Assembly: GCA_017412145.1 (NCBI GenBank)
Contig: JAFPYO010000025.1
Span: 12,378 to 76,377 of the forward strand
Source of the DNA: Prevotella sp.
Lineage (GTDB): Bacteria; Bacteroidota; Bacteroidia; Bacteroidales; Bacteroidaceae
Reading direction: 5' to 3'
Length of the DNA stretch: 64,000 bases
In this document: positions 1 through 64,000 of the stretch, piece by piece
How the letters are laid out: each line of letters begins with the position of its first letter
How positions within the stretch are numbered: position 1 is the stretch's first letter
Notes under the pieces: model-generated
Told to the model about the DNA's origin: nothing
The model's database searches: none
Seen by the model: only the letters and a program-made list of their open reading frames with translations
Translations under genes and position numbers: made by a program

Positions 1-864
1 AAAATCAACGAGTTGAAACAGTTGGCTTTCGACCATATCAACGCGCTCAAGGAGCAACTGGAGAGTGGCGGCGACGAGGCCGACGACATCGACCTGACGC
101 GCACGCCCTACCCGATTCGACTGGGTACGCGCCATCCGCTGACCATCGTCAAGAACGAGATTATCGACATTTTCCAGCGCATGGGCTTCACGCTGGCCGA
201 AGGGCCTGAAATCGACGACGATTTGCACGTCTTTACAAAGCTGAACTTCGCCGCCGACCACCCTGCCCGCGACATGCAGGACACATTTTTCATCGAAACC
301 AACCCCGACGACGTGGCGAAGAACGTCATTCTGCGCTCGCACACGTCGAACGACCAAGCGCACTACATGGAGACGCACCAGCCGCCGATTCGGGTGATTT
401 GCCCGGGTCGCGTCTATCGCAACGAGGCCATTTCCGCCCGTGCCCACTGCTTTTTCCATCAGGTCGAGGGTCTTTACATCGACAAAAACGTCTCGTTCAC
501 CGATTTGAAGCAGGTGTTGCTGTCGTTTGCCCGCGAAATGTTCGGCGCCGACACGAAAATCCGCCTGCGTCCGTCGTATTTCCCCTTCACCGAGCCGAGT
601 GCCGAGATGGACATTTCGTGCCACATCTGCGGCGGCAAGGGCTGCGGCTTCTGCAAACACACGGGCTGGGTCGAGATTCTGGGCTGTGGCATGGTCGATC
701 CGAACGTGCTCGAGGCTTGTGGAATCGACAGCAGCGTATATACGGGCTATGCCTTCGGAATGGGTGTGGAGCGCATCACGAACCTGAAATATCGCGTGGC
801 AGACCTGCGAATGTTTTCGGAGAACGATACACGATTCTTGCGCGAATTTGAAGCGGCGAATTGA
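1..864 (+). CDS. pheS: Phenylalanine--tRNA ligase alpha subunit, 5' end outside window
   Basis: Frame open from base 1; class II aaRS motifs YFPFTEPSAEMDI and AFGMGVERIT; stop TGA 862-864. Confidence 0.9.
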   Translation, partial: KINELKQLAFDHINALKEQLESGGDEADDIDLTRTPYPIRLGTRHPLTIVKNEIIDIFQRMGFTLAEGPEIDDDLHVFTKLNFAADHPARDMQDTFFIETNPDDVAKNVILRSHTSNDQAHYMETHQPPIRVICPGRVYRNEAISARAHCFFHQVEGLYIDKNVSFTDLKQVLLSFAREMFGADTKIRLRPSYFPFTEPSAEMDISCHICGGKGCGFCKHTGWVEILGCGMVDPNVLEACGIDSSVYTGYAFGMGVERITNLKYRVADLRMFSENDTRFLREFEAAN

Positions 865-2174
865 ATTTAAGGGGAGTGAAACGGCTTTTTTATATCATCG
901 TTTTCGGACTTTTGACTGTCGCGATTTCGGCGTTCGCAGAAGAAACCGACTCGCTGGCGAATCACTCGAAAGTGCCTTTCTCACGACATTTCGGTTATAC
1001 GCTGAGCGTTTCGCCGGGTCGCGTCATCGTGATGGATGAATGGCAGAAAAAATGGCAAAAAAACACGAAGACCATCGCGTTTGCCATCGAAGCGAACTAC
1101 GCTGCCTTGCCGCAAGACAACGACGATTTTGCCATCGATTACAATTATCCAACGCTGGATTTCGGCCTGAAATTCAACCTGAACGATGTGACGATGCACC
1201 GCTCGCCCGACGAGGCTTGGGGAATGGCCAAAGAGGTTGATTACGACTCGAAACTGGGCAACATCGCCACGCTTTACGCCACTTTCACCCGTCCGATTTA
1301 CCGAAACAACCGTTGGATGTTCGATTATACGCTCGGAACGGGCATCGGCTACGGCAAACACAAATACAGCCGTGGCAACAACATCGACAACGAACTGACG
1401 GGCTCGCGCTTCCTCATTTATTTCACGGGCGGCCTGCACGCCACCTATCGCTTCGCCGACGACTGGGGAATGATGGGCGGCGTTGAGTTCTACCACCACA
1501 GCAACGGTGCGCTGAACCGTCCGAACAAGGGTGTGAACATCGTCGGGCCAGTCGTGGGACTGCGCTATATGCCGTATTGGAAGGAAATCAGGAGTGAAGG
1601 AGTGAAGGAGTTGGGGAGTAAGGAGGCATTTCAGAAGCGGTTTTACGCCAATTTCACGTTGGGTGTGGGTGGAAAAACACTGAACGAAGACTGGCAACTG
1701 ACGCAATTCCAAACGCCGCCCGATTCGCCCGACTATCGCACGGGACGCTTCCGTTTCTATATGGCCTATTCCGCGCAGGCCGACATTATGTATCGCTATG
1801 CCCGCCGTTGGGCATCGGGCATCGGAGCCGACCTCTTCTACGGCACCTACGCCGACCGCGTCCGCGACATCGAAACCATTCAAAATTCAACATTCAAAAT
1901 TCAACATTCAAAAGTTTCCCCTTGGTCCTTCGGCCTCGCCCTGAAGCATCAAGTCTATTACCACAACCTTTCCGTCGCCATGTCGCTCGGCTACTACCTC
2001 TATCGCCAGATGGGTCGGAACGCGAAGGAAATCGAACAGCCCTACTACGAGCGCATCGGCATCCACTACACCATTCCGTCGCTTCGCAACCTCACCGTCG
2101 GCTTCAACATCAAGGCACACCTCACGAAAGCCGACCTCACCGAACTCGTTGTCAGTTATCCCGTCGATTTATAG
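861..2174 (+). CDS. Outer-membrane acyloxyacyl hydrolase / lipid A deacylase (PagL-like) family protein
   Basis: Signal peptide MNLRGVKRLFYIIVFGLLTVAISAFA; aromatic-rich beta-barrel-like composition; FYHHSNGALN motif resembling PagL-type His/Ser site; start TTG 861 or GTG 876. Confidence 0.45.
   Translation: MNLRGVKRLFYIIVFGLLTVAISAFAEETDSLANHSKVPFSRHFGYTLSVSPGRVIVMDEWQKKWQKNTKTIAFAIEANYAALPQDNDDFAIDYNYPTLDFGLKFNLNDVTMHRSPDEAWGMAKEVDYDSKLGNIATLYATFTRPIYRNNRWMFDYTLGTGIGYGKHKYSRGNNIDNELTGSRFLIYFTGGLHATYRFADDWGMMGGVEFYHHSNGALNRPNKGVNIVGPVVGLRYMPYWKEIRSEGVKELGSKEAFQKRFYANFTLGVGGKTLNEDWQLTQFQTPPDSPDYRTGRFRFYMAYSAQADIMYRYARRWASGIGADLFYGTYADRVRDIETIQNSTFKIQHSKVSPWSFGLALKHQVYYHNLSVAMSLGYYLYRQMGRNAKEIEQPYYERIGIHYTIPSLRNLTVGFNIKAHLTKADLTELVVSYPVDL
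1591..1626. repeat. C-free purine-rich word tract (GGAGTGAAGG family), in frame in CDS
   Basis: ggagtgaaggagtgaaggagttggggagtaaggagg contains no C; 8-nt stutter; encodes SEGVKELGSKE; near-identical copy at 41245-41275. Confidence 0.8.
1877..1913. repeat. Tandem 14-mer CATTCAAAATTCAA (2.6 copies), in frame in CDS
   Basis: G-free stretch 1873-1913; encodes IQNSTFKIQHSK; same word recurs in intergenic 6827-6893. Confidence 0.8.
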
Positions 2175-2269
2175 AATCTTTTTTGTTTAGGCTCGTTAAA
2201 GCGAGGGGCGAAATTGTTAAATAGGAATAAAGAAGCGTGACAAATTGGCAGATTAACAATTTTTGCACC

Positions 2270-2277
2270 TAAATTTG
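2270..2277 (+). promoter_or_regulatory. Bacteroidota sigma-A -7 box (TAnnTTTG) for htrA
   Basis: TAAATTTG about 105 nt upstream of htrA ATG. Confidence 0.4.
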
Positions 2278-2323
2278 CATCCCGAAAATAAACGATGGCG
2301 GAAAAAATCCGTCAATTCAGTTG

Positions 2324-2359
2324 GATTTCGGAAGAAAAATCGATTTCAGAAGAAAAATG
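2324..2359 (+). repeat. Tandem 18-nt direct repeat in htrA leader
   Basis: gatttcggaagaaaaatc / gatttcagaagaaaaatg, 16/18 identical, adjacent, between -7 box and ATG. Confidence 0.6.
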
Positions 2360-2383
2360 TTGAACTTTTAATACGAAAAGACA

Positions 2384-3844
2384 ATGAAAAAGTATCAGAA
2401 ATTGTTGCTGAGCGCCATGTGCGTGGTCGCACTGGGGCTCTCCGCCGGAACATTCATCAAAGTGAATGCCGCAAGCGGCCCTGTGGTCGCAGTTGCAGGA
2501 CAACCCGTCGATTTGACCTATGCAGCCGACAAGGCGTTGCCCGCCGTAGTGCATATTAAATATGTGCAAAACTCGAAGACGCAAACCGTCAGAATGCAAA
2601 GCAATCCGTTTGAAGACTTCTTCAACGACCCGTTCGGATTCTTCGGAACACCGCAGGGCGGCACGCGCGAGCGCCAGATTCAGACCCCGAAGCGCACGGC
2701 TACGGGTTCGGGCGTGATTATTTCGTCCGACGGCTACATCGTCACGAACAACCACGTCGTGGCCGATGCCGACGAACTCACCGTGACGCTCAACGACAAT
2801 CGCGAATTCTCGGCCCGCATCATCGGCACTGACCAGACGACCGACCTCGCCCTCATCAAAATCGACGGCAAGAGCCTGCCCGCCATCGCCATCGCCAACA
2901 GCGACGACCTGAAAGTGGGCGAATGGGTGCTGGCAGTCGGCAATCCGCTCGGACTGAACAACACGGTGACGGCTGGAATCGTGTCGGCAAAGGCTCGCTC
3001 GATTGGTGCCAACGGCGTGGAGTCGTTCATCCAGACCGATGCCGCCATCAACCAAGGCAACTCGGGCGGTGCACTTGTCAATACACGCGGCGAACTCGTC
3101 GGCATCAACGCCATGCTGGCATCGCCCACGGGCTCGAACATCGGCTACGGATTCGCCATCCCCACGACGATTATGAACAAAGTCGTGGCCGACATCAAGG
3201 AATATGGCACCGTGCAGCGTGCGCTGCTCGGCATTCAGGGCGGCGACGTGCTGAACTACATCAACAGCGAGAAAGAGAAAGACAACGAAGTCGATTTAGG
3301 CACAAATGAAGGCGTTTATGTCGCGAAAGTCGAGACCGACGGCGCAGGTGCCGATGCCGGACTCGAAAAGGGCGACGTCATCACCCACATCGACGGCAAG
3401 AAGGTCACGAAGATGAGCGAAATGCAGGAGATTATGTACAACAAGCGCCCGGGCGACAAGGTTTCCATCACCTATCTCCACAACAAGAAGAAAGTGACGA
3501 AAACTGTGACGCTGAAGAACGCGCAGGGCAACACGAAGGTTGTGAAACAGGCCGATATGGACGTGCTCGGAGCCGACGTGCGCCCCATCACCTCGCAGCA
3601 GAAAGAACAGCTCAACATCAGCTACGGACTGGAGGTCATCAAGGTGAACAACGGTAAACTGAAAGACACCGGCATCACCAAGGGATTCATCATCCAAAAA
3701 GTGAACGACGAGGCGATGAAGTCGGTTGAAGACCTGCAAAAAACCGTCAAGGAAACTTCGACTAGCAAAGAGCCCGTGCTGGTGATTCGCGGCCTCTATC
3801 CGACTGGCAAGAAGGCTTACTTCGTGGTCGATCTCGAAAATTAA
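2384..3844 (+). CDS. htrA: Periplasmic serine endoprotease, HtrA/DegP/DegQ family
   Basis: Signal peptide; catalytic triad contexts TNNHVV, TDLALIK, GNSGGALVN; C-terminal PDZ-like region. Confidence 0.9.
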   Translation: MKKYQKLLLSAMCVVALGLSAGTFIKVNAASGPVVAVAGQPVDLTYAADKALPAVVHIKYVQNSKTQTVRMQSNPFEDFFNDPFGFFGTPQGGTRERQIQTPKRTATGSGVIISSDGYIVTNNHVVADADELTVTLNDNREFSARIIGTDQTTDLALIKIDGKSLPAIAIANSDDLKVGEWVLAVGNPLGLNNTVTAGIVSAKARSIGANGVESFIQTDAAINQGNSGGALVNTRGELVGINAMLASPTGSNIGYGFAIPTTIMNKVVADIKEYGTVQRALLGIQGGDVLNYINSEKEKDNEVDLGTNEGVYVAKVETDGAGADAGLEKGDVITHIDGKKVTKMSEMQEIMYNKRPGDKVSITYLHNKKKVTKTVTLKNAQGNTKVVKQADMDVLGADVRPITSQQKEQLNISYGLEVIKVNNGKLKDTGITKGFIIQKVNDEAMKSVEDLQKTVKETSTSKEPVLVIRGLYPTGKKAYFVVDLEN

Positions 3845-3864
3845 AACCGAATTTCTAAGAGCAA

Positions 3865-3907
3865 AAAAGTGGGAATAGCAATTATTTCCACTTTTCTTCG
3901 TTTTTTT
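3865..3907 (+). terminator. Rho-independent terminator after htrA
   Basis: aaaagtgggaata / tatttccactttt stem (one mismatch) followed by T-rich run. Confidence 0.5.
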
Positions 3908-3920
3908 CGCAAAAAAAGCG

Positions 3921-3928
3921 TAATTTTG
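3921..3928 (+). promoter_or_regulatory. -7 box (TAATTTTG) for rpoD
   Basis: TAATTTTG 23 nt upstream of ATG 3951. Confidence 0.5.
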
Positions 3929-3950
3929 CAACTTAAAAACTGAAAAGAAT

Positions 3951-4814
3951 ATGAGACAACTGAAAATCAACAAGCAAATCACGAACCGAGAGAGTGCGTC
4001 GCTCGAAAAATACCTTCAAGAAATCGGACACGAGGAATTGCTCTCGCCCGAGGAGGAGGTGGAGTTGGCGCAGCGCATTCACAAGGGCGACCGCGACGCG
4101 CTGGAACGCCTGACGAAAGCCAATCTGCGGTTTGTCGTTTCAGTTGCCAAGCAATACCAAAACCAAGGGCTGAGCCTCGCCGACCTCATCAACGAAGGGA
4201 ATGTCGGGCTCATCAAAGCTGCCGAGAAATTCGACGAGACACGCGGTTTTAAGTTCATTTCCTATGCCGTGTGGTGGATTCGGCAGTCGATTATGCAAGC
4301 CATCGCCGAACAGAGCCGATTGGTGAAATTGCCGCTGAATCAGGTGAATTCGGTGAATAAAATCAACAAAATGCTCAGCAAGTTCGAACAGGAGAACGAA
4401 CGGCGACCGAGCATCGACGAAATCGCCGAGAACATCGACTTGGACGAGGAGAAAATCGCCGAAGCCATCAGAAATGCGAGCCGCCACGTGTCGATGGACG
4501 CGCCGTTCTCGAATGGCGACGAAAACAGCCTGCTCGACGTGATGCCCAACGCCGACGCACCACTGGCCGACAATCTGGTGGAAATGGAGTCGTTGCGCGA
4601 CGAAATCGCTGCGGCACTCAAGACGCTGAACGAGCGCGAGCGCAAGGTTTTGGAGGCATTCTACGGCATCGGACAACCCGAAATGACGCTCGACGAAATC
4701 GGCAGAAGTTTGGGGCTGACCCGCGAGCGCGTGCGGCAAATTCGCCAGAAAGCGATTCGCCAACTGCGGAAAAACACGAAAAACAAAGCGCTGAAAGCGT
4801 ATCTTGGACGGTGA
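3951..4814 (+). CDS. rpoD: RNA polymerase primary sigma factor (sigma-70 family, Bacteroidota SigA type)
   Basis: Region 2 [10 protein letters not shown], region 4.2 [28 protein letters not shown]; 287 aa, short N-terminus typical of Bacteroidota. Confidence 0.9.
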
Positions 4815-4819
4815 TTTTC

Positions 4820-4864
4820 GTGGAGTGTGGAGTGTGAAGTGAAAAGTGAATAAAAATAATATGA
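4820..4864. repeat. C-free word tract (GGAGTGTGAAGTG family) filling rpoD-downstream spacer
   Basis: gtggagtgtggagtgtgaagtgaaaagtgaataaaaataatatga has no C; shares ggagtgtgaagtg with reverse strand of 19969-20000. Confidence 0.8.
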
Positions 4865-5466
4865 CAAAAATGACAAAAAATCTACTGGCAGCACTGCTGC
4901 TGACGGCGGCGACAATGCTTCCGAGCGAGGCGTTCGGCATCAACAGACCGACGAAAGTCTATATGTTCGGATTCGCCACGTCGTTTAACGATTCGACGGT
5001 GTATCTCACTGATATTCAACAAGTTGATACGGCTTGGATTGACACCAGAACCGATTTCATCTATGGTCGTCAAGACTTCTCGTATCAGTTTGCCGAGCAT
5101 CTTCGCAGCGACGAGAATCCGTATCCGACAGCCCTCGTCATCTTCGCCGAGAAGCGTAAGGACATCGAGAAAAAATACCTGAAACTTAGGAAGCGCTACA
5201 CCACGGCGAAAAAAGGTCGTTTCACGCTCAAAAACATCGACGTGAACACCTTCCGATTCAAAAGTGTCAAGCCCGACAAGCCCGAAGAAACTTACACGAA
5301 GAAACAGTTGAAGGAGGCCATCAAAAAAGAGAAAAACGAGCTTAAACAGAAGCAAAAAGAAGCAAAAAAACTGTTGAAAGCCGACCAAAAAGCCAAGAAA
5401 GAAGCCACGAAAAAGGCAATGGCCGAGGCCAAACAACGGGCAAAAGAACTTAAAAACAAAAAGTAA
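4861..5466 (+). CDS. Secreted hypothetical protein with Lys/Glu-rich C-terminal tail
   Basis: Signal peptide LLAALLLTAATMLPSEAFG; C-terminal KKEKNELKQKQKEAKKLLKADQKAKKEATKK; ATG 4861 or 4870 preferred over GTG 4846; stop overlaps next ATG (TAATG). Confidence 0.6.
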   Translation: MTKMTKNLLAALLLTAATMLPSEAFGINRPTKVYMFGFATSFNDSTVYLTDIQQVDTAWIDTRTDFIYGRQDFSYQFAEHLRSDENPYPTALVIFAEKRKDIEKKYLKLRKRYTTAKKGRFTLKNIDVNTFRFKSVKPDKPEETYTKKQLKEAIKKEKNELKQKQKEAKKLLKADQKAKKEATKKAMAEAKQRAKELKNKK

Positions 5467-6350
5467 TGAGCATCAACGATTTCCGCGTGGCCGAGCACGA
5501 CATCCGAATCATCTTCAAAGACTCGGACAAGAACGGAATGCACCTGCTGCCGTCGTTTGAGCCGTTTCGCGCCAAGAACGACGGGCAGAATCTCTTCTTC
5601 CACCTGACCATCGACGACACGCTGCGCCCCATTCCCAAGGCACAGCGCGAGCGCATCCGCACCTTCGACACGGGCAATGGCGACACGGTGGTCGATCAGA
5701 CGGCCGACGGCGGCTATCAGTACATCATCAAAGACCTGCGCGGCCACGAATGTTGCCTGCTCATCGCCAACAAAGACTTCAGCGAATGCCATTGCGCCCT
5801 TAACGGCTCGTACAATATGCGGAAATTCGGCCTCAACAACGCGCTGATGCTGATTTTCGCCTTCGCTGGCAGCCAACAAGACACGCTGCTCATCCACGCC
5901 TCGCTCGTCAGACAAAACGGCTACGGCTATCCCTTCATCGCCAAAAGCGGAACGGGAAAAAGCACACAAGTGAGTATGTGGCTGCGCCATATTCCAGGCT
6001 GCGACCTGATGAACGACGACAACCCGATTATTCGCATCATCGACGGCGAAGCCTATATTTTCGGCGGTCCGTGGAGCGGAAAAACGCCCTGCTACCGCAA
6101 TGTGAAGGCCAAACTTGGTGCCATCACGCGCATCGACCGAGCCGAAGAAAACAGCATTGAAAAACTGCCGCCTGTCGAAGCCTTTGCCTCGTTCCTGCCG
6201 TCGTGTTCAACGATGAAATGGGACGAAGACATTTTTGAGCGCATCTGCGACACGGTGACGCGCATCATCGAACTGACACCGATTTACACACTGCACTGCC
6301 TACCCAACAAAGAAGCCGCCATCCTATGCAACAAAGCCATCTCAAGGTAA
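5466..6350 (+). CDS. HPr kinase C-terminal-domain-like P-loop protein (HprK-related)
   Basis: LIHASLV...GYGYPFIAKSGTGKSTQ...LMNDDNP matches HprK C-domain pattern (H.s.v...g.G.li.G.SG.GKS....l..DD). Confidence 0.55.
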   Translation: MSINDFRVAEHDIRIIFKDSDKNGMHLLPSFEPFRAKNDGQNLFFHLTIDDTLRPIPKAQRERIRTFDTGNGDTVVDQTADGGYQYIIKDLRGHECCLLIANKDFSECHCALNGSYNMRKFGLNNALMLIFAFAGSQQDTLLIHASLVRQNGYGYPFIAKSGTGKSTQVSMWLRHIPGCDLMNDDNPIIRIIDGEAYIFGGPWSGKTPCYRNVKAKLGAITRIDRAEENSIEKLPPVEAFASFLPSCSTMKWDEDIFERICDTVTRIIELTPIYTLHCLPNKEAAILCNKAISR

Positions 6351-6811
6351 GGGAAATCAAGTTGTCGAACGCCGAATTTCTGCCAGAAATCGTGAAACTG
6401 ATGGACGAGGGTCACACCGTGACGCTTCGCCTGCGCGGTTTCAGTATGCGCCCGTTTCTCGAGGACAATCGCGACAAGGCACTGATGACAAAGGCGACGA
6501 ATCCGAAGGTGGGCGACCCTGTGTTGGCGGAAGTCGATCCGAAACATTTCGTGCTGCACCGCATCATCGCCATCGACGGCGACCACGTGACACTGCGCGG
6601 CGACGGCAATCTGGGCGATGAACATTGCACACTCGCCGACGTGAAAGGCGCGGTCATCGGCTTCTATCGCAAGGGGCGCACGACGCTCGACCGCACCGAC
6701 GGCTGGAAATGGCGCACGTATTCGTACTTCTGGATGCGACTCTACCCTGTTCGCCGCTATTTGCTGGCATTTTATCGCAGAATTTGGCTGAAACTTTTCC
6801 AGAAAAAGTGA
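6326..6811 (+). CDS. S24/S26 (LexA / signal peptidase I-like) family peptidase
   Basis: GFSMRPFL nucleophile motif, then VGDPVLAEV...FVLHRIIAIDGDHVTLRGDGN resembling the S24/S26 core; overlaps upstream gene by 25 nt. Confidence 0.55.
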   Translation: MQQSHLKVREIKLSNAEFLPEIVKLMDEGHTVTLRLRGFSMRPFLEDNRDKALMTKATNPKVGDPVLAEVDPKHFVLHRIIAIDGDHVTLRGDGNLGDEHCTLADVKGAVIGFYRKGRTTLDRTDGWKWRTYSYFWMRLYPVRRYLLAFYRRIWLKLFQKK

Positions 6812-6826
6812 ATAATAAATTCGTCA

Positions 6827-6893
6827 CTCAAAATTCAACATCGGCGCAGCCGACAATTCAAAATTCAACCGTCAAAATTCAAAATTCAACAAT
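6827..6893. repeat. ATTCAAAATTCAAC word copies flanking a small hairpin, S24-PqqD spacer
   Basis: ctcaaaattcaaca, hairpin tcggc-gca-gccga (6841-6853), caattcaaaattcaacc, gtcaaaattcaaaattcaac directly before ATG 6894. Confidence 0.8.
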
Positions 6894-7166
6894 ATGAAAG
6901 CAAAAAAAGGTTTTAATCTGAGAAACGTCTGCGGCGAACAAATCATCGTGGCAGAAGGTAAGGAAAACATCGACTTTTCCAACATTATCAGTATGAATGA
7001 GAGTTCGGCCTACCTGTGGAAAAACGTGCAGCAACTGCCCGAGTTCAACTGCGAAAAGTTGGCTGAATTGCTCACCGAACAATATGAAATCGACTTCGAA
7101 ACGGCCTTGGAAGATGCAAAAACGCTGTCGCAACAGTGGCTTGAGGCTGGAATTATCGAAGCGTAG
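6894..7166 (+). CDS. PqqD family protein (RiPP recognition element-like chaperone)
   Basis: 90 aa; FNLRNVCGEQIIV....MNESSAYLWKNV....LAELLTEQYEIDFETALEDAKTLSQQWLEAGIIE fits PqqD pattern. Confidence 0.65.
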   Translation: MKAKKGFNLRNVCGEQIIVAEGKENIDFSNIISMNESSAYLWKNVQQLPEFNCEKLAELLTEQYEIDFETALEDAKTLSQQWLEAGIIEA

Positions 7167-7191
7167 TTTTTAGCATTAAAAAGTTCGGAAA

Positions 7192-9381
7192 TCAGATTTC
7201 GCGACGGACCAAATCGTCCATCAACAACATTTCCGTCCGTCCGATTCCGTGGGCTTGTAGCAGTTCCGCGTCGCTCTTGAAATCGTTCACGAGCGCGTGG
7301 TTTTGCGCCTGTTTCCCAAGCAACTTCAGATAACGGCGAAACAGCCCGACCGCCGCCGCCACATCGTTGCCAAACCACTTGCAATAGCCTGCATTGAGGC
7401 AGTCGGCAGCGGTGTTTTCCGCGTCTGAAACGAGCGAGTCGTAGAGTTTGTCGGCCTGTTCGAGCGAACCCTGCACGAGCAATCCCCAAGCCAGCGCACG
7501 ACAGACATTTTTGTCGTCGGGACGCTCGTAATAGTGCTTGTAGAGGCGCTGCACGGCCTCCTCGGCCTGTCCGTTGTGAATCTTCGCGATGCAGGCATTC
7601 AAATCGTATGGCGCATTTTCGGGGTTCAGCGTCAGCAGTTTCTCGTAATACTGCGTGGCGGTCGCGTAATCGCCGCAGTTGAAACTCGCCCGCGCCATTC
7701 CGTGCATCGCACGCTCGTCGTCGGGCATTTTGTCCAAAACACGGGCGAAGAGTTGCTGTGCATCGCGGTAATTTCCACGTCGAAGAGCCAGCGAAGCCTC
7801 AATCATCTGCTGTTCGGAGCTGTCGCTGTCGAAATTGTGAAGCACTCGCATCAACGCGTCGTATTGCTTCTTTTTCAACAGAAAACGCTCCAACGAAATC
7901 GCTTGAGTCGCCAAAGCCGATTGGCTGAAAATCGGATTCGTGAAGAAGAAAAATTCGGGTGATTTTTCGTAGTCGAAAGGCGACTGGAAATCGTTTTTCT
8001 GCGGAAAAAGTCGGAAAAAACGATACAAATCCTGCAAATACATTCGTCGGATATAGGCCGCCGACCGCGTTTCCACCTCTTCCATCGTCGGACCGAGCGC
8101 GTCCTCGTTGTTGAGCAGTTCACGCATATTTTCGGGCAGTCGGTCGAGCACCGACGACATCGCCAGCGCAAACGAATATTTATCGGAATCGCAGAAAGGT
8201 CCTCTATCCAACAAAAGTTGCAAGAATCGGCTGTTTTTCAGCTTTTCAGCCACTTGTCGCAGGCCTGGATGCTCCACGTTGAAGGGCATCAACCAGTTGC
8301 TCGTCGTGTAGAAAAACGAAAAACGCTTCATCTGCGAAAATCCGCCGAAATAGATGTCGGAACCGCTGCGTTGCATATCCATCATCCGCTGAATCGTCTG
8401 TTCGAGTTCCTCCATTTTCTCGTCGTCGGCGTCGGGGTTGAGAATGTCTTGCAAGGCGTCTTCCTCGACCTCCTCGATGCCAAACCGCGTGATGCGAATG
8501 TTCTGGTTCTTGATGATTGTCGGCATAATGTCGCGCCGGATGGTTTCGTGGTCGCGGTCGGCATCCATACACAGGAAAATCTGCTTTTGCAGTTCCAAAA
8601 GTTCGCGACGCGTCGGTTCGTCGGCGCAAAGTTGCTCGACGAGTGGGTCGTATTCGGGAAAAATCTTGTTGAAATCCTTGTCGGGAAGGGCAAACGCAAG
8701 ACCCACCAACGCCCGTTGGCGACGAATTTCATCGGTGGCACGGCGATAGACCTCAAAGAGCATTTCGAGTTTCGCGATGTCGGCCACAGCCATCGCCGAG
8801 AGCATCACGGCACTGATGAGCAGCGCCGCGTCGCCATTGTCAATGGTCGGCGAGAGCAGCAGTTCGGTGTAAAACGATTTTTTGCCCGAACTCCATTGGC
8901 GCGACGACAAAAGGGCGTTGAAAAGCGTGTCCAACTGCTTCAGATGCTCGTCGTGAAGGGTTTGTAGGCGCGATTCGGCCTGTTCTTCAGGTTCGAGCGA
9001 TAGCATCGCGAGGTTTTGCACATAACCTTCGAGCATCTGGCGCACGGTGTCGTAGTCGTCGGTCAGGTCGGGATGGTTCTTCGCGGCAGTGCCGAAAGTG
9101 GCGTTCGTGGCTTGCAATTCAGCCAGTTCAAAGTCACCGAGCAGGTCGGCCATACGGCGCAAAAGCGAGCGATAGACCTCCTCGCGCTGGTCGTCGCGAT
9201 AGCCGTGCAACATAAAGTCGCACATTCGCTGATAGTCCGACTCCAGATTTTCCAACCGTTGCCGCAGCGCACCGCTCACGACGAAAGGATTTTCGACGAG
9301 AACGGCTCGCAAACGACGAATGGCAGCACCCACGTTGCTTTCGACGATGATTTTTCTTCTGATTTTATTGATTTCCGACAT
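7192..9381 (-). CDS. Tetratricopeptide-repeat protein, function unknown
   Basis: 729 aa; C-terminal third has TPR-like helical repeats (YRDAQQLFARVL, YATATQYYEKLLTLNPEN, AEEAVQRLYKHYY); ATG at 9381. Confidence 0.6.
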   Translation of the reverse strand: MSEINKIRRKIIVESNVGAAIRRLRAVLVENPFVVSGALRQRLENLESDYQRMCDFMLHGYRDDQREEVYRSLLRRMADLLGDFELAELQATNATFGTAAKNHPDLTDDYDTVRQMLEGYVQNLAMLSLEPEEQAESRLQTLHDEHLKQLDTLFNALLSSRQWSSGKKSFYTELLLSPTIDNGDAALLISAVMLSAMAVADIAKLEMLFEVYRRATDEIRRQRALVGLAFALPDKDFNKIFPEYDPLVEQLCADEPTRRELLELQKQIFLCMDADRDHETIRRDIMPTIIKNQNIRITRFGIEEVEEDALQDILNPDADDEKMEELEQTIQRMMDMQRSGSDIYFGGFSQMKRFSFFYTTSNWLMPFNVEHPGLRQVAEKLKNSRFLQLLLDRGPFCDSDKYSFALAMSSVLDRLPENMRELLNNEDALGPTMEEVETRSAAYIRRMYLQDLYRFFRLFPQKNDFQSPFDYEKSPEFFFFTNPIFSQSALATQAISLERFLLKKKQYDALMRVLHNFDSDSSEQQMIEASLALRRGNYRDAQQLFARVLDKMPDDERAMHGMARASFNCGDYATATQYYEKLLTLNPENAPYDLNACIAKIHNGQAEEAVQRLYKHYYERPDDKNVCRALAWGLLVQGSLEQADKLYDSLVSDAENTAADCLNAGYCKWFGNDVAAAVGLFRRYLKLLGKQAQNHALVNDFKSDAELLQAHGIGRTEMLLMDDLVRREI

Positions 9382-9408
9382 TTTTTACTTTTTCACCTTT
9401 TGACCTTT

Positions 9409-10320
9409 TCACTTTTTCAACCATTTCCTCGCTTCTTCCACATCCTTCTCACGTGGGGCGGCAGCACGCGGAAACTTCAATTTCGGCAATGCTCGGACAG
9501 TCGCCGAGGTCACTCCGCAATATTTTTCGACAATATCGCCGTACTGCCCTACTCCACGCCCATTGAGCGAGTCGCAAGCCACGTTGTAAACCTTCAGGAA
9601 AGCGTCGATTTGCGTCTTGATGCGGCGGTCTTTCATCGCCTTTTCGCGAAACGCCACCACGCCCAAGCGCAGGTCGGTCGAGTCCGATTTCCAAATGACC
9701 GAATGTTTCAGTTGTCGAGCAGCCGTGGCTTGCGGTTCGGGCAGCCACAGCGCGTCCATTTCGTTGTTTTTGAGCATTTGCAGTCGCAGCGCGATGTCGT
9801 TGATTTGCACACGATAGACCGTCGCCGTCGTTTTCACGCCTTTCAGGGCGCGGTCGGTCAGCAGGTCGGTTGCCGAGAAGCGCGTCATTGCCACCATTTT
9901 GTCGCCCAACTGCCGCGTTTCCTTCAAGCGCGCCGTGCGGTTCGCCACGAGTTGCCACGCCGTGTTGGTCGCCGCTACGTAGTTCAGTGCCGTGCCGCGG
10001 TTGCGCATCCGTTCCGCCCGCACAAGGTCGGTGATGGCACCCTCGACGCTACCGCCCACGAGTGCCGTATCGACGTCCATTTGCGCTTTGAACGGTCGCA
10101 GTCGCACGTCGATTTTCAGCGAGTCGAACCATCCGCGCTCCGCCGCCACGAACATCGGCAGACAGTCGAGCGTCGGCAGCACCGCCACCTTCAACGCCAA
10201 CGAGTCTTGTCGTCGCTGTTCAGCGCGTTCTGCCCGCGTGATTCGTCGCTTTTCCTCGTAGGATTGGCCGCACGACATCAGCCATAAAAGCGCGAAAAAA
10301 AGTCCAAAAATTTTCTTCAT
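9409..10320 (-). CDS. Lipoprotein, ABC-type substrate-binding protein-like (NMT1/TauA-like)
   Basis: Lipobox LLWLMSC; LKVAVLPTLDCLPMFVA and two-lobe SBP-like layout; ATG 10320 (GTG 10323 alternative). Confidence 0.35.
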   Translation of the reverse strand: MKKIFGLFFALLWLMSCGQSYEEKRRITRAERAEQRRQDSLALKVAVLPTLDCLPMFVAAERGWFDSLKIDVRLRPFKAQMDVDTALVGGSVEGAITDLVRAERMRNRGTALNYVAATNTAWQLVANRTARLKETRQLGDKMVAMTRFSATDLLTDRALKGVKTTATVYRVQINDIALRLQMLKNNEMDALWLPEPQATAARQLKHSVIWKSDSTDLRLGVVAFREKAMKDRRIKTQIDAFLKVYNVACDSLNGRGVGQYGDIVEKYCGVTSATVRALPKLKFPRAAAPREKDVEEARKWLKK

Positions 10321-10348
10321 CACTGCAAAAATTCGAAATTCTTGACTG

Positions 10349-10356
10349 CAAAGTTA
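10349..10356 (-). promoter_or_regulatory. -7 box (TAACTTTG on minus strand)
   Basis: caaagtta on plus strand, about 30 nt upstream of the 10320 start. Confidence 0.4.
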
Positions 10357-10400
10357 CGAAATTTTTCTGGGCAAGCGTGTGTCGAGTCAGTTTTTTTTCG

Positions 10401-10408
10401 TATCTTTG
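10401..10408 (+). promoter_or_regulatory. -7 box (TATCTTTG) for radA
   Basis: TATCTTTG 20 nt upstream of ATG 10428. Confidence 0.5.
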
Positions 10409-10427
10409 CCCTGAAAATTTGATTTTT

Positions 10428-11834
10428 ATGGTGAAAAAAGACAAGACTATGTTCGTCTGCGAGAATTGCGGACAAGAATCGCCGAAATGGGTTGGCAAAT
10501 GTCCCGCTTGCGGCCAGTGGAACACATTCAAGGAAATCAAGGTGAGCAACGACGCTGGCACGATGGCGGCTCGCTCAGCAGCGCAGTCGGTACGGGCTGG
10601 TGGCATCAGCGCGAGTAAAAACCATCCGCAGTTGCTGCGCGACATCTCTGCGAAGGACGAACCGCGATTTTCGACGGGCGACAGCGAACTCGACCGCGTT
10701 TTGGGCGGTGGACTCGTGCCGGGAAGCATCGTGTTGCTCGGTGGTGAGCCAGGAATCGGAAAAAGTACGCTCACGCTTCAAACCATTCTCGGAATGAACG
10801 ACCGAAAAGTGCTCTACGTGAGTGGCGAGGAAAGCGCCCATCAGTTGAAAATGCGGGCAGAGCGACTCGGCAACACCCAAAGTCCAACACCCAACACCTT
10901 ATTGATTCTCACGGAAACCTCGCTTGAAACCATTTTCGAGCATATTAAAGAGGTGCAGCCCGAACTCGTCGTCATCGACTCGATTCAGACCATCGCCACC
11001 GAAACCGCCGACAGTTCCGCCGGTAGCATCGTGCAGGTACGCGAATGTGCCTCTGCCCTCCTCCGTTTCGCGAAATCGAGCGGCGTACCCGTCATTCTCA
11101 TCGGCCACATCAACAAAGAAGGGTCGCTTGCAGGCCCGAAAATCCTTGAGCACATTGTCGATACGGTCATCCAGTTCGAGGGCGACCAGCAACATCTCTA
11201 CCGCATTCTCCGCGCCACGAAAAACCGCTTCGGCTCCACCAGCGAACTCGGCATCTACGAAATGCGACACGACGGTCTGCGACAGGTTTCGAACCCCTCG
11301 GAACTGCTCCTGAACAGCGACCACGAGGGACTTTCAGGCGTGGCCATCAGTGCCGCCGTAGAGGGTGTGCGCCCGTTCCTGCTGGAAACGCAGGCGCTCG
11401 TATCGTCGGCAGCCTACGGCACGCCGCAACGCTCGGCCACAGGCTTCGACCAGCGTCGCCTGAACATGCTTTTGGCCGTGTTGGAGAAGCGCGTCGGCTT
11501 CAAACTGATGCAAAAAGACGTGTTTTTGAACATTGCCGGAGGCCTTCGCGTCACCGACATGGCGATGGATTTGAGCGTCATCGCCGCCGTGCTGTCGTCG
11601 AATGTCGATACGCCCATCGAACAGGGTTGGTGCATGGCTGGCGAGGTTGGACTCTCCGGCGAGGTGCGCCCCGTGGCCCGCATCGAACAAAGAATCGGCG
11701 AAGCCGAGAAACTGGGCTTCACCGATATCATCATTCCCCGCCAAAACATGCAGGGATTAGACACTCAAAAATTCACGATTAAACTTCATCCCGTGCGCAA
11801 GGTCGAGGAGGCTCTGCGATTGCTTTTCGGCTAA
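10428..11834 (+). CDS. radA: DNA repair protein RadA/Sms
   Basis: Zn finger CENCGQESPKWVGKCPACGQWNTF, Walker A GGEPGIGKST, KNRFG motif, Lon-like C-terminal domain; ATG 10428 downstream of the -7 box. Confidence 0.9.
   Translation: MVKKDKTMFVCENCGQESPKWVGKCPACGQWNTFKEIKVSNDAGTMAARSAAQSVRAGGISASKNHPQLLRDISAKDEPRFSTGDSELDRVLGGGLVPGSIVLLGGEPGIGKSTLTLQTILGMNDRKVLYVSGEESAHQLKMRAERLGNTQSPTPNTLLILTETSLETIFEHIKEVQPELVVIDSIQTIATETADSSAGSIVQVRECASALLRFAKSSGVPVILIGHINKEGSLAGPKILEHIVDTVIQFEGDQQHLYRILRATKNRFGSTSELGIYEMRHDGLRQVSNPSELLLNSDHEGLSGVAISAAVEGVRPFLLETQALVSSAAYGTPQRSATGFDQRRLNMLLAVLEKRVGFKLMQKDVFLNIAGGLRVTDMAMDLSVIAAVLSSNVDTPIEQGWCMAGEVGLSGEVRPVARIEQRIGEAEKLGFTDIIIPRQNMQGLDTQKFTIKLHPVRKVEEALRLLFG
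10871..10898. repeat. CAACACC word tract, in frame in radA
   Basis: caacacccaaagtccaacacccaacacc encodes NTQSPTPNT in the linker after MRAERLG. Confidence 0.7.
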
Positions 11835-11837
11835 GCC

Positions 11838-13784
11838 CTACAACCCTTCCGCCAACTTCAACCACGCAGCACTCGACGCATCGGACGGCATTCGCCAATC
11901 GCCACGCGGCGAGAGGCTGACGCTACCGACCTTCGGCCCGTCGGGCAGGCAGGAACGCTTGAACTGCTGAGAGAAGAAGCGACGCAAAAAGACTTTCAGC
12001 CACTTTTTGATGGTTTCGTCGTCGTAGCGACCCACGCGGTCGTCGTGTCCGTCGAAAGCACTGCCTGCCAAGAGGAAGAGTTTGAGCGGACTGTAGCCCG
12101 AGCGCAGGAAGTGGAAGAGGAAGAAGTCGTGAAGTTCGTAGGGACCGATGATGTCTTCCGTCTTCTGCTGAATCGCATCGCCCTGATTGGCGGTCAGTTC
12201 GGGGCTGACGGGCGTTTCGAGAATGTCCATCAGCGTCGGGTTGTCCTTTCCGAGATGGCGAATTAGGCAGCGAATCAGCGTTTTCGGCACACTGGCATTG
12301 ACGCTGTACATCGACATATGGTCGCCGTTGTAGGTACACCACCCGAGCGCGAGTTCCGAGAGGTCGCCCGTGCCGATGACCATTCCACCGACTTGGTTGG
12401 CCACGTCCATCAGAATCTGCGTGCGCTCGCGAGCCTGCGCGTTCTCAAACGTGCTGTCTTGGGTCGTGCCGTCGTGTCCGATGTCCTCGAAATGCTGGCG
12501 GACGGCCTTGGAAATGTTGATTTCGCGAGCAGTGACACCCAGTTGCTCCATCAGTGCGACGGCATTGCGGTGGGTGCGGTCGGTGGTGCCGAAGCCGGGC
12601 ATTGTAATGGCGATGATGTTCTTGCGGTCGAGGCCGAGTTTGTCGAATGCACGGACGCTGACGAGCAGGGCCAACGTCGAATCGAGGCCGCCGCTGACAC
12701 CGATGACCACGCTTTTCGTGTTCGTATGGTCGAGTCGCTTCACCAGTCCCATCGACTGAATCGTCAGAATCTCCTCGAAACTCTCGGCTGCGTCGTTGCC
12801 TCTCGGAATGAAAGGCAGCGGATTGAAATGGCGTTCGAGCACGAAGTCGCGGGGCGCGTTGGAACGACAATCGGTAATGGTGACGGTGGTTTCGTTGTTC
12901 TGGATGTCGAATTTCAGGTTGCGCTGCGCATTCACGTAGGTCGAGTTCGTGCGCCGCTCAGAGCGGAGCCGTTCGATGTCGATTTGCGCCATCTGCATGT
13001 GGCTTTCCATCTGGAAACGCTCGGCTTTCGCCAGAATTTTTCCGTTTTCGATGATGATGGCATTGCCGCCAAACACCACGTCCTGTGTCGATTCGCCGAA
13101 ACCACTTCCGCTATAGACATAGCCCGTGATGATGCGCGCACTCTGCTGCGAGAGCAGCGAAAGCAGGTATTTATGCTTACCGATGAGCACGTCGCTGGCC
13201 GAAAGGTTGAAAATGAGGTCGGCACCTGCCAGTCCGAGTTGGTTGCTCGGCGGAACGGGTGCCCAGACATCCTCGCAGATTTCCACGCCGAACAGCACGC
13301 CGTCGCAGGTGCGGAACAACTGCGGGTCGGGACTGACGGTGATGAGGTTGCCTGCGAAACGGATTTCCGTCGGACGAAGGTCTTGCGACGAGGCGAACCA
13401 GCGTTTTTCGTAGAATTCGCCGTAGTTCGGCAGGTAGGTTTTTGGCACGATGCCAAGCAACTGACCGTGTTGAATGACGGCGGCGCAGTTCAGCAGCAAG
13501 TCGCCGACGATGACGGGCAATCCGACAATCGAGATGATGTCGAGTTGGCGAGTCGTGTCAAGCAGACTGACGATGCCCGCCTCCGATGCGTCGATGAGTA
13601 CGCTCTGCGTAAAGAGGTCTTGACAGGTGTAACCCGTCAGCGAAAGTTCGGGAAACACGATGATTTCCACGCCTTTTTCATCGGCCTCGGCGATGAGCGT
13701 CTTGATTTGCTCCACGTTATAGGCCACGTCGCCGACTTTCAGCGTCGGCACAGCCGCAGCCACTTTGATAAAACCGTATTTCAT
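11838..13784 (-). CDS. nadE: Glutamine-dependent NAD+ synthetase
   Basis: N-terminal CN-hydrolase domain plus C-terminal synthetase with GVSGGLDSTLAL P-loop; 648 aa; starts 2 nt after nqrF stop. Confidence 0.9.
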   Translation of the reverse strand: MKYGFIKVAAAVPTLKVGDVAYNVEQIKTLIAEADEKGVEIIVFPELSLTGYTCQDLFTQSVLIDASEAGIVSLLDTTRQLDIISIVGLPVIVGDLLLNCAAVIQHGQLLGIVPKTYLPNYGEFYEKRWFASSQDLRPTEIRFAGNLITVSPDPQLFRTCDGVLFGVEICEDVWAPVPPSNQLGLAGADLIFNLSASDVLIGKHKYLLSLLSQQSARIITGYVYSGSGFGESTQDVVFGGNAIIIENGKILAKAERFQMESHMQMAQIDIERLRSERRTNSTYVNAQRNLKFDIQNNETTVTITDCRSNAPRDFVLERHFNPLPFIPRGNDAAESFEEILTIQSMGLVKRLDHTNTKSVVIGVSGGLDSTLALLVSVRAFDKLGLDRKNIIAITMPGFGTTDRTHRNAVALMEQLGVTAREINISKAVRQHFEDIGHDGTTQDSTFENAQARERTQILMDVANQVGGMVIGTGDLSELALGWCTYNGDHMSMYSVNASVPKTLIRCLIRHLGKDNPTLMDILETPVSPELTANQGDAIQQKTEDIIGPYELHDFFLFHFLRSGYSPLKLFLLAGSAFDGHDDRVGRYDDETIKKWLKVFLRRFFSQQFKRSCLPDGPKVGSVSLSPRGDWRMPSDASSAAWLKLAEGL

Positions 13785-13786
13785 CT

Positions 13787-15055
13787 TTATCCTCCGAAGT
13801 TATCGTAAAGTATCGATTCGGGCTCTACACCAAGCGAGTCGAGCATCTGCACGACGGCATTCGACATCGGGCCAGGGCCGCACATGTAGTATTCGACATC
13901 CTCGGGTGCCTCGTGGTCCTTCAGATAGGTTTCGAGCATCACCTGATGGACGAATCCCGGTGTGTATTTCACGCCTGCGGCATCGGCGGCAGGGTCGGGA
14001 CGGTCGAGTGCGAGGTGGAAGTGGAAATTGGAATATTCCTTCTCCAGATTGAGGAAGTCGTCGAGATAGAAGACTTCGTTCAGCGCGCGGGCACCGTAGA
14101 AATAGTGCATTTCGCGGTCGGTGGTCTTCAGCGTCTTGGTCATGTGCATAATCTGGGCGCGAAGCGGAGCCATACCGGCGCCACCGCCGACCCAAATCAT
14201 CTCTTTCTTCGAGTCGAAATGCGGGTGGAAGTCGCCGAACGGACCGCTCATCGTCACTTTGTCGCCAGGTTTCAGCGAGAAGATATACGACGAGGCAATA
14301 CCCGGATTCACCTCCATAAAACCACTCTTGTCGGCTTTCATCGGCGGTGTGGCAATGCGCACGGTGAGCATGAACACGTCGCCCTCGGCCGGATAGTTGG
14401 CCATCGAATAGGCGCGAATCGTGGGTTCGGGGTTCTTGCACTTCAGCGGGAACAAACCGAACTTTTCCCATGCCGGCAGGTATTCGTCGCCAATGAGCGA
14501 CTTGTCGAAATCCTTGTCGTAGTCGATGCAGTCGAAGGCCGGAATCTTGATTTGCGCGTAGGAACCCGGCAGGAAGTCCATGTGCTCGCCCGCAGGCAGT
14601 TGCACCTTGAATTCCTTGATGAACGTAGCCACGTTTTTGTTGCTGATGACCGTACATTCGTACTCCTTCACACCGAGAATCGACTCATCGACATGGATTT
14701 TCAGGTCTCCCTTCACCTTGCACTGGCAACCGAGTCGCCAGCCAGCCTTGATTTCCTTGCGACTGAAATGGGGCTTTTCAGAGTCGAGAATCTCGCCGCC
14801 ACCCTCCAAAACCTGCACCTTGCACTGTCCGCACGAGGCTTTTCCGCCGCAGGCCGAGGGCAGGAACACGCCGTTTTCGTTGAGCGTGGTCATCACCGAC
14901 GAGCCTTGCGGCACGTTGATGACGCGGTCGCCATTGATTTCAATATTCACGTTTCCGCTCGGCGAGAGATATTTTTTCGCGATGAGCAGAATGGTTACAA
15001 GCAGAAGAATTGTAACTAAAAAAACGATGATGCTATATGCTATAAACTGTGCCAT
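13787..15055 (-). CDS. nqrF: Na+-translocating NADH:quinone oxidoreductase subunit F
   Basis: N-terminal TM, 2Fe-2S CGGKASCGQCKV, FAD site RAYSMAN, NADH site GGGAGMAP. Confidence 0.95.
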   Translation of the reverse strand: MAQFIAYSIIVFLVTILLLVTILLIAKKYLSPSGNVNIEINGDRVINVPQGSSVMTTLNENGVFLPSACGGKASCGQCKVQVLEGGGEILDSEKPHFSRKEIKAGWRLGCQCKVKGDLKIHVDESILGVKEYECTVISNKNVATFIKEFKVQLPAGEHMDFLPGSYAQIKIPAFDCIDYDKDFDKSLIGDEYLPAWEKFGLFPLKCKNPEPTIRAYSMANYPAEGDVFMLTVRIATPPMKADKSGFMEVNPGIASSYIFSLKPGDKVTMSGPFGDFHPHFDSKKEMIWVGGGAGMAPLRAQIMHMTKTLKTTDREMHYFYGARALNEVFYLDDFLNLEKEYSNFHFHLALDRPDPAADAAGVKYTPGFVHQVMLETYLKDHEAPEDVEYYMCGPGPMSNAVVQMLDSLGVEPESILYDNFGG

Positions 15056-15084
15056 CTGAATTTACAATTTGACGATTTTACAAT

Positions 15085-15711
15085 TTAGATATTGAGACCT
15101 GAGAAACACATCATTGCCATCGCCATCAGGCCAACAGTAATAAAGACGATGCCGAGTCCCTGAAGCGGTTTGGGCACGTCGCTGTACTGCATTTTCTCGC
15201 GAATCGCACCGAGCGCAACAATGGCGAGCGTCCAGCCGATGCCCGAGCCGAAGCCATAGACGATGGCGTCCCAAATCGAGGTAATCGCCTGCGAGTTCGA
15301 CGGATCCATCAGAATGCGCTGCTGCATGAAGAGCGACGCACCCATGATGGCGCAGTTCACGGCGATGAGCGGCAGGAAAATACCGAGTGCGGCGTAGAGT
15401 GAGGGCGAGTATTTCTCGACCGTCATCTCGACGAGTTGCACCATGCCGGCAATCACGGCGATGAAGAGTATGAACGACAGGTACGACAAATCGACTCCTT
15501 CAACCAGACAGCCATCGCCCAGCACCTTGGTTTGCAACAGATAGTTCACGGGAACGGTCACGGTGAGCACGAATGTCACGGCGAGGCCGAGGCCCAGCGA
15601 GGTTTTCACGGTCTTCGACACGGCAAGGTAGGAACACATGCCCAGGAAGAAGGCGAAAATCATATTGTCCACGAAAATGGACCTGAACAACAAACTAATA
15701 GAATGTTCCAT
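15085..15711 (-). CDS. nqrE: Na+-NQR subunit E
   Basis: 208-aa polytopic membrane protein in conserved nqr order. Confidence 0.9.
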
Positions 15712-15858
15712 AATTTTTTCTTTTTTTGTAGTTATGTAGTTAAGAAGTTATCGCTACGCTCGTCCTTCGGACAGTAGTTAAGCCATTACTCTTTTCCCTT
15801 ATGTCAGCCACCAGAACATTCGGCTTAACTTCTTAACTTCTCTAACTTCCCTAACTTC
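15712..15858 (-). other. 147-bp structured insert between nqrD and nqrE (MITE-like or RNA element)
   Basis: 13-bp perfect inverted arms agttaagaagtta (15738-15750) / taacttcttaact (15826-15838); inner hairpin gtcc-ttc-ggac; G-free TAACTTC stutter 15824-15858. Confidence 0.6.
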
Positions 15859-16482
15859 TCATTTTTCTTTATAAAAGTAAGCACGATGTACCCAAATCAC
15901 ACAACCGACGAGAATCAGCGCCATGGCAGGCATCGTCATCATACCGTTGTTGGCGTAGCCGAAGTCGTAGAAACTCTGCGGCAGAATCTGGAAGCCTAGC
16001 AGCGAGCCACGTCCGAAGAATTCGCGGGCTCCACCGACAATGACGAGAATCATCGCGTAGCCGAGTCCGTTGCCCACACCGTCGAGGAACGACGGCCAGG
16101 GCTTGTTCTGCATGGCGAAAGCCTCCAATCGACCCATCAGAATACAGTTGGTGATGATCAGACCGACATAGACCGAGAGTTCCACGCTCACGTCGTAGGC
16201 GAAGGCCTTGAGAATCTGCGAAACGATGGTCACGAGAGCAGCCACAACGACCAGTTGCACCACGATGCGGATGCGGTTGGGAATGGTGTTGCGGATCACA
16301 GAGATAATCACGTTGGCAAAGGCGGTGATTACCGTCACGGCGAGTCCCATCACGATGGCAGGCTTCAACTGCGCAGTGACGGCGAGTGCCGAGCAGATGC
16401 CCAATACTTGTCCGAGTATCGGGTGGTCGAGGTTCAGCGGATTGGTGAAAACCTCTTTATTTTGTTTACTGAAAAGTGCCAT
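15859..16482 (-). CDS. nqrD: Na+-NQR subunit D
   Basis: 207-aa polytopic membrane protein, conserved position. Confidence 0.9.
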   Translation of the reverse strand: MALFSKQNKEVFTNPLNLDHPILGQVLGICSALAVTAQLKPAIVMGLAVTVITAFANVIISVIRNTIPNRIRIVVQLVVVAALVTIVSQILKAFAYDVSVELSVYVGLIITNCILMGRLEAFAMQNKPWPSFLDGVGNGLGYAMILVIVGGAREFFGRGSLLGFQILPQSFYDFGYANNGMMTMPAMALILVGCVIWVHRAYFYKEK

Positions 16483-16523
16483 TTCAATTTACTATTTGAC
16501 GATTTACAATTTTACAATTTTGA

Positions 16524-17135
16524 TTACTTGAGCGATTCGATATAGGATTTCAATCCGTCGCGAAGCATCGCGCTCACACCGTCGGAAGTCAGCGTGGCAC
16601 CAGTGACGCAATCGACCTCAGAGGCAGGATTTTCCACCTTTTTCACTACGCCGATGGCCAACTGACCGTCGTCTGAGTAGATTTTCTTGCCCTGAAACTT
16701 CTCTTGCCAAGCCTGCGAGTCCTTGATTTCGGAACCCAAACCTGCCGTTTCGCTTTCGTGGTTGAAATAAGCACCGTAGATGGTGTTCAAATCGTCATCG
16801 ACTGACACGTAAGCCGAAATTCCACCCCAAAGTCCCATGCCTTTCAACGGAAAAACGTATTTTTTCTGTCCGTCAATCTCACAAATATAATAAACTTGTT
16901 CGCCAGTCTTCTCTTCCGACTTCACCACCTCGCCATACTTGGCTTCGGCCTCAGCACCGTCGAGTCCGCGGATGTTGAGCGAATAGAGAATCTGCTTCTT
17001 CTTGTCGAGAGCCACGTTAGCGTCCTGCATCGGCTTCAACGCCTGATAGACGAAAGCCAACAGGAAGGCCACGACGACCACGAGTATCGCACTATATATA
17101 ATAATGTACGAGTTGCTGTTTGTGTTCAGTTTCAT
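16524..17135 (-). CDS. nqrC: Na+-NQR subunit C
   Basis: Start MKLNTNSN at 17135 overlaps nqrB stop (ATGA); FMN attachment context VTGATLTSDGV. Confidence 0.9.
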   Translation of the reverse strand: MKLNTNSNSYIIIYSAILVVVVAFLLAFVYQALKPMQDANVALDKKKQILYSLNIRGLDGAEAEAKYGEVVKSEEKTGEQVYYICEIDGQKKYVFPLKGMGLWGGISAYVSVDDDLNTIYGAYFNHESETAGLGSEIKDSQAWQEKFQGKKIYSDDGQLAIGVVKKVENPASEVDCVTGATLTSDGVSAMLRDGLKSYIESLK

Positions 17136-18307
17136 TTTGTACCTCCTCTCTTGATTCGTTTCGAAATGCTCCGCTCGACAATGAAGTGGTCGATCATCGG
17201 GGCACACATATTTCCGAAGAAGATGGCGAGCATCATTCCCTCGGGATAGCCGCCATTCATCACGCGAATGATGATGGCGAGTGCTCCGATGAGGAAGCCG
17301 TAGATGTACTTACCTGTCTCGGTGCGGCACGACGTCACGGGGTCGGTCGCCATAAACACGGCACCGAAGGCGAAGCCGCCCAACATCAGGTGCCAGTGGA
17401 ACGGAAGCGGTGTCTTGCCCATCGAATGGAAAAGCAAAGCCATCAGTCCACCGCCGACGAAGACGCTCAACATCGTACGCCACGAGGCGATGCCTGTCCA
17501 AAGCAGCAGAATCGCGCCCAAAGCGATGGCGATGACGCTTGTTTCGCCAATCGAGCCCGGAATGAAGCCGAAAATCATATCGGCGATGCTGTAACTGGCC
17601 TCTCCCGTCGTTCCAAGGTGCTCAATGCTGGCGCTGGAAAGCGGCGTGGCAGCCGTGAAACCGTCGGGAAGCGTGTTGCCGAGGCCGAAAATCGAGTTTT
17701 GCGCCACCCAAATCGTGTCGCCCGTCATTTTCGAGGGATACGAGAAGAACAGGAACATTCGCGCTGCAATCGCAGGGTTAAAAATATTCATACCCGTTCC
17801 GCCAAAAATTTCCTTGCAGATTATCACCGAGAAGGCGCAAGCCAAAGCCAGCATCCACAGCGGACAGCCAATCGGCACAATCAGCGGAATCAAAATACCG
17901 CTGACGAGGTAGCCTTCCTGGATTTCCTCGCCTTTCCACTGCGCCCAGATGAACTCGATACCGAGTCCGACGATGTAACTGACGAGAATTTTGGGCAGAA
18001 CAGCCAAGAAACCGAAGCCGAAAATCTCCCAGAAACTCGCTGTTTCGAGTGTTCCGGCAAAGAGATAGTTCTGATAACCAACGTTATACATACCGAACAG
18101 CATCGCGGGCATCAGCGCAATGACCACCATCGACATAATGCGCTTCGAATCGATGGCATCGTGGATGTGGACACCGCTCTTGGCCGTCGTGTCGGGCACG
18201 AACAGGAAGGTCTCGAAGCCGTCGAAAACGCTGCGCAGAGCGTGCAGCCGACCGCCTTCCTCGAAGTTCGGTTTGATTTTATCCAAATAATTTCTTAATG
18301 CTTTCAT
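17132..18307 (-). CDS. nqrB: Na+-NQR subunit B
   Basis: 391-aa polytopic membrane protein, conserved position in operon. Confidence 0.9.
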   Translation of the reverse strand: MKALRNYLDKIKPNFEEGGRLHALRSVFDGFETFLFVPDTTAKSGVHIHDAIDSKRIMSMVVIALMPAMLFGMYNVGYQNYLFAGTLETASFWEIFGFGFLAVLPKILVSYIVGLGIEFIWAQWKGEEIQEGYLVSGILIPLIVPIGCPLWMLALACAFSVIICKEIFGGTGMNIFNPAIAARMFLFFSYPSKMTGDTIWVAQNSIFGLGNTLPDGFTAATPLSSASIEHLGTTGEASYSIADMIFGFIPGSIGETSVIAIALGAILLLWTGIASWRTMLSVFVGGGLMALLFHSMGKTPLPFHWHLMLGGFAFGAVFMATDPVTSCRTETGKYIYGFLIGALAIIIRVMNGGYPEGMMLAIFFGNMCAPMIDHFIVERSISKRIKRGGTK

Positions 18308-18314
18308 TTTTTAT

Positions 18315-18349
18315 TGAACATTGAATATTGAACATTGAACATTAAGCAT
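18315..18349. repeat. Five tandem TGAACAT-type heptamers at nqrA/nqrB junction
   Basis: tgaacat tgaatat tgaacat tgaacat taagcat; spans the nqrA stop codon and the spacer. Confidence 0.8.
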
Positions 18350-19691
18350 TCTCTTTTCTGAGTATATTCAGTCCCTCGCGCACGATTTTCTGCAATTCGA
18401 GTTTCGACGAATCGACGAACTCGGCCAGCGCGAAGTCTTCGGGGCTCACTTCGTAGATGCCCAACTGCTCCTGACGGTCGATGTCGCCTGCGATAATCGC
18501 CTTGATGAGATACTCGCCGTAGATGTCCATCGGCAACACGCGGTCGTATTCGCCACTCATGATGATATGGCGCTCGCCGCCCTTCACGCGGGCATCCAAA
18601 CGATACTTTTTCTTCGGGAAAAGCCATGAGAAGTAGCTGCGACTCGTCGAGAACTGGTCGAATCGCGGCAAAATCCAACCGAGCATCTCGGCTGCGTCGT
18701 CGCCTTCGGGAATCACGCTCACCACCGACGTGTGAGCGCCGAGATAGCCGTCCATCGTGTCGCGGCTGCCCGTCAGCGGATTTCCATTGATGATACGGAC
18801 ATTCTTGCCCTCGTCAATCTGGCCGTCGAGAATCGCCTTGAGCGGCGTTCCGACGAGTGCATCGACGTAGGCCGGCGTTTTCACTTCGCTGCCGGCAACG
18901 GCGACGGTGCGCGTCAAATCGACACGACCTTCGTTGAACAGCCGACCGAAGAAAATCACTGCCGTCGGCTCAACCATCCAAACGATTTCGCCCTTGTTCA
19001 CGGGGTCGAGGTGGTTCACCTGCACACCCACGTTGCCTGCCGGACACGGACCGTCGAACACGTTGACTTCGACATCTTTCGCATTCAGCAGCGCGTCGGC
19101 GGTCTGCTTTGCCCCCACACCGAGATAGGTCTTCGCCATCTTCGACAATGCCGTCAAGCCCGTCTGCCAATCGTTTTCCTGACCTGCCAGTTCAAACTCG
19201 AAGTCGCCGGCCAACGGCTTGTCGCGCAGTGCCGAGACGAAAATCGCCTTCGGCGTGTCCGACGGATTCGCCACCACAGCGTAGGGCAACTGGTTGATGT
19301 AGCCGAACAGTCCGGCCTCCAACAACGCATTCTTCACGTCCTCGCCCGAAAGCGAAGCCACGTCTTTCGTGCCGAACGCCGCAAACTCCTGTTGCTCGTC
19401 GGCCTTCACCTTCACGCAAAGCACCTTTCGACGCTCACCGCGCTCCACTGCCGTCACCACCCCACTCACGGGCGAAGCAAACTTCACCTCGGGGCAGTTT
19501 TTATCGACAAAAAGCGCCTCGCCAGCCTTGACACGGTCGTTTTCGCGCACGACAAGCTTCGGCGTGATGCCCGTGAAGTCGTCGGGAACGAGCGCAAACT
19601 CGCCGCTCTTCCTGATGCTCAACTTCCGCTTCTCGGCCTTGCCTTCCAACTGAATGTCCAAGCCTTTGCGTAACTTAATAACTTTTTTCAT
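18342..19691 (-). CDS. nqrA: Na+-NQR subunit A
   Basis: 449 aa, first gene of nqrABCDEF order. Confidence 0.9.
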   Translation of the reverse strand: MKKVIKLRKGLDIQLEGKAEKRKLSIRKSGEFALVPDDFTGITPKLVVRENDRVKAGEALFVDKNCPEVKFASPVSGVVTAVERGERRKVLCVKVKADEQQEFAAFGTKDVASLSGEDVKNALLEAGLFGYINQLPYAVVANPSDTPKAIFVSALRDKPLAGDFEFELAGQENDWQTGLTALSKMAKTYLGVGAKQTADALLNAKDVEVNVFDGPCPAGNVGVQVNHLDPVNKGEIVWMVEPTAVIFFGRLFNEGRVDLTRTVAVAGSEVKTPAYVDALVGTPLKAILDGQIDEGKNVRIINGNPLTGSRDTMDGYLGAHTSVVSVIPEGDDAAEMLGWILPRFDQFSTSRSYFSWLFPKKKYRLDARVKGGERHIIMSGEYDRVLPMDIYGEYLIKAIIAGDIDRQEQLGIYEVSPEDFALAEFVDSSKLELQKIVREGLNILRKENA

Positions 19692-19800
19692 AAGTCGATT
19701 TTGATATTGTTGATGTTTAATTTTCCGTCTTTTCGTGTTGATTTTTCCGTGTTTTTTGCTCCAAAATCCATTCGTTTTTCATGGATTTGGAAATCGATTG

Positions 19801-19808
19801 CAAAGGTA
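19801..19808 (-). promoter_or_regulatory. -7 box (TACCTTTG on minus strand) for nqr operon
   Basis: caaaggta on plus strand about 110 nt upstream of nqrA ATG. Confidence 0.45.
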
Positions 19809-19912
19809 ACAATTTTCCTTGAGAAAAGAGAAAAAAACATAAAAATTCTGACTTAATTCATTTTTCGCAAGCGAAACGTTAAGGAAACAAACCCCGAAGG
19901 GGTGATAAAAAT

Positions 19913-19948
19913 ACAGGCAGGGGTGAGCGAAGCTTCACCCCTGCCTGT
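19913..19948 (-). terminator. Strong hairpin downstream of LRR gene
   Basis: 14-bp perfect stem acaggcaggggtga / tcacccctgcctgt; on minus strand followed by ATTTTTAT. Confidence 0.5.
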
Positions 19949-19968
19949 AGTCTCGTCGTCCCTTCGGG

Positions 19969-20000
19969 ACTCACTCCACACTTCACACTCCTCACTTCAC
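19969..20000. repeat. GGAGTGTGAAGTG-family word tract (reverse strand), at 3' end of LRR gene
   Basis: actcactccacacttcacactcctcacttcac has no G; reverse complement shares ggagtgtgaagtg with 4820-4864. Confidence 0.8.
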
Positions 20001-21791
20001 GATTTTTCTTCTTTTATGGATATAAAGTCCCTTCTTCGTCGGCTCACCGCTCAACTTCACGCCATCAATGGAATAATAACTGTCATTTGTCATTTTTCCA
20101 TTGTCATTGAGCGAAGCGTCAATTCCTGTCGGAACTTCTCCTGTATATTCCTGCCAACCATTGGTAGTTTTGCAATACACCGTCCAGCCTTTTGCATTTG
20201 CCGCCTCTACGTGCTCCGCTGTGCAGACGTTCTGTTCGTTCTCGTCGGTGAAGTCCAAAGCATAGAGTGCGCCTTTTCGCGGATTGGTTTCCTCTGTGAG
20301 CATCAAACCTTTCGCCTCGTTTCCGCTCAGGTCGGGCAAGGCACCAATAAGCGAAGTCATAGCCTTGTCAGAAATCTGGTTTATCTGACAATAGATTGTT
20401 GTCAGAGCAGTGAAATATTCGATGCCAGAGAGGTCTGTGATTTTTCCGTCTGAAACATCAAGTTTTATCGTCGCAACAATGAGACCTTCGTTGATTTCAC
20501 TGCCCTCGGCAAGCCCTAATTCCTTTGCAATCGCATTGCGGAAGTTGTCATCGGGGAAGTTTTCTTCATCCAAAAGAATTGCCTCGTCGCTGCCCTCGTA
20601 TTCAACGTAGCCAATCCAGTTTATTCCATCATAATTATAATCATACACCGTCCAGCCCTTTTCTTTGGCAATTACCACCTGTGCCTTTGTGCAAACGTTT
20701 CCTTCGTTCGTGTCTTTCGTGTTAATGACATGGAATTCACCATTTTCCACCGTCGGCAGACTTCCTACGAGTGCATCCATCGCCTCGCCCTTGATTTGGT
20801 TGCCGTAGCACTCCAACCCTCTCAGCGCGGTGCATCCCGACACATTGAGTGAAGTCAGTTGGTTGCCGCTGCAGTACAACACACCCAGTGCGGTGCATCC
20901 CGACACGTCAAGCGAGGTCAGATGGTTGTCGTAGTAGACCAAATCTTCCAGCGCGGTGCATCCCGACGCGTCTAAAGAGGCCAGCCAGTTGCTGTGGCAG
21001 GACAACGATGTCAGCGCGGTACACCCCGACACGTCTAAAGAGGTCAGTTGGTTGTGGTGGCACTCCAACCGTGTCAGTGCGTTGCATCCGGACACATTGA
21101 GCGAGGTCAATTGGTTTTCGCGGCAGTCCAAATCTTCCAGCGCGGTGCATCCCGAAACATCGAGCGAGGACAGTTGGTTGCCGCTGCAGTACAACACACC
21201 CAGTGCGGTGTTCTTCGACACGTCTAAAGAGGACAGTTGGTTGCCGCTGCAGTACAAATCCCACAGCGCGGTATTTTTCGACACATCGAGCGAGGACAGT
21301 TGGTTGCCGCCGCAGTACAAATCCCACAGCGCGGTGTTCTTCGACACATCCAAAGAAGTCAGCTGGTTGCCGGAGCAGCTCAAACTTGTCAGCGCGGTGT
21401 TCTTCGACACATCAAGCGAGGTCAGCTGGTTGCCGCTGCAGTCCAAACGTGTCAGTTCGATAAGATGTTCAATACCTGTTAAGTCACTAACATTTTTGTT
21501 GTATAGATTCAAATAATTATAATCACCACCAAAAATGCTATAATTTCGTCCATCGCGGAAGTTACCTTTACTATCATAATAACCATTGTTGTAGAGTATA
21601 TCGCCCTCATGTAATTCTCTTATTAAGCGATATACTCCATACTCATCGTAACCGTATATGGAGACTTGTTCCATAAGTGCAGCACGAAAATTCGGGTCAG
21701 GAAAGTTCGTTTCGTCAAATATCACCTGCGCATTTGCAATCGTCACCATGGCCACGAGGGCAAAAAGTAGTGTAAAAAATCTTTTTTTCAT
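19992..21791 (-). CDS. Leucine-rich-repeat surface protein with T9SS C-terminal sorting domain
   Basis: Signal peptide; about 10.5 copies of 22-aa LRR (LTSLDVSKNTAL.DLYCSGNQ); C-terminus YYSIDGVKLSGEPTKKGLYIHKRRKIVK typical of Por/T9SS CTD. Confidence 0.8.
   Translation of the reverse strand: MKKRFFTLLFALVAMVTIANAQVIFDETNFPDPNFRAALMEQVSIYGYDEYGVYRLIRELHEGDILYNNGYYDSKGNFRDGRNYSIFGGDYNYLNLYNKNVSDLTGIEHLIELTRLDCSGNQLTSLDVSKNTALTSLSCSGNQLTSLDVSKNTALWDLYCGGNQLSSLDVSKNTALWDLYCSGNQLSSLDVSKNTALGVLYCSGNQLSSLDVSGCTALEDLDCRENQLTSLNVSGCNALTRLECHHNQLTSLDVSGCTALTSLSCHSNWLASLDASGCTALEDLVYYDNHLTSLDVSGCTALGVLYCSGNQLTSLNVSGCTALRGLECYGNQIKGEAMDALVGSLPTVENGEFHVINTKDTNEGNVCTKAQVVIAKEKGWTVYDYNYDGINWIGYVEYEGSDEAILLDEENFPDDNFRNAIAKELGLAEGSEINEGLIVATIKLDVSDGKITDLSGIEYFTALTTIYCQINQISDKAMTSLIGALPDLSGNEAKGLMLTEETNPRKGALYALDFTDENEQNVCTAEHVEAANAKGWTVYCKTTNGWQEYTGEVPTGIDASLNDNGKMTNDSYYSIDGVKLSGEPTKKGLYIHKRRKIVK
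20793..21485 (-). repeat. Tandem 66-bp coding repeats (LRR units)
   Basis: Residues about 103-333 of the LRR protein; several adjacent units nearly identical at DNA level. Confidence 0.85.
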
Positions 21792-22146
21792 AAAGTTTGT
21801 TGTTTAATAGTTATTGCATATTGTTTATTGTCTGTTGAGTCCAAAAACGGTTCGAGTGGAGACAATAAAAAAACGTGGACTCATTACTTCGTCTACGCTT
21901 CCTCCAGGTATCGCCAAACACCATGCAACCATATCCGAGTAAAAGCCCACGCCATTGCTGACGTGAGCATCCGAGCTTTTTACTCTTGGTCGCTTTCTTG
22001 ATATTTTTTGGCGAAATTCGGAGAAAGCAAGAACTAAAGCGGACGCTTCTTATCTATATGTCTTTTTGCTTTGTTTTATGTCATAGGCAATCTATTTAGT
22101 TGAGAATTGATAGTTGATAGTTGAGAATTATGATTGGTTGTTGATC

Positions 22147-22572
22147 TTATTCAAATACAATGTTTTGTTCGTTAAAAAATTCGCGAGGAGTCACAACAGC
22201 GCTGTCGCCGAAATCAAAGTCTTTCTTGTTGCGAGTGATGATGTAGTCGGCTTTTGCTTCGACGGCTGAAAGATATTGCATTTCATCCTCGAAATCGTCG
22301 CTGCGATGTTGCAAACAACGGTCGATGATGGTTGCTCCCATCGGTGTGATGGTCAGTAACGGGCGAATGCCGTCGAGCGCGTCATATATTTCTTGCAAGT
22401 CGTAATGCAGCCGCCTCAGAATATAAATCGTATTGATGATAGTGAGGTCTGACACCATCAGTTCTATTTCGCCGTTGTCTGCCAACTGAAACAGGGCGAT
22501 GGCATCTTCGGCAAACGGCTGGCGGGCAGCCAGAAAGTCGATGAGAATATTCGTGTCAATAAAAACTTTCAT
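22147..22572 (-). CDS. PIN-domain toxin (VapC-like) of type II TA pair
   Basis: MKVFIDTNILIDFL N-terminal acidic motif, 141 aa, later D/E residues (DFEDE, ITRNKKDF); 4-nt overlap with upstream small gene. Confidence 0.75.
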   Translation of the reverse strand: MKVFIDTNILIDFLAARQPFAEDAIALFQLADNGEIELMVSDLTIINTIYILRRLHYDLQEIYDALDGIRPLLTITPMGATIIDRCLQHRSDDFEDEMQYLSAVEAKADYIITRNKKDFDFGDSAVVTPREFFNEQNIVFE

Positions 22573-22829
22573 CCTTTGTTATATTTTTCCTCCAACGAGT
22601 CTGTTTTCAGGGCTTTGTAGTCGATGTTTGCCGGCACGGTGAATCGTCCTGACATACGGCGGATATGGCTGGAGATTTGAACTTTACGCGGAACTGCCGT
22701 ATGAACCTCACGACGATTTCTCACGTGCAACGCTAATCGGCGCACGTATTTCGAGACATATTCGAGTGTTTCTATTCCCAACACATTCAAATCTTCATTG
22801 ATGGAAGTCTTTAATTCGATGGCTGTCAT
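22569..22829 (-). CDS. Putative cognate antitoxin, no recognisable RHH/AbrB/Phd motif
   Basis: 86 aa from ATG 22829; overlaps PIN gene start (ATGA); basic C-terminal half. Confidence 0.5.
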   Translation of the reverse strand: MTAIELKTSINEDLNVLGIETLEYVSKYVRRLALHVRNRREVHTAVPRKVQISSHIRRMSGRFTVPANIDYKALKTDSLEEKYNKG

Positions 22830-22856
22830 TTTTTCTCCTTTTTTTATTCGTCGGTG

Positions 22857-22864
22857 CAAAGATA
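22857..22864 (-). promoter_or_regulatory. -7 box (TATCTTTG on minus strand) for TA pair
   Basis: caaagata on plus strand about 28 nt upstream of ATG 22829. Confidence 0.45.
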
Positions 22865-22925
22865 CGAATATTTTTTGAAAAAAGAAAAAATCCTTTTAAT
22901 TTTTGGTTTTTCGTTCACTTAATAG

Positions 22926-22933
22926 TATCTTTG
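22926..22933 (+). promoter_or_regulatory. -7 box (TATCTTTG) for tamB-like gene
   Basis: TATCTTTG upstream of candidate starts TTG 22942 / GTG 22951. Confidence 0.45.
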
Positions 22934-22950
22934 CAGACGATTTGAAAAAA

Positions 22951-25900
22951 GTGAGGAAAATCTCCAACATCGCGCTGTGGACGGTCATCGGACTGCTCAT
23001 CGCGGTGGTTGTACTGTTGCGCGTGCCGACGGTACAGCATTTTATTGGCTCGAAAACGGCGGACGCGCTGTCGGAAAAACTGGGCACGGAAGTGAGCGTG
23101 GGGCGCGTGGATTTGGGCTTTTTGAACCGAATCACCATCGACGACGTGAACATTCGCGACCAACAGGGCGAACCACTGCTGAAAGCGTCGCGACTGTCGG
23201 CAAAAATCGACTATCTGGCGCTGCTGAAAGGGAAAATCGTGGTGACGTCGGCGCAGTTGTTCGGCATGAACGCGAACCTCTACCAACAAACGGCGGACGC
23301 GCCACACAATTTCCAGTTCGCCCTCGACTCGCTGGCCTCGAAAGAGCCGTCGGACGACTCACCGCTCGACCTTTGCATCCACTCGCTCATCGTTCGACGC
23401 GGCAGCGTGGCGTACCACAAACGCTACGTGGCACCCGTTTCGGGCGAATTTTCACCTGCCCACATCGAGGTGAGCGACATCAGTGCACACGCGATTCTGA
23501 ACGCGCTCAAAGACGACTCGCTGAATGTGAACCTAAAAAAACTGACATTCAACGAAAAATCGGGCTTGCGCGTCAAGAATTTAAGCCTTAAAACCATTGC
23601 CAACCGCGAGGCGGCGCAACTCAGCGATTTCGCCTTGACGACAGCGGAAAGTGACGTGAAAATCAGCGAACTGAATGCCACCTATCAACATCGGAACGAC
23701 ACGCTCGACCTCGCTTCTCTTCAATTTAACGGAAAACTTGAACCATCGCGCATAACTCTCTGGGAATTAGAACCTTTTACACGTTTCGGACACGATATTC
23801 AAACACCATTTCTCGTAACTTCTTCGTTCAGTGGAACGGCCTCATCGGTCAAGGTGAACAGCCTCGACATTCGTTCTTCTGACAACCAATTTTTGTTCTC
23901 GGGAAACGGCTCTTTTTCGTCGAAATCGGGGCAGACGCAATGGCTTGCCGACGTCCATCGTTTGAACGCCAGCGAGCAGAGTGTCAAGACACTCACGAAA
24001 GGCATCGAACTGCCCGAGGAAGTGCATCGATTAGGAAATATTTCGTTTGAGGGAAAGGCTGGCGGAACGGCGCAAAACCTCACGGCGACAGGCTCGCTGC
24101 AGACCGACGCAGGCAACGCGAAGTTGAATTTCGTGAAAAACGGGCGGAATTTCAATGGAAATCTGGAAAGCGACGGCTTGAACCTGCAACGCATCCTCGA
24201 CAACGACGAACTCGGCGAACTGGCGACGCACATCGCCGTCGATGGGCAACTTCCAACGGGAACTTCGCCCCTCGCGCTCAAGGCGAAAGGCACGGTTTCG
24301 CGCTTCGATTTCAAGAATTATTCGTACAAAAACATCGAACTCGACGGCAACTTCCAAAACGGCATTTTCGATGGAAAAATCGACGTCGATGACCCCAACG
24401 CACAACTTTCTGCCGTGGGAAAAATCGCGACGAAGAATTTCGTGGCTGACCTCAACGCCAAGGTCCGCCAACTCAAGCCGTCGGCACTCCATCTGAGCGA
24501 CGATTGGGGCGACGCGAACTTCCAGTTCGACCTGTCGGCCAACATCGCCGGAAAACAACTTAACAACGCCGTCGGGGAGGTCAATATCGAGAATTTTGAA
24601 ATGGTGTCGAGCGACCGCCAATTTGCTTTCGACAGGCTGAATCTGAGTGCCACGAACACCCACGACGGCCACAATTTGAGCCTCGAGAGCGATTTTGCCG
24701 ATGTCAAGGTCGAAGGACAATACGACTACCAGACGCTCGCCCAAAGTTTCACGAACCTTGTGAGCAGTAAACTCCCGACCTTGCCCGGACTGCCGAAATA
24801 TAGCCCATCGACCCGCAACAATTTCCGCATCAGCGCAAACATCACCGACAGCGAATGGCTTGACGACCTCTTCGGAATTCCGCTCACACTGCGCCAACCG
24901 ATGCGCGTGGAGGGAATCATCGACGACCGCAACCACCAGCTCGACCTCGAAGCCCGTCTGCCCCACTTCATCTACAACGACAGCGAGTATCGCGATGCCA
25001 TTTTGAACATCACCACCCCCGACGACACACTGCGCACACACGCCGCCATCAGTCGTATTTCCGACAATGGAAACCAGTTGCGCCTGACACTCGAAGCCGA
25101 CGCCGCCGACAACCACCTCGTCACCGCGCTCCACTTCGAAAACGACGCCCTCCACACGATGAAAGGCGTGCTCAACGCCGACGCGCAATTCTTCCGAACA
25201 GCCGAGGGAAAAGATGCCGCACACGTCGATATCCACTCGTCAGACATCACGATTGGCAACACAGTGTGGACAGTCGAGCCGGGCACGATTGTCTATAGCA
25301 AAAACGACCTCACCATCGACCATTTGGCCATTTCCAACGACCGCCAGCACCTCATCATCGACGGTCGGGGCAGTGAAAATGCTGCCGATTCGCTCATCGC
25401 CGAGTTGCAAGACATCGATGTAGAGTACATTCTCGACCTGGTCGATTTCGATGCCGTGAAATTCAGCGGAAAGGCGACGGGAAAAGCCTTTGTCACCCAT
25501 CTTTTCGGAACACCCGAGGCCGCTGCGAAACTCGACGTGGCCGAATTCCGCTTTGAAGACGGACGAATGGGAACGCTCAGCGCAACCGCCCGACTCAACA
25601 ACGAGGCGAAGCAAATCGACATCAACGCCATCGCTAACGACACGATTGCCCCACAAGCGCCAAACGTCCTGCAAATGGGAATGTTCCCCGTGAATACGCT
25701 TGTCAACGGCTATGTTTCGCCACAGCGCAACGAACTCGAACTTTTTATCAGGCCGAACAAGGCTCGCGGCGAATTTCTCGAGAGTTTTTGCGGCAGTTTT
25801 ATGCGCGATGTCGATTTACAAGTGACTGGAAATCTGCGACTTTACGGTGCGCTCGACGACCTCAACCTCACGGGCGGAGTGGCTGCAAGCGGGTCGGTCG

Positions 25901-27456
25901 GCATCAAGTCGCTCAACACGACCTATACCCTGCGAAATGCCGCCGTTTCGCTCATTCCCGACGAAATTCTATTCCGCAACGACACGATTTTCGACGCACA
26001 CGGCCACATCGGCATCGTCAATGGTGCGCTCCACCACAAAAGTCTGACGAATCTGAGTTACGATTTCGACATCGAGGCGCAGGAATTGCTCGCCTACGAC
26101 TTCCGCGATTTTGGCAGCGACACCTTCTGCGGAACGGTCTATGGCACGGGCAACTGCACGATTCGCGGACGCGATGGCGAGGTGGTCATCGATGTCGATG
26201 TGACGCCCGACGAAGGCTCGGAAATCCGCTACAATGCCTCATCGCCCGATGCAATTAGTTCGGGAGAATTTGTCACGTGGAGAGAACGTTCAGAAGTCCA
26301 ACTTCAGAGCCTCATCACCCAACACCCAACACCCAACACCCAAGAAGAAGTGCCCGAACAGAGCACCGACATTCGCCTGAATTTCCTCATCAACGCGAAT
26401 CCTAGGGCCACGCTGAAGGTGATTATGGACGCGGCGACGGGCGACTACATTGCGCTCAACGGCGACGGCGTGATTCGTGCGACCTACTACAACAAGGGCT
26501 CTTTCGATATGTTCGGCAACTACAACGTCGATCACGGCATCTACAAACTCACCATCCAGAACGTCATTAAGAAAGATTTTCAGTTCACGCAGGGTGGCAG
26601 CATCGTCTTCGGTGGCGACCCCTACAATGCCGCACTCAACCTGCAAGCCCTCTACACCGTCGTCGGCGTGCCACTGTCCGACCTGCAACTCGGCAAGTCG
26701 TTCACCTCGAACAACATCCGCGTGAATTGTCTGATGAACATCACGGGCACGCCCAACCAGCCGCGCGTCGATTTCGCCCTCGATATGCCGACCGTCGGAA
26801 CCGATGCGAAGCAGATGATTTTCAACGTCATCAATTCCGAGGAGGAAATGAACCAGCAGGTGCTCTACCTGCTCGCTGTCGGACGCTTCTACAACCAAGG
26901 CACCAACAATGCCTCGACCGACGGAACCGAACAGCAGAGCCAGACCTCGCTCGCGATGCAGAGTCTGCTCAGTGGCACCATCTCACAGCAACTCAACAAC
27001 GTGCTTTCGAGCCTCGTCAAGAACCGAAATTGGAACTTCGGAGCCAACATTTCGACGGGCGACCAAGGCTTTTATAATGCTGAGTACGAGGGACTTCTCT
27101 CGGGTCGATTGCTCAACAACCGCCTGCTCATCAACGGCGAGTTCGGCTATCGCGACAACCCCAACGCCACCACCTCGTTCATCGGCGATTTCGACCTGCA
27201 ATACCTACTCCGTCCGAGTGGAAACCTCGCCATCAAGGTCTATAACCAGACCAACGACCGCTATTTCACCCGAAATTCGCTCAACACGCAAGGCGTCGGC
27301 ATCATTTGGCGAAAGGATTTCAGCGGTCTGCGCGACCTTTTCGGCCTTCCTGCCAAGAAAGAAAAGCCCGTCGAGGAAGAAAAATCGCCTTCCGAACCCG
27401 AAAACGAACCCAACGACACCACAAACGTCCAGCCAATCGACATTTTGGAGCCGTAA
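22951..27456 (+). CDS. Translocation/assembly module TamB-like (AsmA/DUF490-like) protein
   Basis: About 1500 aa; N-terminal anchor IALWTVIGLLIAVVVLL; long beta-rich body; C-terminal GEFGYRDNPN...DFDLQYLL...LAIKVYNQTNDRYF; start uncertain (22903-22951). Confidence 0.6.
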   Translation: MRKISNIALWTVIGLLIAVVVLLRVPTVQHFIGSKTADALSEKLGTEVSVGRVDLGFLNRITIDDVNIRDQQGEPLLKASRLSAKIDYLALLKGKIVVTSAQLFGMNANLYQQTADAPHNFQFALDSLASKEPSDDSPLDLCIHSLIVRRGSVAYHKRYVAPVSGEFSPAHIEVSDISAHAILNALKDDSLNVNLKKLTFNEKSGLRVKNLSLKTIANREAAQLSDFALTTAESDVKISELNATYQHRNDTLDLASLQFNGKLEPSRITLWELEPFTRFGHDIQTPFLVTSSFSGTASSVKVNSLDIRSSDNQFLFSGNGSFSSKSGQTQWLADVHRLNASEQSVKTLTKGIELPEEVHRLGNISFEGKAGGTAQNLTATGSLQTDAGNAKLNFVKNGRNFNGNLESDGLNLQRILDNDELGELATHIAVDGQLPTGTSPLALKAKGTVSRFDFKNYSYKNIELDGNFQNGIFDGKIDVDDPNAQLSAVGKIATKNFVADLNAKVRQLKPSALHLSDDWGDANFQFDLSANIAGKQLNNAVGEVNIENFEMVSSDRQFAFDRLNLSATNTHDGHNLSLESDFADVKVEGQYDYQTLAQSFTNLVSSKLPTLPGLPKYSPSTRNNFRISANITDSEWLDDLFGIPLTLRQPMRVEGIIDDRNHQLDLEARLPHFIYNDSEYRDAILNITTPDDTLRTHAAISRISDNGNQLRLTLEADAADNHLVTALHFENDALHTMKGVLNADAQFFRTAEGKDAAHVDIHSSDITIGNTVWTVEPGTIVYSKNDLTIDHLAISNDRQHLIIDGRGSENAADSLIAELQDIDVEYILDLVDFDAVKFSGKATGKAFVTHLFGTPEAAAKLDVAEFRFEDGRMGTLSATARLNNEAKQIDINAIANDTIAPQAPNVLQMGMFPVNTLVNGYVSPQRNELELFIRPNKARGEFLESFCGSFMRDVDLQVTGNLRLYGALDDLNLTGGVAASGSVGIKSLNTTYTLRNAAVSLIPDEILFRNDTIFDAHGHIGIVNGALHHKSLTNLSYDFDIEAQELLAYDFRDFGSDTFCGTVYGTGNCTIRGRDGEVVIDVDVTPDEGSEIRYNASSPDAISSGEFVTWRERSEVQLQSLITQHPTPNTQEEVPEQSTDIRLNFLINANPRATLKVIMDAATGDYIALNGDGVIRATYYNKGSFDMFGNYNVDHGIYKLTIQNVIKKDFQFTQGGSIVFGGDPYNAALNLQALYTVVGVPLSDLQLGKSFTSNNIRVNCLMNITGTPNQPRVDFALDMPTVGTDAKQMIFNVINSEEEMNQQVLYLLAVGRFYNQGTNNASTDGTEQQSQTSLAMQSLLSGTISQQLNNVLSSLVKNRNWNFGANISTGDQGFYNAEYEGLLSGRLLNNRLLINGEFGYRDNPNATTSFIGDFDLQYLLRPSGNLAIKVYNQTNDRYFTRNSLNTQGVGIIWRKDFSGLRDLFGLPAKKEKPVEEEKSPSEPENEPNDTTNVQPIDILEP
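26316..26343. repeat. Perfect (CACCCAA)x4 heptamer array, in frame in tamB-like CDS
   Basis: cacccaacacccaacacccaacacccaa; G-free 26310-26343; encodes TQHPTPNTQ. Confidence 0.9.
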
Positions 27457-27522
27457 ATCTTAAATTTTATTAAATCGACCATTTCCACACCTTAATTATA
27501 ATATTATGTGAAAAAAATTTCG

Positions 27523-27530
27523 TAATTTTG
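27523..27530 (+). promoter_or_regulatory. -7 box (TAATTTTG) for rpsA
   Basis: TAATTTTG about 67 nt upstream of ATG 27597. Confidence 0.45.
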
Positions 27531-27596
27531 CAGCCGTTTTCAATAAACATAAAGTCTAACTTTATCAATTACAAACTTTTTTATTTAATTAAATTT

Positions 27597-29369
27597 ATGT
27601 CAAATCTAAAAAACATCGAACCGCTGCAGGACTTCAACTGGGAAGAATTTGAGCAGGGTTCAGCAGTCGGCGCAAGCCGCGAAGAGCTTCAAAACGCTTA
27701 CGACGAAACCCTCAACAAGGTGGCCGACCACCAAGTCGTTGATGGCACTGTGACCCACATCGACAAGAAGGAAGTAATCGTGAACATTGGTTACAAGAGC
27801 GACGGAATCATCTCCGCCTCGGAATTCCGCTACAACCCCGATTTGAAAGTCGGCGACAAGGTGGAAGTTTATGTTGAAACCGCTGAGGACAAGAAAGGTC
27901 AGCTGGTGCTTTCGCACAAGAAGGCACGCCTCTCGAAGAGCTGGGATCGTGTGAACGAGGCTCTCGAGAAGGAAGAAATCGTCACGGGTTACATCAAGTG
28001 CCGCACGAAGGGCGGTATGATTGTCGATGTGTTTGGCATCGAGGCATTCCTGCCCGGCAGCCAGATCGACGTTCACCCCATCCGCGACTACGACGTGTTC
28101 GTGGGCAAGACGATGGAGTTCAAGATTGTGAAAATCAATCAGGAGTTCCGCAACGTGGTTGTCTCTCACAAGGCACTCATCGAGGCCGAGTTGGAGGCTC
28201 AGAAGAAGGAAATCATCTCGAAACTCGAGAAAGGTCAGATTCTCGAAGGTACGGTCAAGAATATCACCACCTACGGCGTATTCGTCGATTTGGGTGGCGT
28301 AGATGGACTCATCCACATCACCGACCTCAGCTGGGGCCGCGTCAGCGATCCGCACGAAGTCGTTGCCCTCGACCAGAAGATCAACGTCGTGATCCTTGAC
28401 TTCGACGACGAGAAGCGCCGCATCGCCCTCGGTCTGAAGCAACTCACGCCGCATCCTTGGGATGCTCTCGACAGCGAACTGAAGGTGGGCGACCACGTGA
28501 AGGGCAAGGTTGTCGTGATTGCCGACTACGGTGCATTCGTCGAGATTGCCCCGGGCGTCGAAGGTCTGATTCACGTCAGCGAAATGTCGTGGAGCCAGCA
28601 CCTGCGTTCGGCACAGGAATTCCTGCACGTCGGCGACGAGGTGGAGGCTGTCATTCTGACGCTCGACCGCGAGGAGCGCAAAATGTCGCTCGGCATCAAG
28701 CAACTCAAGGAAGATCCGTGGGAAGCCATCGAGAACAAGTATCCCGTTGGTTCGAAGCACACGGCGAAGGTCCGCAACTTCACGAACTTCGGTATTTTCG
28801 TCGAACTCGAAGAAGGTGTCGATGGTCTGATTCACATCAGCGACCTGTCGTGGACGAAGAAAGTGAAGCACCCCAGCGAATTCACGCAGCAAGGTGCCGA
28901 AATCGAGGTTGTCGTGCTCGAAATCGACAAGGAAAACCGTCGTCTCTCGCTCGGCCACAAGCAGCTTGAGGACAATCCTTGGGACACCTACGAGACGCTC
29001 TACACCCCGGGCAGCGTCCACACGGGCAAAATCACCGAAATGATGGACAAGGGTGCCGTCATCACGCTGAACGAAGGCGGCGAAGGCTTTGCCACGCCGA
29101 AGCACCTCGTGAAAGCCGACGGTTCGCAGGCTCAGGCAGGCGAAGAACTCGAGTTCAAAGTCATTGAGTTCGTCAAGGAGACGAAGCGCATCATCCTTTC
29201 GCACAGCCGCACATTCGAGGAGGCAAAAGAAGAGCCGAAGAAGGCCGCTCCGAAGAAGGCTGCACCGAAGAAAGACGCTGCTCCCGCCATCCAGAACGTA
29301 GCCGCCAGCACCACGCTCGGCGACCTCGACGCACTGGCCGAACTGAAAGCGAAGATGGATCAGGAATAA
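27597..29369 (+). CDS. rpsA: 30S ribosomal protein S1
   Basis: Six S1 OB-fold repeats (recurrent G.V...t.fGaFV.l..gv.GLiH.Sd/e.sW pattern); start MSNLKNIEPL. Confidence 0.9.
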   Translation: MSNLKNIEPLQDFNWEEFEQGSAVGASREELQNAYDETLNKVADHQVVDGTVTHIDKKEVIVNIGYKSDGIISASEFRYNPDLKVGDKVEVYVETAEDKKGQLVLSHKKARLSKSWDRVNEALEKEEIVTGYIKCRTKGGMIVDVFGIEAFLPGSQIDVHPIRDYDVFVGKTMEFKIVKINQEFRNVVVSHKALIEAELEAQKKEIISKLEKGQILEGTVKNITTYGVFVDLGGVDGLIHITDLSWGRVSDPHEVVALDQKINVVILDFDDEKRRIALGLKQLTPHPWDALDSELKVGDHVKGKVVVIADYGAFVEIAPGVEGLIHVSEMSWSQHLRSAQEFLHVGDEVEAVILTLDREERKMSLGIKQLKEDPWEAIENKYPVGSKHTAKVRNFTNFGIFVELEEGVDGLIHISDLSWTKKVKHPSEFTQQGAEIEVVVLEIDKENRRLSLGHKQLEDNPWDTYETLYTPGSVHTGKITEMMDKGAVITLNEGGEGFATPKHLVKADGSQAQAGEELEFKVIEFVKETKRIILSHSRTFEEAKEEPKKAAPKKAAPKKDAAPAIQNVAASTTLGDLDALAELKAKMDQE

Positions 29370-29394
29370 AAATCCACAACGATTCGATAACGAA

Positions 29395-29430
29395 AATGGC
29401 TCGTTTTACAAAAAACGGGCCATTTTTTTG
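29395..29430 (+). terminator. Rho-independent terminator after rpsA
   Basis: aatggctcg / cgggccatt stem (one G-U) followed by TTTTTTT. Confidence 0.5.
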
Positions 29431-29462
29431 ACCATTTTTTTGCACATATCGAAAAAACTTTG

Positions 29463-29470
29463 TAATTTTG
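29463..29470 (+). promoter_or_regulatory. -7 box (TAATTTTG) for rho
   Basis: TAATTTTG about 80 nt upstream of ATG 29550. Confidence 0.45.
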
Positions 29471-29549
29471 CAGTCGGTATTTACACCAACAGCGTGTTTC
29501 TCCTCTTGAAACACCTTGTATCATTCACAATTTTCATATCAAAATACTT

Positions 29550-31547
29550 ATGTATTACAAGGACGATTTAATGCAAAAAGATATCGCCGAATTGGCTGAT
29601 ATTGCCAAAGAAACTGGTGCCGACGCAAGCATCAGCGACAAAGAAACTTTGGTCTATGACATTCTGGAAAAACAAGCCAGCGCAGAGGCTGCCAAAAATC
29701 CACTCGGCGGCAAGAAAAAGCGCTCGCGCATCGTGAAAAAAGACACCGACCACGTTTATACCGTCAGCGGAAAAGAGGGCGAAAACCTCGACACGAAGAA
29801 GAAAAAGGCCAACGCCATCGAGCAAGTGCCGCTGTTCAAGGAAGACGCCCCCACCAGCCTCGAAAAAACGGAGGAACCTGACGACGAAACCACCGATTTT
29901 GAGGTTGAAAAACCGATGGACGACGCAACACCGTCGCTCGAGGAAATGGAGCAGGAACTGGCCGCCCTGTCGAAGCATAGAGGACGCAAATCGAAGAAAG
30001 AACTCGAACTGATTGCCGCCATCGAAGCCAAGAAAAAGGCACTGCAAAAAGACGACGACCAGAGAGTGAGATGGGAAGTCGTGGAAACGAGACCCGAAGA
30101 CATCGAACCCTACGCGCCCGAGGCCGATTTGGCAACCTTGAAAACGAACGGAAACGATGGCGAGAACGAGAATCTGCTGGCACAGTTGCAGGCAAAAATC
30201 AATGCCCACAACGAAACGAACCAAGTCGGCGAAACCACCAATGAAGTGTGGGCAGGCGACCCGGGCGACGGCACCGATTTCATCACCGTTGTCGATATTC
30301 CCATCGAAGACCACGGCGCACTGCCGACCTACGACATTTTCGACAATCCGACGATTCGCGTGCAGCAGCCCGTTCAGCCGATGCAGCCGATGGTCAGTCA
30401 GCCGTCGGAAGGCTCGAATTTCAACTTCGACGACCTCATCAAAGCCAACGGCGTACTCGAAATTATGCCCGACGGCTATGGTTTCCTGCGTTCGAGCGAC
30501 TACAACTACCTTTCGTCGCCCGACGACATCTACGTGGCCAACAACCTCGTGAAACGCTACGGCCTGAAGACTGGCGACGTGGTGCAATGCACCGTGCGAC
30601 CGCCACGCGACGGCGAGAAATACTTCCCGCTGACCAACATCGAGAAAATCAATGGCCGCGTGCCCTCGGAAGTGCGCGACCGCATCCCCTTCGAGCATCT
30701 CACACCGCTCTTCCCCGAAGAAAAATACACGCTCTGCGGCGACCCGAAGACCACGAATCTCTCGACGCGCATCGTCGATCTCTTTGCGCCCATCGGAAAG
30801 GGTCAGCGTGCCCTCATCGTCGCCCAGCCCAAAACGGGTAAGACCATTCTGATGAAGGACATCGCCAACGCGATTGCCGCCAACCATCCCGAAGCCTACC
30901 TGATGATGCTGCTCATTGACGAGCGTCCCGAGGAAGTGACCGATATGGCTCGCACCGTCAAAGCCGAGGTCATCGCCTCGACCTTCGACGAGCCCGCCGA
31001 GCGTCACGTAAAAATCGCTGGGATCGTACTCGAAAAGGCCAAGCGAATGGTCGAATGTGGTCACGACGTTGTGATTTTCCTCGACTCCATCACGCGCCTC
31101 GCACGCGCCTACAACACGGTGGCTCCGGCCTCTGGAAAGGTGCTCACGGGCGGTGTCGATGCCAATGCACTGCAAAAACCGAAGCGATTCTTCGGTGCTG
31201 CCCGTAAAATCGAGGGTGGCGGCTCGCTGACCATCATCGCAACCGCCCTCATCGACACAGGTTCGAAGATGGACGAGGTGATTTTCGAGGAATTCAAGGG
31301 TACTGGCAATATGGAACTGCAACTCGACCGCTCGCTGTCGAACAAGCGCATTTTCCCGTCGGTCAATCTCGTGGCCTCGAGCACGCGCCGCGACGAACTC
31401 CTGCAAGACAAGACGACGCTCGACCGTATGTGGATTCTCCGCAAGTACATTGCCGATATGAACCCCGTCGAGGCGATGAATACCATCCACGAGCGGATGG
31501 AACGCACCCACGACAACGAGGAATTCCTGCTGTCGATGAACTCGTAA
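29550..31547 (+). CDS. rho: Transcription termination factor Rho with long N-terminal insertion
   Basis: CSD-like [14 protein letters not shown], Walker [19 protein letters not shown]; about 250 acidic/low-complexity residues inserted after the N-terminal helix bundle. Confidence 0.95.
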
Positions 31548-31574
31548 GCGAGAGCGAAAAATACACAAAAAACG

Positions 31575-31606
31575 AAAAGCCTTCCGAAGTGGAAGGCTTT
31601 TGTTTT
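31575..31606. terminator. Hairpin terminator between rho and tRNA-Asp (possibly bidirectional)
   Basis: aaaagccttcc / ggaaggctttt perfect 11-bp stem, then gtttt. Confidence 0.7.
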
Positions 31607-31607
31607 G

Positions 31608-31681
31608 CGGTGCGTACGGGACTCGAACCCGTGACCTCCTGCGTGACAGGCAGGCATTCTAACCTACTGAACTAACGCACC
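31608..31681 (-). tRNA. tRNA-Asp (anticodon GTC)
   Basis: Reverse strand GGTGCGT-TA-GTTC-AGTAGGTTA-GAAT-G-CCTGC-CTGTCAC-GCAGG-AGGTC-ACGGG-TTCGAGT-CCCGT-ACGCACC-G folds as cloverleaf; CCA not encoded. Confidence 0.9.
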
Positions 31682-31700
31682 ATTTTTCTGATTGCGGGTG

Positions 31701-31708
31701 CAAAGGTA
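31701..31708 (-). promoter_or_regulatory. -7 box (TACCTTTG on minus strand) for tRNA-Asp
   Basis: caaaggta on plus strand 20 nt upstream of tRNA 5' end. Confidence 0.45.
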
Positions 31709-31768
31709 ATGTAATTTTTTCTTTCCACCAAATTTTTACGACGTTTTTTTATCTTTTACCGCAACTTT

Positions 31769-32278
31769 TTACAAAATTTTCTGCAAAAAGACGGCTTCGC
31801 GGTAGTTTTCGCCGTCGAAAAGCCAGTCTGTGAGCCGCGATTTCTCCTCGAAACCAACCTGACGGAAAAGTTGCAGCGATTCGTGGTTTTTGGCATCGAT
31901 AATGACGTAAACCTGGTGCAGATGCAGCGATTTTTTCGCATAGTCGAGCATTTTTTTGATGGCGGCCTTCCCGTAGCCCTGTCCGCGAAAGGCTTGTTTG
32001 ATGACGATGCCCAACTCCGCCCGACGATGCTGTGGCTCAAAATTGACCAAATCAACGAGGCCAACGACCTGTTTTTCGGCATTCTCAACGACGAGGCGCA
32101 ACTGACGGTCGGCATAGATGTCGGCCTGCTGACGGGCGATGTATTCGTGCAGCGCATAGCGCGAATACGGCACATTCGTCGCACCGACGTTCCAGATGTC
32201 ACGATCGTTTTCGATGGCGTAGAGTTCGTCAAGGTCCTCGGGCTCCAAAGGTCGCAATTTCGTTGTCAATTCTGTCAT
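31769..32278 (-). CDS. GNAT family N-acetyltransferase (RimJ/RimL-like)
   Basis: Acetyl-CoA motif FRGQGYGKAAIKKML; 169 aa. Confidence 0.75.
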   Translation of the reverse strand: MTELTTKLRPLEPEDLDELYAIENDRDIWNVGATNVPYSRYALHEYIARQQADIYADRQLRLVVENAEKQVVGLVDLVNFEPQHRRAELGIVIKQAFRGQGYGKAAIKKMLDYAKKSLHLHQVYVIIDAKNHESLQLFRQVGFEEKSRLTDWLFDGENYREAVFLQKIL

Positions 32279-33456
32279 TTCAGGATATTTTCTGCGGTGA
32301 TGATCATATTGTTTTCGGGTAAGAATGTGCCGATTTTCACGTTATCAAGAGGCTTTTTCGAGAACGATTCGAGAATTTCCTCGAAGCGGTAGGCGCTCGT
32401 GTCGTAAACGGTATAAACAGGGCGATCCGTGGGTATTTCCAACGACAAATGACCGTCGGGAACGACCTCGAAATATTGTGCTTCAAGTCCTTTGTCTACG
32501 GCGATTTTCCGACATTTTTCGAGGTTTTCGGCAGTTGCGATGAAAAGGTAGAGCGGTTGTCGCGCCCGATGGTGATCGACGAAGCCTAGATAGCGCCGAA
32601 GTTTGCCCATTTGAATCTGAAGAAGCGTCGTGAAAGCCTTGCCGTAAATCGTAATTTGGATGGGCAGGCTCAGCAGCAGGCTCATCTGCGAATAGTGTTT
32701 ACGGAAGAATATGAGCATCGCCTTATAAAAAACGTGGACGTAGCGGAACGACGATTTTTCGGTGCTCTCGCCCTTGTAATGCAGGATTTTCGCGGGCAGA
32801 TACCAATTTTCATAGCCGCCTTTCAGCAAGCGATACGACAGGTCGATGTCCTCGCCGTACATAAAGAAATTTTCGTCCAAAAGGCCGATTTCGTCGAGTG
32901 CCTTGCGACGCAGCAGGCAATAGGCACCGCTGACAACCTCGATTCGGGCAGCCTCGTCCCACGACAGATAGCCCATGTAATATTGTCCGAAACGCCGATG
33001 CTGAGGGTATCGGGCGCAGAGTCCGACCATCTTGTAGAACGCCACCATCGGCGTGGGGAGTCCGCGTCGCGATTCGAGGGCATCGCTGCCATCGGTTTTC
33101 AGCATTCGCACACCCAAACCGCCAGCCTGCGGGCGTTCGTCCATAAAATCGAGGCTCTGGCGAATGGTCTGCTCGCCGACGAAAGTGTCGGGGTTCAGCA
33201 GCAGCACAAACTCGCTCTCGGTCTGGCGAATCGCGAGGTTGTTTGCCCGTGCAAAACCGAGATTTTGAGGACTCGCAATGACCTTGATTTCGGGGAATTT
33301 CTCACGCAAAAAGTCCACCGTTCCATCGTCAGAATGGTTATCGACAACGCAAACCTCGGCATCGATGCCGACAAGCGCACGCCGAAGCGAGAGCAGGCAC
33401 TGGCAAAGATAGTCCTTCACCTTGTAGCTGACGATGACAACGGTGATTTTCTTCAT
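32275..33456 (-). CDS. Family 2 glycosyltransferase with C-terminal extension
   Basis: VVIVSYKVKDYL...VVDNHSDDGT...LLLNPDTFV (GT-A DxD context); 4-nt overlaps with both neighbours. Confidence 0.8.
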   Translation of the reverse strand: MKKITVVIVSYKVKDYLCQCLLSLRRALVGIDAEVCVVDNHSDDGTVDFLREKFPEIKVIASPQNLGFARANNLAIRQTESEFVLLLNPDTFVGEQTIRQSLDFMDERPQAGGLGVRMLKTDGSDALESRRGLPTPMVAFYKMVGLCARYPQHRRFGQYYMGYLSWDEAARIEVVSGAYCLLRRKALDEIGLLDENFFMYGEDIDLSYRLLKGGYENWYLPAKILHYKGESTEKSSFRYVHVFYKAMLIFFRKHYSQMSLLLSLPIQITIYGKAFTTLLQIQMGKLRRYLGFVDHHRARQPLYLFIATAENLEKCRKIAVDKGLEAQYFEVVPDGHLSLEIPTDRPVYTVYDTSAYRFEEILESFSKKPLDNVKIGTFLPENNMIITAENILK

Positions 33457-33872
33457 GGTTCGACCTCGGTTTCGCAGCGTTTTTTACTCGGATAGACGAA
33501 AAACAGGCACAAAAACAAGATGACGGCCATGATGCCAAAAGAATTGTCGGCGAAAAGGTAGTAAAACAGCGTGTTGAGCATCATCGGGATGAGAAGCATG
33601 TCGAGTCGGATGGTTCCCCATTTGATGTGTGCTTCGTCGCCATGTTCGGCGATTTGCTGTTTGACCTTCTTGAATTTGAACAGCCTCAACGCCAGTGGAA
33701 TCAGGCAAACGACGGCCAATTCCATCACCGTGAGAAAAACAAATTCCATTCCCTTGTCACCCTGCCATGCACCGACGGGCAACCAGTTCATTTCACCTGC
33801 GAGGGCGACTCCCAAAGTCAAGAGAATGCCCGTCGCAAACGCTGTCATGAGTATTTTCTGTACGCGATTCAT
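33453..33872 (-). CDS. Small integral membrane protein, unknown function
   Basis: 139 aa with about four hydrophobic segments; overlaps GT2 start. Confidence 0.5.
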   Translation of the reverse strand: MNRVQKILMTAFATGILLTLGVALAGEMNWLPVGAWQGDKGMEFVFLTVMELAVVCLIPLALRLFKFKKVKQQIAEHGDEAHIKWGTIRLDMLLIPMMLNTLFYYLFADNSFGIMAVILFLCLFFVYPSKKRCETEVEP

Positions 33873-33895
33873 TTTTTATGTTGAATTGTATAATT

Positions 33896-33940
33896 GTTGA
33901 TTTGTTGAATGTTGATTTGTTGAATGTTGATTTGTTTAAT
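33896..33940. repeat. Three tandem 15-mers GTTGATTTGTTGAAT within a 78-nt C-free tract
   Basis: 33871-33948 contains no C on plus strand (G-free leader on mRNA strand of gene starting at 33872). Confidence 0.85.
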
Positions 33941-33982
33941 TGATATTTCTCCTCCCCAGTCGGGGGGAGGTTGGGAGGGACT

Positions 33983-34594
33983 TTAATTGCTAAGCGGTGT
34001 CCGATTCAGAATCGAGCGTCCGAGCGTCACCTCGTCGGTGTATTCCAGTTCGTCGCCCACGCTGATGCCCCTTGCGATGACGCTCAGGCGCACACCCGTG
34101 TGAGCCAGTCGGCGCGAGATGTAGAAATTCGTCGTGTCGCCCTCCATCGTCGAACTCAGCGCGAGAATCACCTCGTCGATACCGCCCTGCTCCACCCTAC
34201 TGACGAGCGAGTCGATTTCAAGGTCGGCAGGCCCCAGTCCATCCATCGGCGAAATGATGCCGCCGAGCACGTGGTAGAGGCCGTTGAACTGCTGCGTATT
34301 CTCCACCGCCATCACGTCCTGAATGTTCTCCACGACGCAAATCTGCGAGCCGTCGCGCCGTCGGTCGCTGCAAATCGGGCACACCTCGCCGTCGCTAATG
34401 TTGTGGCACACGCGACAGTATTTCACCTCGCGTTTCAGCCGCACAATCGCCTCGCCGAAGGCCTCCACGTCCGCCGTCTGCCGCCTCAACAGGTGCAACG
34501 ACAGGCGCAACGCCGTTTTCCGCCCGATGCCTGGCAGTTTCGCAAATTCCGCTACCGCCCGCTCCAATAATGCCGATGGATATTGCTGTTCCAT
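33983..34594 (-). CDS. recR: Recombination protein RecR
   Basis: C4 zinc finger [16 protein letters not shown], Toprim region; ATG 34594 (TTG 34600 lies too close to the -7 box). Confidence 0.9.
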
Positions 34595-34607
34595 AGTCAA
34601 ATTTTTG

Positions 34608-34615
34608 CAAAGGTA
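34608..34615 (-). promoter_or_regulatory. -7 box (TACCTTTG on minus strand) for recR
   Basis: caaaggta on plus strand, 14 nt upstream of ATG 34594 (very short leader). Confidence 0.45.
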
Positions 34616-34666
34616 CGATTTTTATTTTTAATGATGAAAAAATCGGTCATATTTTCAAATCATTTT

Positions 34667-36172
34667 TTAGAAACTCTTCCTCAACCACCAACTAAACCAC
34701 CCGACGGCAACCATCAGCACGACGAAACCGACCGCGTAGGAAACCTCGGAAGAAAGGCCGAGGGCTTGTTTCGAGGCGAGGAGGAAAGTCGAGCAGACAA
34801 ATGTCATGAACAGGGCGGGAATCAATGTTATCCAATAGAGTTTGCGGCTTTGTGCGAGATAGACCGTCAGCGTCCACAGCGTGAAGACGGAGAGGGTCTG
34901 GTTGCCCCATCCGAAATATTGCCAAATGATGTTGAAACCGTCGGGATTGTTCATCTGCCACAGCAACAGCAAGGTGGCGACAGCGAACAACGGGATGCAG
35001 ACATACAAACGACGGCGCACCGACCGCTGGTCGAGGCCGATGAACTCGGCAACGATGAGGCGGGCTGAGCGTAATGCCGTGTCGCCACTGGTAATCGGGG
35101 CTGCCACCACGCCGAGCATCGCCAAAATGCCACTGAACACGCCCAGCCAATTCTCGCAAACGAGTCCGACGACGGTCGGCGCATTGAAGTATTGCACGAG
35201 TGTTTTTCCACCCTCGGCTTGGGCTTGAAACGCCGCTGCCACCTCGGGACTCACCACTTCCTGCCAACCGCCGTAGTAAAAGAAATACATCGAAACGGTC
35301 GCCCAGATGAGCGCAACAATGCCTTCGGTAATCATCGCGCCGTAGAAAATCGGTCGTCCCCACCGTTCCGACTTCATGCAACGCGCCATCAAAGGACTTT
35401 GCGTCGCGTGGAAACCGCTGATGGCTCCGCAGGCTATCGTGATGAAAAGGCAGGGAAAAATGGGGTTGTTCGCGATGAACGTGTCGTTGCCGAGCCATGC
35501 CGGATTCGGGTTCAGATTGGCGGCTGAGAGGTCGCTCCACAGTTCGGGAATCGTCGGTTGTTTCACCAAAAGACCAACGAACAGAGCCAATGCCATGAAC
35601 AGCAACGAAAAAGCAAACAACGGATAGATTTTACCAATGATTTGGTCGATGGGAAGTATCGTGGCGATGATGTAATAGGCGAAAATCACGACGATCCACA
35701 GTTGTTTCGTGCCCCAGATGCTTTGCAAAATGATGGCTGGACTATAGACGAAAACCGCGCCAACCATCACAAGCATAAACACCGAAAACAGTAGCATGAC
35801 GCGCTTCGTGTTCATTCCGAGAAAGTGGCCGACGAGTTCGGGCAGCCCTATTCCGCCATGACGAATCGAGAGCATTCCGCTCAGGTAGTCGTGGACGGCA
35901 CCTGCGAAAATACAGCCGAAAACAATCCACAGATAGGCAATCGGACCATACCACGCTCCCATGATGGCACCGAAAATCGGCCCCGTTCCAGCAATGTTCA
36001 GAAACTGAATCATGAAAATTTTCCATCCGGGCAACGCGATGAAATCTACACCGTCGGCCTTGGTATAGGCAGGTGTCGGACGGTCGTCAGGGCCGAAAAC
36101 TCGTTCCACGAATCGACCATAGACAAAGTAGCCGACCACCAGCGCACAAACAGTAATCAAGAATGAAATCAT
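34667..36172 (-). CDS. cstA: Carbon starvation protein A (peptide/pyruvate transporter family)
   Basis: 501-aa polytopic protein; N-terminus MISFLITVCALVVGYFVYGRFVERVFGPD typical of CstA. Confidence 0.8.
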   Translation of the reverse strand: MISFLITVCALVVGYFVYGRFVERVFGPDDRPTPAYTKADGVDFIALPGWKIFMIQFLNIAGTGPIFGAIMGAWYGPIAYLWIVFGCIFAGAVHDYLSGMLSIRHGGIGLPELVGHFLGMNTKRVMLLFSVFMLVMVGAVFVYSPAIILQSIWGTKQLWIVVIFAYYIIATILPIDQIIGKIYPLFAFSLLFMALALFVGLLVKQPTIPELWSDLSAANLNPNPAWLGNDTFIANNPIFPCLFITIACGAISGFHATQSPLMARCMKSERWGRPIFYGAMITEGIVALIWATVSMYFFYYGGWQEVVSPEVAAAFQAQAEGGKTLVQYFNAPTVVGLVCENWLGVFSGILAMLGVVAAPITSGDTALRSARLIVAEFIGLDQRSVRRRLYVCIPLFAVATLLLLWQMNNPDGFNIIWQYFGWGNQTLSVFTLWTLTVYLAQSRKLYWITLIPALFMTFVCSTFLLASKQALGLSSEVSYAVGFVVLMVAVGWFSWWLRKSF

Positions 36173-36178
36173 ACGATT

Positions 36179-37381
36179 TTATTGAGTTTTCTGTGACAAA
36201 TCGAGCATTTTTTCGAGGCTTTCGCCGATGATTTTCTTCGCCTCAGCGTCGGTTTCGACTTCGTAGGCAGCACGAACATCCTTCAAGAAGGTGAAATAGT
36301 GGATGTCGGCGATGTATTTCGCAGCGGCGGCACGAACTTTCGCGCTTCCATCGAAGAGTGCACCCTGAATCCAGCGTTTCGCATCCCACGACTGGTGTGC
36401 TTTCAGCCATTCGAGAGCCTCGATTTTCTCGTTTTCAGTGCCATACACGAGTTTTTTGAAGTAGTCGGCCTCGGTTTTCAGGTCGGCAACGGTCATCAGA
36501 ATCTCGCGATTGACCAAATTCGGATTTGTCAGGTCTAAAGGATCCAAAAACGATTGATTTTCAACCATTTTCTGTAAAGAATCGTCGTCGTCAGCCGTTT
36601 GCGTCCAACGCACCATTCGCGCAATCATCCACATTTTTCCAGCGGTGGATTCGGGATGGGCAATCGACGAGAAAACTTTTCCTTTTCCGTAGCGATTCCC
36701 GATGAAGAAAGGTCGGTTGTTCGTCATATTCGACGGTGCCCCACCCTCTTCGTGCACATCGCTCAGCATCGTGGCAAATTCGACGTATTTCACGGAATCG
36801 TCGGGCGCAGCCACGAACACCGGACCCTCGTAATACATACAGTAAAGCGTGTCCAGATTGGCATATTCGCCAAAAATTTTCTTGCCCTCGTCCGTGAGCG
36901 AGAAGCCCACGATGCCGTGTCCACGATTGTCGTGCTCAATGTCGATGGCCTTTGCGCCGTTCATCGCCAGACACGAATATTCAGGCGTATTTGAAAAAAG
37001 GTAGGCTCCAGCACAAATGCCAACAGCACCGCCGCCCCGACGCACAAATTCCTGAATCCGACGGACATTCTCCTCGCCGAGGTTCTGATACTGCCGCGTT
37101 CCGCCACCGCCCGGCACCACAATGACGTCGAGAGAGTCCAACACGCCGGCGGCGATGTCGGCCGTCGTCACGTAGCGCACAGCCATGTCGCCATCGAGCG
37201 AACACGCCGCAAACGCCTCCCACACGCAAGTTTGCGCCCCGCCGTTACCATTGAAAACTCCCACGCGAATCTGCGGCATTGCGCCCTCGTTCGCCTTCTC
37301 GGATTGGTTGCACGACACCACGAACAAAGCCGTCATTGCCACGGCAACCATCATAAAACTGAATCGATTGTTTTTTTTCAT
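36179..37381 (-). CDS. Lipoprotein with glutamine-amidotransferase-like (BPL_N-type) domain and C-terminal HEAT-like repeats
   Basis: Lipobox VVSC; IRVGVFNGNGGAQTCVWEAF...VVPGGGG; helical repeat tail; start 37381 or 37408. Confidence 0.3.
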   Translation of the reverse strand: MKKNNRFSFMMVAVAMTALFVVSCNQSEKANEGAMPQIRVGVFNGNGGAQTCVWEAFAACSLDGDMAVRYVTTADIAAGVLDSLDVIVVPGGGGTRQYQNLGEENVRRIQEFVRRGGGAVGICAGAYLFSNTPEYSCLAMNGAKAIDIEHDNRGHGIVGFSLTDEGKKIFGEYANLDTLYCMYYEGPVFVAAPDDSVKYVEFATMLSDVHEEGGAPSNMTNNRPFFIGNRYGKGKVFSSIAHPESTAGKMWMIARMVRWTQTADDDDSLQKMVENQSFLDPLDLTNPNLVNREILMTVADLKTEADYFKKLVYGTENEKIEALEWLKAHQSWDAKRWIQGALFDGSAKVRAAAAKYIADIHYFTFLKDVRAAYEVETDAEAKKIIGESLEKMLDLSQKTQ

Positions 37382-37394
37382 TGCGATTATTTTT

Positions 37395-37967
37395 TTATGA
37401 TTTTTCATTAGATTCTTTTGCTATGATAGAATCATCCATCACTTTCTCAAATCGGAACATTCCGTCGTTGTCTTCGCCGTGAGAATCGGAGTCGTGAGGG
37501 TCGGGATGATGGGCGTTGAAGAACTCGACGATGTGAAAGCCGCAACGATTGACATAGAAATGAATGTTGCGCTTCTCGAAATAGGGCGTATGGGTCTCCC
37601 AGACGCGGATTTCAGGATGCATCCGTTCCACCTCGCACCAAGCAGAATAACCGATGCCACGACTATGGACGTGGGGCGAGACGAACAGCAGTTGCAGTTC
37701 TCCCAATCGCCGTTCTTGGTCGATTCTCAACACGACTCCGCCGACTTTCTGACCGTCACAGACGATGCGATAAGCCTCGGCATTTGGCTCGTCGATGGAA
37801 CGCTCAATGGTTTCGCGAGAGATGATTTCACCGTCTTCCTCGAAATGGTTGTCGCGCATTCCGAATTCCTCGGTGGCACCGTATCGAAAAGCCTCCTGAT
37901 TATCGAGGATGAACTGCTGTCGGTCGGCTTCTTCAAGCGGCAGAAGCGTTATCTGGGTCGCTCTCAT
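37395..37967 (-). CDS. GNAT family acetyltransferase
   Basis: VSPHVHSRGIGYSAW acetyl-CoA motif; ATG 37967 preferred over TTG 38009. Confidence 0.6.
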   Translation of the reverse strand: MRATQITLLPLEEADRQQFILDNQEAFRYGATEEFGMRDNHFEEDGEIISRETIERSIDEPNAEAYRIVCDGQKVGGVVLRIDQERRLGELQLLFVSPHVHSRGIGYSAWCEVERMHPEIRVWETHTPYFEKRNIHFYVNRCGFHIVEFFNAHHPDPHDSDSHGEDNDGMFRFEKVMDDSIIAKESNEKS

Positions 37968-37978
37968 TTCTATCGTTT

Positions 37979-38497
37979 TTATTCTCCCTTCACCGCCTTC
38001 GGCGTCCAATTTTTAAAGAAACTCAGCACCTTTTTGGGGTCGTAGGTCTTACCCTCCTCCAAATAGCCGGAGTCTTGCAGGTGGAGCACTTTGCCAGTTT
38101 CATCGAGCACCACCATCACGGGGAAACCGAAACGGGCGGGATTGCCAAGTCGCTTCAGCAGTTCAGCGGTTTGCTCGGCCTTGCCTGCCTCCTTCGACTT
38201 GCGCGGATGGTAGTTCACGTGGATATAGACAAAATTCTGGGCGACGAGTTGGCTGATTTCCTCGTTGTTGGTGATGAAATCGGCGAAGCGCAAGCACCAC
38301 GGACACCAATTTCCGCCCAACTGCACGATGACGAACTTCCCTTCGGACTTCGCCTGCAAAAGCGCCGCATCGATTTGCTCGAGCGGGTCGATTTGCTCGT
38401 TATACACTCTCTTCAGACCTTCCTGTGCGTTTGCCGTGAGCGCGAAAAGGGCGACAAACACGGCGATGATGATGTTTTTTCGCATGATTTTGTTCAT
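37979..38497 (-). CDS. Secreted thioredoxin-fold protein
   Basis: Signal peptide IIIAVFVALFALTANA; redox motif GGNWCPWCL; start ATG 38497 or 38485. Confidence 0.7.
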   Translation of the reverse strand: MNKIMRKNIIIAVFVALFALTANAQEGLKRVYNEQIDPLEQIDAALLQAKSEGKFVIVQLGGNWCPWCLRFADFITNNEEISQLVAQNFVYIHVNYHPRKSKEAGKAEQTAELLKRLGNPARFGFPVMVVLDETGKVLHLQDSGYLEEGKTYDPKKVLSFFKNWTPKAVKGE

Positions 38498-38523
38498 TTT
38501 TTTCAAAAATAAAGATTTCTGCT

Positions 38524-38531
38524 GCAAAAAT
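38524..38531 (-). promoter_or_regulatory. -7 box (TATTTTTG on minus strand) for thioredoxin-fold operon
   Basis: caaaaata on plus strand about 27 nt upstream of ATG 38497. Confidence 0.4.
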
Positions 38532-38564
38532 ACGAATTTATCGGGAAAAAATCCAAAGTTTTTA

Positions 38565-38572
38565 TTAAATTT
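38565..38572 (+). promoter_or_regulatory. -7 box (TAAATTTG) for fucosidase gene
   Basis: TAAATTTG about 31 nt upstream of ATG 38603. Confidence 0.45.
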
Positions 38573-38602
38573 GCAGAGAATTTTAAAATATTGAAGAATA
38601 AT

Positions 38603-40099
38603 ATGGAACATCGATTTTTCCTTTTTCTCGGAACAGCACTGCTTTCCGCAACCCTATCGCTGGCTCAGCCAACACCGATAGCACCCCTGCCAAGCGCAAG
38701 CCAAGTGGCATGGCAGCAGTTGGAAACCTACGCATTCATCCATTTCGGACCGAACACCTTCGGCGACCGCGAATGGGGCTATGGCGACGCACCGTTGGAA
38801 TCGTTCAACCCGACGCGACTCGACTGTGAGCAGTGGGCGCGGGTGTGTAAAAAGGCGGGCATGAAGGGCATCATCCTCACGGCGAAGCACCACGACGGAT
38901 TTTGCCTCTGGCCAACGAAATTCACCGACTACAGCGTGCGCAACACGCCCTACAAAGACGGCAAGGGCGACATCGTGGGTGAATTGGCGGCGGCTTGCCA
39001 GAAACACGGGTTGAAACTCGGTCTGTACCTCTCGCCGTGGGACCGCCACCAGGCTTTCTACGGCACACCGCTCTACGTGGAATATTTCTACGCGCAGTTG
39101 AACGAGTTGCTCACGCAATATGGCGAATTGTTCGAGGTTTGGTTCGACGGAGCCAACGGCGGCGACGGCTGGTATGGCGGAGCGCGTGAGACGCGGAAAA
39201 TCGACCGCAGCACCTATTACAATTACTCGCGCGCGTGGAAAATGGTTGGAGAATTGCAGCCGAAGGCCGTGATTTTCAGCGACGGAGGCCCTGGATGCCG
39301 CTGGGTGGGCAACGAAAAAGGCTACGCCAACGCGACGAACTGGTCGTTCCTGCGCATCAAAGAAGTCTATCCGGGCTACGAGCGTTTCAAGGAATTGCAG
39401 AGCGGCCACGCCGACGGCGATGCGTGGGTGGCGGCCGAGTGCAACACGTCGATTCGTCCGGGATGGTTCTACCACGAGAGCGAGGACACGAAGGTGAAAA
39501 GCGTCGAGCATTTGGTCGATTTGTACTATCGCAGCGTCGGCCACAACGGCACTTTCCTACTGAATTTCCCGGTCGATAAAGAGGGTTTGATTCATCCGAA
39601 CGACTCGGCCCACGCCGTCGATTTCCATCGTCAGATTTCAGAAGAATTGAAAACGAATCTGCTGAAAAATGTTTCCGTCAAGGCTTCAAACACGCGTGAA
39701 AAGGCCTTTTCCGTGAAAAATTTGACCGACGGAATTTTCGATACGTTTTGGGCGACGGAAGACGGTGTAACGACTGCCACGCTGGAAATTTCGTTGAAAA
39801 AATCGCAGAAAATCAACCGTTTGATGCTCGGCGAATACATTCCGCTGGGTCAGCGCGTGAAGAAATTCGCCATTGAGTATCAAGACGGCAAAAAATGGCT
39901 GCCGCTCAACGTCGGCGAGGCCACGACAACCATCGGCTACAAGCGATTGCTGCGCTTCAAACCCATCGCCACGAAACGCCTTCGAATCCGTTTCGAAGAA
40001 AGTCGCGGACCACTGTGTATCAACGAGTTAGGTGCTTTCTACGCTCCGAATGGCGCGAGCGAATATCTGGAACATTACGACAACGTGTTGGGTCATTAA
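38603..40099 (+). CDS. Alpha-L-fucosidase (GH29) with C-terminal discoidin-like domain
   Basis: Signal peptide; KHHDGFCLWPT and WFDGANGG motifs of GH29. Confidence 0.85.
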   Translation: MEHRFFLFLGTALLSATLSLAQPTPIAPLPSASQVAWQQLETYAFIHFGPNTFGDREWGYGDAPLESFNPTRLDCEQWARVCKKAGMKGIILTAKHHDGFCLWPTKFTDYSVRNTPYKDGKGDIVGELAAACQKHGLKLGLYLSPWDRHQAFYGTPLYVEYFYAQLNELLTQYGELFEVWFDGANGGDGWYGGARETRKIDRSTYYNYSRAWKMVGELQPKAVIFSDGGPGCRWVGNEKGYANATNWSFLRIKEVYPGYERFKELQSGHADGDAWVAAECNTSIRPGWFYHESEDTKVKSVEHLVDLYYRSVGHNGTFLLNFPVDKEGLIHPNDSAHAVDFHRQISEELKTNLLKNVSVKASNTREKAFSVKNLTDGIFDTFWATEDGVTTATLEISLKKSQKINRLMLGEYIPLGQRVKKFAIEYQDGKKWLPLNVGEATTTIGYKRLLRFKPIATKRLRIRFEESRGPLCINELGAFYAPNGASEYLEHYDNVLGH

Positions 40100-40121
40100 A
40101 ATTGTCTGAAAACGAACAAAA

Positions 40122-42575
40122 ATGATGAGGAAAATTCTGCTAACATTGTTTGGCTGCTTGGCTTTCACAGCATTTGCAGCGAAGAAAAATACCGTTGTAC
40201 TACCCTATCAAAACGCGGCTCTGCCCATCGAAGTACGACTGCGCGACCTGATGAGTCGGATGACGATGGAGGAAAAAATCGGGCAGTTGCGCTGCACGAT
40301 GGCGTGGAATTATTATGAGATAAGGGAAGAAAAGGGAAGTGAAAGGGGAGTGAAAGGGAAGAGAAGGGTTCCTGTGCCGTCGGAATCGTTCAAAAAGGAC
40401 ATTGCCGAGGGGAAAATCGGAATGCTTTGGGCAACTTATCGCGCCGACCCGTGGACGCAGAAATCGCTCGAAAACGGTCTGACACCCGAATTGGCGGCGA
40501 TGGCTGGAAATGCCCTGCAAAAATACGTCAAGGAGCACACACGACTGGGCATTCCGCTGTTTCTGGCCGAGGAAGCGCCACACGGACACATGGCCATCGG
40601 AACAACCGTTTTTCCGACAGGTTTGGGCATGGCTGCCACGTGGTCGCCTGAACTTTTGGAGCGTGCCGGCGAGGTCATCGGCAGGGAAATTCGCTTGCAG
40701 GGCGGCCATATCAGTTACGGTCCCGTGCTTGATTTGTCGCGCGATCCGCGTTGGTCGCGTGTCGAGGAATCCTTTGGCGAAGACCCCGTGCTCACGGGCG
40801 AACTCGGTGCCGCGATGGTGCGCGGACTGGGCGGTGGCGACCTCTCAAAACCCTATTCCACGCTCGCCACGCTGAAGCATTTCATCGCTTACGGCACCAC
40901 CGAAGGCGGACAAAACGGCAACCAGACCGTGCTCGGCCCGATGGAACTTCACCAGCATTTCCTGCCGCCGTTTCGCAAGGCGATCGAGGCCGGTGCACTC
41001 TCGGTGATGACCAGTTACAATTCTTGCGACGGCATTCCCTGCACGAGCAACGAGTATCTGCTGACGGAGGTGCTTCGCAACCAGTGGAAATTCCGTGGTT
41101 TCGTGGTCAGCGACCTTTTTAGCATCGACGGAATCGCTGGAATGCGCGTCGCTCGCGACAATCGAGAGGCTGGCGCGATGGCGTTGAAAGCCGGTGTCGA
41201 TGCCGACCTCGGAGCGAATGCGTATGGGAAGATTCAGAAGTTGTGGAGTGAAGGAGTGAAGGAATTAGGGAGTGATGAACTTCGGGATTTGGAACCATAT
41301 ATCGACCGCGCTTGCGAGCGAATTTTGCGACTGAAATTCGAGATGGGACTCTTTGAAAATCCTTATACCGACCCGAAAATCGCGAAACAAGAGGTGAGAA
41401 CGACGGAAAACAAGAAAATTGCCCTCGATGTCGCCCGCGCCTCGATTACATTGTTGAAAAACGATGGAATTTTGCCCTTGAAAAATGCTTCGACGCAAAA
41501 TTCGGGAATGAAAATTCTCGTCGTCGGACCGAATGCCGACAACCAATACAACCAACTTGGCGACTACACCGCCCCACAGGCCGACGACAACGTGACGACC
41601 GTGCTCGAAGGCATCCGCGAGAAGTTCTCATCACCCAACACCAACCACCTAACACCCAACACCCTCTACATCAAAGGCTGCGCGGTCCGCGACACCACTG
41701 AAAGCAACATCACTGAGGCCGTCAGAGCCGCCAAAAATGCCGACGTGGTCATCGCAGTGGTGGGCGGTTCGAGTGCCCGCGATTTCAAGACTTCGTACAA
41801 GGAAACCGGCGCTGCCACCACTGAATCGACGGGGTCGAACACCCGAATTTCCGATATGGATTGCGGCGAAGGCTTCGACCGCGCCACCCTTTCGCTGCTC
41901 GGCTATCAAAATCGCCTGCTTGAAGCACTGAAAAAAACGGGAAAACCACTCGTCGTCATCTACATCGAAGGCCGTCCGCTCGACAAATCGTGGGCTGCCG
42001 AACACGCCGATGCCCTGCTCACAGCCTACTACCCGGGTCAAGAGGGCGGAAAAGCCCTTGCCGACGTGCTTTTCGGCGACTACAACCCTGCCGGACGACT
42101 GCCCGTTTCCGTGCCTGCCAGCATCGGTCAACTGCCCGTCTATTACAACAAACGGGCCCCACTTCCGCACGATTATGTGGAAATGTCGGCCAAACCGCTC
42201 TACGCCTTCGGTTTCGGCCTGTCATACACCACTTTCAAGTACGAAAATCTGCAAATCGCGACAGGAACTAACATCAAAATCTCGTGCGACGTGACAAACA
42301 CCGGTGATTACGATGGCGAGGAAGTTGTGCAACTCTACGTTCGCGACGAAATTGCCTCAGTGGTGCAGCCAGTGAAGCAACTCAAAGCCTTCCGTCGCGT
42401 GATGATTCCGAAGGGAGCGACCCGTCGCGTCGAATTTACGCTGACAAAGGCCGATTTGAGCATCATCGACGCCCAGATGCGCGAAAAATTCGAGGCAGGA
42501 ACATTCAAAATCATGCTCGGAGCCGCGTCAGACGACATCCGCTTGCAGGAAATCGTCGCGTTCGGCCCGAAATAA
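40122..42575 (+). CDS. bglX: Periplasmic beta-glucosidase, GH3 (BglX-like), with three word-tract segments
   Basis: Signal peptide; KHFIAYGTTEGG, nucleophile context GFVVSDLFSIDG; C-terminal FnIII-like domain; 817 aa. Confidence 0.85.
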   Translation: MMRKILLTLFGCLAFTAFAAKKNTVVLPYQNAALPIEVRLRDLMSRMTMEEKIGQLRCTMAWNYYEIREEKGSERGVKGKRRVPVPSESFKKDIAEGKIGMLWATYRADPWTQKSLENGLTPELAAMAGNALQKYVKEHTRLGIPLFLAEEAPHGHMAIGTTVFPTGLGMAATWSPELLERAGEVIGREIRLQGGHISYGPVLDLSRDPRWSRVEESFGEDPVLTGELGAAMVRGLGGGDLSKPYSTLATLKHFIAYGTTEGGQNGNQTVLGPMELHQHFLPPFRKAIEAGALSVMTSYNSCDGIPCTSNEYLLTEVLRNQWKFRGFVVSDLFSIDGIAGMRVARDNREAGAMALKAGVDADLGANAYGKIQKLWSEGVKELGSDELRDLEPYIDRACERILRLKFEMGLFENPYTDPKIAKQEVRTTENKKIALDVARASITLLKNDGILPLKNASTQNSGMKILVVGPNADNQYNQLGDYTAPQADDNVTTVLEGIREKFSSPNTNHLTPNTLYIKGCAVRDTTESNITEAVRAAKNADVVIAVVGGSSARDFKTSYKETGAATTESTGSNTRISDMDCGEGFDRATLSLLGYQNRLLEALKKTGKPLVVIYIEGRPLDKSWAAEHADALLTAYYPGQEGGKALADVLFGDYNPAGRLPVSVPASIGQLPVYYNKRAPLPHDYVEMSAKPLYAFGFGLSYTTFKYENLQIATGTNIKISCDVTNTGDYDGEEVVQLYVRDEIASVVQPVKQLKAFRRVMIPKGATRRVEFTLTKADLSIIDAQMREKFEAGTFKIMLGAASDDIRLQEIVAFGPK
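40317..40368. repeat. Purine-only GGGAAG/GTGAAAG word tract, in frame in GH3 CDS
   Basis: gagataagggaagaaaagggaagtgaaaggggagtgaaagggaagagaaggg; whole stretch 40304-40370 lacks C; encodes EIREEKGSERGVKGKRR. Confidence 0.8.
41245..41275. repeat. GGAGTGAAGG word tract, in frame in GH3 CDS
   Basis: ggagtgaaggagtgaaggaattagggagtga; C-free 41236-41279; encodes SEGVKELGS as in 1593-1619. Confidence 0.85.
41632..41665. repeat. CAACACC word tract, in frame in GH3 CDS
   Basis: cacccaacaccaaccacctaacacccaacaccct; G-free 41625-41676; encodes SPNTNHLTPNT. Confidence 0.8.
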
Positions 42576-42611
42576 TTTGACAAACTGCACCCCAAAAAAC
42601 AAAATATTTAC

Positions 42612-42619
42612 TACTTTTG
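42612..42619 (+). promoter_or_regulatory. -7 box (TACTTTTG) for Dabb gene
   Basis: TACTTTTG 25 nt upstream of ATG 42644. Confidence 0.45.
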
Positions 42620-42643
42620 CAGAAAATTTTAAAGAATGAAGTT

Positions 42644-42949
42644 ATGGTGAAACACGTGATTCTTTGGACATTGGATCCAAAATTATCGAAAGACATGATG
42701 CAAGAAGTGAAAATCGGCATCAAAGAAGGTTTGGAAGGACTCGTCGGCAAAGTGCCCGGTCTGATTGACGTGAAAGTCCACATCGACGGTCGTTTGGCGT
42801 CGTCGAATGCCGACGTGATGCTCGACAGTACACTCGAAAGCGAAGAAGCACTGCGGGCTTACGCGATGAACCCCGACCACGTGGCCGTAGCGGACAAGAA
42901 AGTTCGTCCCTACACCGTGCAACGAAGTTGTTTTGATTTTGAAGTGTAA
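42644..42949 (+). CDS. Stress-responsive alpha/beta-barrel (Dabb) domain protein
   Basis: 101 aa; MVKHVILWTL...DVMLDSTLESEEALRAYAMNPDHVAV pattern of Dabb family. Confidence 0.65.
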   Translation: MVKHVILWTLDPKLSKDMMQEVKIGIKEGLEGLVGKVPGLIDVKVHIDGRLASSNADVMLDSTLESEEALRAYAMNPDHVAVADKKVRPYTVQRSCFDFEV

Positions 42950-42950
42950 C

Positions 42951-42981
42951 AAAAAAGCCTCGCTGATTAGCGAGGCTTTTT
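42951..42981. terminator. Bidirectional hairpin terminator
   Basis: aaaaagcctcgc / gcgaggcttttt perfect stem flanked by A-run and T-run, between convergent genes. Confidence 0.75.
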
Positions 42982-43000
42982 GATTGAAAGAGGAATAAAA

Positions 43001-44017
43001 TTACTTCTTATTCAGCGCAAGGTCAATCGCCACGGCGACACCGACGGTAGCACCCACCATCGGGTTGTTACCCATGCCGAGGAAGCCCATCATTTCAACG
43101 TGGGCGGGAACACTCGACGAACCGGCGAACTGAGCGTCGCTGTGCATACGACCCATCGTGTCGGTCATACCATAGGAAGCGGGACCGGCAGCCATGTTGT
43201 CGGGGTGCAGGGTACGGCCAGTACCGCCACCGGAAGCCACCGAGAAGTAGGGCTTGCCAGCCAGCGTGCGCTCCTTCTTGTACGTGCCAGCCACGGGATG
43301 CTGGAAGCGCGTCGGGTTCGTAGAGTTACCCGTGATGGAAACATCCACGTTCTCCTTCCACAGGATGGCCACACCCTCGCGAACATCGTCGGCACCGTAG
43401 CACTTCACCTTCAGGCGGCTCGGATTGTTGCCGTAGGGCACTTCCTTCACCACTTTCAGCTCGCCCGTAAAGTAGTCGAACTGTGTCTGCACATACGTAA
43501 AGCCATTGATGCGGCTGATGATTTGAGCAGCGTCCTTGCCCAGACCGTTCAGAATGACGCGAAGCGGCTTCTGGCGCACTTTGTTGGCCATCTCAGCGAT
43601 TTTGATGGCACCCTCGGCGGCAGCGAAGCTCTCGTGGCCAGCCAAGAAGGCAAAGCACTCAGTCTCCTCGCGCAGCAGACGGGCAGCAAGATTGCCGTGG
43701 CCAATGCCCACCTTGCGGTCGTCGGCCACACTTCCCGGAATGCAGAATGCCTGCAAGCCAATTCCGATGGCCTCGGCAGCGTCGGCAGCAGTTTTCACGC
43801 CTTTCTTGATGGCGATGGCAGCGCCGCAGACGTATGCCCACTTGGCGTTCTCGAAGCAGATGCGCTGCGTGTCCTCACACATCTGATAGGGGTCAACCCC
43901 TGCGTTCTCACAAATTTCATTGGCCTCTTCAATACTGTTGATGCCATTCTCCTTCAGTGCCGCAAGAACTTGGTTGATACGGCGTTCCTGACTCTCAAAA
44001 CTAACTTTTCTAATCAT
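43001..44017 (-). CDS. GGGtGRT family protein, function unknown
   Basis: Literal signature SGGGTGRTLHPDNMAAGPASYGMTD; 338 aa; 12 nt downstream of NifU-like gene. Confidence 0.7.
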   Translation of the reverse strand: MIRKVSFESQERRINQVLAALKENGINSIEEANEICENAGVDPYQMCEDTQRICFENAKWAYVCGAAIAIKKGVKTAADAAEAIGIGLQAFCIPGSVADDRKVGIGHGNLAARLLREETECFAFLAGHESFAAAEGAIKIAEMANKVRQKPLRVILNGLGKDAAQIISRINGFTYVQTQFDYFTGELKVVKEVPYGNNPSRLKVKCYGADDVREGVAILWKENVDVSITGNSTNPTRFQHPVAGTYKKERTLAGKPYFSVASGGGTGRTLHPDNMAAGPASYGMTDTMGRMHSDAQFAGSSSVPAHVEMMGFLGMGNNPMVGATVGVAVAIDLALNKK

Positions 44018-44029
44018 CGTCGTGTCCTC

Positions 44030-44731
44030 CTATTCTTTACGTGGGTCAATAGCTTTCACTGCACCCTGCTCCTCGGTCGTACGACCGTAAGATCCGGTGT
44101 TTTTCTTCATTGCCTCGTTGGCATCCATGCCGCCCTTGATGGCCTCCATCATCTTGCCGAGGTGCACGTACTCGTAGCCGCAGACCTCGTTGTTCTCGTC
44201 GAGGAACATCTTGGTGATGTAGCCTTCGGTGAGCTCCAGATAGCGCGTGCCCTTGGCAACGGTGCCATAGAGCGTACCCGTCTGCGAGCGCAGACCCTTG
44301 CCGAGGTCTTCCAAACCGGCGCCGATGGCCAGACCGCCCTCAGAGAAGGCACTCTGCGTGCGACCATAGACAATCTGCAGGAACAGCTCGCGCATGGCGG
44401 TGTTGATGGCGTCGCAAACGAGGTCGGTATTCAGTGCCTCGAGCAGCGTCTTTCCGGGCAGAATCTCGCTGGCCATAGCCGCCGAGTGAGTCATACCCGT
44501 GCAGCCGATGGTCTCCACGAGAGCCTCCTGAATGATGCCGTCCTTCACGTTGAGCGACAGCTTGCAGGCACCCTGCTGCGGTGCGCACCAGCCAATGCCG
44601 TGCGTGTATCCCGAAATGTCCTTAATCTCCTTTGCCTGAATCCATTTGCCCTCCTCGGGGATGGGTGCAGGCCCATGATAGGCGCCTTTGCAGACGCTGC
44701 ACATGTTTTTTACTTCAGTTGAATAAATCAT
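44030..44731 (-). CDS. NifU/IscU-N-like iron-sulfur scaffold domain protein with unknown C-terminal half
   Basis: APQQGACKLSLNVKDGIIQEALVETIGCTGMTHSAAMASEILPGKTLLEALN matches the IscU pattern (Cys...GC...A.S); extra N-terminal CSVC. Confidence 0.6.
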   Translation of the reverse strand: MIYSTEVKNMCSVCKGAYHGPAPIPEEGKWIQAKEIKDISGYTHGIGWCAPQQGACKLSLNVKDGIIQEALVETIGCTGMTHSAAMASEILPGKTLLEALNTDLVCDAINTAMRELFLQIVYGRTQSAFSEGGLAIGAGLEDLGKGLRSQTGTLYGTVAKGTRYLELTEGYITKMFLDENNEVCGYEYVHLGKMMEAIKGGMDANEAMKKNTGSYGRTTEEQGAVKAIDPRKE

Positions 44732-44768
44732 CTTAATACCTTTTTTTATAAGTGAAACATAAAATGAA

Positions 44769-46898
44769 CTATAGTCCTCTTGCTTTGAGCAGACCCGATG
44801 CGTCGGGCGATTTCATGCCTGTGAAATCGGTGAACATTTCCATCTGGTCCTTCGTGTTGCCACGGCTCAGGATTTTGTCGCGGAAAGCCTGTCCGACTGC
44901 GGGGTCCAATGCTCCGTGCTTCTCGAAATAGTCGGCGATGTTCACGGCCAGAACCTCGGTCCAGAGGTAGCTGTAATAGCCTGCGGCATAGCCTCCACCC
45001 CAAACGTGGTTGAAGTACGAGGTCGAATAGCGCGGCGGAATCTGGTCGTTGAGCAAGCCGATTTCCTTCAATGCCTTGGTTTCAAAGCAGGGTGCTTGCT
45101 CGGCGGTGGGCACTTCGTCGGATTTGAGCATGTGCCAAGCAAGGTCGAGGCAGGTTGCCGCGAGGTTTTCACCCAACGAATAGGCCGAATGGAACTTGAT
45201 GCTCGTCAGCATCTTTTCTTTCAGTTCGGCAGGCATCGGTGCACCGGTTTCGGTGTGCTTCGCATAATTTTCAAAGATTTCGGGAATCGTTGCGAACGAC
45301 TCGTTGAACTGCGACGGCATTTCCACGAAATCGCGTGCCACAGCCGTTCCGCTGAGCGTGTTGTACTTGCAGTTCGACAACATTCCGTGCAGGGCGTGGC
45401 CGAACTCGTGGAAGAGCGTCTCCACCTCGTCCCAAGTGATGAGCGTGGGCTGTCCTTCGGGGGCTTTCGCGTAGTTGCAGACGTTGTAGATGACGGGCTT
45501 CTGGTTGCGCAGACCGCTTTGCTTTGCAAACGCACTCATCCACGCACCACCGCGCTTCGTCGGACGACGGAAATAGTCGTGGTAGAATAGTGCCATCGTC
45601 GTGCCGTCCTTGTCGATGACCTCATACACCTTCATGTCGGGATGATAAGTCGGAAGGTCTTTGCGCTCCTTGAAAGTCAGTCCGTAGGCGCGGTTGGCGG
45701 CGTAGAAAACACCGTTGATCACCACGCTGTCGATGTCGAAATACGGCTTGATTTCGTCGTCGGAAAGGTTGTATTTCTCCTGCTTCATCTTCGCCGAGTA
45801 ATAAAAACGGTCGTAGGGCTGCAACTGAAAGTCGTTGCCCATCGTCTTGCGGGCGAAATTCTCAATTTCCCTCGTTTCGGCCTCAGCCTTCGGGGTGTAT
45901 TCCTTGATGAGTTGTTTCAAGAAAGAATAGACGTTTTCGGGGGTTTTCGCCATCGTTTTCTCGAGCGAATAGGCGGCGTAGTTCTGATAACCCATCAGTT
46001 CGCCTGCCTCGGCGCGAAGTTTGGCGATTTCGGCCACAATGTCGAACGTGCTGAACTGGCGTGTGCCGTCGGCACGATGACGCGAAGCCTCATAGACGCG
46101 CTTGCGAAGGTTGCGGTTGTCGAGATTTGTCAGGATGGCCTGCTGCGTGGTGTTGCTGATGACAATGCAGTAAGGTGCCTTGCCACCACGACTTTCAGCG
46201 TCTTTCTTGCACTGCGCGATGTCGGCAGCGCTGAGTCCGGCGAGTTCCTTCTCGCTGTTCACCCAAACCATCGACGAGTTGGTGGCTTCGGGTAGCATAT
46301 CGCCCCACTGCTGCTGCAATTCAGCGATGCGCAGGTTAATTTGCTTCATGCGTTCCTTCTTCTCGCCCGTGAGCAGCGCACCCGAGCGCACGAAACGCTT
46401 GTAAACGACCTCGGTCAGTTTCTTGTCCTCGCCCTTGAGTTTCTTGTATTTCTTGTCATAGACGTACTTGATGCGCTCGAAAAGTTTCTCGTTGAAATTG
46501 ATTTCGTTGCTCAATTCGGTCAGCATCGGGGTCGATTTTCTCTCGGCCTCAGCGATGATGGGCGTTTTGTGGGCGCTCGTCAGTCCGTAGAGCACGTTGG
46601 TGACCTTGTCGAGCAACACACCGCTCTTTTCAAGTGCCAGAATCGTGTTTTCGAAGGTAGGTTTCTTCTTGTTGTTCACGATGTTGTTGATTTCCTCGCG
46701 ATTTTGCTGAATCGCATACTCAATGGCCGGCAGATAGTCAGTTTCCTTGATTTTGCTGAAGTCGGGCGCGTCGAAAGTCAGTCCACTCGACTGCAACAGC
46801 GGATTTCCATCTGGTGCCCCACCCTCTGAAAGTGCGGCAAATGTCGGCATCATCATGGTTGTAAAAGCCAATGTCATGAATGTTTGTTTGTAGTTCAT
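44769..46898 (-). CDS. dcp: M3 family peptidyl-dipeptidase
   Basis: Zinc motif HEFGHALH; signal peptide; 709 aa. Confidence 0.85.
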   Translation of the reverse strand: MNYKQTFMTLAFTTMMMPTFAALSEGGAPDGNPLLQSSGLTFDAPDFSKIKETDYLPAIEYAIQQNREEINNIVNNKKKPTFENTILALEKSGVLLDKVTNVLYGLTSAHKTPIIAEAERKSTPMLTELSNEINFNEKLFERIKYVYDKKYKKLKGEDKKLTEVVYKRFVRSGALLTGEKKERMKQINLRIAELQQQWGDMLPEATNSSMVWVNSEKELAGLSAADIAQCKKDAESRGGKAPYCIVISNTTQQAILTNLDNRNLRKRVYEASRHRADGTRQFSTFDIVAEIAKLRAEAGELMGYQNYAAYSLEKTMAKTPENVYSFLKQLIKEYTPKAEAETREIENFARKTMGNDFQLQPYDRFYYSAKMKQEKYNLSDDEIKPYFDIDSVVINGVFYAANRAYGLTFKERKDLPTYHPDMKVYEVIDKDGTTMALFYHDYFRRPTKRGGAWMSAFAKQSGLRNQKPVIYNVCNYAKAPEGQPTLITWDEVETLFHEFGHALHGMLSNCKYNTLSGTAVARDFVEMPSQFNESFATIPEIFENYAKHTETGAPMPAELKEKMLTSIKFHSAYSLGENLAATCLDLAWHMLKSDEVPTAEQAPCFETKALKEIGLLNDQIPPRYSTSYFNHVWGGGYAAGYYSYLWTEVLAVNIADYFEKHGALDPAVGQAFRDKILSRGNTKDQMEMFTDFTGMKSPDASGLLKARGL

Positions 46899-46960
46899 AT
46901 TGTTAAAAATTTGAAGTTAATTCGATTTCGGGTCGATTTCCACTTGATTTTACTCGAAAA

Positions 46961-48286
46961 TCACTTGAAAAACTCGGTGAAAACCTTCACGCTATAATGA
47001 TGGTCGGCCACGCTGCCCGTTTCACGGCAACTGTGCATCGCGAGGATGGCATTGCCCATATCGACACCGCGAAGGGGAATCGACGAAGCGAGGATGTTGC
47101 CCAACGTGCTACCGCCAGCCACGTCGCTGTGGTTCACAAATCGCTGACAGGGCACGCCTGCCTTCTCGCACAAACTAGCGAAAATCGCGGCGGAAAGGGC
47201 GTCGCTGGCGTATTTCTGCGAGGCATTGAACTTGATAACCGGACCACCGCCGAGCACAGGATGGTTCGTCGGGTCGTATTTATCGCTGTAGTTCGGATGC
47301 CAAGCGTGGGCATTGTCGGCGGAAATCATAAACGCACGCTCGACGGCCTGATAGAAAGCCTCCTCCGTGCCACTCTGCGCCCATGCGATTCGCTTCAACA
47401 TCGTCGCAAGGAACGGACTTCCGGCACCTTGTTTCGTCTGCGAACCCGTCTCCTCGTTGTCGAAAATGGCCAAAACCTTCGTCACATCGGACTTCGGCGA
47501 CGCCAACAGCGCCTCCAGACCGGCAAAAGCCATCGAAAGGTCGTCGAGACGGCCCGAGGAAATGAATTCGTCGTGGATGCCGAAGGTGCAAGCTGGCTGC
47601 GTGTCGGCGAGATAGAGGTCGAAGTCGAGAATGTCTGCCTTCTTCACCTTCAACTCCTTGCAAATCAGGTTGATGAGCAGGTTTCCCTTCTCCATTTCGT
47701 CGGTGATGATGCCCAGAATCGGCAGCACATCTTTCTGTTTACTGAGTTTCACGCCGTCGTTCACCTGACGGTTGAAATGGATGGCGAGGTTGCTGATTTG
47801 CATCAGCGGACGCTTCACGTGGATGAGCTTCGTCACGGGATTCATCGCGTCCTTGCCCTTCAAAATGACACGACCGGCAACGGTCAGCGGACGGTCGAAC
47901 CACGTGGACATAATCGGACCGCCATAGACCTCCGTGTTCAGTTTCACGAAGCCGCCCTCGCACTGCATCTCGGCATTCGGTTTGATGCGGAACGTCGGCG
48001 AGTCCGAGTGCGCACAAATCATGTGGAAACCAGCGTCGGCAAGCGTTTTCTTGCCGATTTCAAAGGCGAAAACCGCCGAGTCGTTCTTCGTGACGAACAA
48101 TTTGTCGCCAGCCTTCACTTTACCGAGCGGTTTTTGCGCGTCAATTCGCTTGAAACCGGCCTTTTCCAACTCGTCAGCAAGGTTCTTCACCGCGAGGAAA
48201 TTCACTGGCGAAGCATCCAAGAAATTCAATAAGCGTTTTGTCATATCCATATCGTTTTTTTTCGTCATTTTTCCGTCAAAAATCAT
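46961..48286 (-). CDS. M18 family aminopeptidase
   Basis: AHSDSPTFRIKP, DNEETGS and GSTLG contexts typical of M18; start ATG 48286 or one of the in-frame ATGs down to 48244. Confidence 0.8.
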   Translation of the reverse strand: MIFDGKMTKKNDMDMTKRLLNFLDASPVNFLAVKNLADELEKAGFKRIDAQKPLGKVKAGDKLFVTKNDSAVFAFEIGKKTLADAGFHMICAHSDSPTFRIKPNAEMQCEGGFVKLNTEVYGGPIMSTWFDRPLTVAGRVILKGKDAMNPVTKLIHVKRPLMQISNLAIHFNRQVNDGVKLSKQKDVLPILGIITDEMEKGNLLINLICKELKVKKADILDFDLYLADTQPACTFGIHDEFISSGRLDDLSMAFAGLEALLASPKSDVTKVLAIFDNEETGSQTKQGAGSPFLATMLKRIAWAQSGTEEAFYQAVERAFMISADNAHAWHPNYSDKYDPTNHPVLGGGPVIKFNASQKYASDALSAAIFASLCEKAGVPCQRFVNHSDVAGGSTLGNILASSIPLRGVDMGNAILAMHSCRETGSVADHHYSVKVFTEFFK

Positions 48287-48305
48287 TCGATTTCGTTTTT
48301 CCGTG

Positions 48306-48313
48306 CAAATTTA
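48306..48313 (-). promoter_or_regulatory. -7 box (TAAATTTG on minus strand) for M18 gene
   Basis: caaattta on plus strand 20 nt upstream of ATG 48286. Confidence 0.45.
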
Positions 48314-48378
48314 CGAAATTTTTTGGGAATACACGCAGAATTTTCAAAAAATCATCGACTTTCTCCCAAAAAAATATG

Positions 48379-48386
48379 TATCTTTG
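48379..48386 (+). promoter_or_regulatory. -7 box (TATCTTTG) for Rid-fold gene
   Basis: TATCTTTG 20 nt upstream of ATG 48406. Confidence 0.5.
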
Positions 48387-48405
48387 CAGGCAAAATGAGG
48401 TTTTT

Positions 48406-49545
48406 ATGCTCAAAATTCTGACATTTGACAATGCCGAAGCAAGGATTTTCGGTTTCGACGGCGGCACGGAGGTCGAGGAATTCCACCTCGTGCTGAGCGT
48501 CACGAATCCGATGCTGCCGTATCGCGAGCAACTGGAGGCGATTTTCTCGGCCTATAACGAGGCGAAAAACAGCCTGACAAGTGGTGCCGAGCCTGTTTTC
48601 AAGCGCTATTTCCTGAGCGATGCGAGCAACCAAATCGAACTGCTGACGACTCGCGAAACGGAATCGACCGACTGCGCCGTGAGCATCATTCAGCAGCCGC
48701 CACTCAACGGCACGAAGTTGGCTCTTTGGGTCTATCTGACGACGAACATAGAGCGGAAACGGCTTGAAAATGGGCTTTTCGAGGCGCGTCACGGAGCCTA
48801 TCGCCATTTGTGGCTGGCCAATGCCTGCGACACGGCTGAAAATTCGGAAACGCAGACCAGAATTTTGCTTGAAAACTATGTCCAACACCTTGAAAACGAG
48901 GGCCTTTCACTTGCCGACAACTGCGTTCGCACGTGGTTTTTCGTGAACGAGGTCGATTTGAATTACGCGGGAGTAGTAAAAGCGCGAAACGAGGTTTTCG
49001 CCACGCAAAACCTCACCGACCAGACCCATTTCATCGCCAGCACGGGCATCGGAGGTCGTCAGGCCGACGCGCAGGTGCTCGCGCAGATGGACGCTTATGC
49101 CATCGACGGCATTCAGCAGGCACAAATCGGCTTTCTTTACGCGCCGACGCACCTGAATCGCACGAGCGACTACGGCGTGGCTTTCGAGCGCGGCACTTTT
49201 GTGGATTACGGCGACCGTCGCCACGTCTTCATTTCGGGCACGGCCAGCATAGACAACAAGGGCGAAATCGTGCATCACGGCGATGTTGTGGCGCAATGCC
49301 GTCGGATGTGGGAGAACGTGGAAGCATTGCTCGCCGAGGCCGATTGCAGTTTCGACGACGCGGCGCAAATGATTGTCTATCTGCGCGACCCTGCCGACTA
49401 CGCAACCATCAAAAAACTTTTCGAGGAGCGTTTCCCCGAAAAGCCTTGGGTGATTGTCCACGGAAAGGTTTGCCGTCCAGGTTGGCTCATCGAAATGGAA
49501 ATGATGGCAATTAAAGCTCAGAAAACCGAGTTTCCTGAGCTTTAA
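48406..49545 (+). CDS. Two-domain Rid (YjgF/RidA)-fold protein, possibly chorismatase (FkbO/Hyg5/XanB2)-like
   Basis: C-terminal half VFISGTASIDNKGEIVHHGDVVAQCRRMWENVEALL is Rid-fold-like; about 190 extra N-terminal residues; chorismatase call rests on my recollection of the SGTASI motif. Confidence 0.4.
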   Translation: MLKILTFDNAEARIFGFDGGTEVEEFHLVLSVTNPMLPYREQLEAIFSAYNEAKNSLTSGAEPVFKRYFLSDASNQIELLTTRETESTDCAVSIIQQPPLNGTKLALWVYLTTNIERKRLENGLFEARHGAYRHLWLANACDTAENSETQTRILLENYVQHLENEGLSLADNCVRTWFFVNEVDLNYAGVVKARNEVFATQNLTDQTHFIASTGIGGRQADAQVLAQMDAYAIDGIQQAQIGFLYAPTHLNRTSDYGVAFERGTFVDYGDRRHVFISGTASIDNKGEIVHHGDVVAQCRRMWENVEALLAEADCSFDDAAQMIVYLRDPADYATIKKLFEERFPEKPWVIVHGKVCRPGWLIEMEMMAIKAQKTEFPEL

Positions 49546-49570
49546 TGGAATTAGAGAGTAAGGAGTTGAG
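49541..49570. repeat. C-free word tract related to GGAGTGAAGG family, between convergent genes
   Basis: tttaatggaattagagagtaaggagttgag; shares ggaattag.gagt with 41261-41275 and gagtaaggag with 1615-1625. Confidence 0.7.
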
Positions 49571-49572
49571 CC

Positions 49573-51108
49573 TTACTTCGCGTAAGCCACCGACCGCGTT
49601 TCGCGAATCACGGTAATCTTCACCTGACCCGGATAAGTCATTTCAGTCTGGATTTTCGATGCGATTTGTCCGCTGAGTGCCTCGGTCTCGGCATCCGACA
49701 TCTTGTCGGCACCGACAATGACGCGCAACTCGCGACCGGCCTGAATGGCATAGGTCTTCGTCACACCCGGATAACTCATGGCAATGGCCTCGAGGTCGTT
49801 CAGACGTTTGATGTAAGCCTCGACAATCTCGCGACGGGCACCCGGACGAGCACCACTGATGGCGTCGCACACCTGCACGATGGGCGCGAGAAGCGTCTGC
49901 ATCTCCATTTCGTCGTGGTGGGCACCGATGGCATTGCAAATATCGGGTTTTTCCTTGTATTTCTCGGCGATTTTCGCGCCATAGAGGGCGTGCGGGTCGT
50001 CGGTGTCTTCGTCGGGCACCTTTCCGATGTCGTGCAACAGGCCGGCGCGTTTCGCCTTTTTCGGATTCAGACCGAGTTCAGCCGCCATCACAGCACAGAG
50101 GTTGGCCGTTTCACGGGCGTGTTGCAGCAGGTTCTGACCGTAGGACGAACGATATTTCATCTTTCCGACGATGCGAATCAGTTCGGGGTGCAGGCCGTGG
50201 ACACCGAGGTCGATGGCCGTGCGCTTACCCGTCTCGACGATTTCGTTGTCGAGTTGTTTCTTGACTTTCGCCACCACTTCCTCGATGCGGGCGGGGTGGA
50301 TGCGACCGTCGCTGACGAGTTGGTGGAGCGCCAGACGGCAGATTTCGCGGCGAATCGGGTCGAAAGCCGAGATAACGATGGCCTCGGGCGTATCATCGAC
50401 GACGAGTTCCACACCGCAGGCGGCCTCCAGAGCGCGAATGTTGCGACCTTCACGACCAATGACGCGACCTTTGATGTCGTCGTTGTCGAGGTGGAACACC
50501 GACACGCTGTTCTCGATGGCCGTTTCCGTCGCCACGCGCTGAATCGTCTGAATCACGATTTTCTTCGCCTGTGCGTTGGCATTGAGTTTCGCCTCGTCAA
50601 CGATTTCGTTGATGTAACTGGCGGCATCGGTTCGAGCCTCGTCCTTCAGGCTTTCAATCAGGCGGCTTTTGGCTTCGTCGGCACTCAGTCCCGACACTTC
50701 CTCGAGTTTCGCCCGCTCTTGGCTCTGCATCTTCTCGAGTTCTTCCTGCTTGATGGCGAGCAACTTCTTCTCGTTATCGATGCGCTGTTGGTTCTGCTCC
50801 ACCTCCTGTTTGCGGCGACCGAGTTCTTCCTGACGCTGGTTCAGCGAGATTTCGCGCTGCTTCAGCTTGTTTTCGCTCTGCTGAATGCGCTGGTTGCGCT
50901 GCTGCACCTCTTTTTCGAGTTCGCTCTTCTTGTTGAGGAACTTCTCGCGCACCTCCAAGAGCTTTTTCTCCTTAATCACTTCAGCCTCCTTGTCGGCGGC
51001 TGCAATCATCTCATTATATTTTCCCTTCACTACGTAACGGAAAACAGCATAGCCGATAAATCCGCCTACTACGAGGCCGGCAACGACTGCAATTAGTATT
51101 GGTATCAT
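49573..51108 (-). CDS. rny: Ribonuclease Y
   Basis: N-terminal TM, coiled coil, KH domain, HD domain LLHDIGKV. Confidence 0.9.
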
Positions 51109-51138
51109 TTGTATTTAAATAATGGTTTAATAATATTC

Positions 51139-51441
51139 TCAATCTTCATTCAGAGCATCTTCGATTTCTGAAGTTAACTTTTCGAGAATATCATTGTAGA
51201 TACCTGTATCGTTGACATTCACCATCTTCTCATGGGCCAACGCAATGTCAAGCATCGCCGCATACAAGATTTCCTTCTCGGTCTTCCTTCCGCGAAGCAT
51301 AGGAACGTAAAGGTTCATTGTATTGTTGATGAGTTTGGCCGCATTGCGATAGTATTCCTCCTCTTCGGGGAACACGTTTACCGCCATGACGGTGTCATAC
51401 AGGTTCAACCGTATATTCAGTTTCTTGTTTTCTTCAGCCAT
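51139..51441 (-). CDS. zapA: Cell division protein ZapA
   Basis: 100 aa, position immediately upstream of rny as in many Bacteroidales; ZapA-like helical pattern. Confidence 0.6.
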   Translation of the reverse strand: MAEENKKLNIRLNLYDTVMAVNVFPEEEEYYRNAAKLINNTMNLYVPMLRGRKTEKEILYAAMLDIALAHEKMVNVNDTGIYNDILEKLTSEIEDALNED

Positions 51442-51453
51442 CGCTCCGAATTT

Positions 51454-51756
51454 TTATTTCTCACTCAGTAGCGTTATACACTTATTGACGTCGCGAATGA
51501 GCTTGGCCAGCCGCTTCTGTGCTCCTTCGAGGTCGCGGTCGGAAATCTCAATCATCTTCGCCATCTTCAGACTCTCGTAGTCGCTTTTTGCTTGAGAGAG
51601 TTGCGCCTCAAGTTCCTTGATGCGCGCATTATGCTCGGCGACCTGCACGCGCAAACCTGCGTTCTCCTTCTTCATTTCCGTGAACTGGAGAATCAGCTGC
51701 CTCATACGGGTCGTAAAAAGCTTCAATGTTTTCTCGTTTTTCTCTTTTGCATCCAT
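51454..51756 (-). CDS. Coiled-coil protein, unknown function
   Basis: 100 aa from ATG 51756; heptad-rich LRVQVAEHNARIKELEAQLSQAKSDYESLK. Confidence 0.5.
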   Translation of the reverse strand: MDAKEKNEKTLKLFTTRMRQLILQFTEMKKENAGLRVQVAEHNARIKELEAQLSQAKSDYESLKMAKMIEISDRDLEGAQKRLAKLIRDVNKCITLLSEK

Positions 51757-51776
51757 GCAACTACTCAATTTGCGTA

Positions 51777-51784
51777 CAAAATTA
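51777..51784 (-). promoter_or_regulatory. -7 box (TAATTTTG on minus strand) for coiled-coil/zapA/rny operon
   Basis: caaaatta on plus strand 21 nt upstream of ATG 51756. Confidence 0.45.
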
Positions 51785-51876
51785 GTCCATTTTCACGAAT
51801 CCTGCAAATTTTCTTCGATTTTTTATGAATTTTCTTTGATATTTTTTCATTTACGAGGATTCATTCGAGTCATTCT

Positions 51877-52500
51877 TCAAGCCTTCTCGTCGGTCGGGCG
51901 CGGCTCTTTCTTGGCCAGCATCACCACGTTATAGACGAAATCAGTGACCCATTTCTGCGAGAATCCGAGCCGTTTGTTGTACTGGCGAATCGCCACGACG
52001 GTCTTCATCACGCCGGCATCGCTGTAGTCGTTCTTATTAAAGATGTCGGCCACAGTTTTCTCGGTCATCTGATAGATGGCAGCCTTGAAGAACGACGGCA
52101 GGCGCAACTTGAACTTCATCAGATTGCCCGTGAGCATCATCAGGTCCTGCGAAAAGCCTTGGAACTGAATCAGATAAACTTGCACGTCTTGCAGTTTCCG
52201 ACAGTTCTTGCGGATGCTTTGGTCGATTTCCTTGAAAAATCCGTCATCCGTTTTGTAAATTTCTTTCATCATCTTCCGACACTGCGACTTCTCACCCACG
52301 CCGAGTTTGTTGTTCACCGTCGGCACGCGCAATGTCGTTTTAAAAGTCCGCAAGTCTGGAAACATCGATAAATTATTGATTCCCAGTTCAGAAGCTATTG
52401 CCGATTGAAAATATACTCTAACGAGCATCATGTAGTCTTCCATACCACCGGCTTTCTTCTCTTCGGACTTTTTTCCGAATAGTTTCGATAATATTCCCAT
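51877..52500 (-). CDS. Hypothetical protein
   Basis: 207 aa from ATG 52500; no motif recognised. Confidence 0.5.
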   Translation of the reverse strand: MGILSKLFGKKSEEKKAGGMEDYMMLVRVYFQSAIASELGINNLSMFPDLRTFKTTLRVPTVNNKLGVGEKSQCRKMMKEIYKTDDGFFKEIDQSIRKNCRKLQDVQVYLIQFQGFSQDLMMLTGNLMKFKLRLPSFFKAAIYQMTEKTVADIFNKNDYSDAGVMKTVVAIRQYNKRLGFSQKWVTDFVYNVVMLAKKEPRPTDEKA

Positions 52501-52546
52501 GTCTCTTTTTTCAAAAATTTTTACGTTAAACAAAACTTTTTCTGTG

Positions 52547-52554
52547 CAAAATTA
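52547..52554 (-). promoter_or_regulatory. -7 box (TAATTTTG on minus strand)
   Basis: caaaatta on plus strand about 47 nt upstream of ATG 52500. Confidence 0.4.
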
Positions 52555-52664
52555 CAACAATCTGAGCAATTGACAAAATAAATTTGAAAAAACCTTAGGA
52601 TAAAAAAAACATAAATTTGAGCAACTTTTTTGCGAAAACTGCATTTACTTTGATGTTTTTTTCT

Positions 52665-52672
52665 TACCTTTG
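52665..52672 (+). promoter_or_regulatory. -7 box (TACCTTTG) for rfbA
   Basis: TACCTTTG 20 nt upstream of ATG 52692. Confidence 0.5.
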
Positions 52673-52691
52673 CACGGAATTTGCAAAAATT

Positions 52692-53567
52692 ATGAAAGGA
52701 ATTGTATTGGCAGGCGGCTCAGGAACCCGCCTCTACCCCATCACAAAGGGCATCAGCAAGCAGCTGATTCCGATTTTCGACAAGCCGATGATTTACTATC
52801 CCATCTCGGCTTTGATGAACGCGGGCATCCGCGAGATTCTCATCATCTCAACCCCGCACGACCTTCCGGGTTTCCGTCGTCTGTTGGGCGACGGCAGCGA
52901 CTTCGGCGTGCGCTTTGAGTATGCCGAGCAACCCAGTCCCGACGGTCTGGCGCAGGCATTTATCATCGGCGAGAAGTTCATCGGCGACGATTGCGCCTGC
53001 CTCGTGCTCGGCGACAACATTTTCCACGGCGTCGGCTTCACCGAACTGCTCCGCCAGAGCGTCGTCGATGCCGAACAGCACGGAAAAGCGTCGGTTTTCG
53101 GCTATTACGTGAACGACCCCGAGCGCTACGGCGTGGCTGAAATCGACGACGAGGGCAACTGCCTCAGCATCGAGGAAAAACCGAAGGAGCCGAAATCGAA
53201 CTATGCCGTGGTCGGCCTGTATTTCTACCCGAACAGCGTGGTGGAAATCGCCAAGAACATCAAGCCGAGTGCGCGTGGAGAACTGGAAATCACGACCGTC
53301 AATCAGGAATATCTGAAGCGTGGCGAACTGAAAGTTCGGAAGTTGCAGCGCGGTTTTGCGTGGCTCGACACCGGCACCCACGACAGTCTGAGCGAGGCCA
53401 GCACTTTCATCGAGGTCATCGAGAAGCGTCAGGGTCTGAAAATCGCCTGTCTCGAGGAAATCGCCCTGCTCAACGGCTGGATTACGCCGGAAAAACTCCG
53501 CGAAATCGCCCAACCGATGCAGAAGAATGCCTATGGGCAGTATCTTTTGCAACTCATTGGTGGTTGA
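52692..53567 (+). CDS. rfbA: Glucose-1-phosphate thymidylyltransferase
   Basis: [19 protein letters not shown]-terminus and RmlA-like core. Confidence 0.9.
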
Positions 53568-53620
53568 AAACGATAATATTTGATTGAATCTGAAAATATA
53601 ATAAAGAACAAACAAGTAAT

Positions 53621-56101
53621 ATGGAAGAAAACAAAAACATTGCAATTGAGAATGCAACAGAACAGGAAGAAAAATCATTGATTGACTTCCAAAAAATTTA
53701 CCAAACCCTAATCCTGAACTGGAAATGGTTCGTGCTTTCGCTGATTTTCTGCCTGGGACTGGCGGCCATCTACCTGCGTTACACAACGCCGATTTATCAG
53801 GCCTACGCCAAACTGATCATTAAGGAGGAAAGCGGTTCCAGAAGCAGGGGTGCGTTGATGAACACCACCAATTTCGGTACGATTTCGAACACATCGGGCA
53901 TTGAAACCGAGATGGAAATCCTGCGCTCGCGCTTCATGGCCGAACAAACGGTTCGCGACCTGAAATTGTACACCACCTACAAGAGCGTGGGCAAGGTTTC
54001 TGACAACCTGCTTTATCAGAACCAGCCGATTACTGTCGATATCGACCCGGCTCACCTTGAGAAAATCACGGGAGTCATCAACCTCGAGATTGATGTCGAA
54101 AAAGACGGCTATCATGTTTCTGGTAATTATGGCAACCACACCTTCAACAAACTCATCACGAAGTTGCCAGCATCGTTCCAGATTTCTGCCGGAACGCTGA
54201 CTTTCACGCAGAACTCCATCGTAACAGCCGAGCCTGGAAGTAAGTTTAAAGTACAAATTATGTCACCCAAGATGGCGTCCTATGGCTTTGCCGGTCGCTT
54301 AGGCGTGAGCCCGTCGGCAAAAAGTAACTCCATCGCCCAACTGGTGATGACCGACCCGCTTCCTCAGCGTGCTGCCGATTATCTTCGCCAATTGGTTGTC
54401 TGCTACAATCGTCAGGCCAACGAAGACAAGAACGAAATCGCTGTCAATACTGAGGCATTCATCAACTCTCGTCTTGAGAAAATCAATGCTGAATTGGGTG
54501 CCACGGAAAGCGAGTTGCAGGCATACAAGCAGAGCCACGGCATCGTAACGCTGGGTATGAGTGGTGGTGCTGGCTTTGGTGGCAAAGAAGAATATTCGAA
54601 AGAACTGCACGAGGCCAACACACAGGTAGCCCTCATCAACAGCCTCAACGATGCAATGATTGAGAACACGGGTAGTTATAAGACCCTGCCTGCGAATGTC
54701 GGTTTGAACGACGCTGGTGCTTCGCAACTCATCAACAAATACAACGAGCTCGCCCTGGAGCGCAACCGACTGCTGCGTTCTGCATCGGAAACGAGCCCTG
54801 CCGTTGCTCCGATTACTGCACAGATGGACGAATTGCAGAACAGCATTCAGGCATCGCTCGACCAGACTCGCAAAAACTATGAGATTCGCCGCAACAGCAT
54901 CGCACAACAATACAACAAGTACAGCGCAATGGCCAACGCCACGCCCGAACAAGAGCGTATGCTCACCCAGATTGGTCGTCAGCAAGACGTGAAATCGGGT
55001 CTGTATCTGATGTTGCTCCAGAAGCGTGAGGAGAACTCGATTTCGCTGGCAGCAACGGTCGATAAGGGTAAATTGATCGACACCCCCGTCGCAGGCGGAC
55101 AAATTAGCCCGAAGCGCTCGATGATTTTCCTGAGTGCTCTGATTGCTGGTCTTGCCATTCCGTTCCTGATTCTGGTGGTGCTCACCTTCTTCCGCTATAA
55201 GATTGAAGGTCACGACGACGTTGTCGCACTCACCAAACTGCCCGTCCTCGCCGACGTTGCCGTTGCCAGCGACACCGCCAAGACGAAGGCCGACATCGTG
55301 GTTCACGAAAACAAGAACAACCAGATGGAGGAAGTGTTCCGTTCGATGCGTACAAACCTGCAGTTTATTCTGAAGGAAAACGAAAAGGTCATCCTCTTCA
55401 CGTCGAGTACGTCGGGTGAAGGAAAGACCTTCAACGCAGCCAACCTGTCCGTCAGTTTCGCATTGCTCGGCAAGAAAGTGATTCTGCTCGGTCTTGACAT
55501 TCGTAAGCCGCGTCTGTCGGAACTCTTCGAACTCGACGACCACAAGCATGGTATCACAAACTTGCTTGTCCACGACGACCCGTCTTGGCAATTGATTCAA
55601 GAGCAGATTGTTCCTTCGAACATCAACAACAACCTCGACCTGCTGTTGGCCGGTCCGATTCCGCCCAACCCGACGGAGTTGTTGGCACGTACTTCGCTCG
55701 ATGTAATCATCAACCAGCTGAAAGAGCACTACGACTATATCCTCATCGACTCCGCACCTGTCGGACTAGTCACCGATACGCTCCAGATTGGTCGCGTTGC
55801 TGATGCCACCGTCTTCGTTTGCCGTGCAGACTACACACCGAAGGAAGCCTTCTCGATGGTCAATTCGCTGAGCGCCGAGAAGAAGTTGCCGAAGATGAGC
55901 ATCGTGCTCAACGGTATCGATATGTCGAAGAAGAAGTACGGCTACTACTACGGCTATGGTCGCTACGGTAAGTATAGACGCTACGGACGCTATGGCCGTT
56001 ACGGAAAGTACAGTAGCAGCACCTATGGCACATACGGCGGCTACGGCACGTATGGCAAGAGCAGCTACGGAGACCAGAACGACACGTCGATTAAGAAATA
56101 A
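53621..56101 (+). CDS. Polysaccharide co-polymerase / tyrosine autokinase (Wzc/BY-kinase-like)
   Basis: Two TM segments flanking a large periplasmic coiled region; Walker A SSTSGEGKTF; ILIDSAP; Tyr-rich tail KKKYGYYYGYGRYGKYRRYGRYGRYGKYSSSTYGTYGGYGTYG. Confidence 0.85.
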   Translation: MEENKNIAIENATEQEEKSLIDFQKIYQTLILNWKWFVLSLIFCLGLAAIYLRYTTPIYQAYAKLIIKEESGSRSRGALMNTTNFGTISNTSGIETEMEILRSRFMAEQTVRDLKLYTTYKSVGKVSDNLLYQNQPITVDIDPAHLEKITGVINLEIDVEKDGYHVSGNYGNHTFNKLITKLPASFQISAGTLTFTQNSIVTAEPGSKFKVQIMSPKMASYGFAGRLGVSPSAKSNSIAQLVMTDPLPQRAADYLRQLVVCYNRQANEDKNEIAVNTEAFINSRLEKINAELGATESELQAYKQSHGIVTLGMSGGAGFGGKEEYSKELHEANTQVALINSLNDAMIENTGSYKTLPANVGLNDAGASQLINKYNELALERNRLLRSASETSPAVAPITAQMDELQNSIQASLDQTRKNYEIRRNSIAQQYNKYSAMANATPEQERMLTQIGRQQDVKSGLYLMLLQKREENSISLAATVDKGKLIDTPVAGGQISPKRSMIFLSALIAGLAIPFLILVVLTFFRYKIEGHDDVVALTKLPVLADVAVASDTAKTKADIVVHENKNNQMEEVFRSMRTNLQFILKENEKVILFTSSTSGEGKTFNAANLSVSFALLGKKVILLGLDIRKPRLSELFELDDHKHGITNLLVHDDPSWQLIQEQIVPSNINNNLDLLLAGPIPPNPTELLARTSLDVIINQLKEHYDYILIDSAPVGLVTDTLQIGRVADATVFVCRADYTPKEAFSMVNSLSAEKKLPKMSIVLNGIDMSKKKYGYYYGYGRYGKYRRYGRYGRYGKYSSSTYGTYGGYGTYGKSSYGDQNDTSIKK

Positions 56102-56110
56102 ACTCGGAAA

Positions 56111-56545
56111 ATGACTATTGCTGTAGATTTCGACGGCACCATCGTCGAAGAACGATATCCGGAAATCGGTGCAGAACGACCTTTTGCCACCGAAACCCTC
56201 AAAATGCTGATTCGCGACCAACACCGTCTGATTCTTTGGACGGTGCGCGAAGGCAAGCTTTTGGAGGATGCCGTGAATTGGTGCAAGGAGCGCGGCGTGG
56301 AGTTCTATGCCGTCAACAAGGACTATCCTGAGGAGAAAGAGGAGTGGAACCAACACTTCTCGCGGAAAATCAAGGCCGACATGTGGATTGACGACCGCAA
56401 CATCGGTGGACTGCCCGACTGGGGACAGATTTACCAGATGGTATCCCAAGGACAGACGTGGAAAGACTTCGTCAATCAGGCCGCACGAAATCGATTAGAG
56501 CATCACGAGGCTCCGAAGAAAAAACACTGGTGGAGCCGCGGATAG
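56111..56545 (+). CDS. Small HAD-superfamily-like phosphatase-fold protein
   Basis: N-terminal DxDGT motif (IAVDFDGTIVEE); 144 aa; 9 nt after the kinase gene. Confidence 0.5.
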   Translation: MTIAVDFDGTIVEERYPEIGAERPFATETLKMLIRDQHRLILWTVREGKLLEDAVNWCKERGVEFYAVNKDYPEEKEEWNQHFSRKIKADMWIDDRNIGGLPDWGQIYQMVSQGQTWKDFVNQAARNRLEHHEAPKKKHWWSRG

Positions 56546-56547
56546 AT

Positions 56548-56589
56548 AAAAAAAAGACGCTGACAAATTGCTGTCAGCGTCTTTTTTTC
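56548..56589. terminator. Bidirectional hairpin terminator
   Basis: aaaaaagacgctgaca / tgtcagcgtctttttt long perfect stem between convergent genes. Confidence 0.75.
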
Positions 56590-56630
56590 GACGGCACTCA
56601 AGACCGTCAGAAACTTTTTCTTTTGAAACC

Positions 56631-57812
56631 TTACACGATGTCCATCAGTTTCCGAATCGTCATATAGAATGGACTCGGCTCGAAATGGCTCTTCTCGGCA
56701 AGCCACTTCAGCACGCGATACGGCAAATGCTTATGATTCATGCGGCGAACCGTGAGATAGACGCCCGTCGTGTTGATCAAACCAACCGCTACGACCACGA
56801 GGAACTGCCCCGTCGCATCGAAACCAAGTTGCCAACTGAGGAACCACATCACGATGTTCAGTCCGTTCAGAATAAAGACAAAAAGCGACGTTCCAACGTG
56901 CGAGAAACCGATTTCGATGAAGAGGTGATGCAAATGCGACTTGTCGGCCTTGAAAGGAGAGATTCCCCTTGAAACACGCGCCGTCATCACGCGCAACGTG
57001 TCGAAAACGGGTACGGAAAGCACCGAGATACAAAACGCCACAACGCCCATATTCGGGAAGTTCCGAACCACATACGAATTCTTATCGACAATGTGGAGCG
57101 TGAAAATCGTCATCAGAATGCCCATCATGAGCGTTCCGCTGTCGCCGATGAACATTTTCGAGGTTTTTCCGAAGACATTGTGCAGGAAGAACGGAATCAG
57201 CGCACCAGCCGTCAGCGAACACATCACCGCCATCGTTCCCTCTTTCGAAAGGGCGAAAAATGCCCCGAAAGTGAGGCTCGCCATGATGCACAAACCAGAA
57301 GAAAGTCCATCGACGCCGTCAATCATGTTGATGGAATTGATGATGCCTGCTCCAGCGAAGAACACGAGCGGATAGGCCAGATAAGTGGGTATTTCCTCGA
57401 TGCCGAAAAGCCCGTGAAAGTGGTTCATGTTGCGATGATCCATCCAGACGATGAAACCAATCAGGCAGATTTCGAGGATGAGACGCACCGTCGGACTGAG
57501 TCCGAGAATGTCGTCGGCCAGACCGATGTAGAGCATCACCGTGATGGCGACAATCGTCGGGAAGAGCGCGAAACTGTTGAAGAACATACTCGTGATACCC
57601 GCTCCGACGATGATGCCCCAAATCACTGCCACACCACCCATCACGGGCACGGGGTAGTCTTGAATTTTTCGTTCCTCGTCGGGTTTGTCGAGCACCTGCA
57701 TCTTCCGCGCAATCCTGATAATCACTGGATGAGCCGCAAAAACCAACAACATGGCCACGACAAACGGCACAACTATGCCCGGCAGCCATAAATTCCAAGG
57801 TAATCCTAACAT
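56631..57812 (-). CDS. Polyprenyl-phosphate sugar-1-phosphate transferase (MraY/WecA family)
   Basis: Polytopic; LADDILGLSP and SINMIDGVDGLSSG motifs. Confidence 0.85.
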   Translation of the reverse strand: MLGLPWNLWLPGIVVPFVVAMLLVFAAHPVIIRIARKMQVLDKPDEERKIQDYPVPVMGGVAVIWGIIVGAGITSMFFNSFALFPTIVAITVMLYIGLADDILGLSPTVRLILEICLIGFIVWMDHRNMNHFHGLFGIEEIPTYLAYPLVFFAGAGIINSINMIDGVDGLSSGLCIMASLTFGAFFALSKEGTMAVMCSLTAGALIPFFLHNVFGKTSKMFIGDSGTLMMGILMTIFTLHIVDKNSYVVRNFPNMGVVAFCISVLSVPVFDTLRVMTARVSRGISPFKADKSHLHHLFIEIGFSHVGTSLFVFILNGLNIVMWFLSWQLGFDATGQFLVVVAVGLINTTGVYLTVRRMNHKHLPYRVLKWLAEKSHFEPSPFYMTIRKLMDIV

Positions 57813-57842
57813 ATTGTCTAATTTTTATTATTTTTCTTGATT

Positions 57843-57850
57843 CAAAAATA
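57843..57850 (-). promoter_or_regulatory. Possible internal -7 box (TATTTTTG on minus strand)
   Basis: caaaaata on plus strand about 31 nt upstream of ATG 57812. Confidence 0.35.
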
Positions 57851-57852
57851 CA

Positions 57853-59037
57853 CTACAAACGCCTTTTCGCATAGCGATAGAAACTGAAACAGGCATCGGC
57901 AGGGAAGAGTCGAGCCACGCGCCCGTATGAGGGGAACAGGCTCAAAAGTGTGCCGAAACGACGCAGCAAATGCGAGTTTTTCTCCTCAAAAACATTCGTG
58001 CGCAACATACCAAAGTTGCCACTTCGAAGAATGTGATTCAGCGCGATTCGACCTTTCTTGTCGAATGAGGGCGAGTAGAAAGGTATCGACTCCTTCGGCG
58101 CTCCGAGCGAGCACACGGCTGTCGAAGCAATCGTCTGCCAATGGGGCATCAATCCCAATGTGTGGAGGTCTTTTTCCAACTGAGAAAGATCGATTGTCGA
58201 GCGATTTTCGTGCAAATAGCGCATCCAGTCGCAAACCTGACGCAGCCCTACCCCACCGTCGAAAAAATGGTTCATCAGGTGGACAAAAACGAACATCAAA
58301 TCGAAGCGCATAGGCGACAACGTGGCCATTTTCGGGCTTTGAGCGTCGGCGTTGGGCTGTCGATCGGTCTGTAAAATCAGTTTGCGCGGTTCACCTTTCA
58401 AACTGTCCTTCGCCCAATCGATGTAATGCTGAAAACAGCGTCGTCCGATGCCATAGACATTGAGTCCCTGCACCTCGACGCAGACACCTTTCAGCGAAAA
58501 CACCACATGGCTACGCTCGTCCTCGGGTTCGCCTTCTTCGCCCGTCAGCGACTGCATCAGTGCAATCGCCTTTTCGAAGTTCTGCGCGTCGGGCACCAAC
58601 AGGTCTATGTCGCCATGAACTCGATGGAGCGGCTGCGGATAGAACTGCGCCACAGCCTGCCCTTTCAGCAGAAAAACCTCAATGCCAGCCTTGTCGAATG
58701 CATGGAAAAGGTAGGCGATGGCTTTGTTCATCAGATAGCCTCCTTCCTCCAAGTCACCGACTTGCGCTACCAAATTGAAATAGATGTCTTTCGGCGGTCG
58801 CAAAGCTTTCGGCAAAGTCAGCAAGGCATCGAAAACTACGCCTGTCACCGTCTGTTCAATGGCCATATCCACGATGTTTTTCCATTCGTCGTGGCTCAAC
58901 ATCGACGATTGGGCGAGATTCGCCGCACCGCTATTGTCGCCCGTACGCTCCGAAACACCGAAAATCGACGGATTCAAGGGCGTTCCCCATAGTCCGCATC
59001 GCAGCAAATCCAGAAAAGCCTCTTGCGTTCGTGTCAT
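57853..59037 (-). CDS. Uncharacterised nucleotidyltransferase family protein (NTP_transf_5-like)
   Basis: N-terminus QEAFLDLLRCGLWG and central HGDIDLLVP nucleotidyltransferase motif; 394 aa; ATGA overlap with upstream GT gene. Confidence 0.55.
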   Translation of the reverse strand: MTRTQEAFLDLLRCGLWGTPLNPSIFGVSERTGDNSGAANLAQSSMLSHDEWKNIVDMAIEQTVTGVVFDALLTLPKALRPPKDIYFNLVAQVGDLEEGGYLMNKAIAYLFHAFDKAGIEVFLLKGQAVAQFYPQPLHRVHGDIDLLVPDAQNFEKAIALMQSLTGEEGEPEDERSHVVFSLKGVCVEVQGLNVYGIGRRCFQHYIDWAKDSLKGEPRKLILQTDRQPNADAQSPKMATLSPMRFDLMFVFVHLMNHFFDGGVGLRQVCDWMRYLHENRSTIDLSQLEKDLHTLGLMPHWQTIASTAVCSLGAPKESIPFYSPSFDKKGRIALNHILRSGNFGMLRTNVFEEKNSHLLRRFGTLLSLFPSYGRVARLFPADACFSFYRYAKRRL

Positions 59038-60176
59038 TGTTCACACAATTTCAAAACCTTGTCCACATAGCGGTCCCAAGTGTAGTCTTTCACCGCTTCG
59101 TGCGCCTGCCGACAAGTCTTCAGATAATCGTCGGAATCCATCAATTTCTTGATGTTTTCTGCGATACAATCTTCCGAAAAATCTCGATTATAGCGACCGA
59201 AATCAATCGTTTCGCCAAATTCCTGCACGAAATCGTCGAAAGGCGACACCACGACGGGCGTGTAGAAATACATCGCCTCAATCATCGACGAATAAGCCGC
59301 CCATTTCGGTGTCGGATTGACGATAACCTTCGCATTTTTCAGGCAATCGTAGAATTCTTTACATTCGTCGGCCACATCCTTCCGAAGAAATCCATGGCAT
59401 TGCACGAAATGGGGTACCTCTGGCAACTGATTGCGCTGGATTCCGATGATGTCGAGTTCCAAATCGCTGTATTCATCGGTCTTTCGCAGCAATTCCACCG
59501 CCCTCATCAGTTTGATGGCACTCTCCTTGTAGCGGTCGGGCTTGCCAACGAACAAAATCCTCCGAGAAGCCTTTTTCCGTTCGAGAACGTCCGTTTCAGA
59601 CAGTTCCTCGCCCGACAAATCGTTGATGACATTGCCGCCCAAATAGTGAATCGAGGCCGTGGGATACAACTGCCGCATCTCCTCGGCACACAAGGGGAAA
59701 ATCGAGATGACGTGCTCCGCATGCTCAATGGCCTCCTTCTCCTGCAAACTAAACCGCTTCTGGAAACGAGCCACCGCCTTTCCCCGTCGTTGCAGGTTGA
59801 TGGCGCTCGTCCAATCGCTCAGCAACAGCGACGGAATCGCACTGAACCGATTGTAAAAGGCGTAGTTGATGAAAAAACAATAATCCGCCTGCGGAAAAGC
59901 TGCCACCGCCTTCTTGATGCGCCTGTTACCAATCCACTTGTGCAGCCAAGTATAGCCATAGTACTTCGGCTCGTCGTACCATAACGTCAAGACTTTCAGC
60001 ACCTTACGGATAAAGTTGTCATAAAGGCGCTCCCATCGCTGGTTGGTCAATGCCACAGGATGCACCACGATGCCCTTCCGTCGCAAACCGTCGATAAAGC
60101 ATTTCGGAACATTCGACCACGTCTGCGCACTCTCCGGGTCGCCGCCGGCAAAGAAGATGATTTCGCGTATTGTCAT
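59034..60176 (-). CDS. Family 1 fold (GT4-like) glycosyltransferase
   Basis: C-terminal YSSMIEAMYFYTPVVVSP (E-x7-E type region); 380 aa. Confidence 0.7.
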   Translation of the reverse strand: MTIREIIFFAGGDPESAQTWSNVPKCFIDGLRRKGIVVHPVALTNQRWERLYDNFIRKVLKVLTLWYDEPKYYGYTWLHKWIGNRRIKKAVAAFPQADYCFFINYAFYNRFSAIPSLLLSDWTSAINLQRRGKAVARFQKRFSLQEKEAIEHAEHVISIFPLCAEEMRQLYPTASIHYLGGNVINDLSGEELSETDVLERKKASRRILFVGKPDRYKESAIKLMRAVELLRKTDEYSDLELDIIGIQRNQLPEVPHFVQCHGFLRKDVADECKEFYDCLKNAKVIVNPTPKWAAYSSMIEAMYFYTPVVVSPFDDFVQEFGETIDFGRYNRDFSEDCIAENIKKLMDSDDYLKTCRQAHEAVKDYTWDRYVDKVLKLCEQ

Positions 60177-61075
60177 TTTTTGTCTTTAATTCGTCTGAGG
60201 AAATCCCTTGTGAACATTTTTGCACCATTCTCATTCAAATGTGTCCTGTCATAAAATAATTCGGAATGATTCGTATAGGCAGTATCTCCGTTCCAACTTA
60301 GAAAATCGACCGAATGCTTTTGACAATAGGCTTCCATTTCCTGCAAGAAATTACCATAATCGACTATCAGTGAAGGAGAACTGGTTATTAGCAACTGAAT
60401 GTTCCTCTCTTGGCAGTCTGAAATAATTTTATCCAAATAATGTTTGCAAGTTTTGTCAATAACGAACTGCCCTTCGACCTTTACAGACCTAAACTTTGCG
60501 TCCTGATTCACTGGCATTGGCCGATAGCCGTCTAAATCGGGCACTTCTTCAGAAATTTTCGCATTCAACAGCCATTCCCAGGTCTTGTTATAACGATAAA
60601 TGCCTGACAGTCGCTTGATTCGGTCGATCGGTGTGCCGATTGAGTCCAGAATGTCATCAATCGGCTGTAAAATCCCATAATAACAATTAAAATCGTTCAA
60701 TGATGACATCCAAACATCCGACAACGTGCTACTTCCCACTTCAACGACTACCATTTTCGGTGTGCATCGCGTCAGAAAGGCATCCAGCACCATCGCATTG
60801 TAGATGACATTCTGTCCATCGCGTCCCGCGTTATAACAGGTCATTCCCAACGAATCCTTCAAAATCTGACAATCGAAATGATGGTTCGCCGTCGATGGCC
60901 CCAGAATCAGCACGTCGGCTTTCCGTTTGAAAAAGGCTTGCACGGTATTCGTTTGGTTCACGCCCACGTCCTTCACGTTCAGAATCGCATCTTTCGACAC
61001 CGCCCCAATCAGCAGGTCGGCACCAACAACAATCGCCAGAATGATTCCGATGAATTTAAAAACGTTTTTGTTCAC
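60173..61075 (-). CDS. Membrane-anchored SGNH/GDSL-like protein, probable partner of the MBOAT (PatB/AlgJ/DltD-like role)
   Basis: N-terminal TM; block I-like LILGPSTANHHF; block V-like YDRTHLNENGAKMF; directly downstream of MBOAT gene. Confidence 0.5.
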   Translation of the reverse strand: MNKNVFKFIGIILAIVVGADLLIGAVSKDAILNVKDVGVNQTNTVQAFFKRKADVLILGPSTANHHFDCQILKDSLGMTCYNAGRDGQNVIYNAMVLDAFLTRCTPKMVVVEVGSSTLSDVWMSSLNDFNCYYGILQPIDDILDSIGTPIDRIKRLSGIYRYNKTWEWLLNAKISEEVPDLDGYRPMPVNQDAKFRSVKVEGQFVIDKTCKHYLDKIISDCQERNIQLLITSSPSLIVDYGNFLQEMEAYCQKHSVDFLSWNGDTAYTNHSELFYDRTHLNENGAKMFTRDFLRRIKDKK

Positions 61076-61088
61076 TTCTCAACAAATT

Positions 61089-62522
61089 TTAAAATTGGAA
61101 GTAGATAAATTGTGCTCCATTCAGTTCACCCGTGTAGAACACATAAATCATCAAAAATGCAATGCTAATCGCCTGAACGTATAGGTTTTTCGAGTGCAGC
61201 AGATGGATATTCCACCCTTCCTCGTCCTTCAACTCCTTCAAAAGCATGATTCCGATGGGCAAAATCGCGGTCAATGCCCACGAGAAGAACAGACTGCCGG
61301 GTGCCGTAAAGCGCCCTAACATTCCGAAGAACTGATGAAAATTGTCGCATCGGAACACCATCCATCCGATGGTCACTAGTACGAAAACGAACAAAATCGA
61401 AGCATATTTCGACACGACCATTACTGCCCCGCCGACACCCGATTGCGGACTCTTTTTTCCCGACTTAAACACTTTATAGAAACACACCAACGCGCCGTGA
61501 TAGGCTCCCCAGATGATAAAAGTCCAGTTGGCACCGTGCCACAAGCCACTCACCATAAACACCACCATCGTGTTCCAATACATTTTGGCCCTCGAGCAAC
61601 GACTTCCACCCAAAGGAATGTAGATGTAGTCGCGAAACCAATTCATCAGCGACATATGCCACCTGCGCCAGAAATCGCCCACATTCGTGGCAAAATAAGG
61701 TCGGCGGAAATTCTCGGTGATACGGAACCCCATCACGCGCCCGACGCCAATCGCCATTTCCGAATAGCCGCAGAAATCAGCATAGATCTGGAACGTATAA
61801 AGCACCGACGCGAGGATAATCGTCACACCGCTGTGATGGTAATAATTGTTGAAGACCGAGTCGGTATAAGGCGAAATCTTATCGGCAATGCACATTTTCA
61901 AAAACATTCCCCACAACACGCGCTTGCAGCCATCCAACACCATCGCGTTGCTCCATGTTCTCGGCATTTTCAGTTGGGGCAGAAAGTCATTCGCCTTGTC
62001 AATCGGTCCCGACATAATCGTCGGAAAAAATGCTATATAGGCAGCAAAATCAACGAGATCCCGCTCAGAATGGATGTTGTTCTTATAAATCTCGACCACA
62101 TAGGAAATCAACTTAAACGTAAAAAAGCTGATGCCAATGGGTACAATCAACTGAAAAGTGCTCCAATTCGTTTTCAGCCCGAACAAGGCAAACAATTCCG
62201 AGAACTGCTCAATGAAAAAGTTTAGGTATTTGAAGTAGAGCAACAATCCGACACCTGCCACAACACCTGAAATCATCAGTATTTTCGCCCGTCTGCTCTC
62301 CTTTTTCTTCTGAAATTTCTCGATTCCCCTGCCCAGCAAGTAGAAAAGCACCGTTGCCGCCAACAACAACGCCACCATCCGCCAGTCGGCATACGCATAG
62401 AAGAAATACGACGCAACGAGAATCCACAGATTCTGAAGTTTCGAGTTTCCCCTGAGCACGCTTAAATACGGCAGCAGCACTACCAAGAAAAAAGCAACAA
62501 AAACAATGGAGTTGACTAACAT
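61089..62522 (-). CDS. MBOAT family O-acyltransferase (AlgI/DltB/PatA-like)
   Basis: Polytopic; FWRRWHMSLMNWFRDYIYIPLGG with the conserved His. Confidence 0.85.
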   Translation of the reverse strand: MLVNSIVFVAFFLVVLLPYLSVLRGNSKLQNLWILVASYFFYAYADWRMVALLLAATVLFYLLGRGIEKFQKKKESRRAKILMISGVVAGVGLLLYFKYLNFFIEQFSELFALFGLKTNWSTFQLIVPIGISFFTFKLISYVVEIYKNNIHSERDLVDFAAYIAFFPTIMSGPIDKANDFLPQLKMPRTWSNAMVLDGCKRVLWGMFLKMCIADKISPYTDSVFNNYYHHSGVTIILASVLYTFQIYADFCGYSEMAIGVGRVMGFRITENFRRPYFATNVGDFWRRWHMSLMNWFRDYIYIPLGGSRCSRAKMYWNTMVVFMVSGLWHGANWTFIIWGAYHGALVCFYKVFKSGKKSPQSGVGGAVMVVSKYASILFVFVLVTIGWMVFRCDNFHQFFGMLGRFTAPGSLFFSWALTAILPIGIMLLKELKDEEGWNIHLLHSKNLYVQAISIAFLMIYVFYTGELNGAQFIYFQF

Positions 62523-62578
62523 GATAATTGCGTAAGAAGATAACCAAATAATATGATGGCGAATTTCTTAAAAAAGAA

Positions 62579-63697
62579 TTATTTAGAGAAAAAATCTTCA
62601 AAAGTATTATTCAAGCCACCATTACACGCTTGCATTAATGATAATTCCCAGTTATCATTTCCTTCTATGAAAACTGGGCCATTTTCTGTTATCGCGACAT
62701 CCCAACCTATAGAATGGAGTCCTCTCAATTTCTCATGAAATTTTATAGCACTATTCAAAATTTCTTGCCAATATGGCAACAAATAATCCTCAAAGAAAAG
62801 ATTACTATTAGGATGAAACGCTGTCTTAGTCCCTTTTCCTGGTTTGTAAAAACCATATTTTTTCAACTTCCCATTTTTCAAATCAATACCAATTGAAAGA
62901 CCACCTGCAGCCCAATTATCCACATGATTATCCCCAACACCAACTCGTAAAACAGCAGATAAAGGCAAAACTTTTTGGACTACTTTATTATATACTGTGA
63001 CCAAACGAATTGTGTTTAACGATTTTTCGAAAATCAATTCAAGAAGATGATGCTGATTGAGTATGGATCTCTGCGCTAAATAAACACCGCCATTAAGTAT
63101 ATCCCTTAAATCACGAACTTCTGTCTTGATTCCATTTAGTAGAATTATATTATCGGATATTTCTAATTTAAAGATGCCCCTACCACATTCCCCCTCTAAT
63201 GGCTTCAGGAAAAAAATACCATCTTCACCAAAAACAGCGCATCTGTCATATTCAATCAATTGATTTTTTTGGATATCGTGGAAACCACATTTATCAAAAA
63301 AGCCCAGATTTTTTGGCGTTGGAATCCTATTTTTTTCTGCAAACATACCAAATTGCAGTTTGTCACGCAGGATGGGAATGTCATTTTCTTCTTGCAAGTG
63401 ATTTAAATATTCGCGTCTTCTATAAAACAGAGTATAATCAACGAATTCACGGGCAGAACGGAATCCCTTGCGATCCAAACCATATAAATAATAGAACTCA
63501 TTTGGCCAACCATATTTCATAATATTATATATCTGATCACACAGAATTCTAAAGACACTTTTACGTGTCGAGACTTCTGGATAATAAGATTTCGCGAACA
63601 AGAGATTTGTCCTATTTTTGTACAAATATAAAAACGGCCTGTAAATCTTTAATCGATACGAAATCGTATGAATTAAATACATTAATCTATTTCTCAT
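62579..63697 (-). CDS. ATP-grasp fold protein (sugar-transfer-associated ATP-grasp type)
   Basis: 372 aa; C-terminal LHSIGWDVAITENGPVFIEGNDNWE resembles the ATP-grasp Mg/ATP site (E.N); family call from memory. Confidence 0.5.
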   Translation of the reverse strand: MRNRLMYLIHTISYRLKIYRPFLYLYKNRTNLLFAKSYYPEVSTRKSVFRILCDQIYNIMKYGWPNEFYYLYGLDRKGFRSAREFVDYTLFYRRREYLNHLQEENDIPILRDKLQFGMFAEKNRIPTPKNLGFFDKCGFHDIQKNQLIEYDRCAVFGEDGIFFLKPLEGECGRGIFKLEISDNIILLNGIKTEVRDLRDILNGGVYLAQRSILNQHHLLELIFEKSLNTIRLVTVYNKVVQKVLPLSAVLRVGVGDNHVDNWAAGGLSIGIDLKNGKLKKYGFYKPGKGTKTAFHPNSNLFFEDYLLPYWQEILNSAIKFHEKLRGLHSIGWDVAITENGPVFIEGNDNWELSLMQACNGGLNNTFEDFFSK

Positions 63698-63707
63698 ATT
63701 TTAAAAC

Positions 63708-64000
63708 CTATTTGAATAAAAAGCTATTAGATACGACTTCGTTTAAAACCCTTTCTGTCAACTCTCCAAATATTGGGCCATTTGCTATTTGGCATAAACC
63801 TCCCCACGTCAAATTTGCCTCAATTAGCATAGGCTCACCATTTTGGCCTATAGTAAAATCCCATCCGATTAACTTTGTAACTCTACACATTCTTGGAGCA
63901 AGTAACTTAGCATATTGAACGCATTCATGATAGCCTGGTATGAATGTCTCGCCAAAAATGACACCATTGGGATGTTCTTCATAACTATTTCCATGGCCGT
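63708..64000 (-). CDS. Second ATP-grasp paralogue, 5' part outside window
   Basis: Frame stays open to base 64000; C-terminus KLIGWDFTIGQNGEPMLIEANLTWG aligns with the preceding gene. Confidence 0.5.
   Translation of the reverse strand, partial: GHGNSYEEHPNGVIFGETFIPGYHECVQYAKLLAPRMCRVTKLIGWDFTIGQNGEPMLIEANLTWGGLCQIANGPIFGELTERVLNEVVSNSFLFK

Follow-up and report, generated by a model that had tools for sequence, protein, structure and literature searches.

Direct repeats with a unit of seven or eight nucleotides have been described as the STRR arrays of cyanobacteria, as the TAACTGA repeats of Beggiatoaceae, Cyanobacteria and Bacteroidetes (MacGregor 2015, PMC4679880) and as the GGGNATC repeats of Xanthomonas and Nostoc (Rehm 2015, PMC4692102). 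Cases of the latter two types within ORFs were documented as rare exceptions near protein ends (PMC4679880, PMC4692102). The arrays analysed here come from a 64-kb stretch of rumen-type Prevotella DNA, referred to below as the window, and from its relatives. They resemble the three described groups in being head-to-tail direct repeats of 7–8 nt with copy numbers from 2 to tens; the loci are scattered across the genome, most of them between genes and many only a few bases upstream of a start codon. As in those groups, they are present in one genome and absent from a close relative, they lie occasionally in ORFs at the protein periphery, and no mechanism of their spreading is known. Dispersed loci near start codons and polymorphism of unit number between close strains were both found. 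The differences lie in the unit, AAGGAGTK, in the hosts, which are rumen Bacteroidales, and in the mid-protein location of in-frame arrays in many conserved housekeeping enzymes, where they form a 24-nt copy-number series with filled and empty alleles. A full-text literature search with the repeat strings and the peptide gave no match, and no description of an (AAGGAGTK)n family was found in the literature on tandem or simple-sequence repeats of Prevotella.

Rickettsia palindromic elements (RPEs) are hairpin-forming, MITE-like palindromes of ~100–150 bp and of fairly fixed length. An initial annotation of the window had invoked them for a 27-base module shared by a gene for a PagL-like outer-membrane protein and a GH3 beta-glucosidase gene. 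The likeness is that short repeated DNA stands in frame in many unrelated genes and adds a lineage-specific peptide at tolerated surface positions, whereas the array described here is non-palindromic, repeats an 8-nt unit in tandem a variable number of times and has no defined ends. DNA folds of both modules with their flanks, computed for both strands, showed no stable hairpin (MFE 0 to −0.7 kcal/mol, z +0.3 to +0.8). An inverted repeat is missing from the PagL site, and the GH3 site has just a weak 11-nt pair; inspection of the array junctions for target-site duplications or constant ends found none. The analogy with RPEs therefore fails on structure, as palindrome, fixed ends and target-site duplication are all missing.

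Contingency loci carry a non-triplet repeat in an ORF of a surface or restriction-modification gene, where slippage shifts the frame. Phase-variable simple-sequence loci are the subject of papers on Haemophilus, Neisseria and Campylobacter (PMC2651432, PMC8437040, PMC3315296). A change of unit number likewise shifts the frame in a HAD hydrolase (L051, P0290 and P0294). Unlike contingency loci, however, the present arrays have housekeeping hosts, occupy mid-protein loops in which they are kept in frame and give no sign of adaptive on/off control; the mostly housekeeping hosts and the in-frame state of almost all alleles argue against a role in switching. Like the present arrays, the repeats of Borgs are fast-evolving and recent tandem repeats of common character between genes and in ORFs, and at the protein level they create new, low-complexity and probably disordered segments (Schoelmerich et al. 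2023, PMC9879509). The segments studied here may be comparable: AF2 confidence is lower at the arrays (in the case of GH3 in a model with a mean pLDDT of only 67), and the PagL loop occurs in seven alleles. Every unit length of the Borg ORF repeats is divisible by three (PMC9879509), whereas the unit here is 8 nt (7 or 11 in other arrays of the window) and the hosts are cellular Bacteroidales chromosomes. Because of such a unit length, translation passes through all three phases of the unit one after another, and the peptide repeats after as many residues as the unit has nucleotides.

The observation from which the analysis started holds: the two 27-mers are identical at 25 of 27 positions, both lie in frame and encode one peptide, and their differences (GAG/GAA and TTG/TTA) are synonymous. 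The surrounding C-free tracts are also real, spanning 1590–1626 (37 nt) and 41236–41279 (44 nt). The module is, however, part of an octanucleotide tandem array, (AAGGAGTK)n, and not a discrete 27-nt element. TRF reports a period of 8 at 1590–1611 (2.8 copies, 100% match) and at 41245–41275, with a period of 8/16 over 41245–41287, and the loops of relatives, when read as DNA, are all (AAGGAGTK)n or (AGGAGTTC)n. The 27-mer has a single open sense frame, the other two containing TGA. Within (AAGGAGTK)n, two of the three sense frames are interrupted by TGA or TAA, and these stop codons also determine the K base in two of three codon phases, so that any sense-strand ORF through the array must read (KELRSEGV)n. 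Since this reading is forced by stop codons once both copies are coding and lie on one strand, the common frame, the common peptide and the synonymous nature of the differences are no evidence of copying or of selection on the peptide. Three units of 8 nt make 24 nt, or eight codons. The unit AAGGAGTK also includes the Shine-Dalgarno core.

Repeat features of the window and the two genes that carry the 27-base module (coordinates are those of the 64-kb window)
Feature	Coordinates	Strand	Details
PagL-like acyloxyacyl hydrolase gene, outer-membrane beta-barrel	861..2174	+	437 aa; Pfam PagL PF09411
In-frame (AAGGAGTK)n array in PagL-like gene	1581..1626	+	core 1590-1619; encodes KEIRSEGVKELGSKEA; TRF period 8
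PagL-gene 27-mer AGTGAAGGAGTGAAGGAGTTGGGGAGT	1593-1619	+	encodes SEGVKELGS
Second in-frame PagL array (CATTCAAAATTCAA)2.6	1877..1913	+	7/14-nt period, G-free; encodes TIQNSTFKIQHSK; TRF
Non-coding 7-nt array (GTGGAGT / GTGAAGT)n	4820..4864	+	~20 nt upstream of start codon 4861; TRF
In-frame (CAACACC)n array, RadA-like gene	10871..10898	+	encodes GNTQSPTPNT; TRF
Non-coding array (GAGAAGTTA / AAGAAGTTA)n	15826..15860	-	mixed 8/9-nt period; TRF
Array (GTGAAGT / GTGGAGT)n	19969..20000	-	7/14-nt period; overlaps 3' end of gene 19992..21791; TRF
In-frame (CACCCAA)4 array, TamB-like gene 22903..27456	26316..26343	+	encodes ITQHPTPNTQ; TRF
GH3 beta-glucosidase-like gene	40122..42575	+	817 aa; GH3 N and C domains, Fn3-like
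GH3 loop 1, in-frame purine array (AAGGGAAGTGA)n	40318..40368	+	11-nt period; encodes EIREEKGSERGVKGKRR; TRF
In-frame, partly decayed GH3 array	41235..41290	+	~7 8-nt units; TRF, relatives compared
GH3-gene 27-mer AGTGAAGGAGTGAAGGAATTAGGGAGT	41247-41273	+	encodes SEGVKELGS
GH3 loop 3, in-frame (CACCCAA)n heptanucleotide array	41632..41664	+	encodes SPNTNHLTPNT; TRF
Short purine-rich intergenic stretch GGAATTAGAGAGTAAGGAGTTGAG	49541..49570	+	63% match to 8-nt register

With up to three mismatches, no further match to the 27-mer was found elsewhere in the 64-kb window. Three sites that had been listed as related non-coding copies (4820–4864, 19969–20000 and 49541–49570) belong to the same general kind of repeat but are not copies of the module, with matches of 50–63% in the 8-nt register; TRF found 7-nt units at the first two (GTGGAGT and CACTCCA) and no array at the third. 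The first of them is present in the related locus L014 and missing in sister strain L013. At 15826..15860, the unit AAGAAGTT is one base from AAGGAGTT, with a match of 57% in strict 8-nt phase. TRF rows with a period of 7–8 are strongly enriched in the window (26, as compared with 3.2 in shuffles, maximum 6), and nine arrays lie 1–20 nt upstream of start codons. When the window was aligned with a 94%-identical sister contig, five of the eight alignment gaps fell in such arrays and two were alignment ends; strains at this level of identity also differ by the presence of entire intergenic arrays. An 18-nt indel separates the window from a close strain at 9386. Over 493 kb of related loci, 7–8-nt periods dominate and dozens of different unit sequences occur.

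Alignment with orthologues bore out the expectation of a lineage-specific insertion or replacement in each of the two proteins, as distant orthologues have an ordinary, unrelated loop. The loop sequence is unrelated in PagL orthologues at or below ~68% identity and in GH3 orthologues at or below 80% identity, and the GH3 outgroups L021 and L022, read as DNA, have ordinary base composition at the array site. Both segments are predicted to lie between secondary-structure elements, with model confidence below that of the flanks. In the AF2 model of PagL, SEGVKELGS occupies residues 245–253 between strands 224–236 and 260–272, and pLDDT drops to 67. In that of GH3, the module (residues 376–384, pLDDT ~65) would lie at a helix-loop-helix junction, a mapping that is only indicative because of the modest quality of the model. 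Seven loop alleles were found among PagL proteins that are 95–98% identical and whose pairwise identities indicate a star-like species population; in L020 the loop has grown to ~150 nt. The PagL genes of the window and of L013 differ in length by 9 nt, which is not a multiple of 8. The GH3 array consists of the units CAGAAGTT GTGGAGTG AAGGAGTG AAGGAATT AGGGAGTG ATGAACTT CGGGATTT in this order, encoding QKLWSEGVKELGSDELRDL, and GH3 relatives have two separate 8-residue indels (P0123, P0127). Each gene also contains other arrays. The second PagL array (residues 341–350, pLDDT 73) has a unit matching that of the intergenic array 6855–6889. Loop 1 of GH3 (pLDDT <50 at residues 75–78) carries a different array, (GGAGTAAA)n, at that position in sister strain L016, and loop 3 (pLDDT <50 at residues 505–511) has arrays of other units, or no array, in other lineages.

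The presence of the sequence beyond the window, in frame in many unrelated genes as well as in non-coding DNA, was confirmed by two scans. A 21-mer scan of species-representative genomes gave 12 loci, with an estimate of ~1 expected by chance; one is the GH3 orthologue, and the remaining loci are non-coding arrays from Prevotellaceae and from other phyla. A metagenome scan for the AAGGAGTK array gave 39 loci, and about half of the loci from the two scans are non-coding. The metagenome scan revealed the array in frame in ~15 further unrelated proteins, and ~16 protein families carry it. On the sense strand these include DsbD-like protein, pseudouridine synthase, RimO, HAD hydrolase, MnmE, a GerE regulator, FAA hydrolase, AroC, GlmS, an HU-domain protein, Rho and a putative ATP-grasp-like protein, while antisense arrays, read in frame as HSFTPSLL, occur in a DEAD-box helicase and a THUMP-like protein. 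The hosts are mostly cytoplasmic housekeeping enzymes, in which the array lies in loops, in low-confidence segments or as an insertion relative to solved homologues. The dominance of AAGGAGTK among the units is an ascertainment effect, since the additional examples were found by searching this unit. A search of a 5.8-billion-protein database with (RSEGVKEL)5, which is blind to a short insert in a long protein, returned only spurious ORFs of 30–65 aa on non-coding arrays.

Comparison of alleles at least 90% identical revealed exact copy-number steps of eight residues (24 nt), frameshifting unit changes, filled and empty sites and different repeat cassettes in one loop. Array length ranges from 30 to 195 nt across genes and varies between alleles, the ends being simply where the repeat register stops. 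For instance, the C-terminal array of the HAD hydrolase cluster (≥90% identity) has one, two or four periods in proteins of 215, 223 and 247 aa, the longest of which (P0285) also has an N-terminal array. At the N-terminal site, 54 nt of array stand in place of 30 nt of ordinary DNA between near-identical flanks. The frameshifted variants (L051, P0290, P0294) end at a TGA within the array, L051 with 32 nt more than L031. The Rho cluster with the array belongs to Paludibacteraceae and its proteins (637–672 aa) contain ~2 to 7 periods of the KELKNEGV type; at a second Rho site, a pristine array stands in place of a degenerate purine tract with a length difference of 9 nt, again not a multiple of 8, and such differences count against the explanation preferred below. 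RimO genes more than 90% identical carry three unrelated short-repeat cassettes in one loop, which suggests that rewriting may be more active than slippage and drift.

Taken together, the arrays have replaced ordinary loop-coding DNA in particular lineages, and existing arrays gain and lose units; steps of 24 nt keep the frame and survive as 8-residue variants, while steps of other sizes throw the gene out of frame and cut the protein short. They form a dispersed, fast-evolving octanucleotide family that generates new loop peptides, and it is probable that arrays lying in frame in permissive surface loops are seeded and re-homogenised by copying and changed by slippage. The unit changes would arise by slipped-strand mispairing. 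Loops of about the size of the unit escape mismatch repair. Slippage cannot by itself start a pristine 8-nt array where the coding DNA is non-repetitive, since every intermediate with a single added unit would be out of frame. New arrays may instead arise, and degenerate ones become uniform again, when sequence is copied from arrays elsewhere in the genome by microhomology-mediated template switching or by ectopic gene conversion, and selection would retain only in-frame, stop-free and hydrophilic versions where a loop tolerates them. No array with matching flanks came to light as a donor. The initial proposal of a short element copied or inserted in frame is partly borne out: the segment is lineage-specific, occurs in unrelated genes and has a common GGG in both copies, but it is an array of variable length whose frame is forced.

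Within such a family, the 25/27 identity of the window copies would reflect membership and probably a common donor or exchange. Each copy is two bases off the stop-free family consensus AGTGAAGGAGTKAAGGAGTTAAGGAGT, and the same distance separates the two. Both have AGG replaced by GGG, a rare variant found in one of 43 metagenome matches, itself a GH3 orthologue, which hints at a common donor or at exchange between the sites. It is doubtful that the identity is due specifically to a short tract of ectopic gene conversion from one array to the other, either in this strain or repeatedly within the lineage, and not simply to family membership, although this view has the best claim among the alternatives weighed here. 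The PagL allele of the window is nested among 95–98% identical alleles, which have ATG for TTG and no GAAGGAGTG (9 nt); on each count the window allele is closer to the GH3 sequence, and GGG is missing from the other 42 of the 43 family members. The sister contig Ga0310690_10000392 has the identical GH3 27-mer (L025) together with a different PagL loop (L013), and the PagL array of L018 and the GH3 array of L019 have another non-consensus string, TTAAGTAATGA, in common. Nevertheless, RS[E/N/S]GVKEL stands at the same place in more distant PagL relatives (L014, L018, P0019), so that the state may be ancestral or recombined in, and GGG also occurs in PagL loops of relatives without SEGV. Because the flanks of the 27-mer differ between the genes, any conversion tract would be limited to ~29 nt or less, and several further positions separate the PagL loop of the window from that of L013. 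A bolder proposal, which we regard as unlikely, is that an active process in rumen Bacteroidales writes or copies 7–8-nt repeat blocks, overwriting 5′ leaders and loops of essential proteins (HAD hydrolase, MnmE, RimO), as a non-palindromic counterpart of the RPEs; the AAGGAG unit may then be tolerated only because Bacteroidota initiate without Shine-Dalgarno pairing.

That the arrays are a mobile or enzyme-written element, produced by a dedicated transposase-, integrase- or reverse-transcriptase/primase-like repeat writer with the in-frame loop insertions as its survivors, seems less probable still. Such a writer could account for the pristine block of ~36–40 nt that is sharply bounded in over a dozen unrelated genes, for filled and empty alleles in which ordinary sequence between near-identical flanks is replaced and not duplicated, for the three cassettes of RimO, for whole intergenic arrays that come and go between strains at 94% identity and for the predominance of 7–8-nt periods over the 493 kb. 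Against it, conserved ends, inverted repeats, target-site duplications and fixed length are all missing. The unit sequences number in the dozens, no associated gene was seen, the copy-number series in exact unit multiples is what slippage predicts, and similar hepta- and octamer arrays exist in unrelated phyla (PMC4679880). Selection on SEGVKELGS or RSEGVKEL as a functional peptide, a binding or sorting motif of envelope enzymes, as the initial annotation had alternatively suggested, is very improbable. The synonymous-only differences and the recurrence of the peptide in many proteins seem to favour it, but the translation is dictated by stop avoidance in an 8-nt repeat and the hosts are mostly cytoplasmic. 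The suggestion is contradicted by the abundance of identical DNA in non-coding arrays, by in-frame arrays read in antisense and by hypervariable alleles in near-identical proteins, where copy number varies freely; the modelled confidence of the loop, lower than that of its flanks, also speaks against it. Although the sequence is purine-rich and of low complexity, chance resemblance or an assembly artefact was rejected as next to impossible: no match to the 27-mer at up to three mismatches arose in 100 dinucleotide-preserving shuffles, and the arrays recur in the same genes with both flanks intact in independent JGI, ENA, NCBI MAG and Logan assemblies. The data contain no pointer to diversity-generating retroelements, CRISPR-like integration or phase variation.

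These results have practical consequences. The arrays give rise to spurious small ORFs, cause protein clusters to separate by length and can, through frameshifts, truncate genes, and they ought to be recognised by pipelines for the annotation and pangenome analysis of Bacteroidales. The results also advise caution, as frame constraint on a repeat can give unrelated proteins an identical peptide that is not a shared functional motif. The family offers a concrete system for the origin and spread of the hepta- and octanucleotide arrays of Cyanobacteria, Beggiatoaceae and Bacteroidota, its value lying in filled and empty alleles and copy-number series inside genes more than 90% identical. One non-triplet repeat can supply one new peptide segment to many unrelated conserved enzymes, and, in an abundant group of gut and rumen bacteria, it makes these loops hypervariable from strain to strain. 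Should a repeat-writing process prove true, it would be a continuing source of new protein loop sequence.

The 27-nt sequence proposed in the initial annotation as an in-frame element occurs twice in the window, and its positions, 25/27 identity, shared frame, SEGVKELGS translation, two synonymous differences and location in C-free tracts (1590-1626 in the PagL-like gene, 41236-41279 in the GH3 gene) were all reproduced. With up to three mismatches allowed, the sequence matched nowhere else in the window, nor in any of 100 dinucleotide-preserving shuffles. The closest relatives of both host proteins come from uncultured Prevotella or Prevotellaceae, including the rumen MAG RUG12193. The SEGVKELGS module is a stretch of an 8-nt tandem array with the unit AAGGAGTK (K = G or T). 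Tandem Repeats Finder (TRF) gave period 8 at both sites, and in this register the PagL site reads AGGAGTGA AGGAGTGA AGGAGTTG GGGAGTAA GGAGG and the GH3 site CAGAAGTT GTGGAGTG AAGGAGTG AAGGAATT AGGGAGTG ATGAACTT CGGGATTT. Since three units make eight codons, an ORF reads the unit in each of the three phases successively. With K at codon position 2, G gives TGA; at position 1, T gives TAA; position 3 is free. Stop codons therefore fix K in two of the three phases, and a sense-strand ORF through the array must read (KELRSEGV)n; only one sense frame of the 27-mer is open. The common frame, the common peptide and the synonymous differences of the two copies follow from this constraint, so that the agreement once taken as a sign of copying is real but carries little weight. 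Either copy is 2 bases away from the stop-free consensus AGTGAAGGAGTKAAGGAGTTAAGGAGT, which is also the distance between the two copies.

Comparison with relatives revealed arrays at the same PagL and GH3 loops in differing states: one relative (L014) carries GAGGAGTTAAGGAGTGAAGGAGTTAAGAAGTTAAGAAGTAAGAGG, another (L018) 63 nt of array and a third (L020) ~150 nt of a sister unit, AGGAGTTC, translated as RSSGVQG repeats. The segment is lineage-specific. PagL orthologues of at most about 68% identity lack the array and have a short unrelated loop (e.g., ENRATNIIRKP), and closer relatives have array-type loops in many forms. GH3 relatives of at most 80% identity show an ordinary KLADAVRKGMVSEEYVNRA-type helix at the site; the array belongs to the close GH3 clade, and in the outgroups L021 and L022 the DNA encoding the helix has a normal base composition. 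In the AlphaFold model of the PagL-like protein, a beta-barrel with mean pLDDT of 86.8, the module is placed between two strands with confidence down to 67. The GH3 model, of lower quality (mean pLDDT 67), places all three repeat tracts of that gene in low-confidence loops or helix junctions.

PagL proteins that share 95-98% identity outside the loop have seven loop alleles between them. In GH3, the relatives differ by two separate indels of 8 residues (24 nt), in P0123 and P0127, and by several substituted forms. Alignment of the window with a sister contig (L013, 94% identical over 12 kb) gave eight gaps, two of them alignment ends and five in short-period arrays (see table). L013 also carries, opposite 11839, a 48-nt insertion missing from the window, presumably a hairpin as judged by eye. 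In a second sister contig (95% identical, 18.6 kb), large indels are confined to GH3 loop 1, where an 11-nt-period array is exchanged for an 8-nt-period one. At this loop (40304-40371 and relatives) two allele types occur, EIREEKGSERGVKGKRR with an 11-nt period and TIQESRSKGVKEV with an 8-nt one (GGAGTAAA); which relative has which type is out of step with overall identity, and this suggests allelic recombination.

AAGGAGTK arrays change by whole units, and 24-nt steps alone preserve the protein. Members of a HAD hydrolase cluster (identity of 90% or more) have 1, 2 or 4 periods in the C-terminal array, giving proteins of 215 aa (1), 223 aa (2) and 247 aa (P0285, 4 periods and an N-terminal array), and variants with out-of-frame unit numbers (L051, P0290, P0294) end at a TGA of the array itself. 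At the N-terminal site, 30 nt of ordinary DNA (EAAMPEHPEY) in the empty allele correspond to 54 nt of array (HEGLKELRSEGVKEEDEL) in the filled one, with near-identical flanks. In Rho the main array ranges between about 2 and 7 periods; at another site some alleles have a pristine array (GEGVKELRSEGVKE) in place of a degenerate purine tract (GERNKVKGEIE). MnmE has LRSEGVKELRSEG in the array allele versus GVTGDG in an 82%-identical orthologue. In RimO genes more than 90% identical, the loop bounded by CTGATA and a conserved glycine codon carries one of three unrelated cassettes: an AAGGAGTK array, a (TGGTCGTT)-type array or a ACAGAGTACAGACCG repeat (L062 7338-7367; L053 ~1800-1860).

Further arrays of the family occur beyond the window. 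When one genome from each species was scanned with GGAGTGAAGGARTTRGGGAGT, 12 loci were found; one is the GH3 orthologue, and the others are non-coding arrays, which occur in MAGs of Prevotellaceae and in Cyanobacteria, Cytophagales, Saprospiraceae and an Acidobacterium. Arrays reach 402 nt in one Prevotellaceae MAG. In metagenomes, a pattern that covers the stop-free consensus matched 39 loci: about half are intergenic arrays, and in the rest the same pristine array lies in frame within an unrelated protein and reads RSEGVKELRSEG. These examples come from searches for the unit itself, and most contigs carry no taxonomy. Sense arrays occur in a DsbD-like protein, a pseudouridine synthase, RimO (TRAM domain), a HAD hydrolase, MnmE, a GerE-type regulator, an FAA hydrolase-family protein, chorismate synthase (AroC), GlmS (five periods), an HU-domain protein, Rho and, at the N-terminus, a protein that we take by eye to be ATP-grasp-like; antisense arrays, in frame and with HSFTPSLL-like peptides, occur in a DEAD-box helicase and twice in a THUMP-like protein. 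Compared with solved homologues, GlmS has ~35 extra residues, inserted with its array at the end of the glutaminase domain, and an AroC loop is 6 residues longer through its array. The Rho cluster is named Paludibacteraceae, so the family extends past Prevotellaceae.

The 21-mer genome matches (L001-L012) all belong to Bacteroidota or Cyanobacteria, with one Acidobacterium. The unit includes the Shine-Dalgarno core AAGGAG; Bacteroidota and Cyanobacteria make little use of Shine-Dalgarno pairing. In one Prevotellaceae MAG (L006), (AAGGAGTT)n satellites of 72-402 nt, regularly interspersed with GAGATTTTTTC / GAGAATATT spacers, lie at 551-762, 2900-2971 and 5184-5585, flanked by what we take, from ORF translations, to be genes for a defence ATPase, an HNH protein and a further ATPase. 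In L029 (637-750) an array starts 13 nt past the 3' end of a tRNA-Ala(ggc) gene, and the non-coding arrays of L042 (~629-830), L054, L007 (353-450) and L008 have their own reverse complement 60-100 nt on, hairpin- or MITE-like.

Period 7-8 tandem repeats are ~8-fold enriched in the window (26 TRF rows versus 3.2 in shuffles), and most are intergenic. Nearly all of these precede a start codon by 1-20 nt, with a different unit each time (GTGGAGT, AATTCAA, GGTGAAAA, ATTGTAAA and others), a placement that may be related to Shine-Dalgarno-independent leaders. The coding arrays number seven: PagL has two, GH3 three, a TamB-like protein one, (CACCCAA)4, and RadA a related one. A TPNT-type peptide is common to the TamB-like protein, RadA and GH3 loop 3, three unrelated proteins; the SEGVKELGS pair is thus one case of a general phenomenon. 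At 33881-33983 the window has a (TGTTGAWT)n array (33878-33940) and a GC-rich hairpin (CTCCTCCCCAGTCGGGGGGAGG) where a sister strain (L016 611-3832, 95% identical) carries the 3.2-kb gene for the large subunit of carbamoyl-phosphate synthase; carB was found nowhere in the 64 kb. The 63/189-nt tandem repeats (10.3 and 3.4 copies) at 20796-21447, in gene 19992..21791 (-), correspond to the leucine-rich repeats of an LRR protein of 599 aa.

Copies of the 27-mer, intergenic arrays and array gaps in the window
Feature	Position	Strand	Detail
27-mer copy 1	1593-1619	+	inside ORF 861..2174, 437 aa, Pfam PagL
27-mer copy 2	41247-41273	+	inside ORF 40122..42575, 817 aa, GH3 N and C domains plus Fn3-like
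Intergenic 7-8-nt array	4820-4841
Intergenic 7-8-nt array	6855-6889
Intergenic 7-8-nt array	9382-9427
Intergenic 7-8-nt array	15059-15087
Intergenic 7-8-nt array	15727-15751
Intergenic 7-8-nt array	16481-16520
Intergenic 7-8-nt array	18313-18350
Intergenic 7-8-nt array	21795-21831
Intergenic 7-8-nt array	33878-33940
Gap versus L013	PagL loop		9 nt
Gap versus L013	4813		whole 36-nt intergenic array
Gap versus L013	6804		35-nt array
Gap versus L013	9386		18 nt
Gap versus L013	10320-10342		23-nt tandem duplication in window, intergenic, upstream of RadA-like gene

The SEGVKELGS segment is an array of forced translation, lineage-specific and dispersed. Units would be gained and lost by slipped-strand mispairing; mismatch repair is not known to correct loops as large as those of 8-nt-unit slippage. 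Seeding and re-homogenisation would proceed by copying from other arrays, through microhomology-mediated template switching or ectopic conversion. Copying is suggested by the unit in many non-repetitive contexts, by the replacement-type events at the HAD and Rho sites, by an AGG to GGG change present in both window copies and missing from 42/43 other family members, and by a second non-consensus string common to the PagL and GH3 arrays of other strains. Of the copied in-frame element originally proposed, the recurrence in unrelated genes stands, and the discrete 27-nt element gives way to an array of variable length.

Slippage and copying leave the RimO cassettes and the 9-nt differences unaccounted for. 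That an active process writing or copying repeats into DNA lies behind the arrays seems to us unlikely, and a dedicated mobile element writing them is more improbable still. The likeness to Rickettsia palindromic elements, drawn in the initial annotation, holds for the outcome only (in-frame peptides in unrelated genes) and fails structurally. Four findings speak against a dedicated mobile element: the arrays show no conserved ends, palindromes or target duplications; their lengths vary; many unit sequences besides AAGGAGTK occur; and no associated gene was seen.

The arrays behave as long-unit simple sequence repeats, with the defining features of those of Cyanobacteria, Beggiatoaceae and Bacteroidetes. 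The TAACTGA repeats of Beggiatoaceae and some Bacteroidetes are placed upstream of start codons, like the window arrays (MacGregor, PMC4679880). Borg amino-acid tandem repeats create new protein segments, as the AAGGAGTK arrays appear to do, but their unit is divisible by three (PMC9879509), unlike 8 nt. The literature search found no account of the AAGGAGTK unit or of widespread in-frame colonisation of Bacteroidales housekeeping enzymes.
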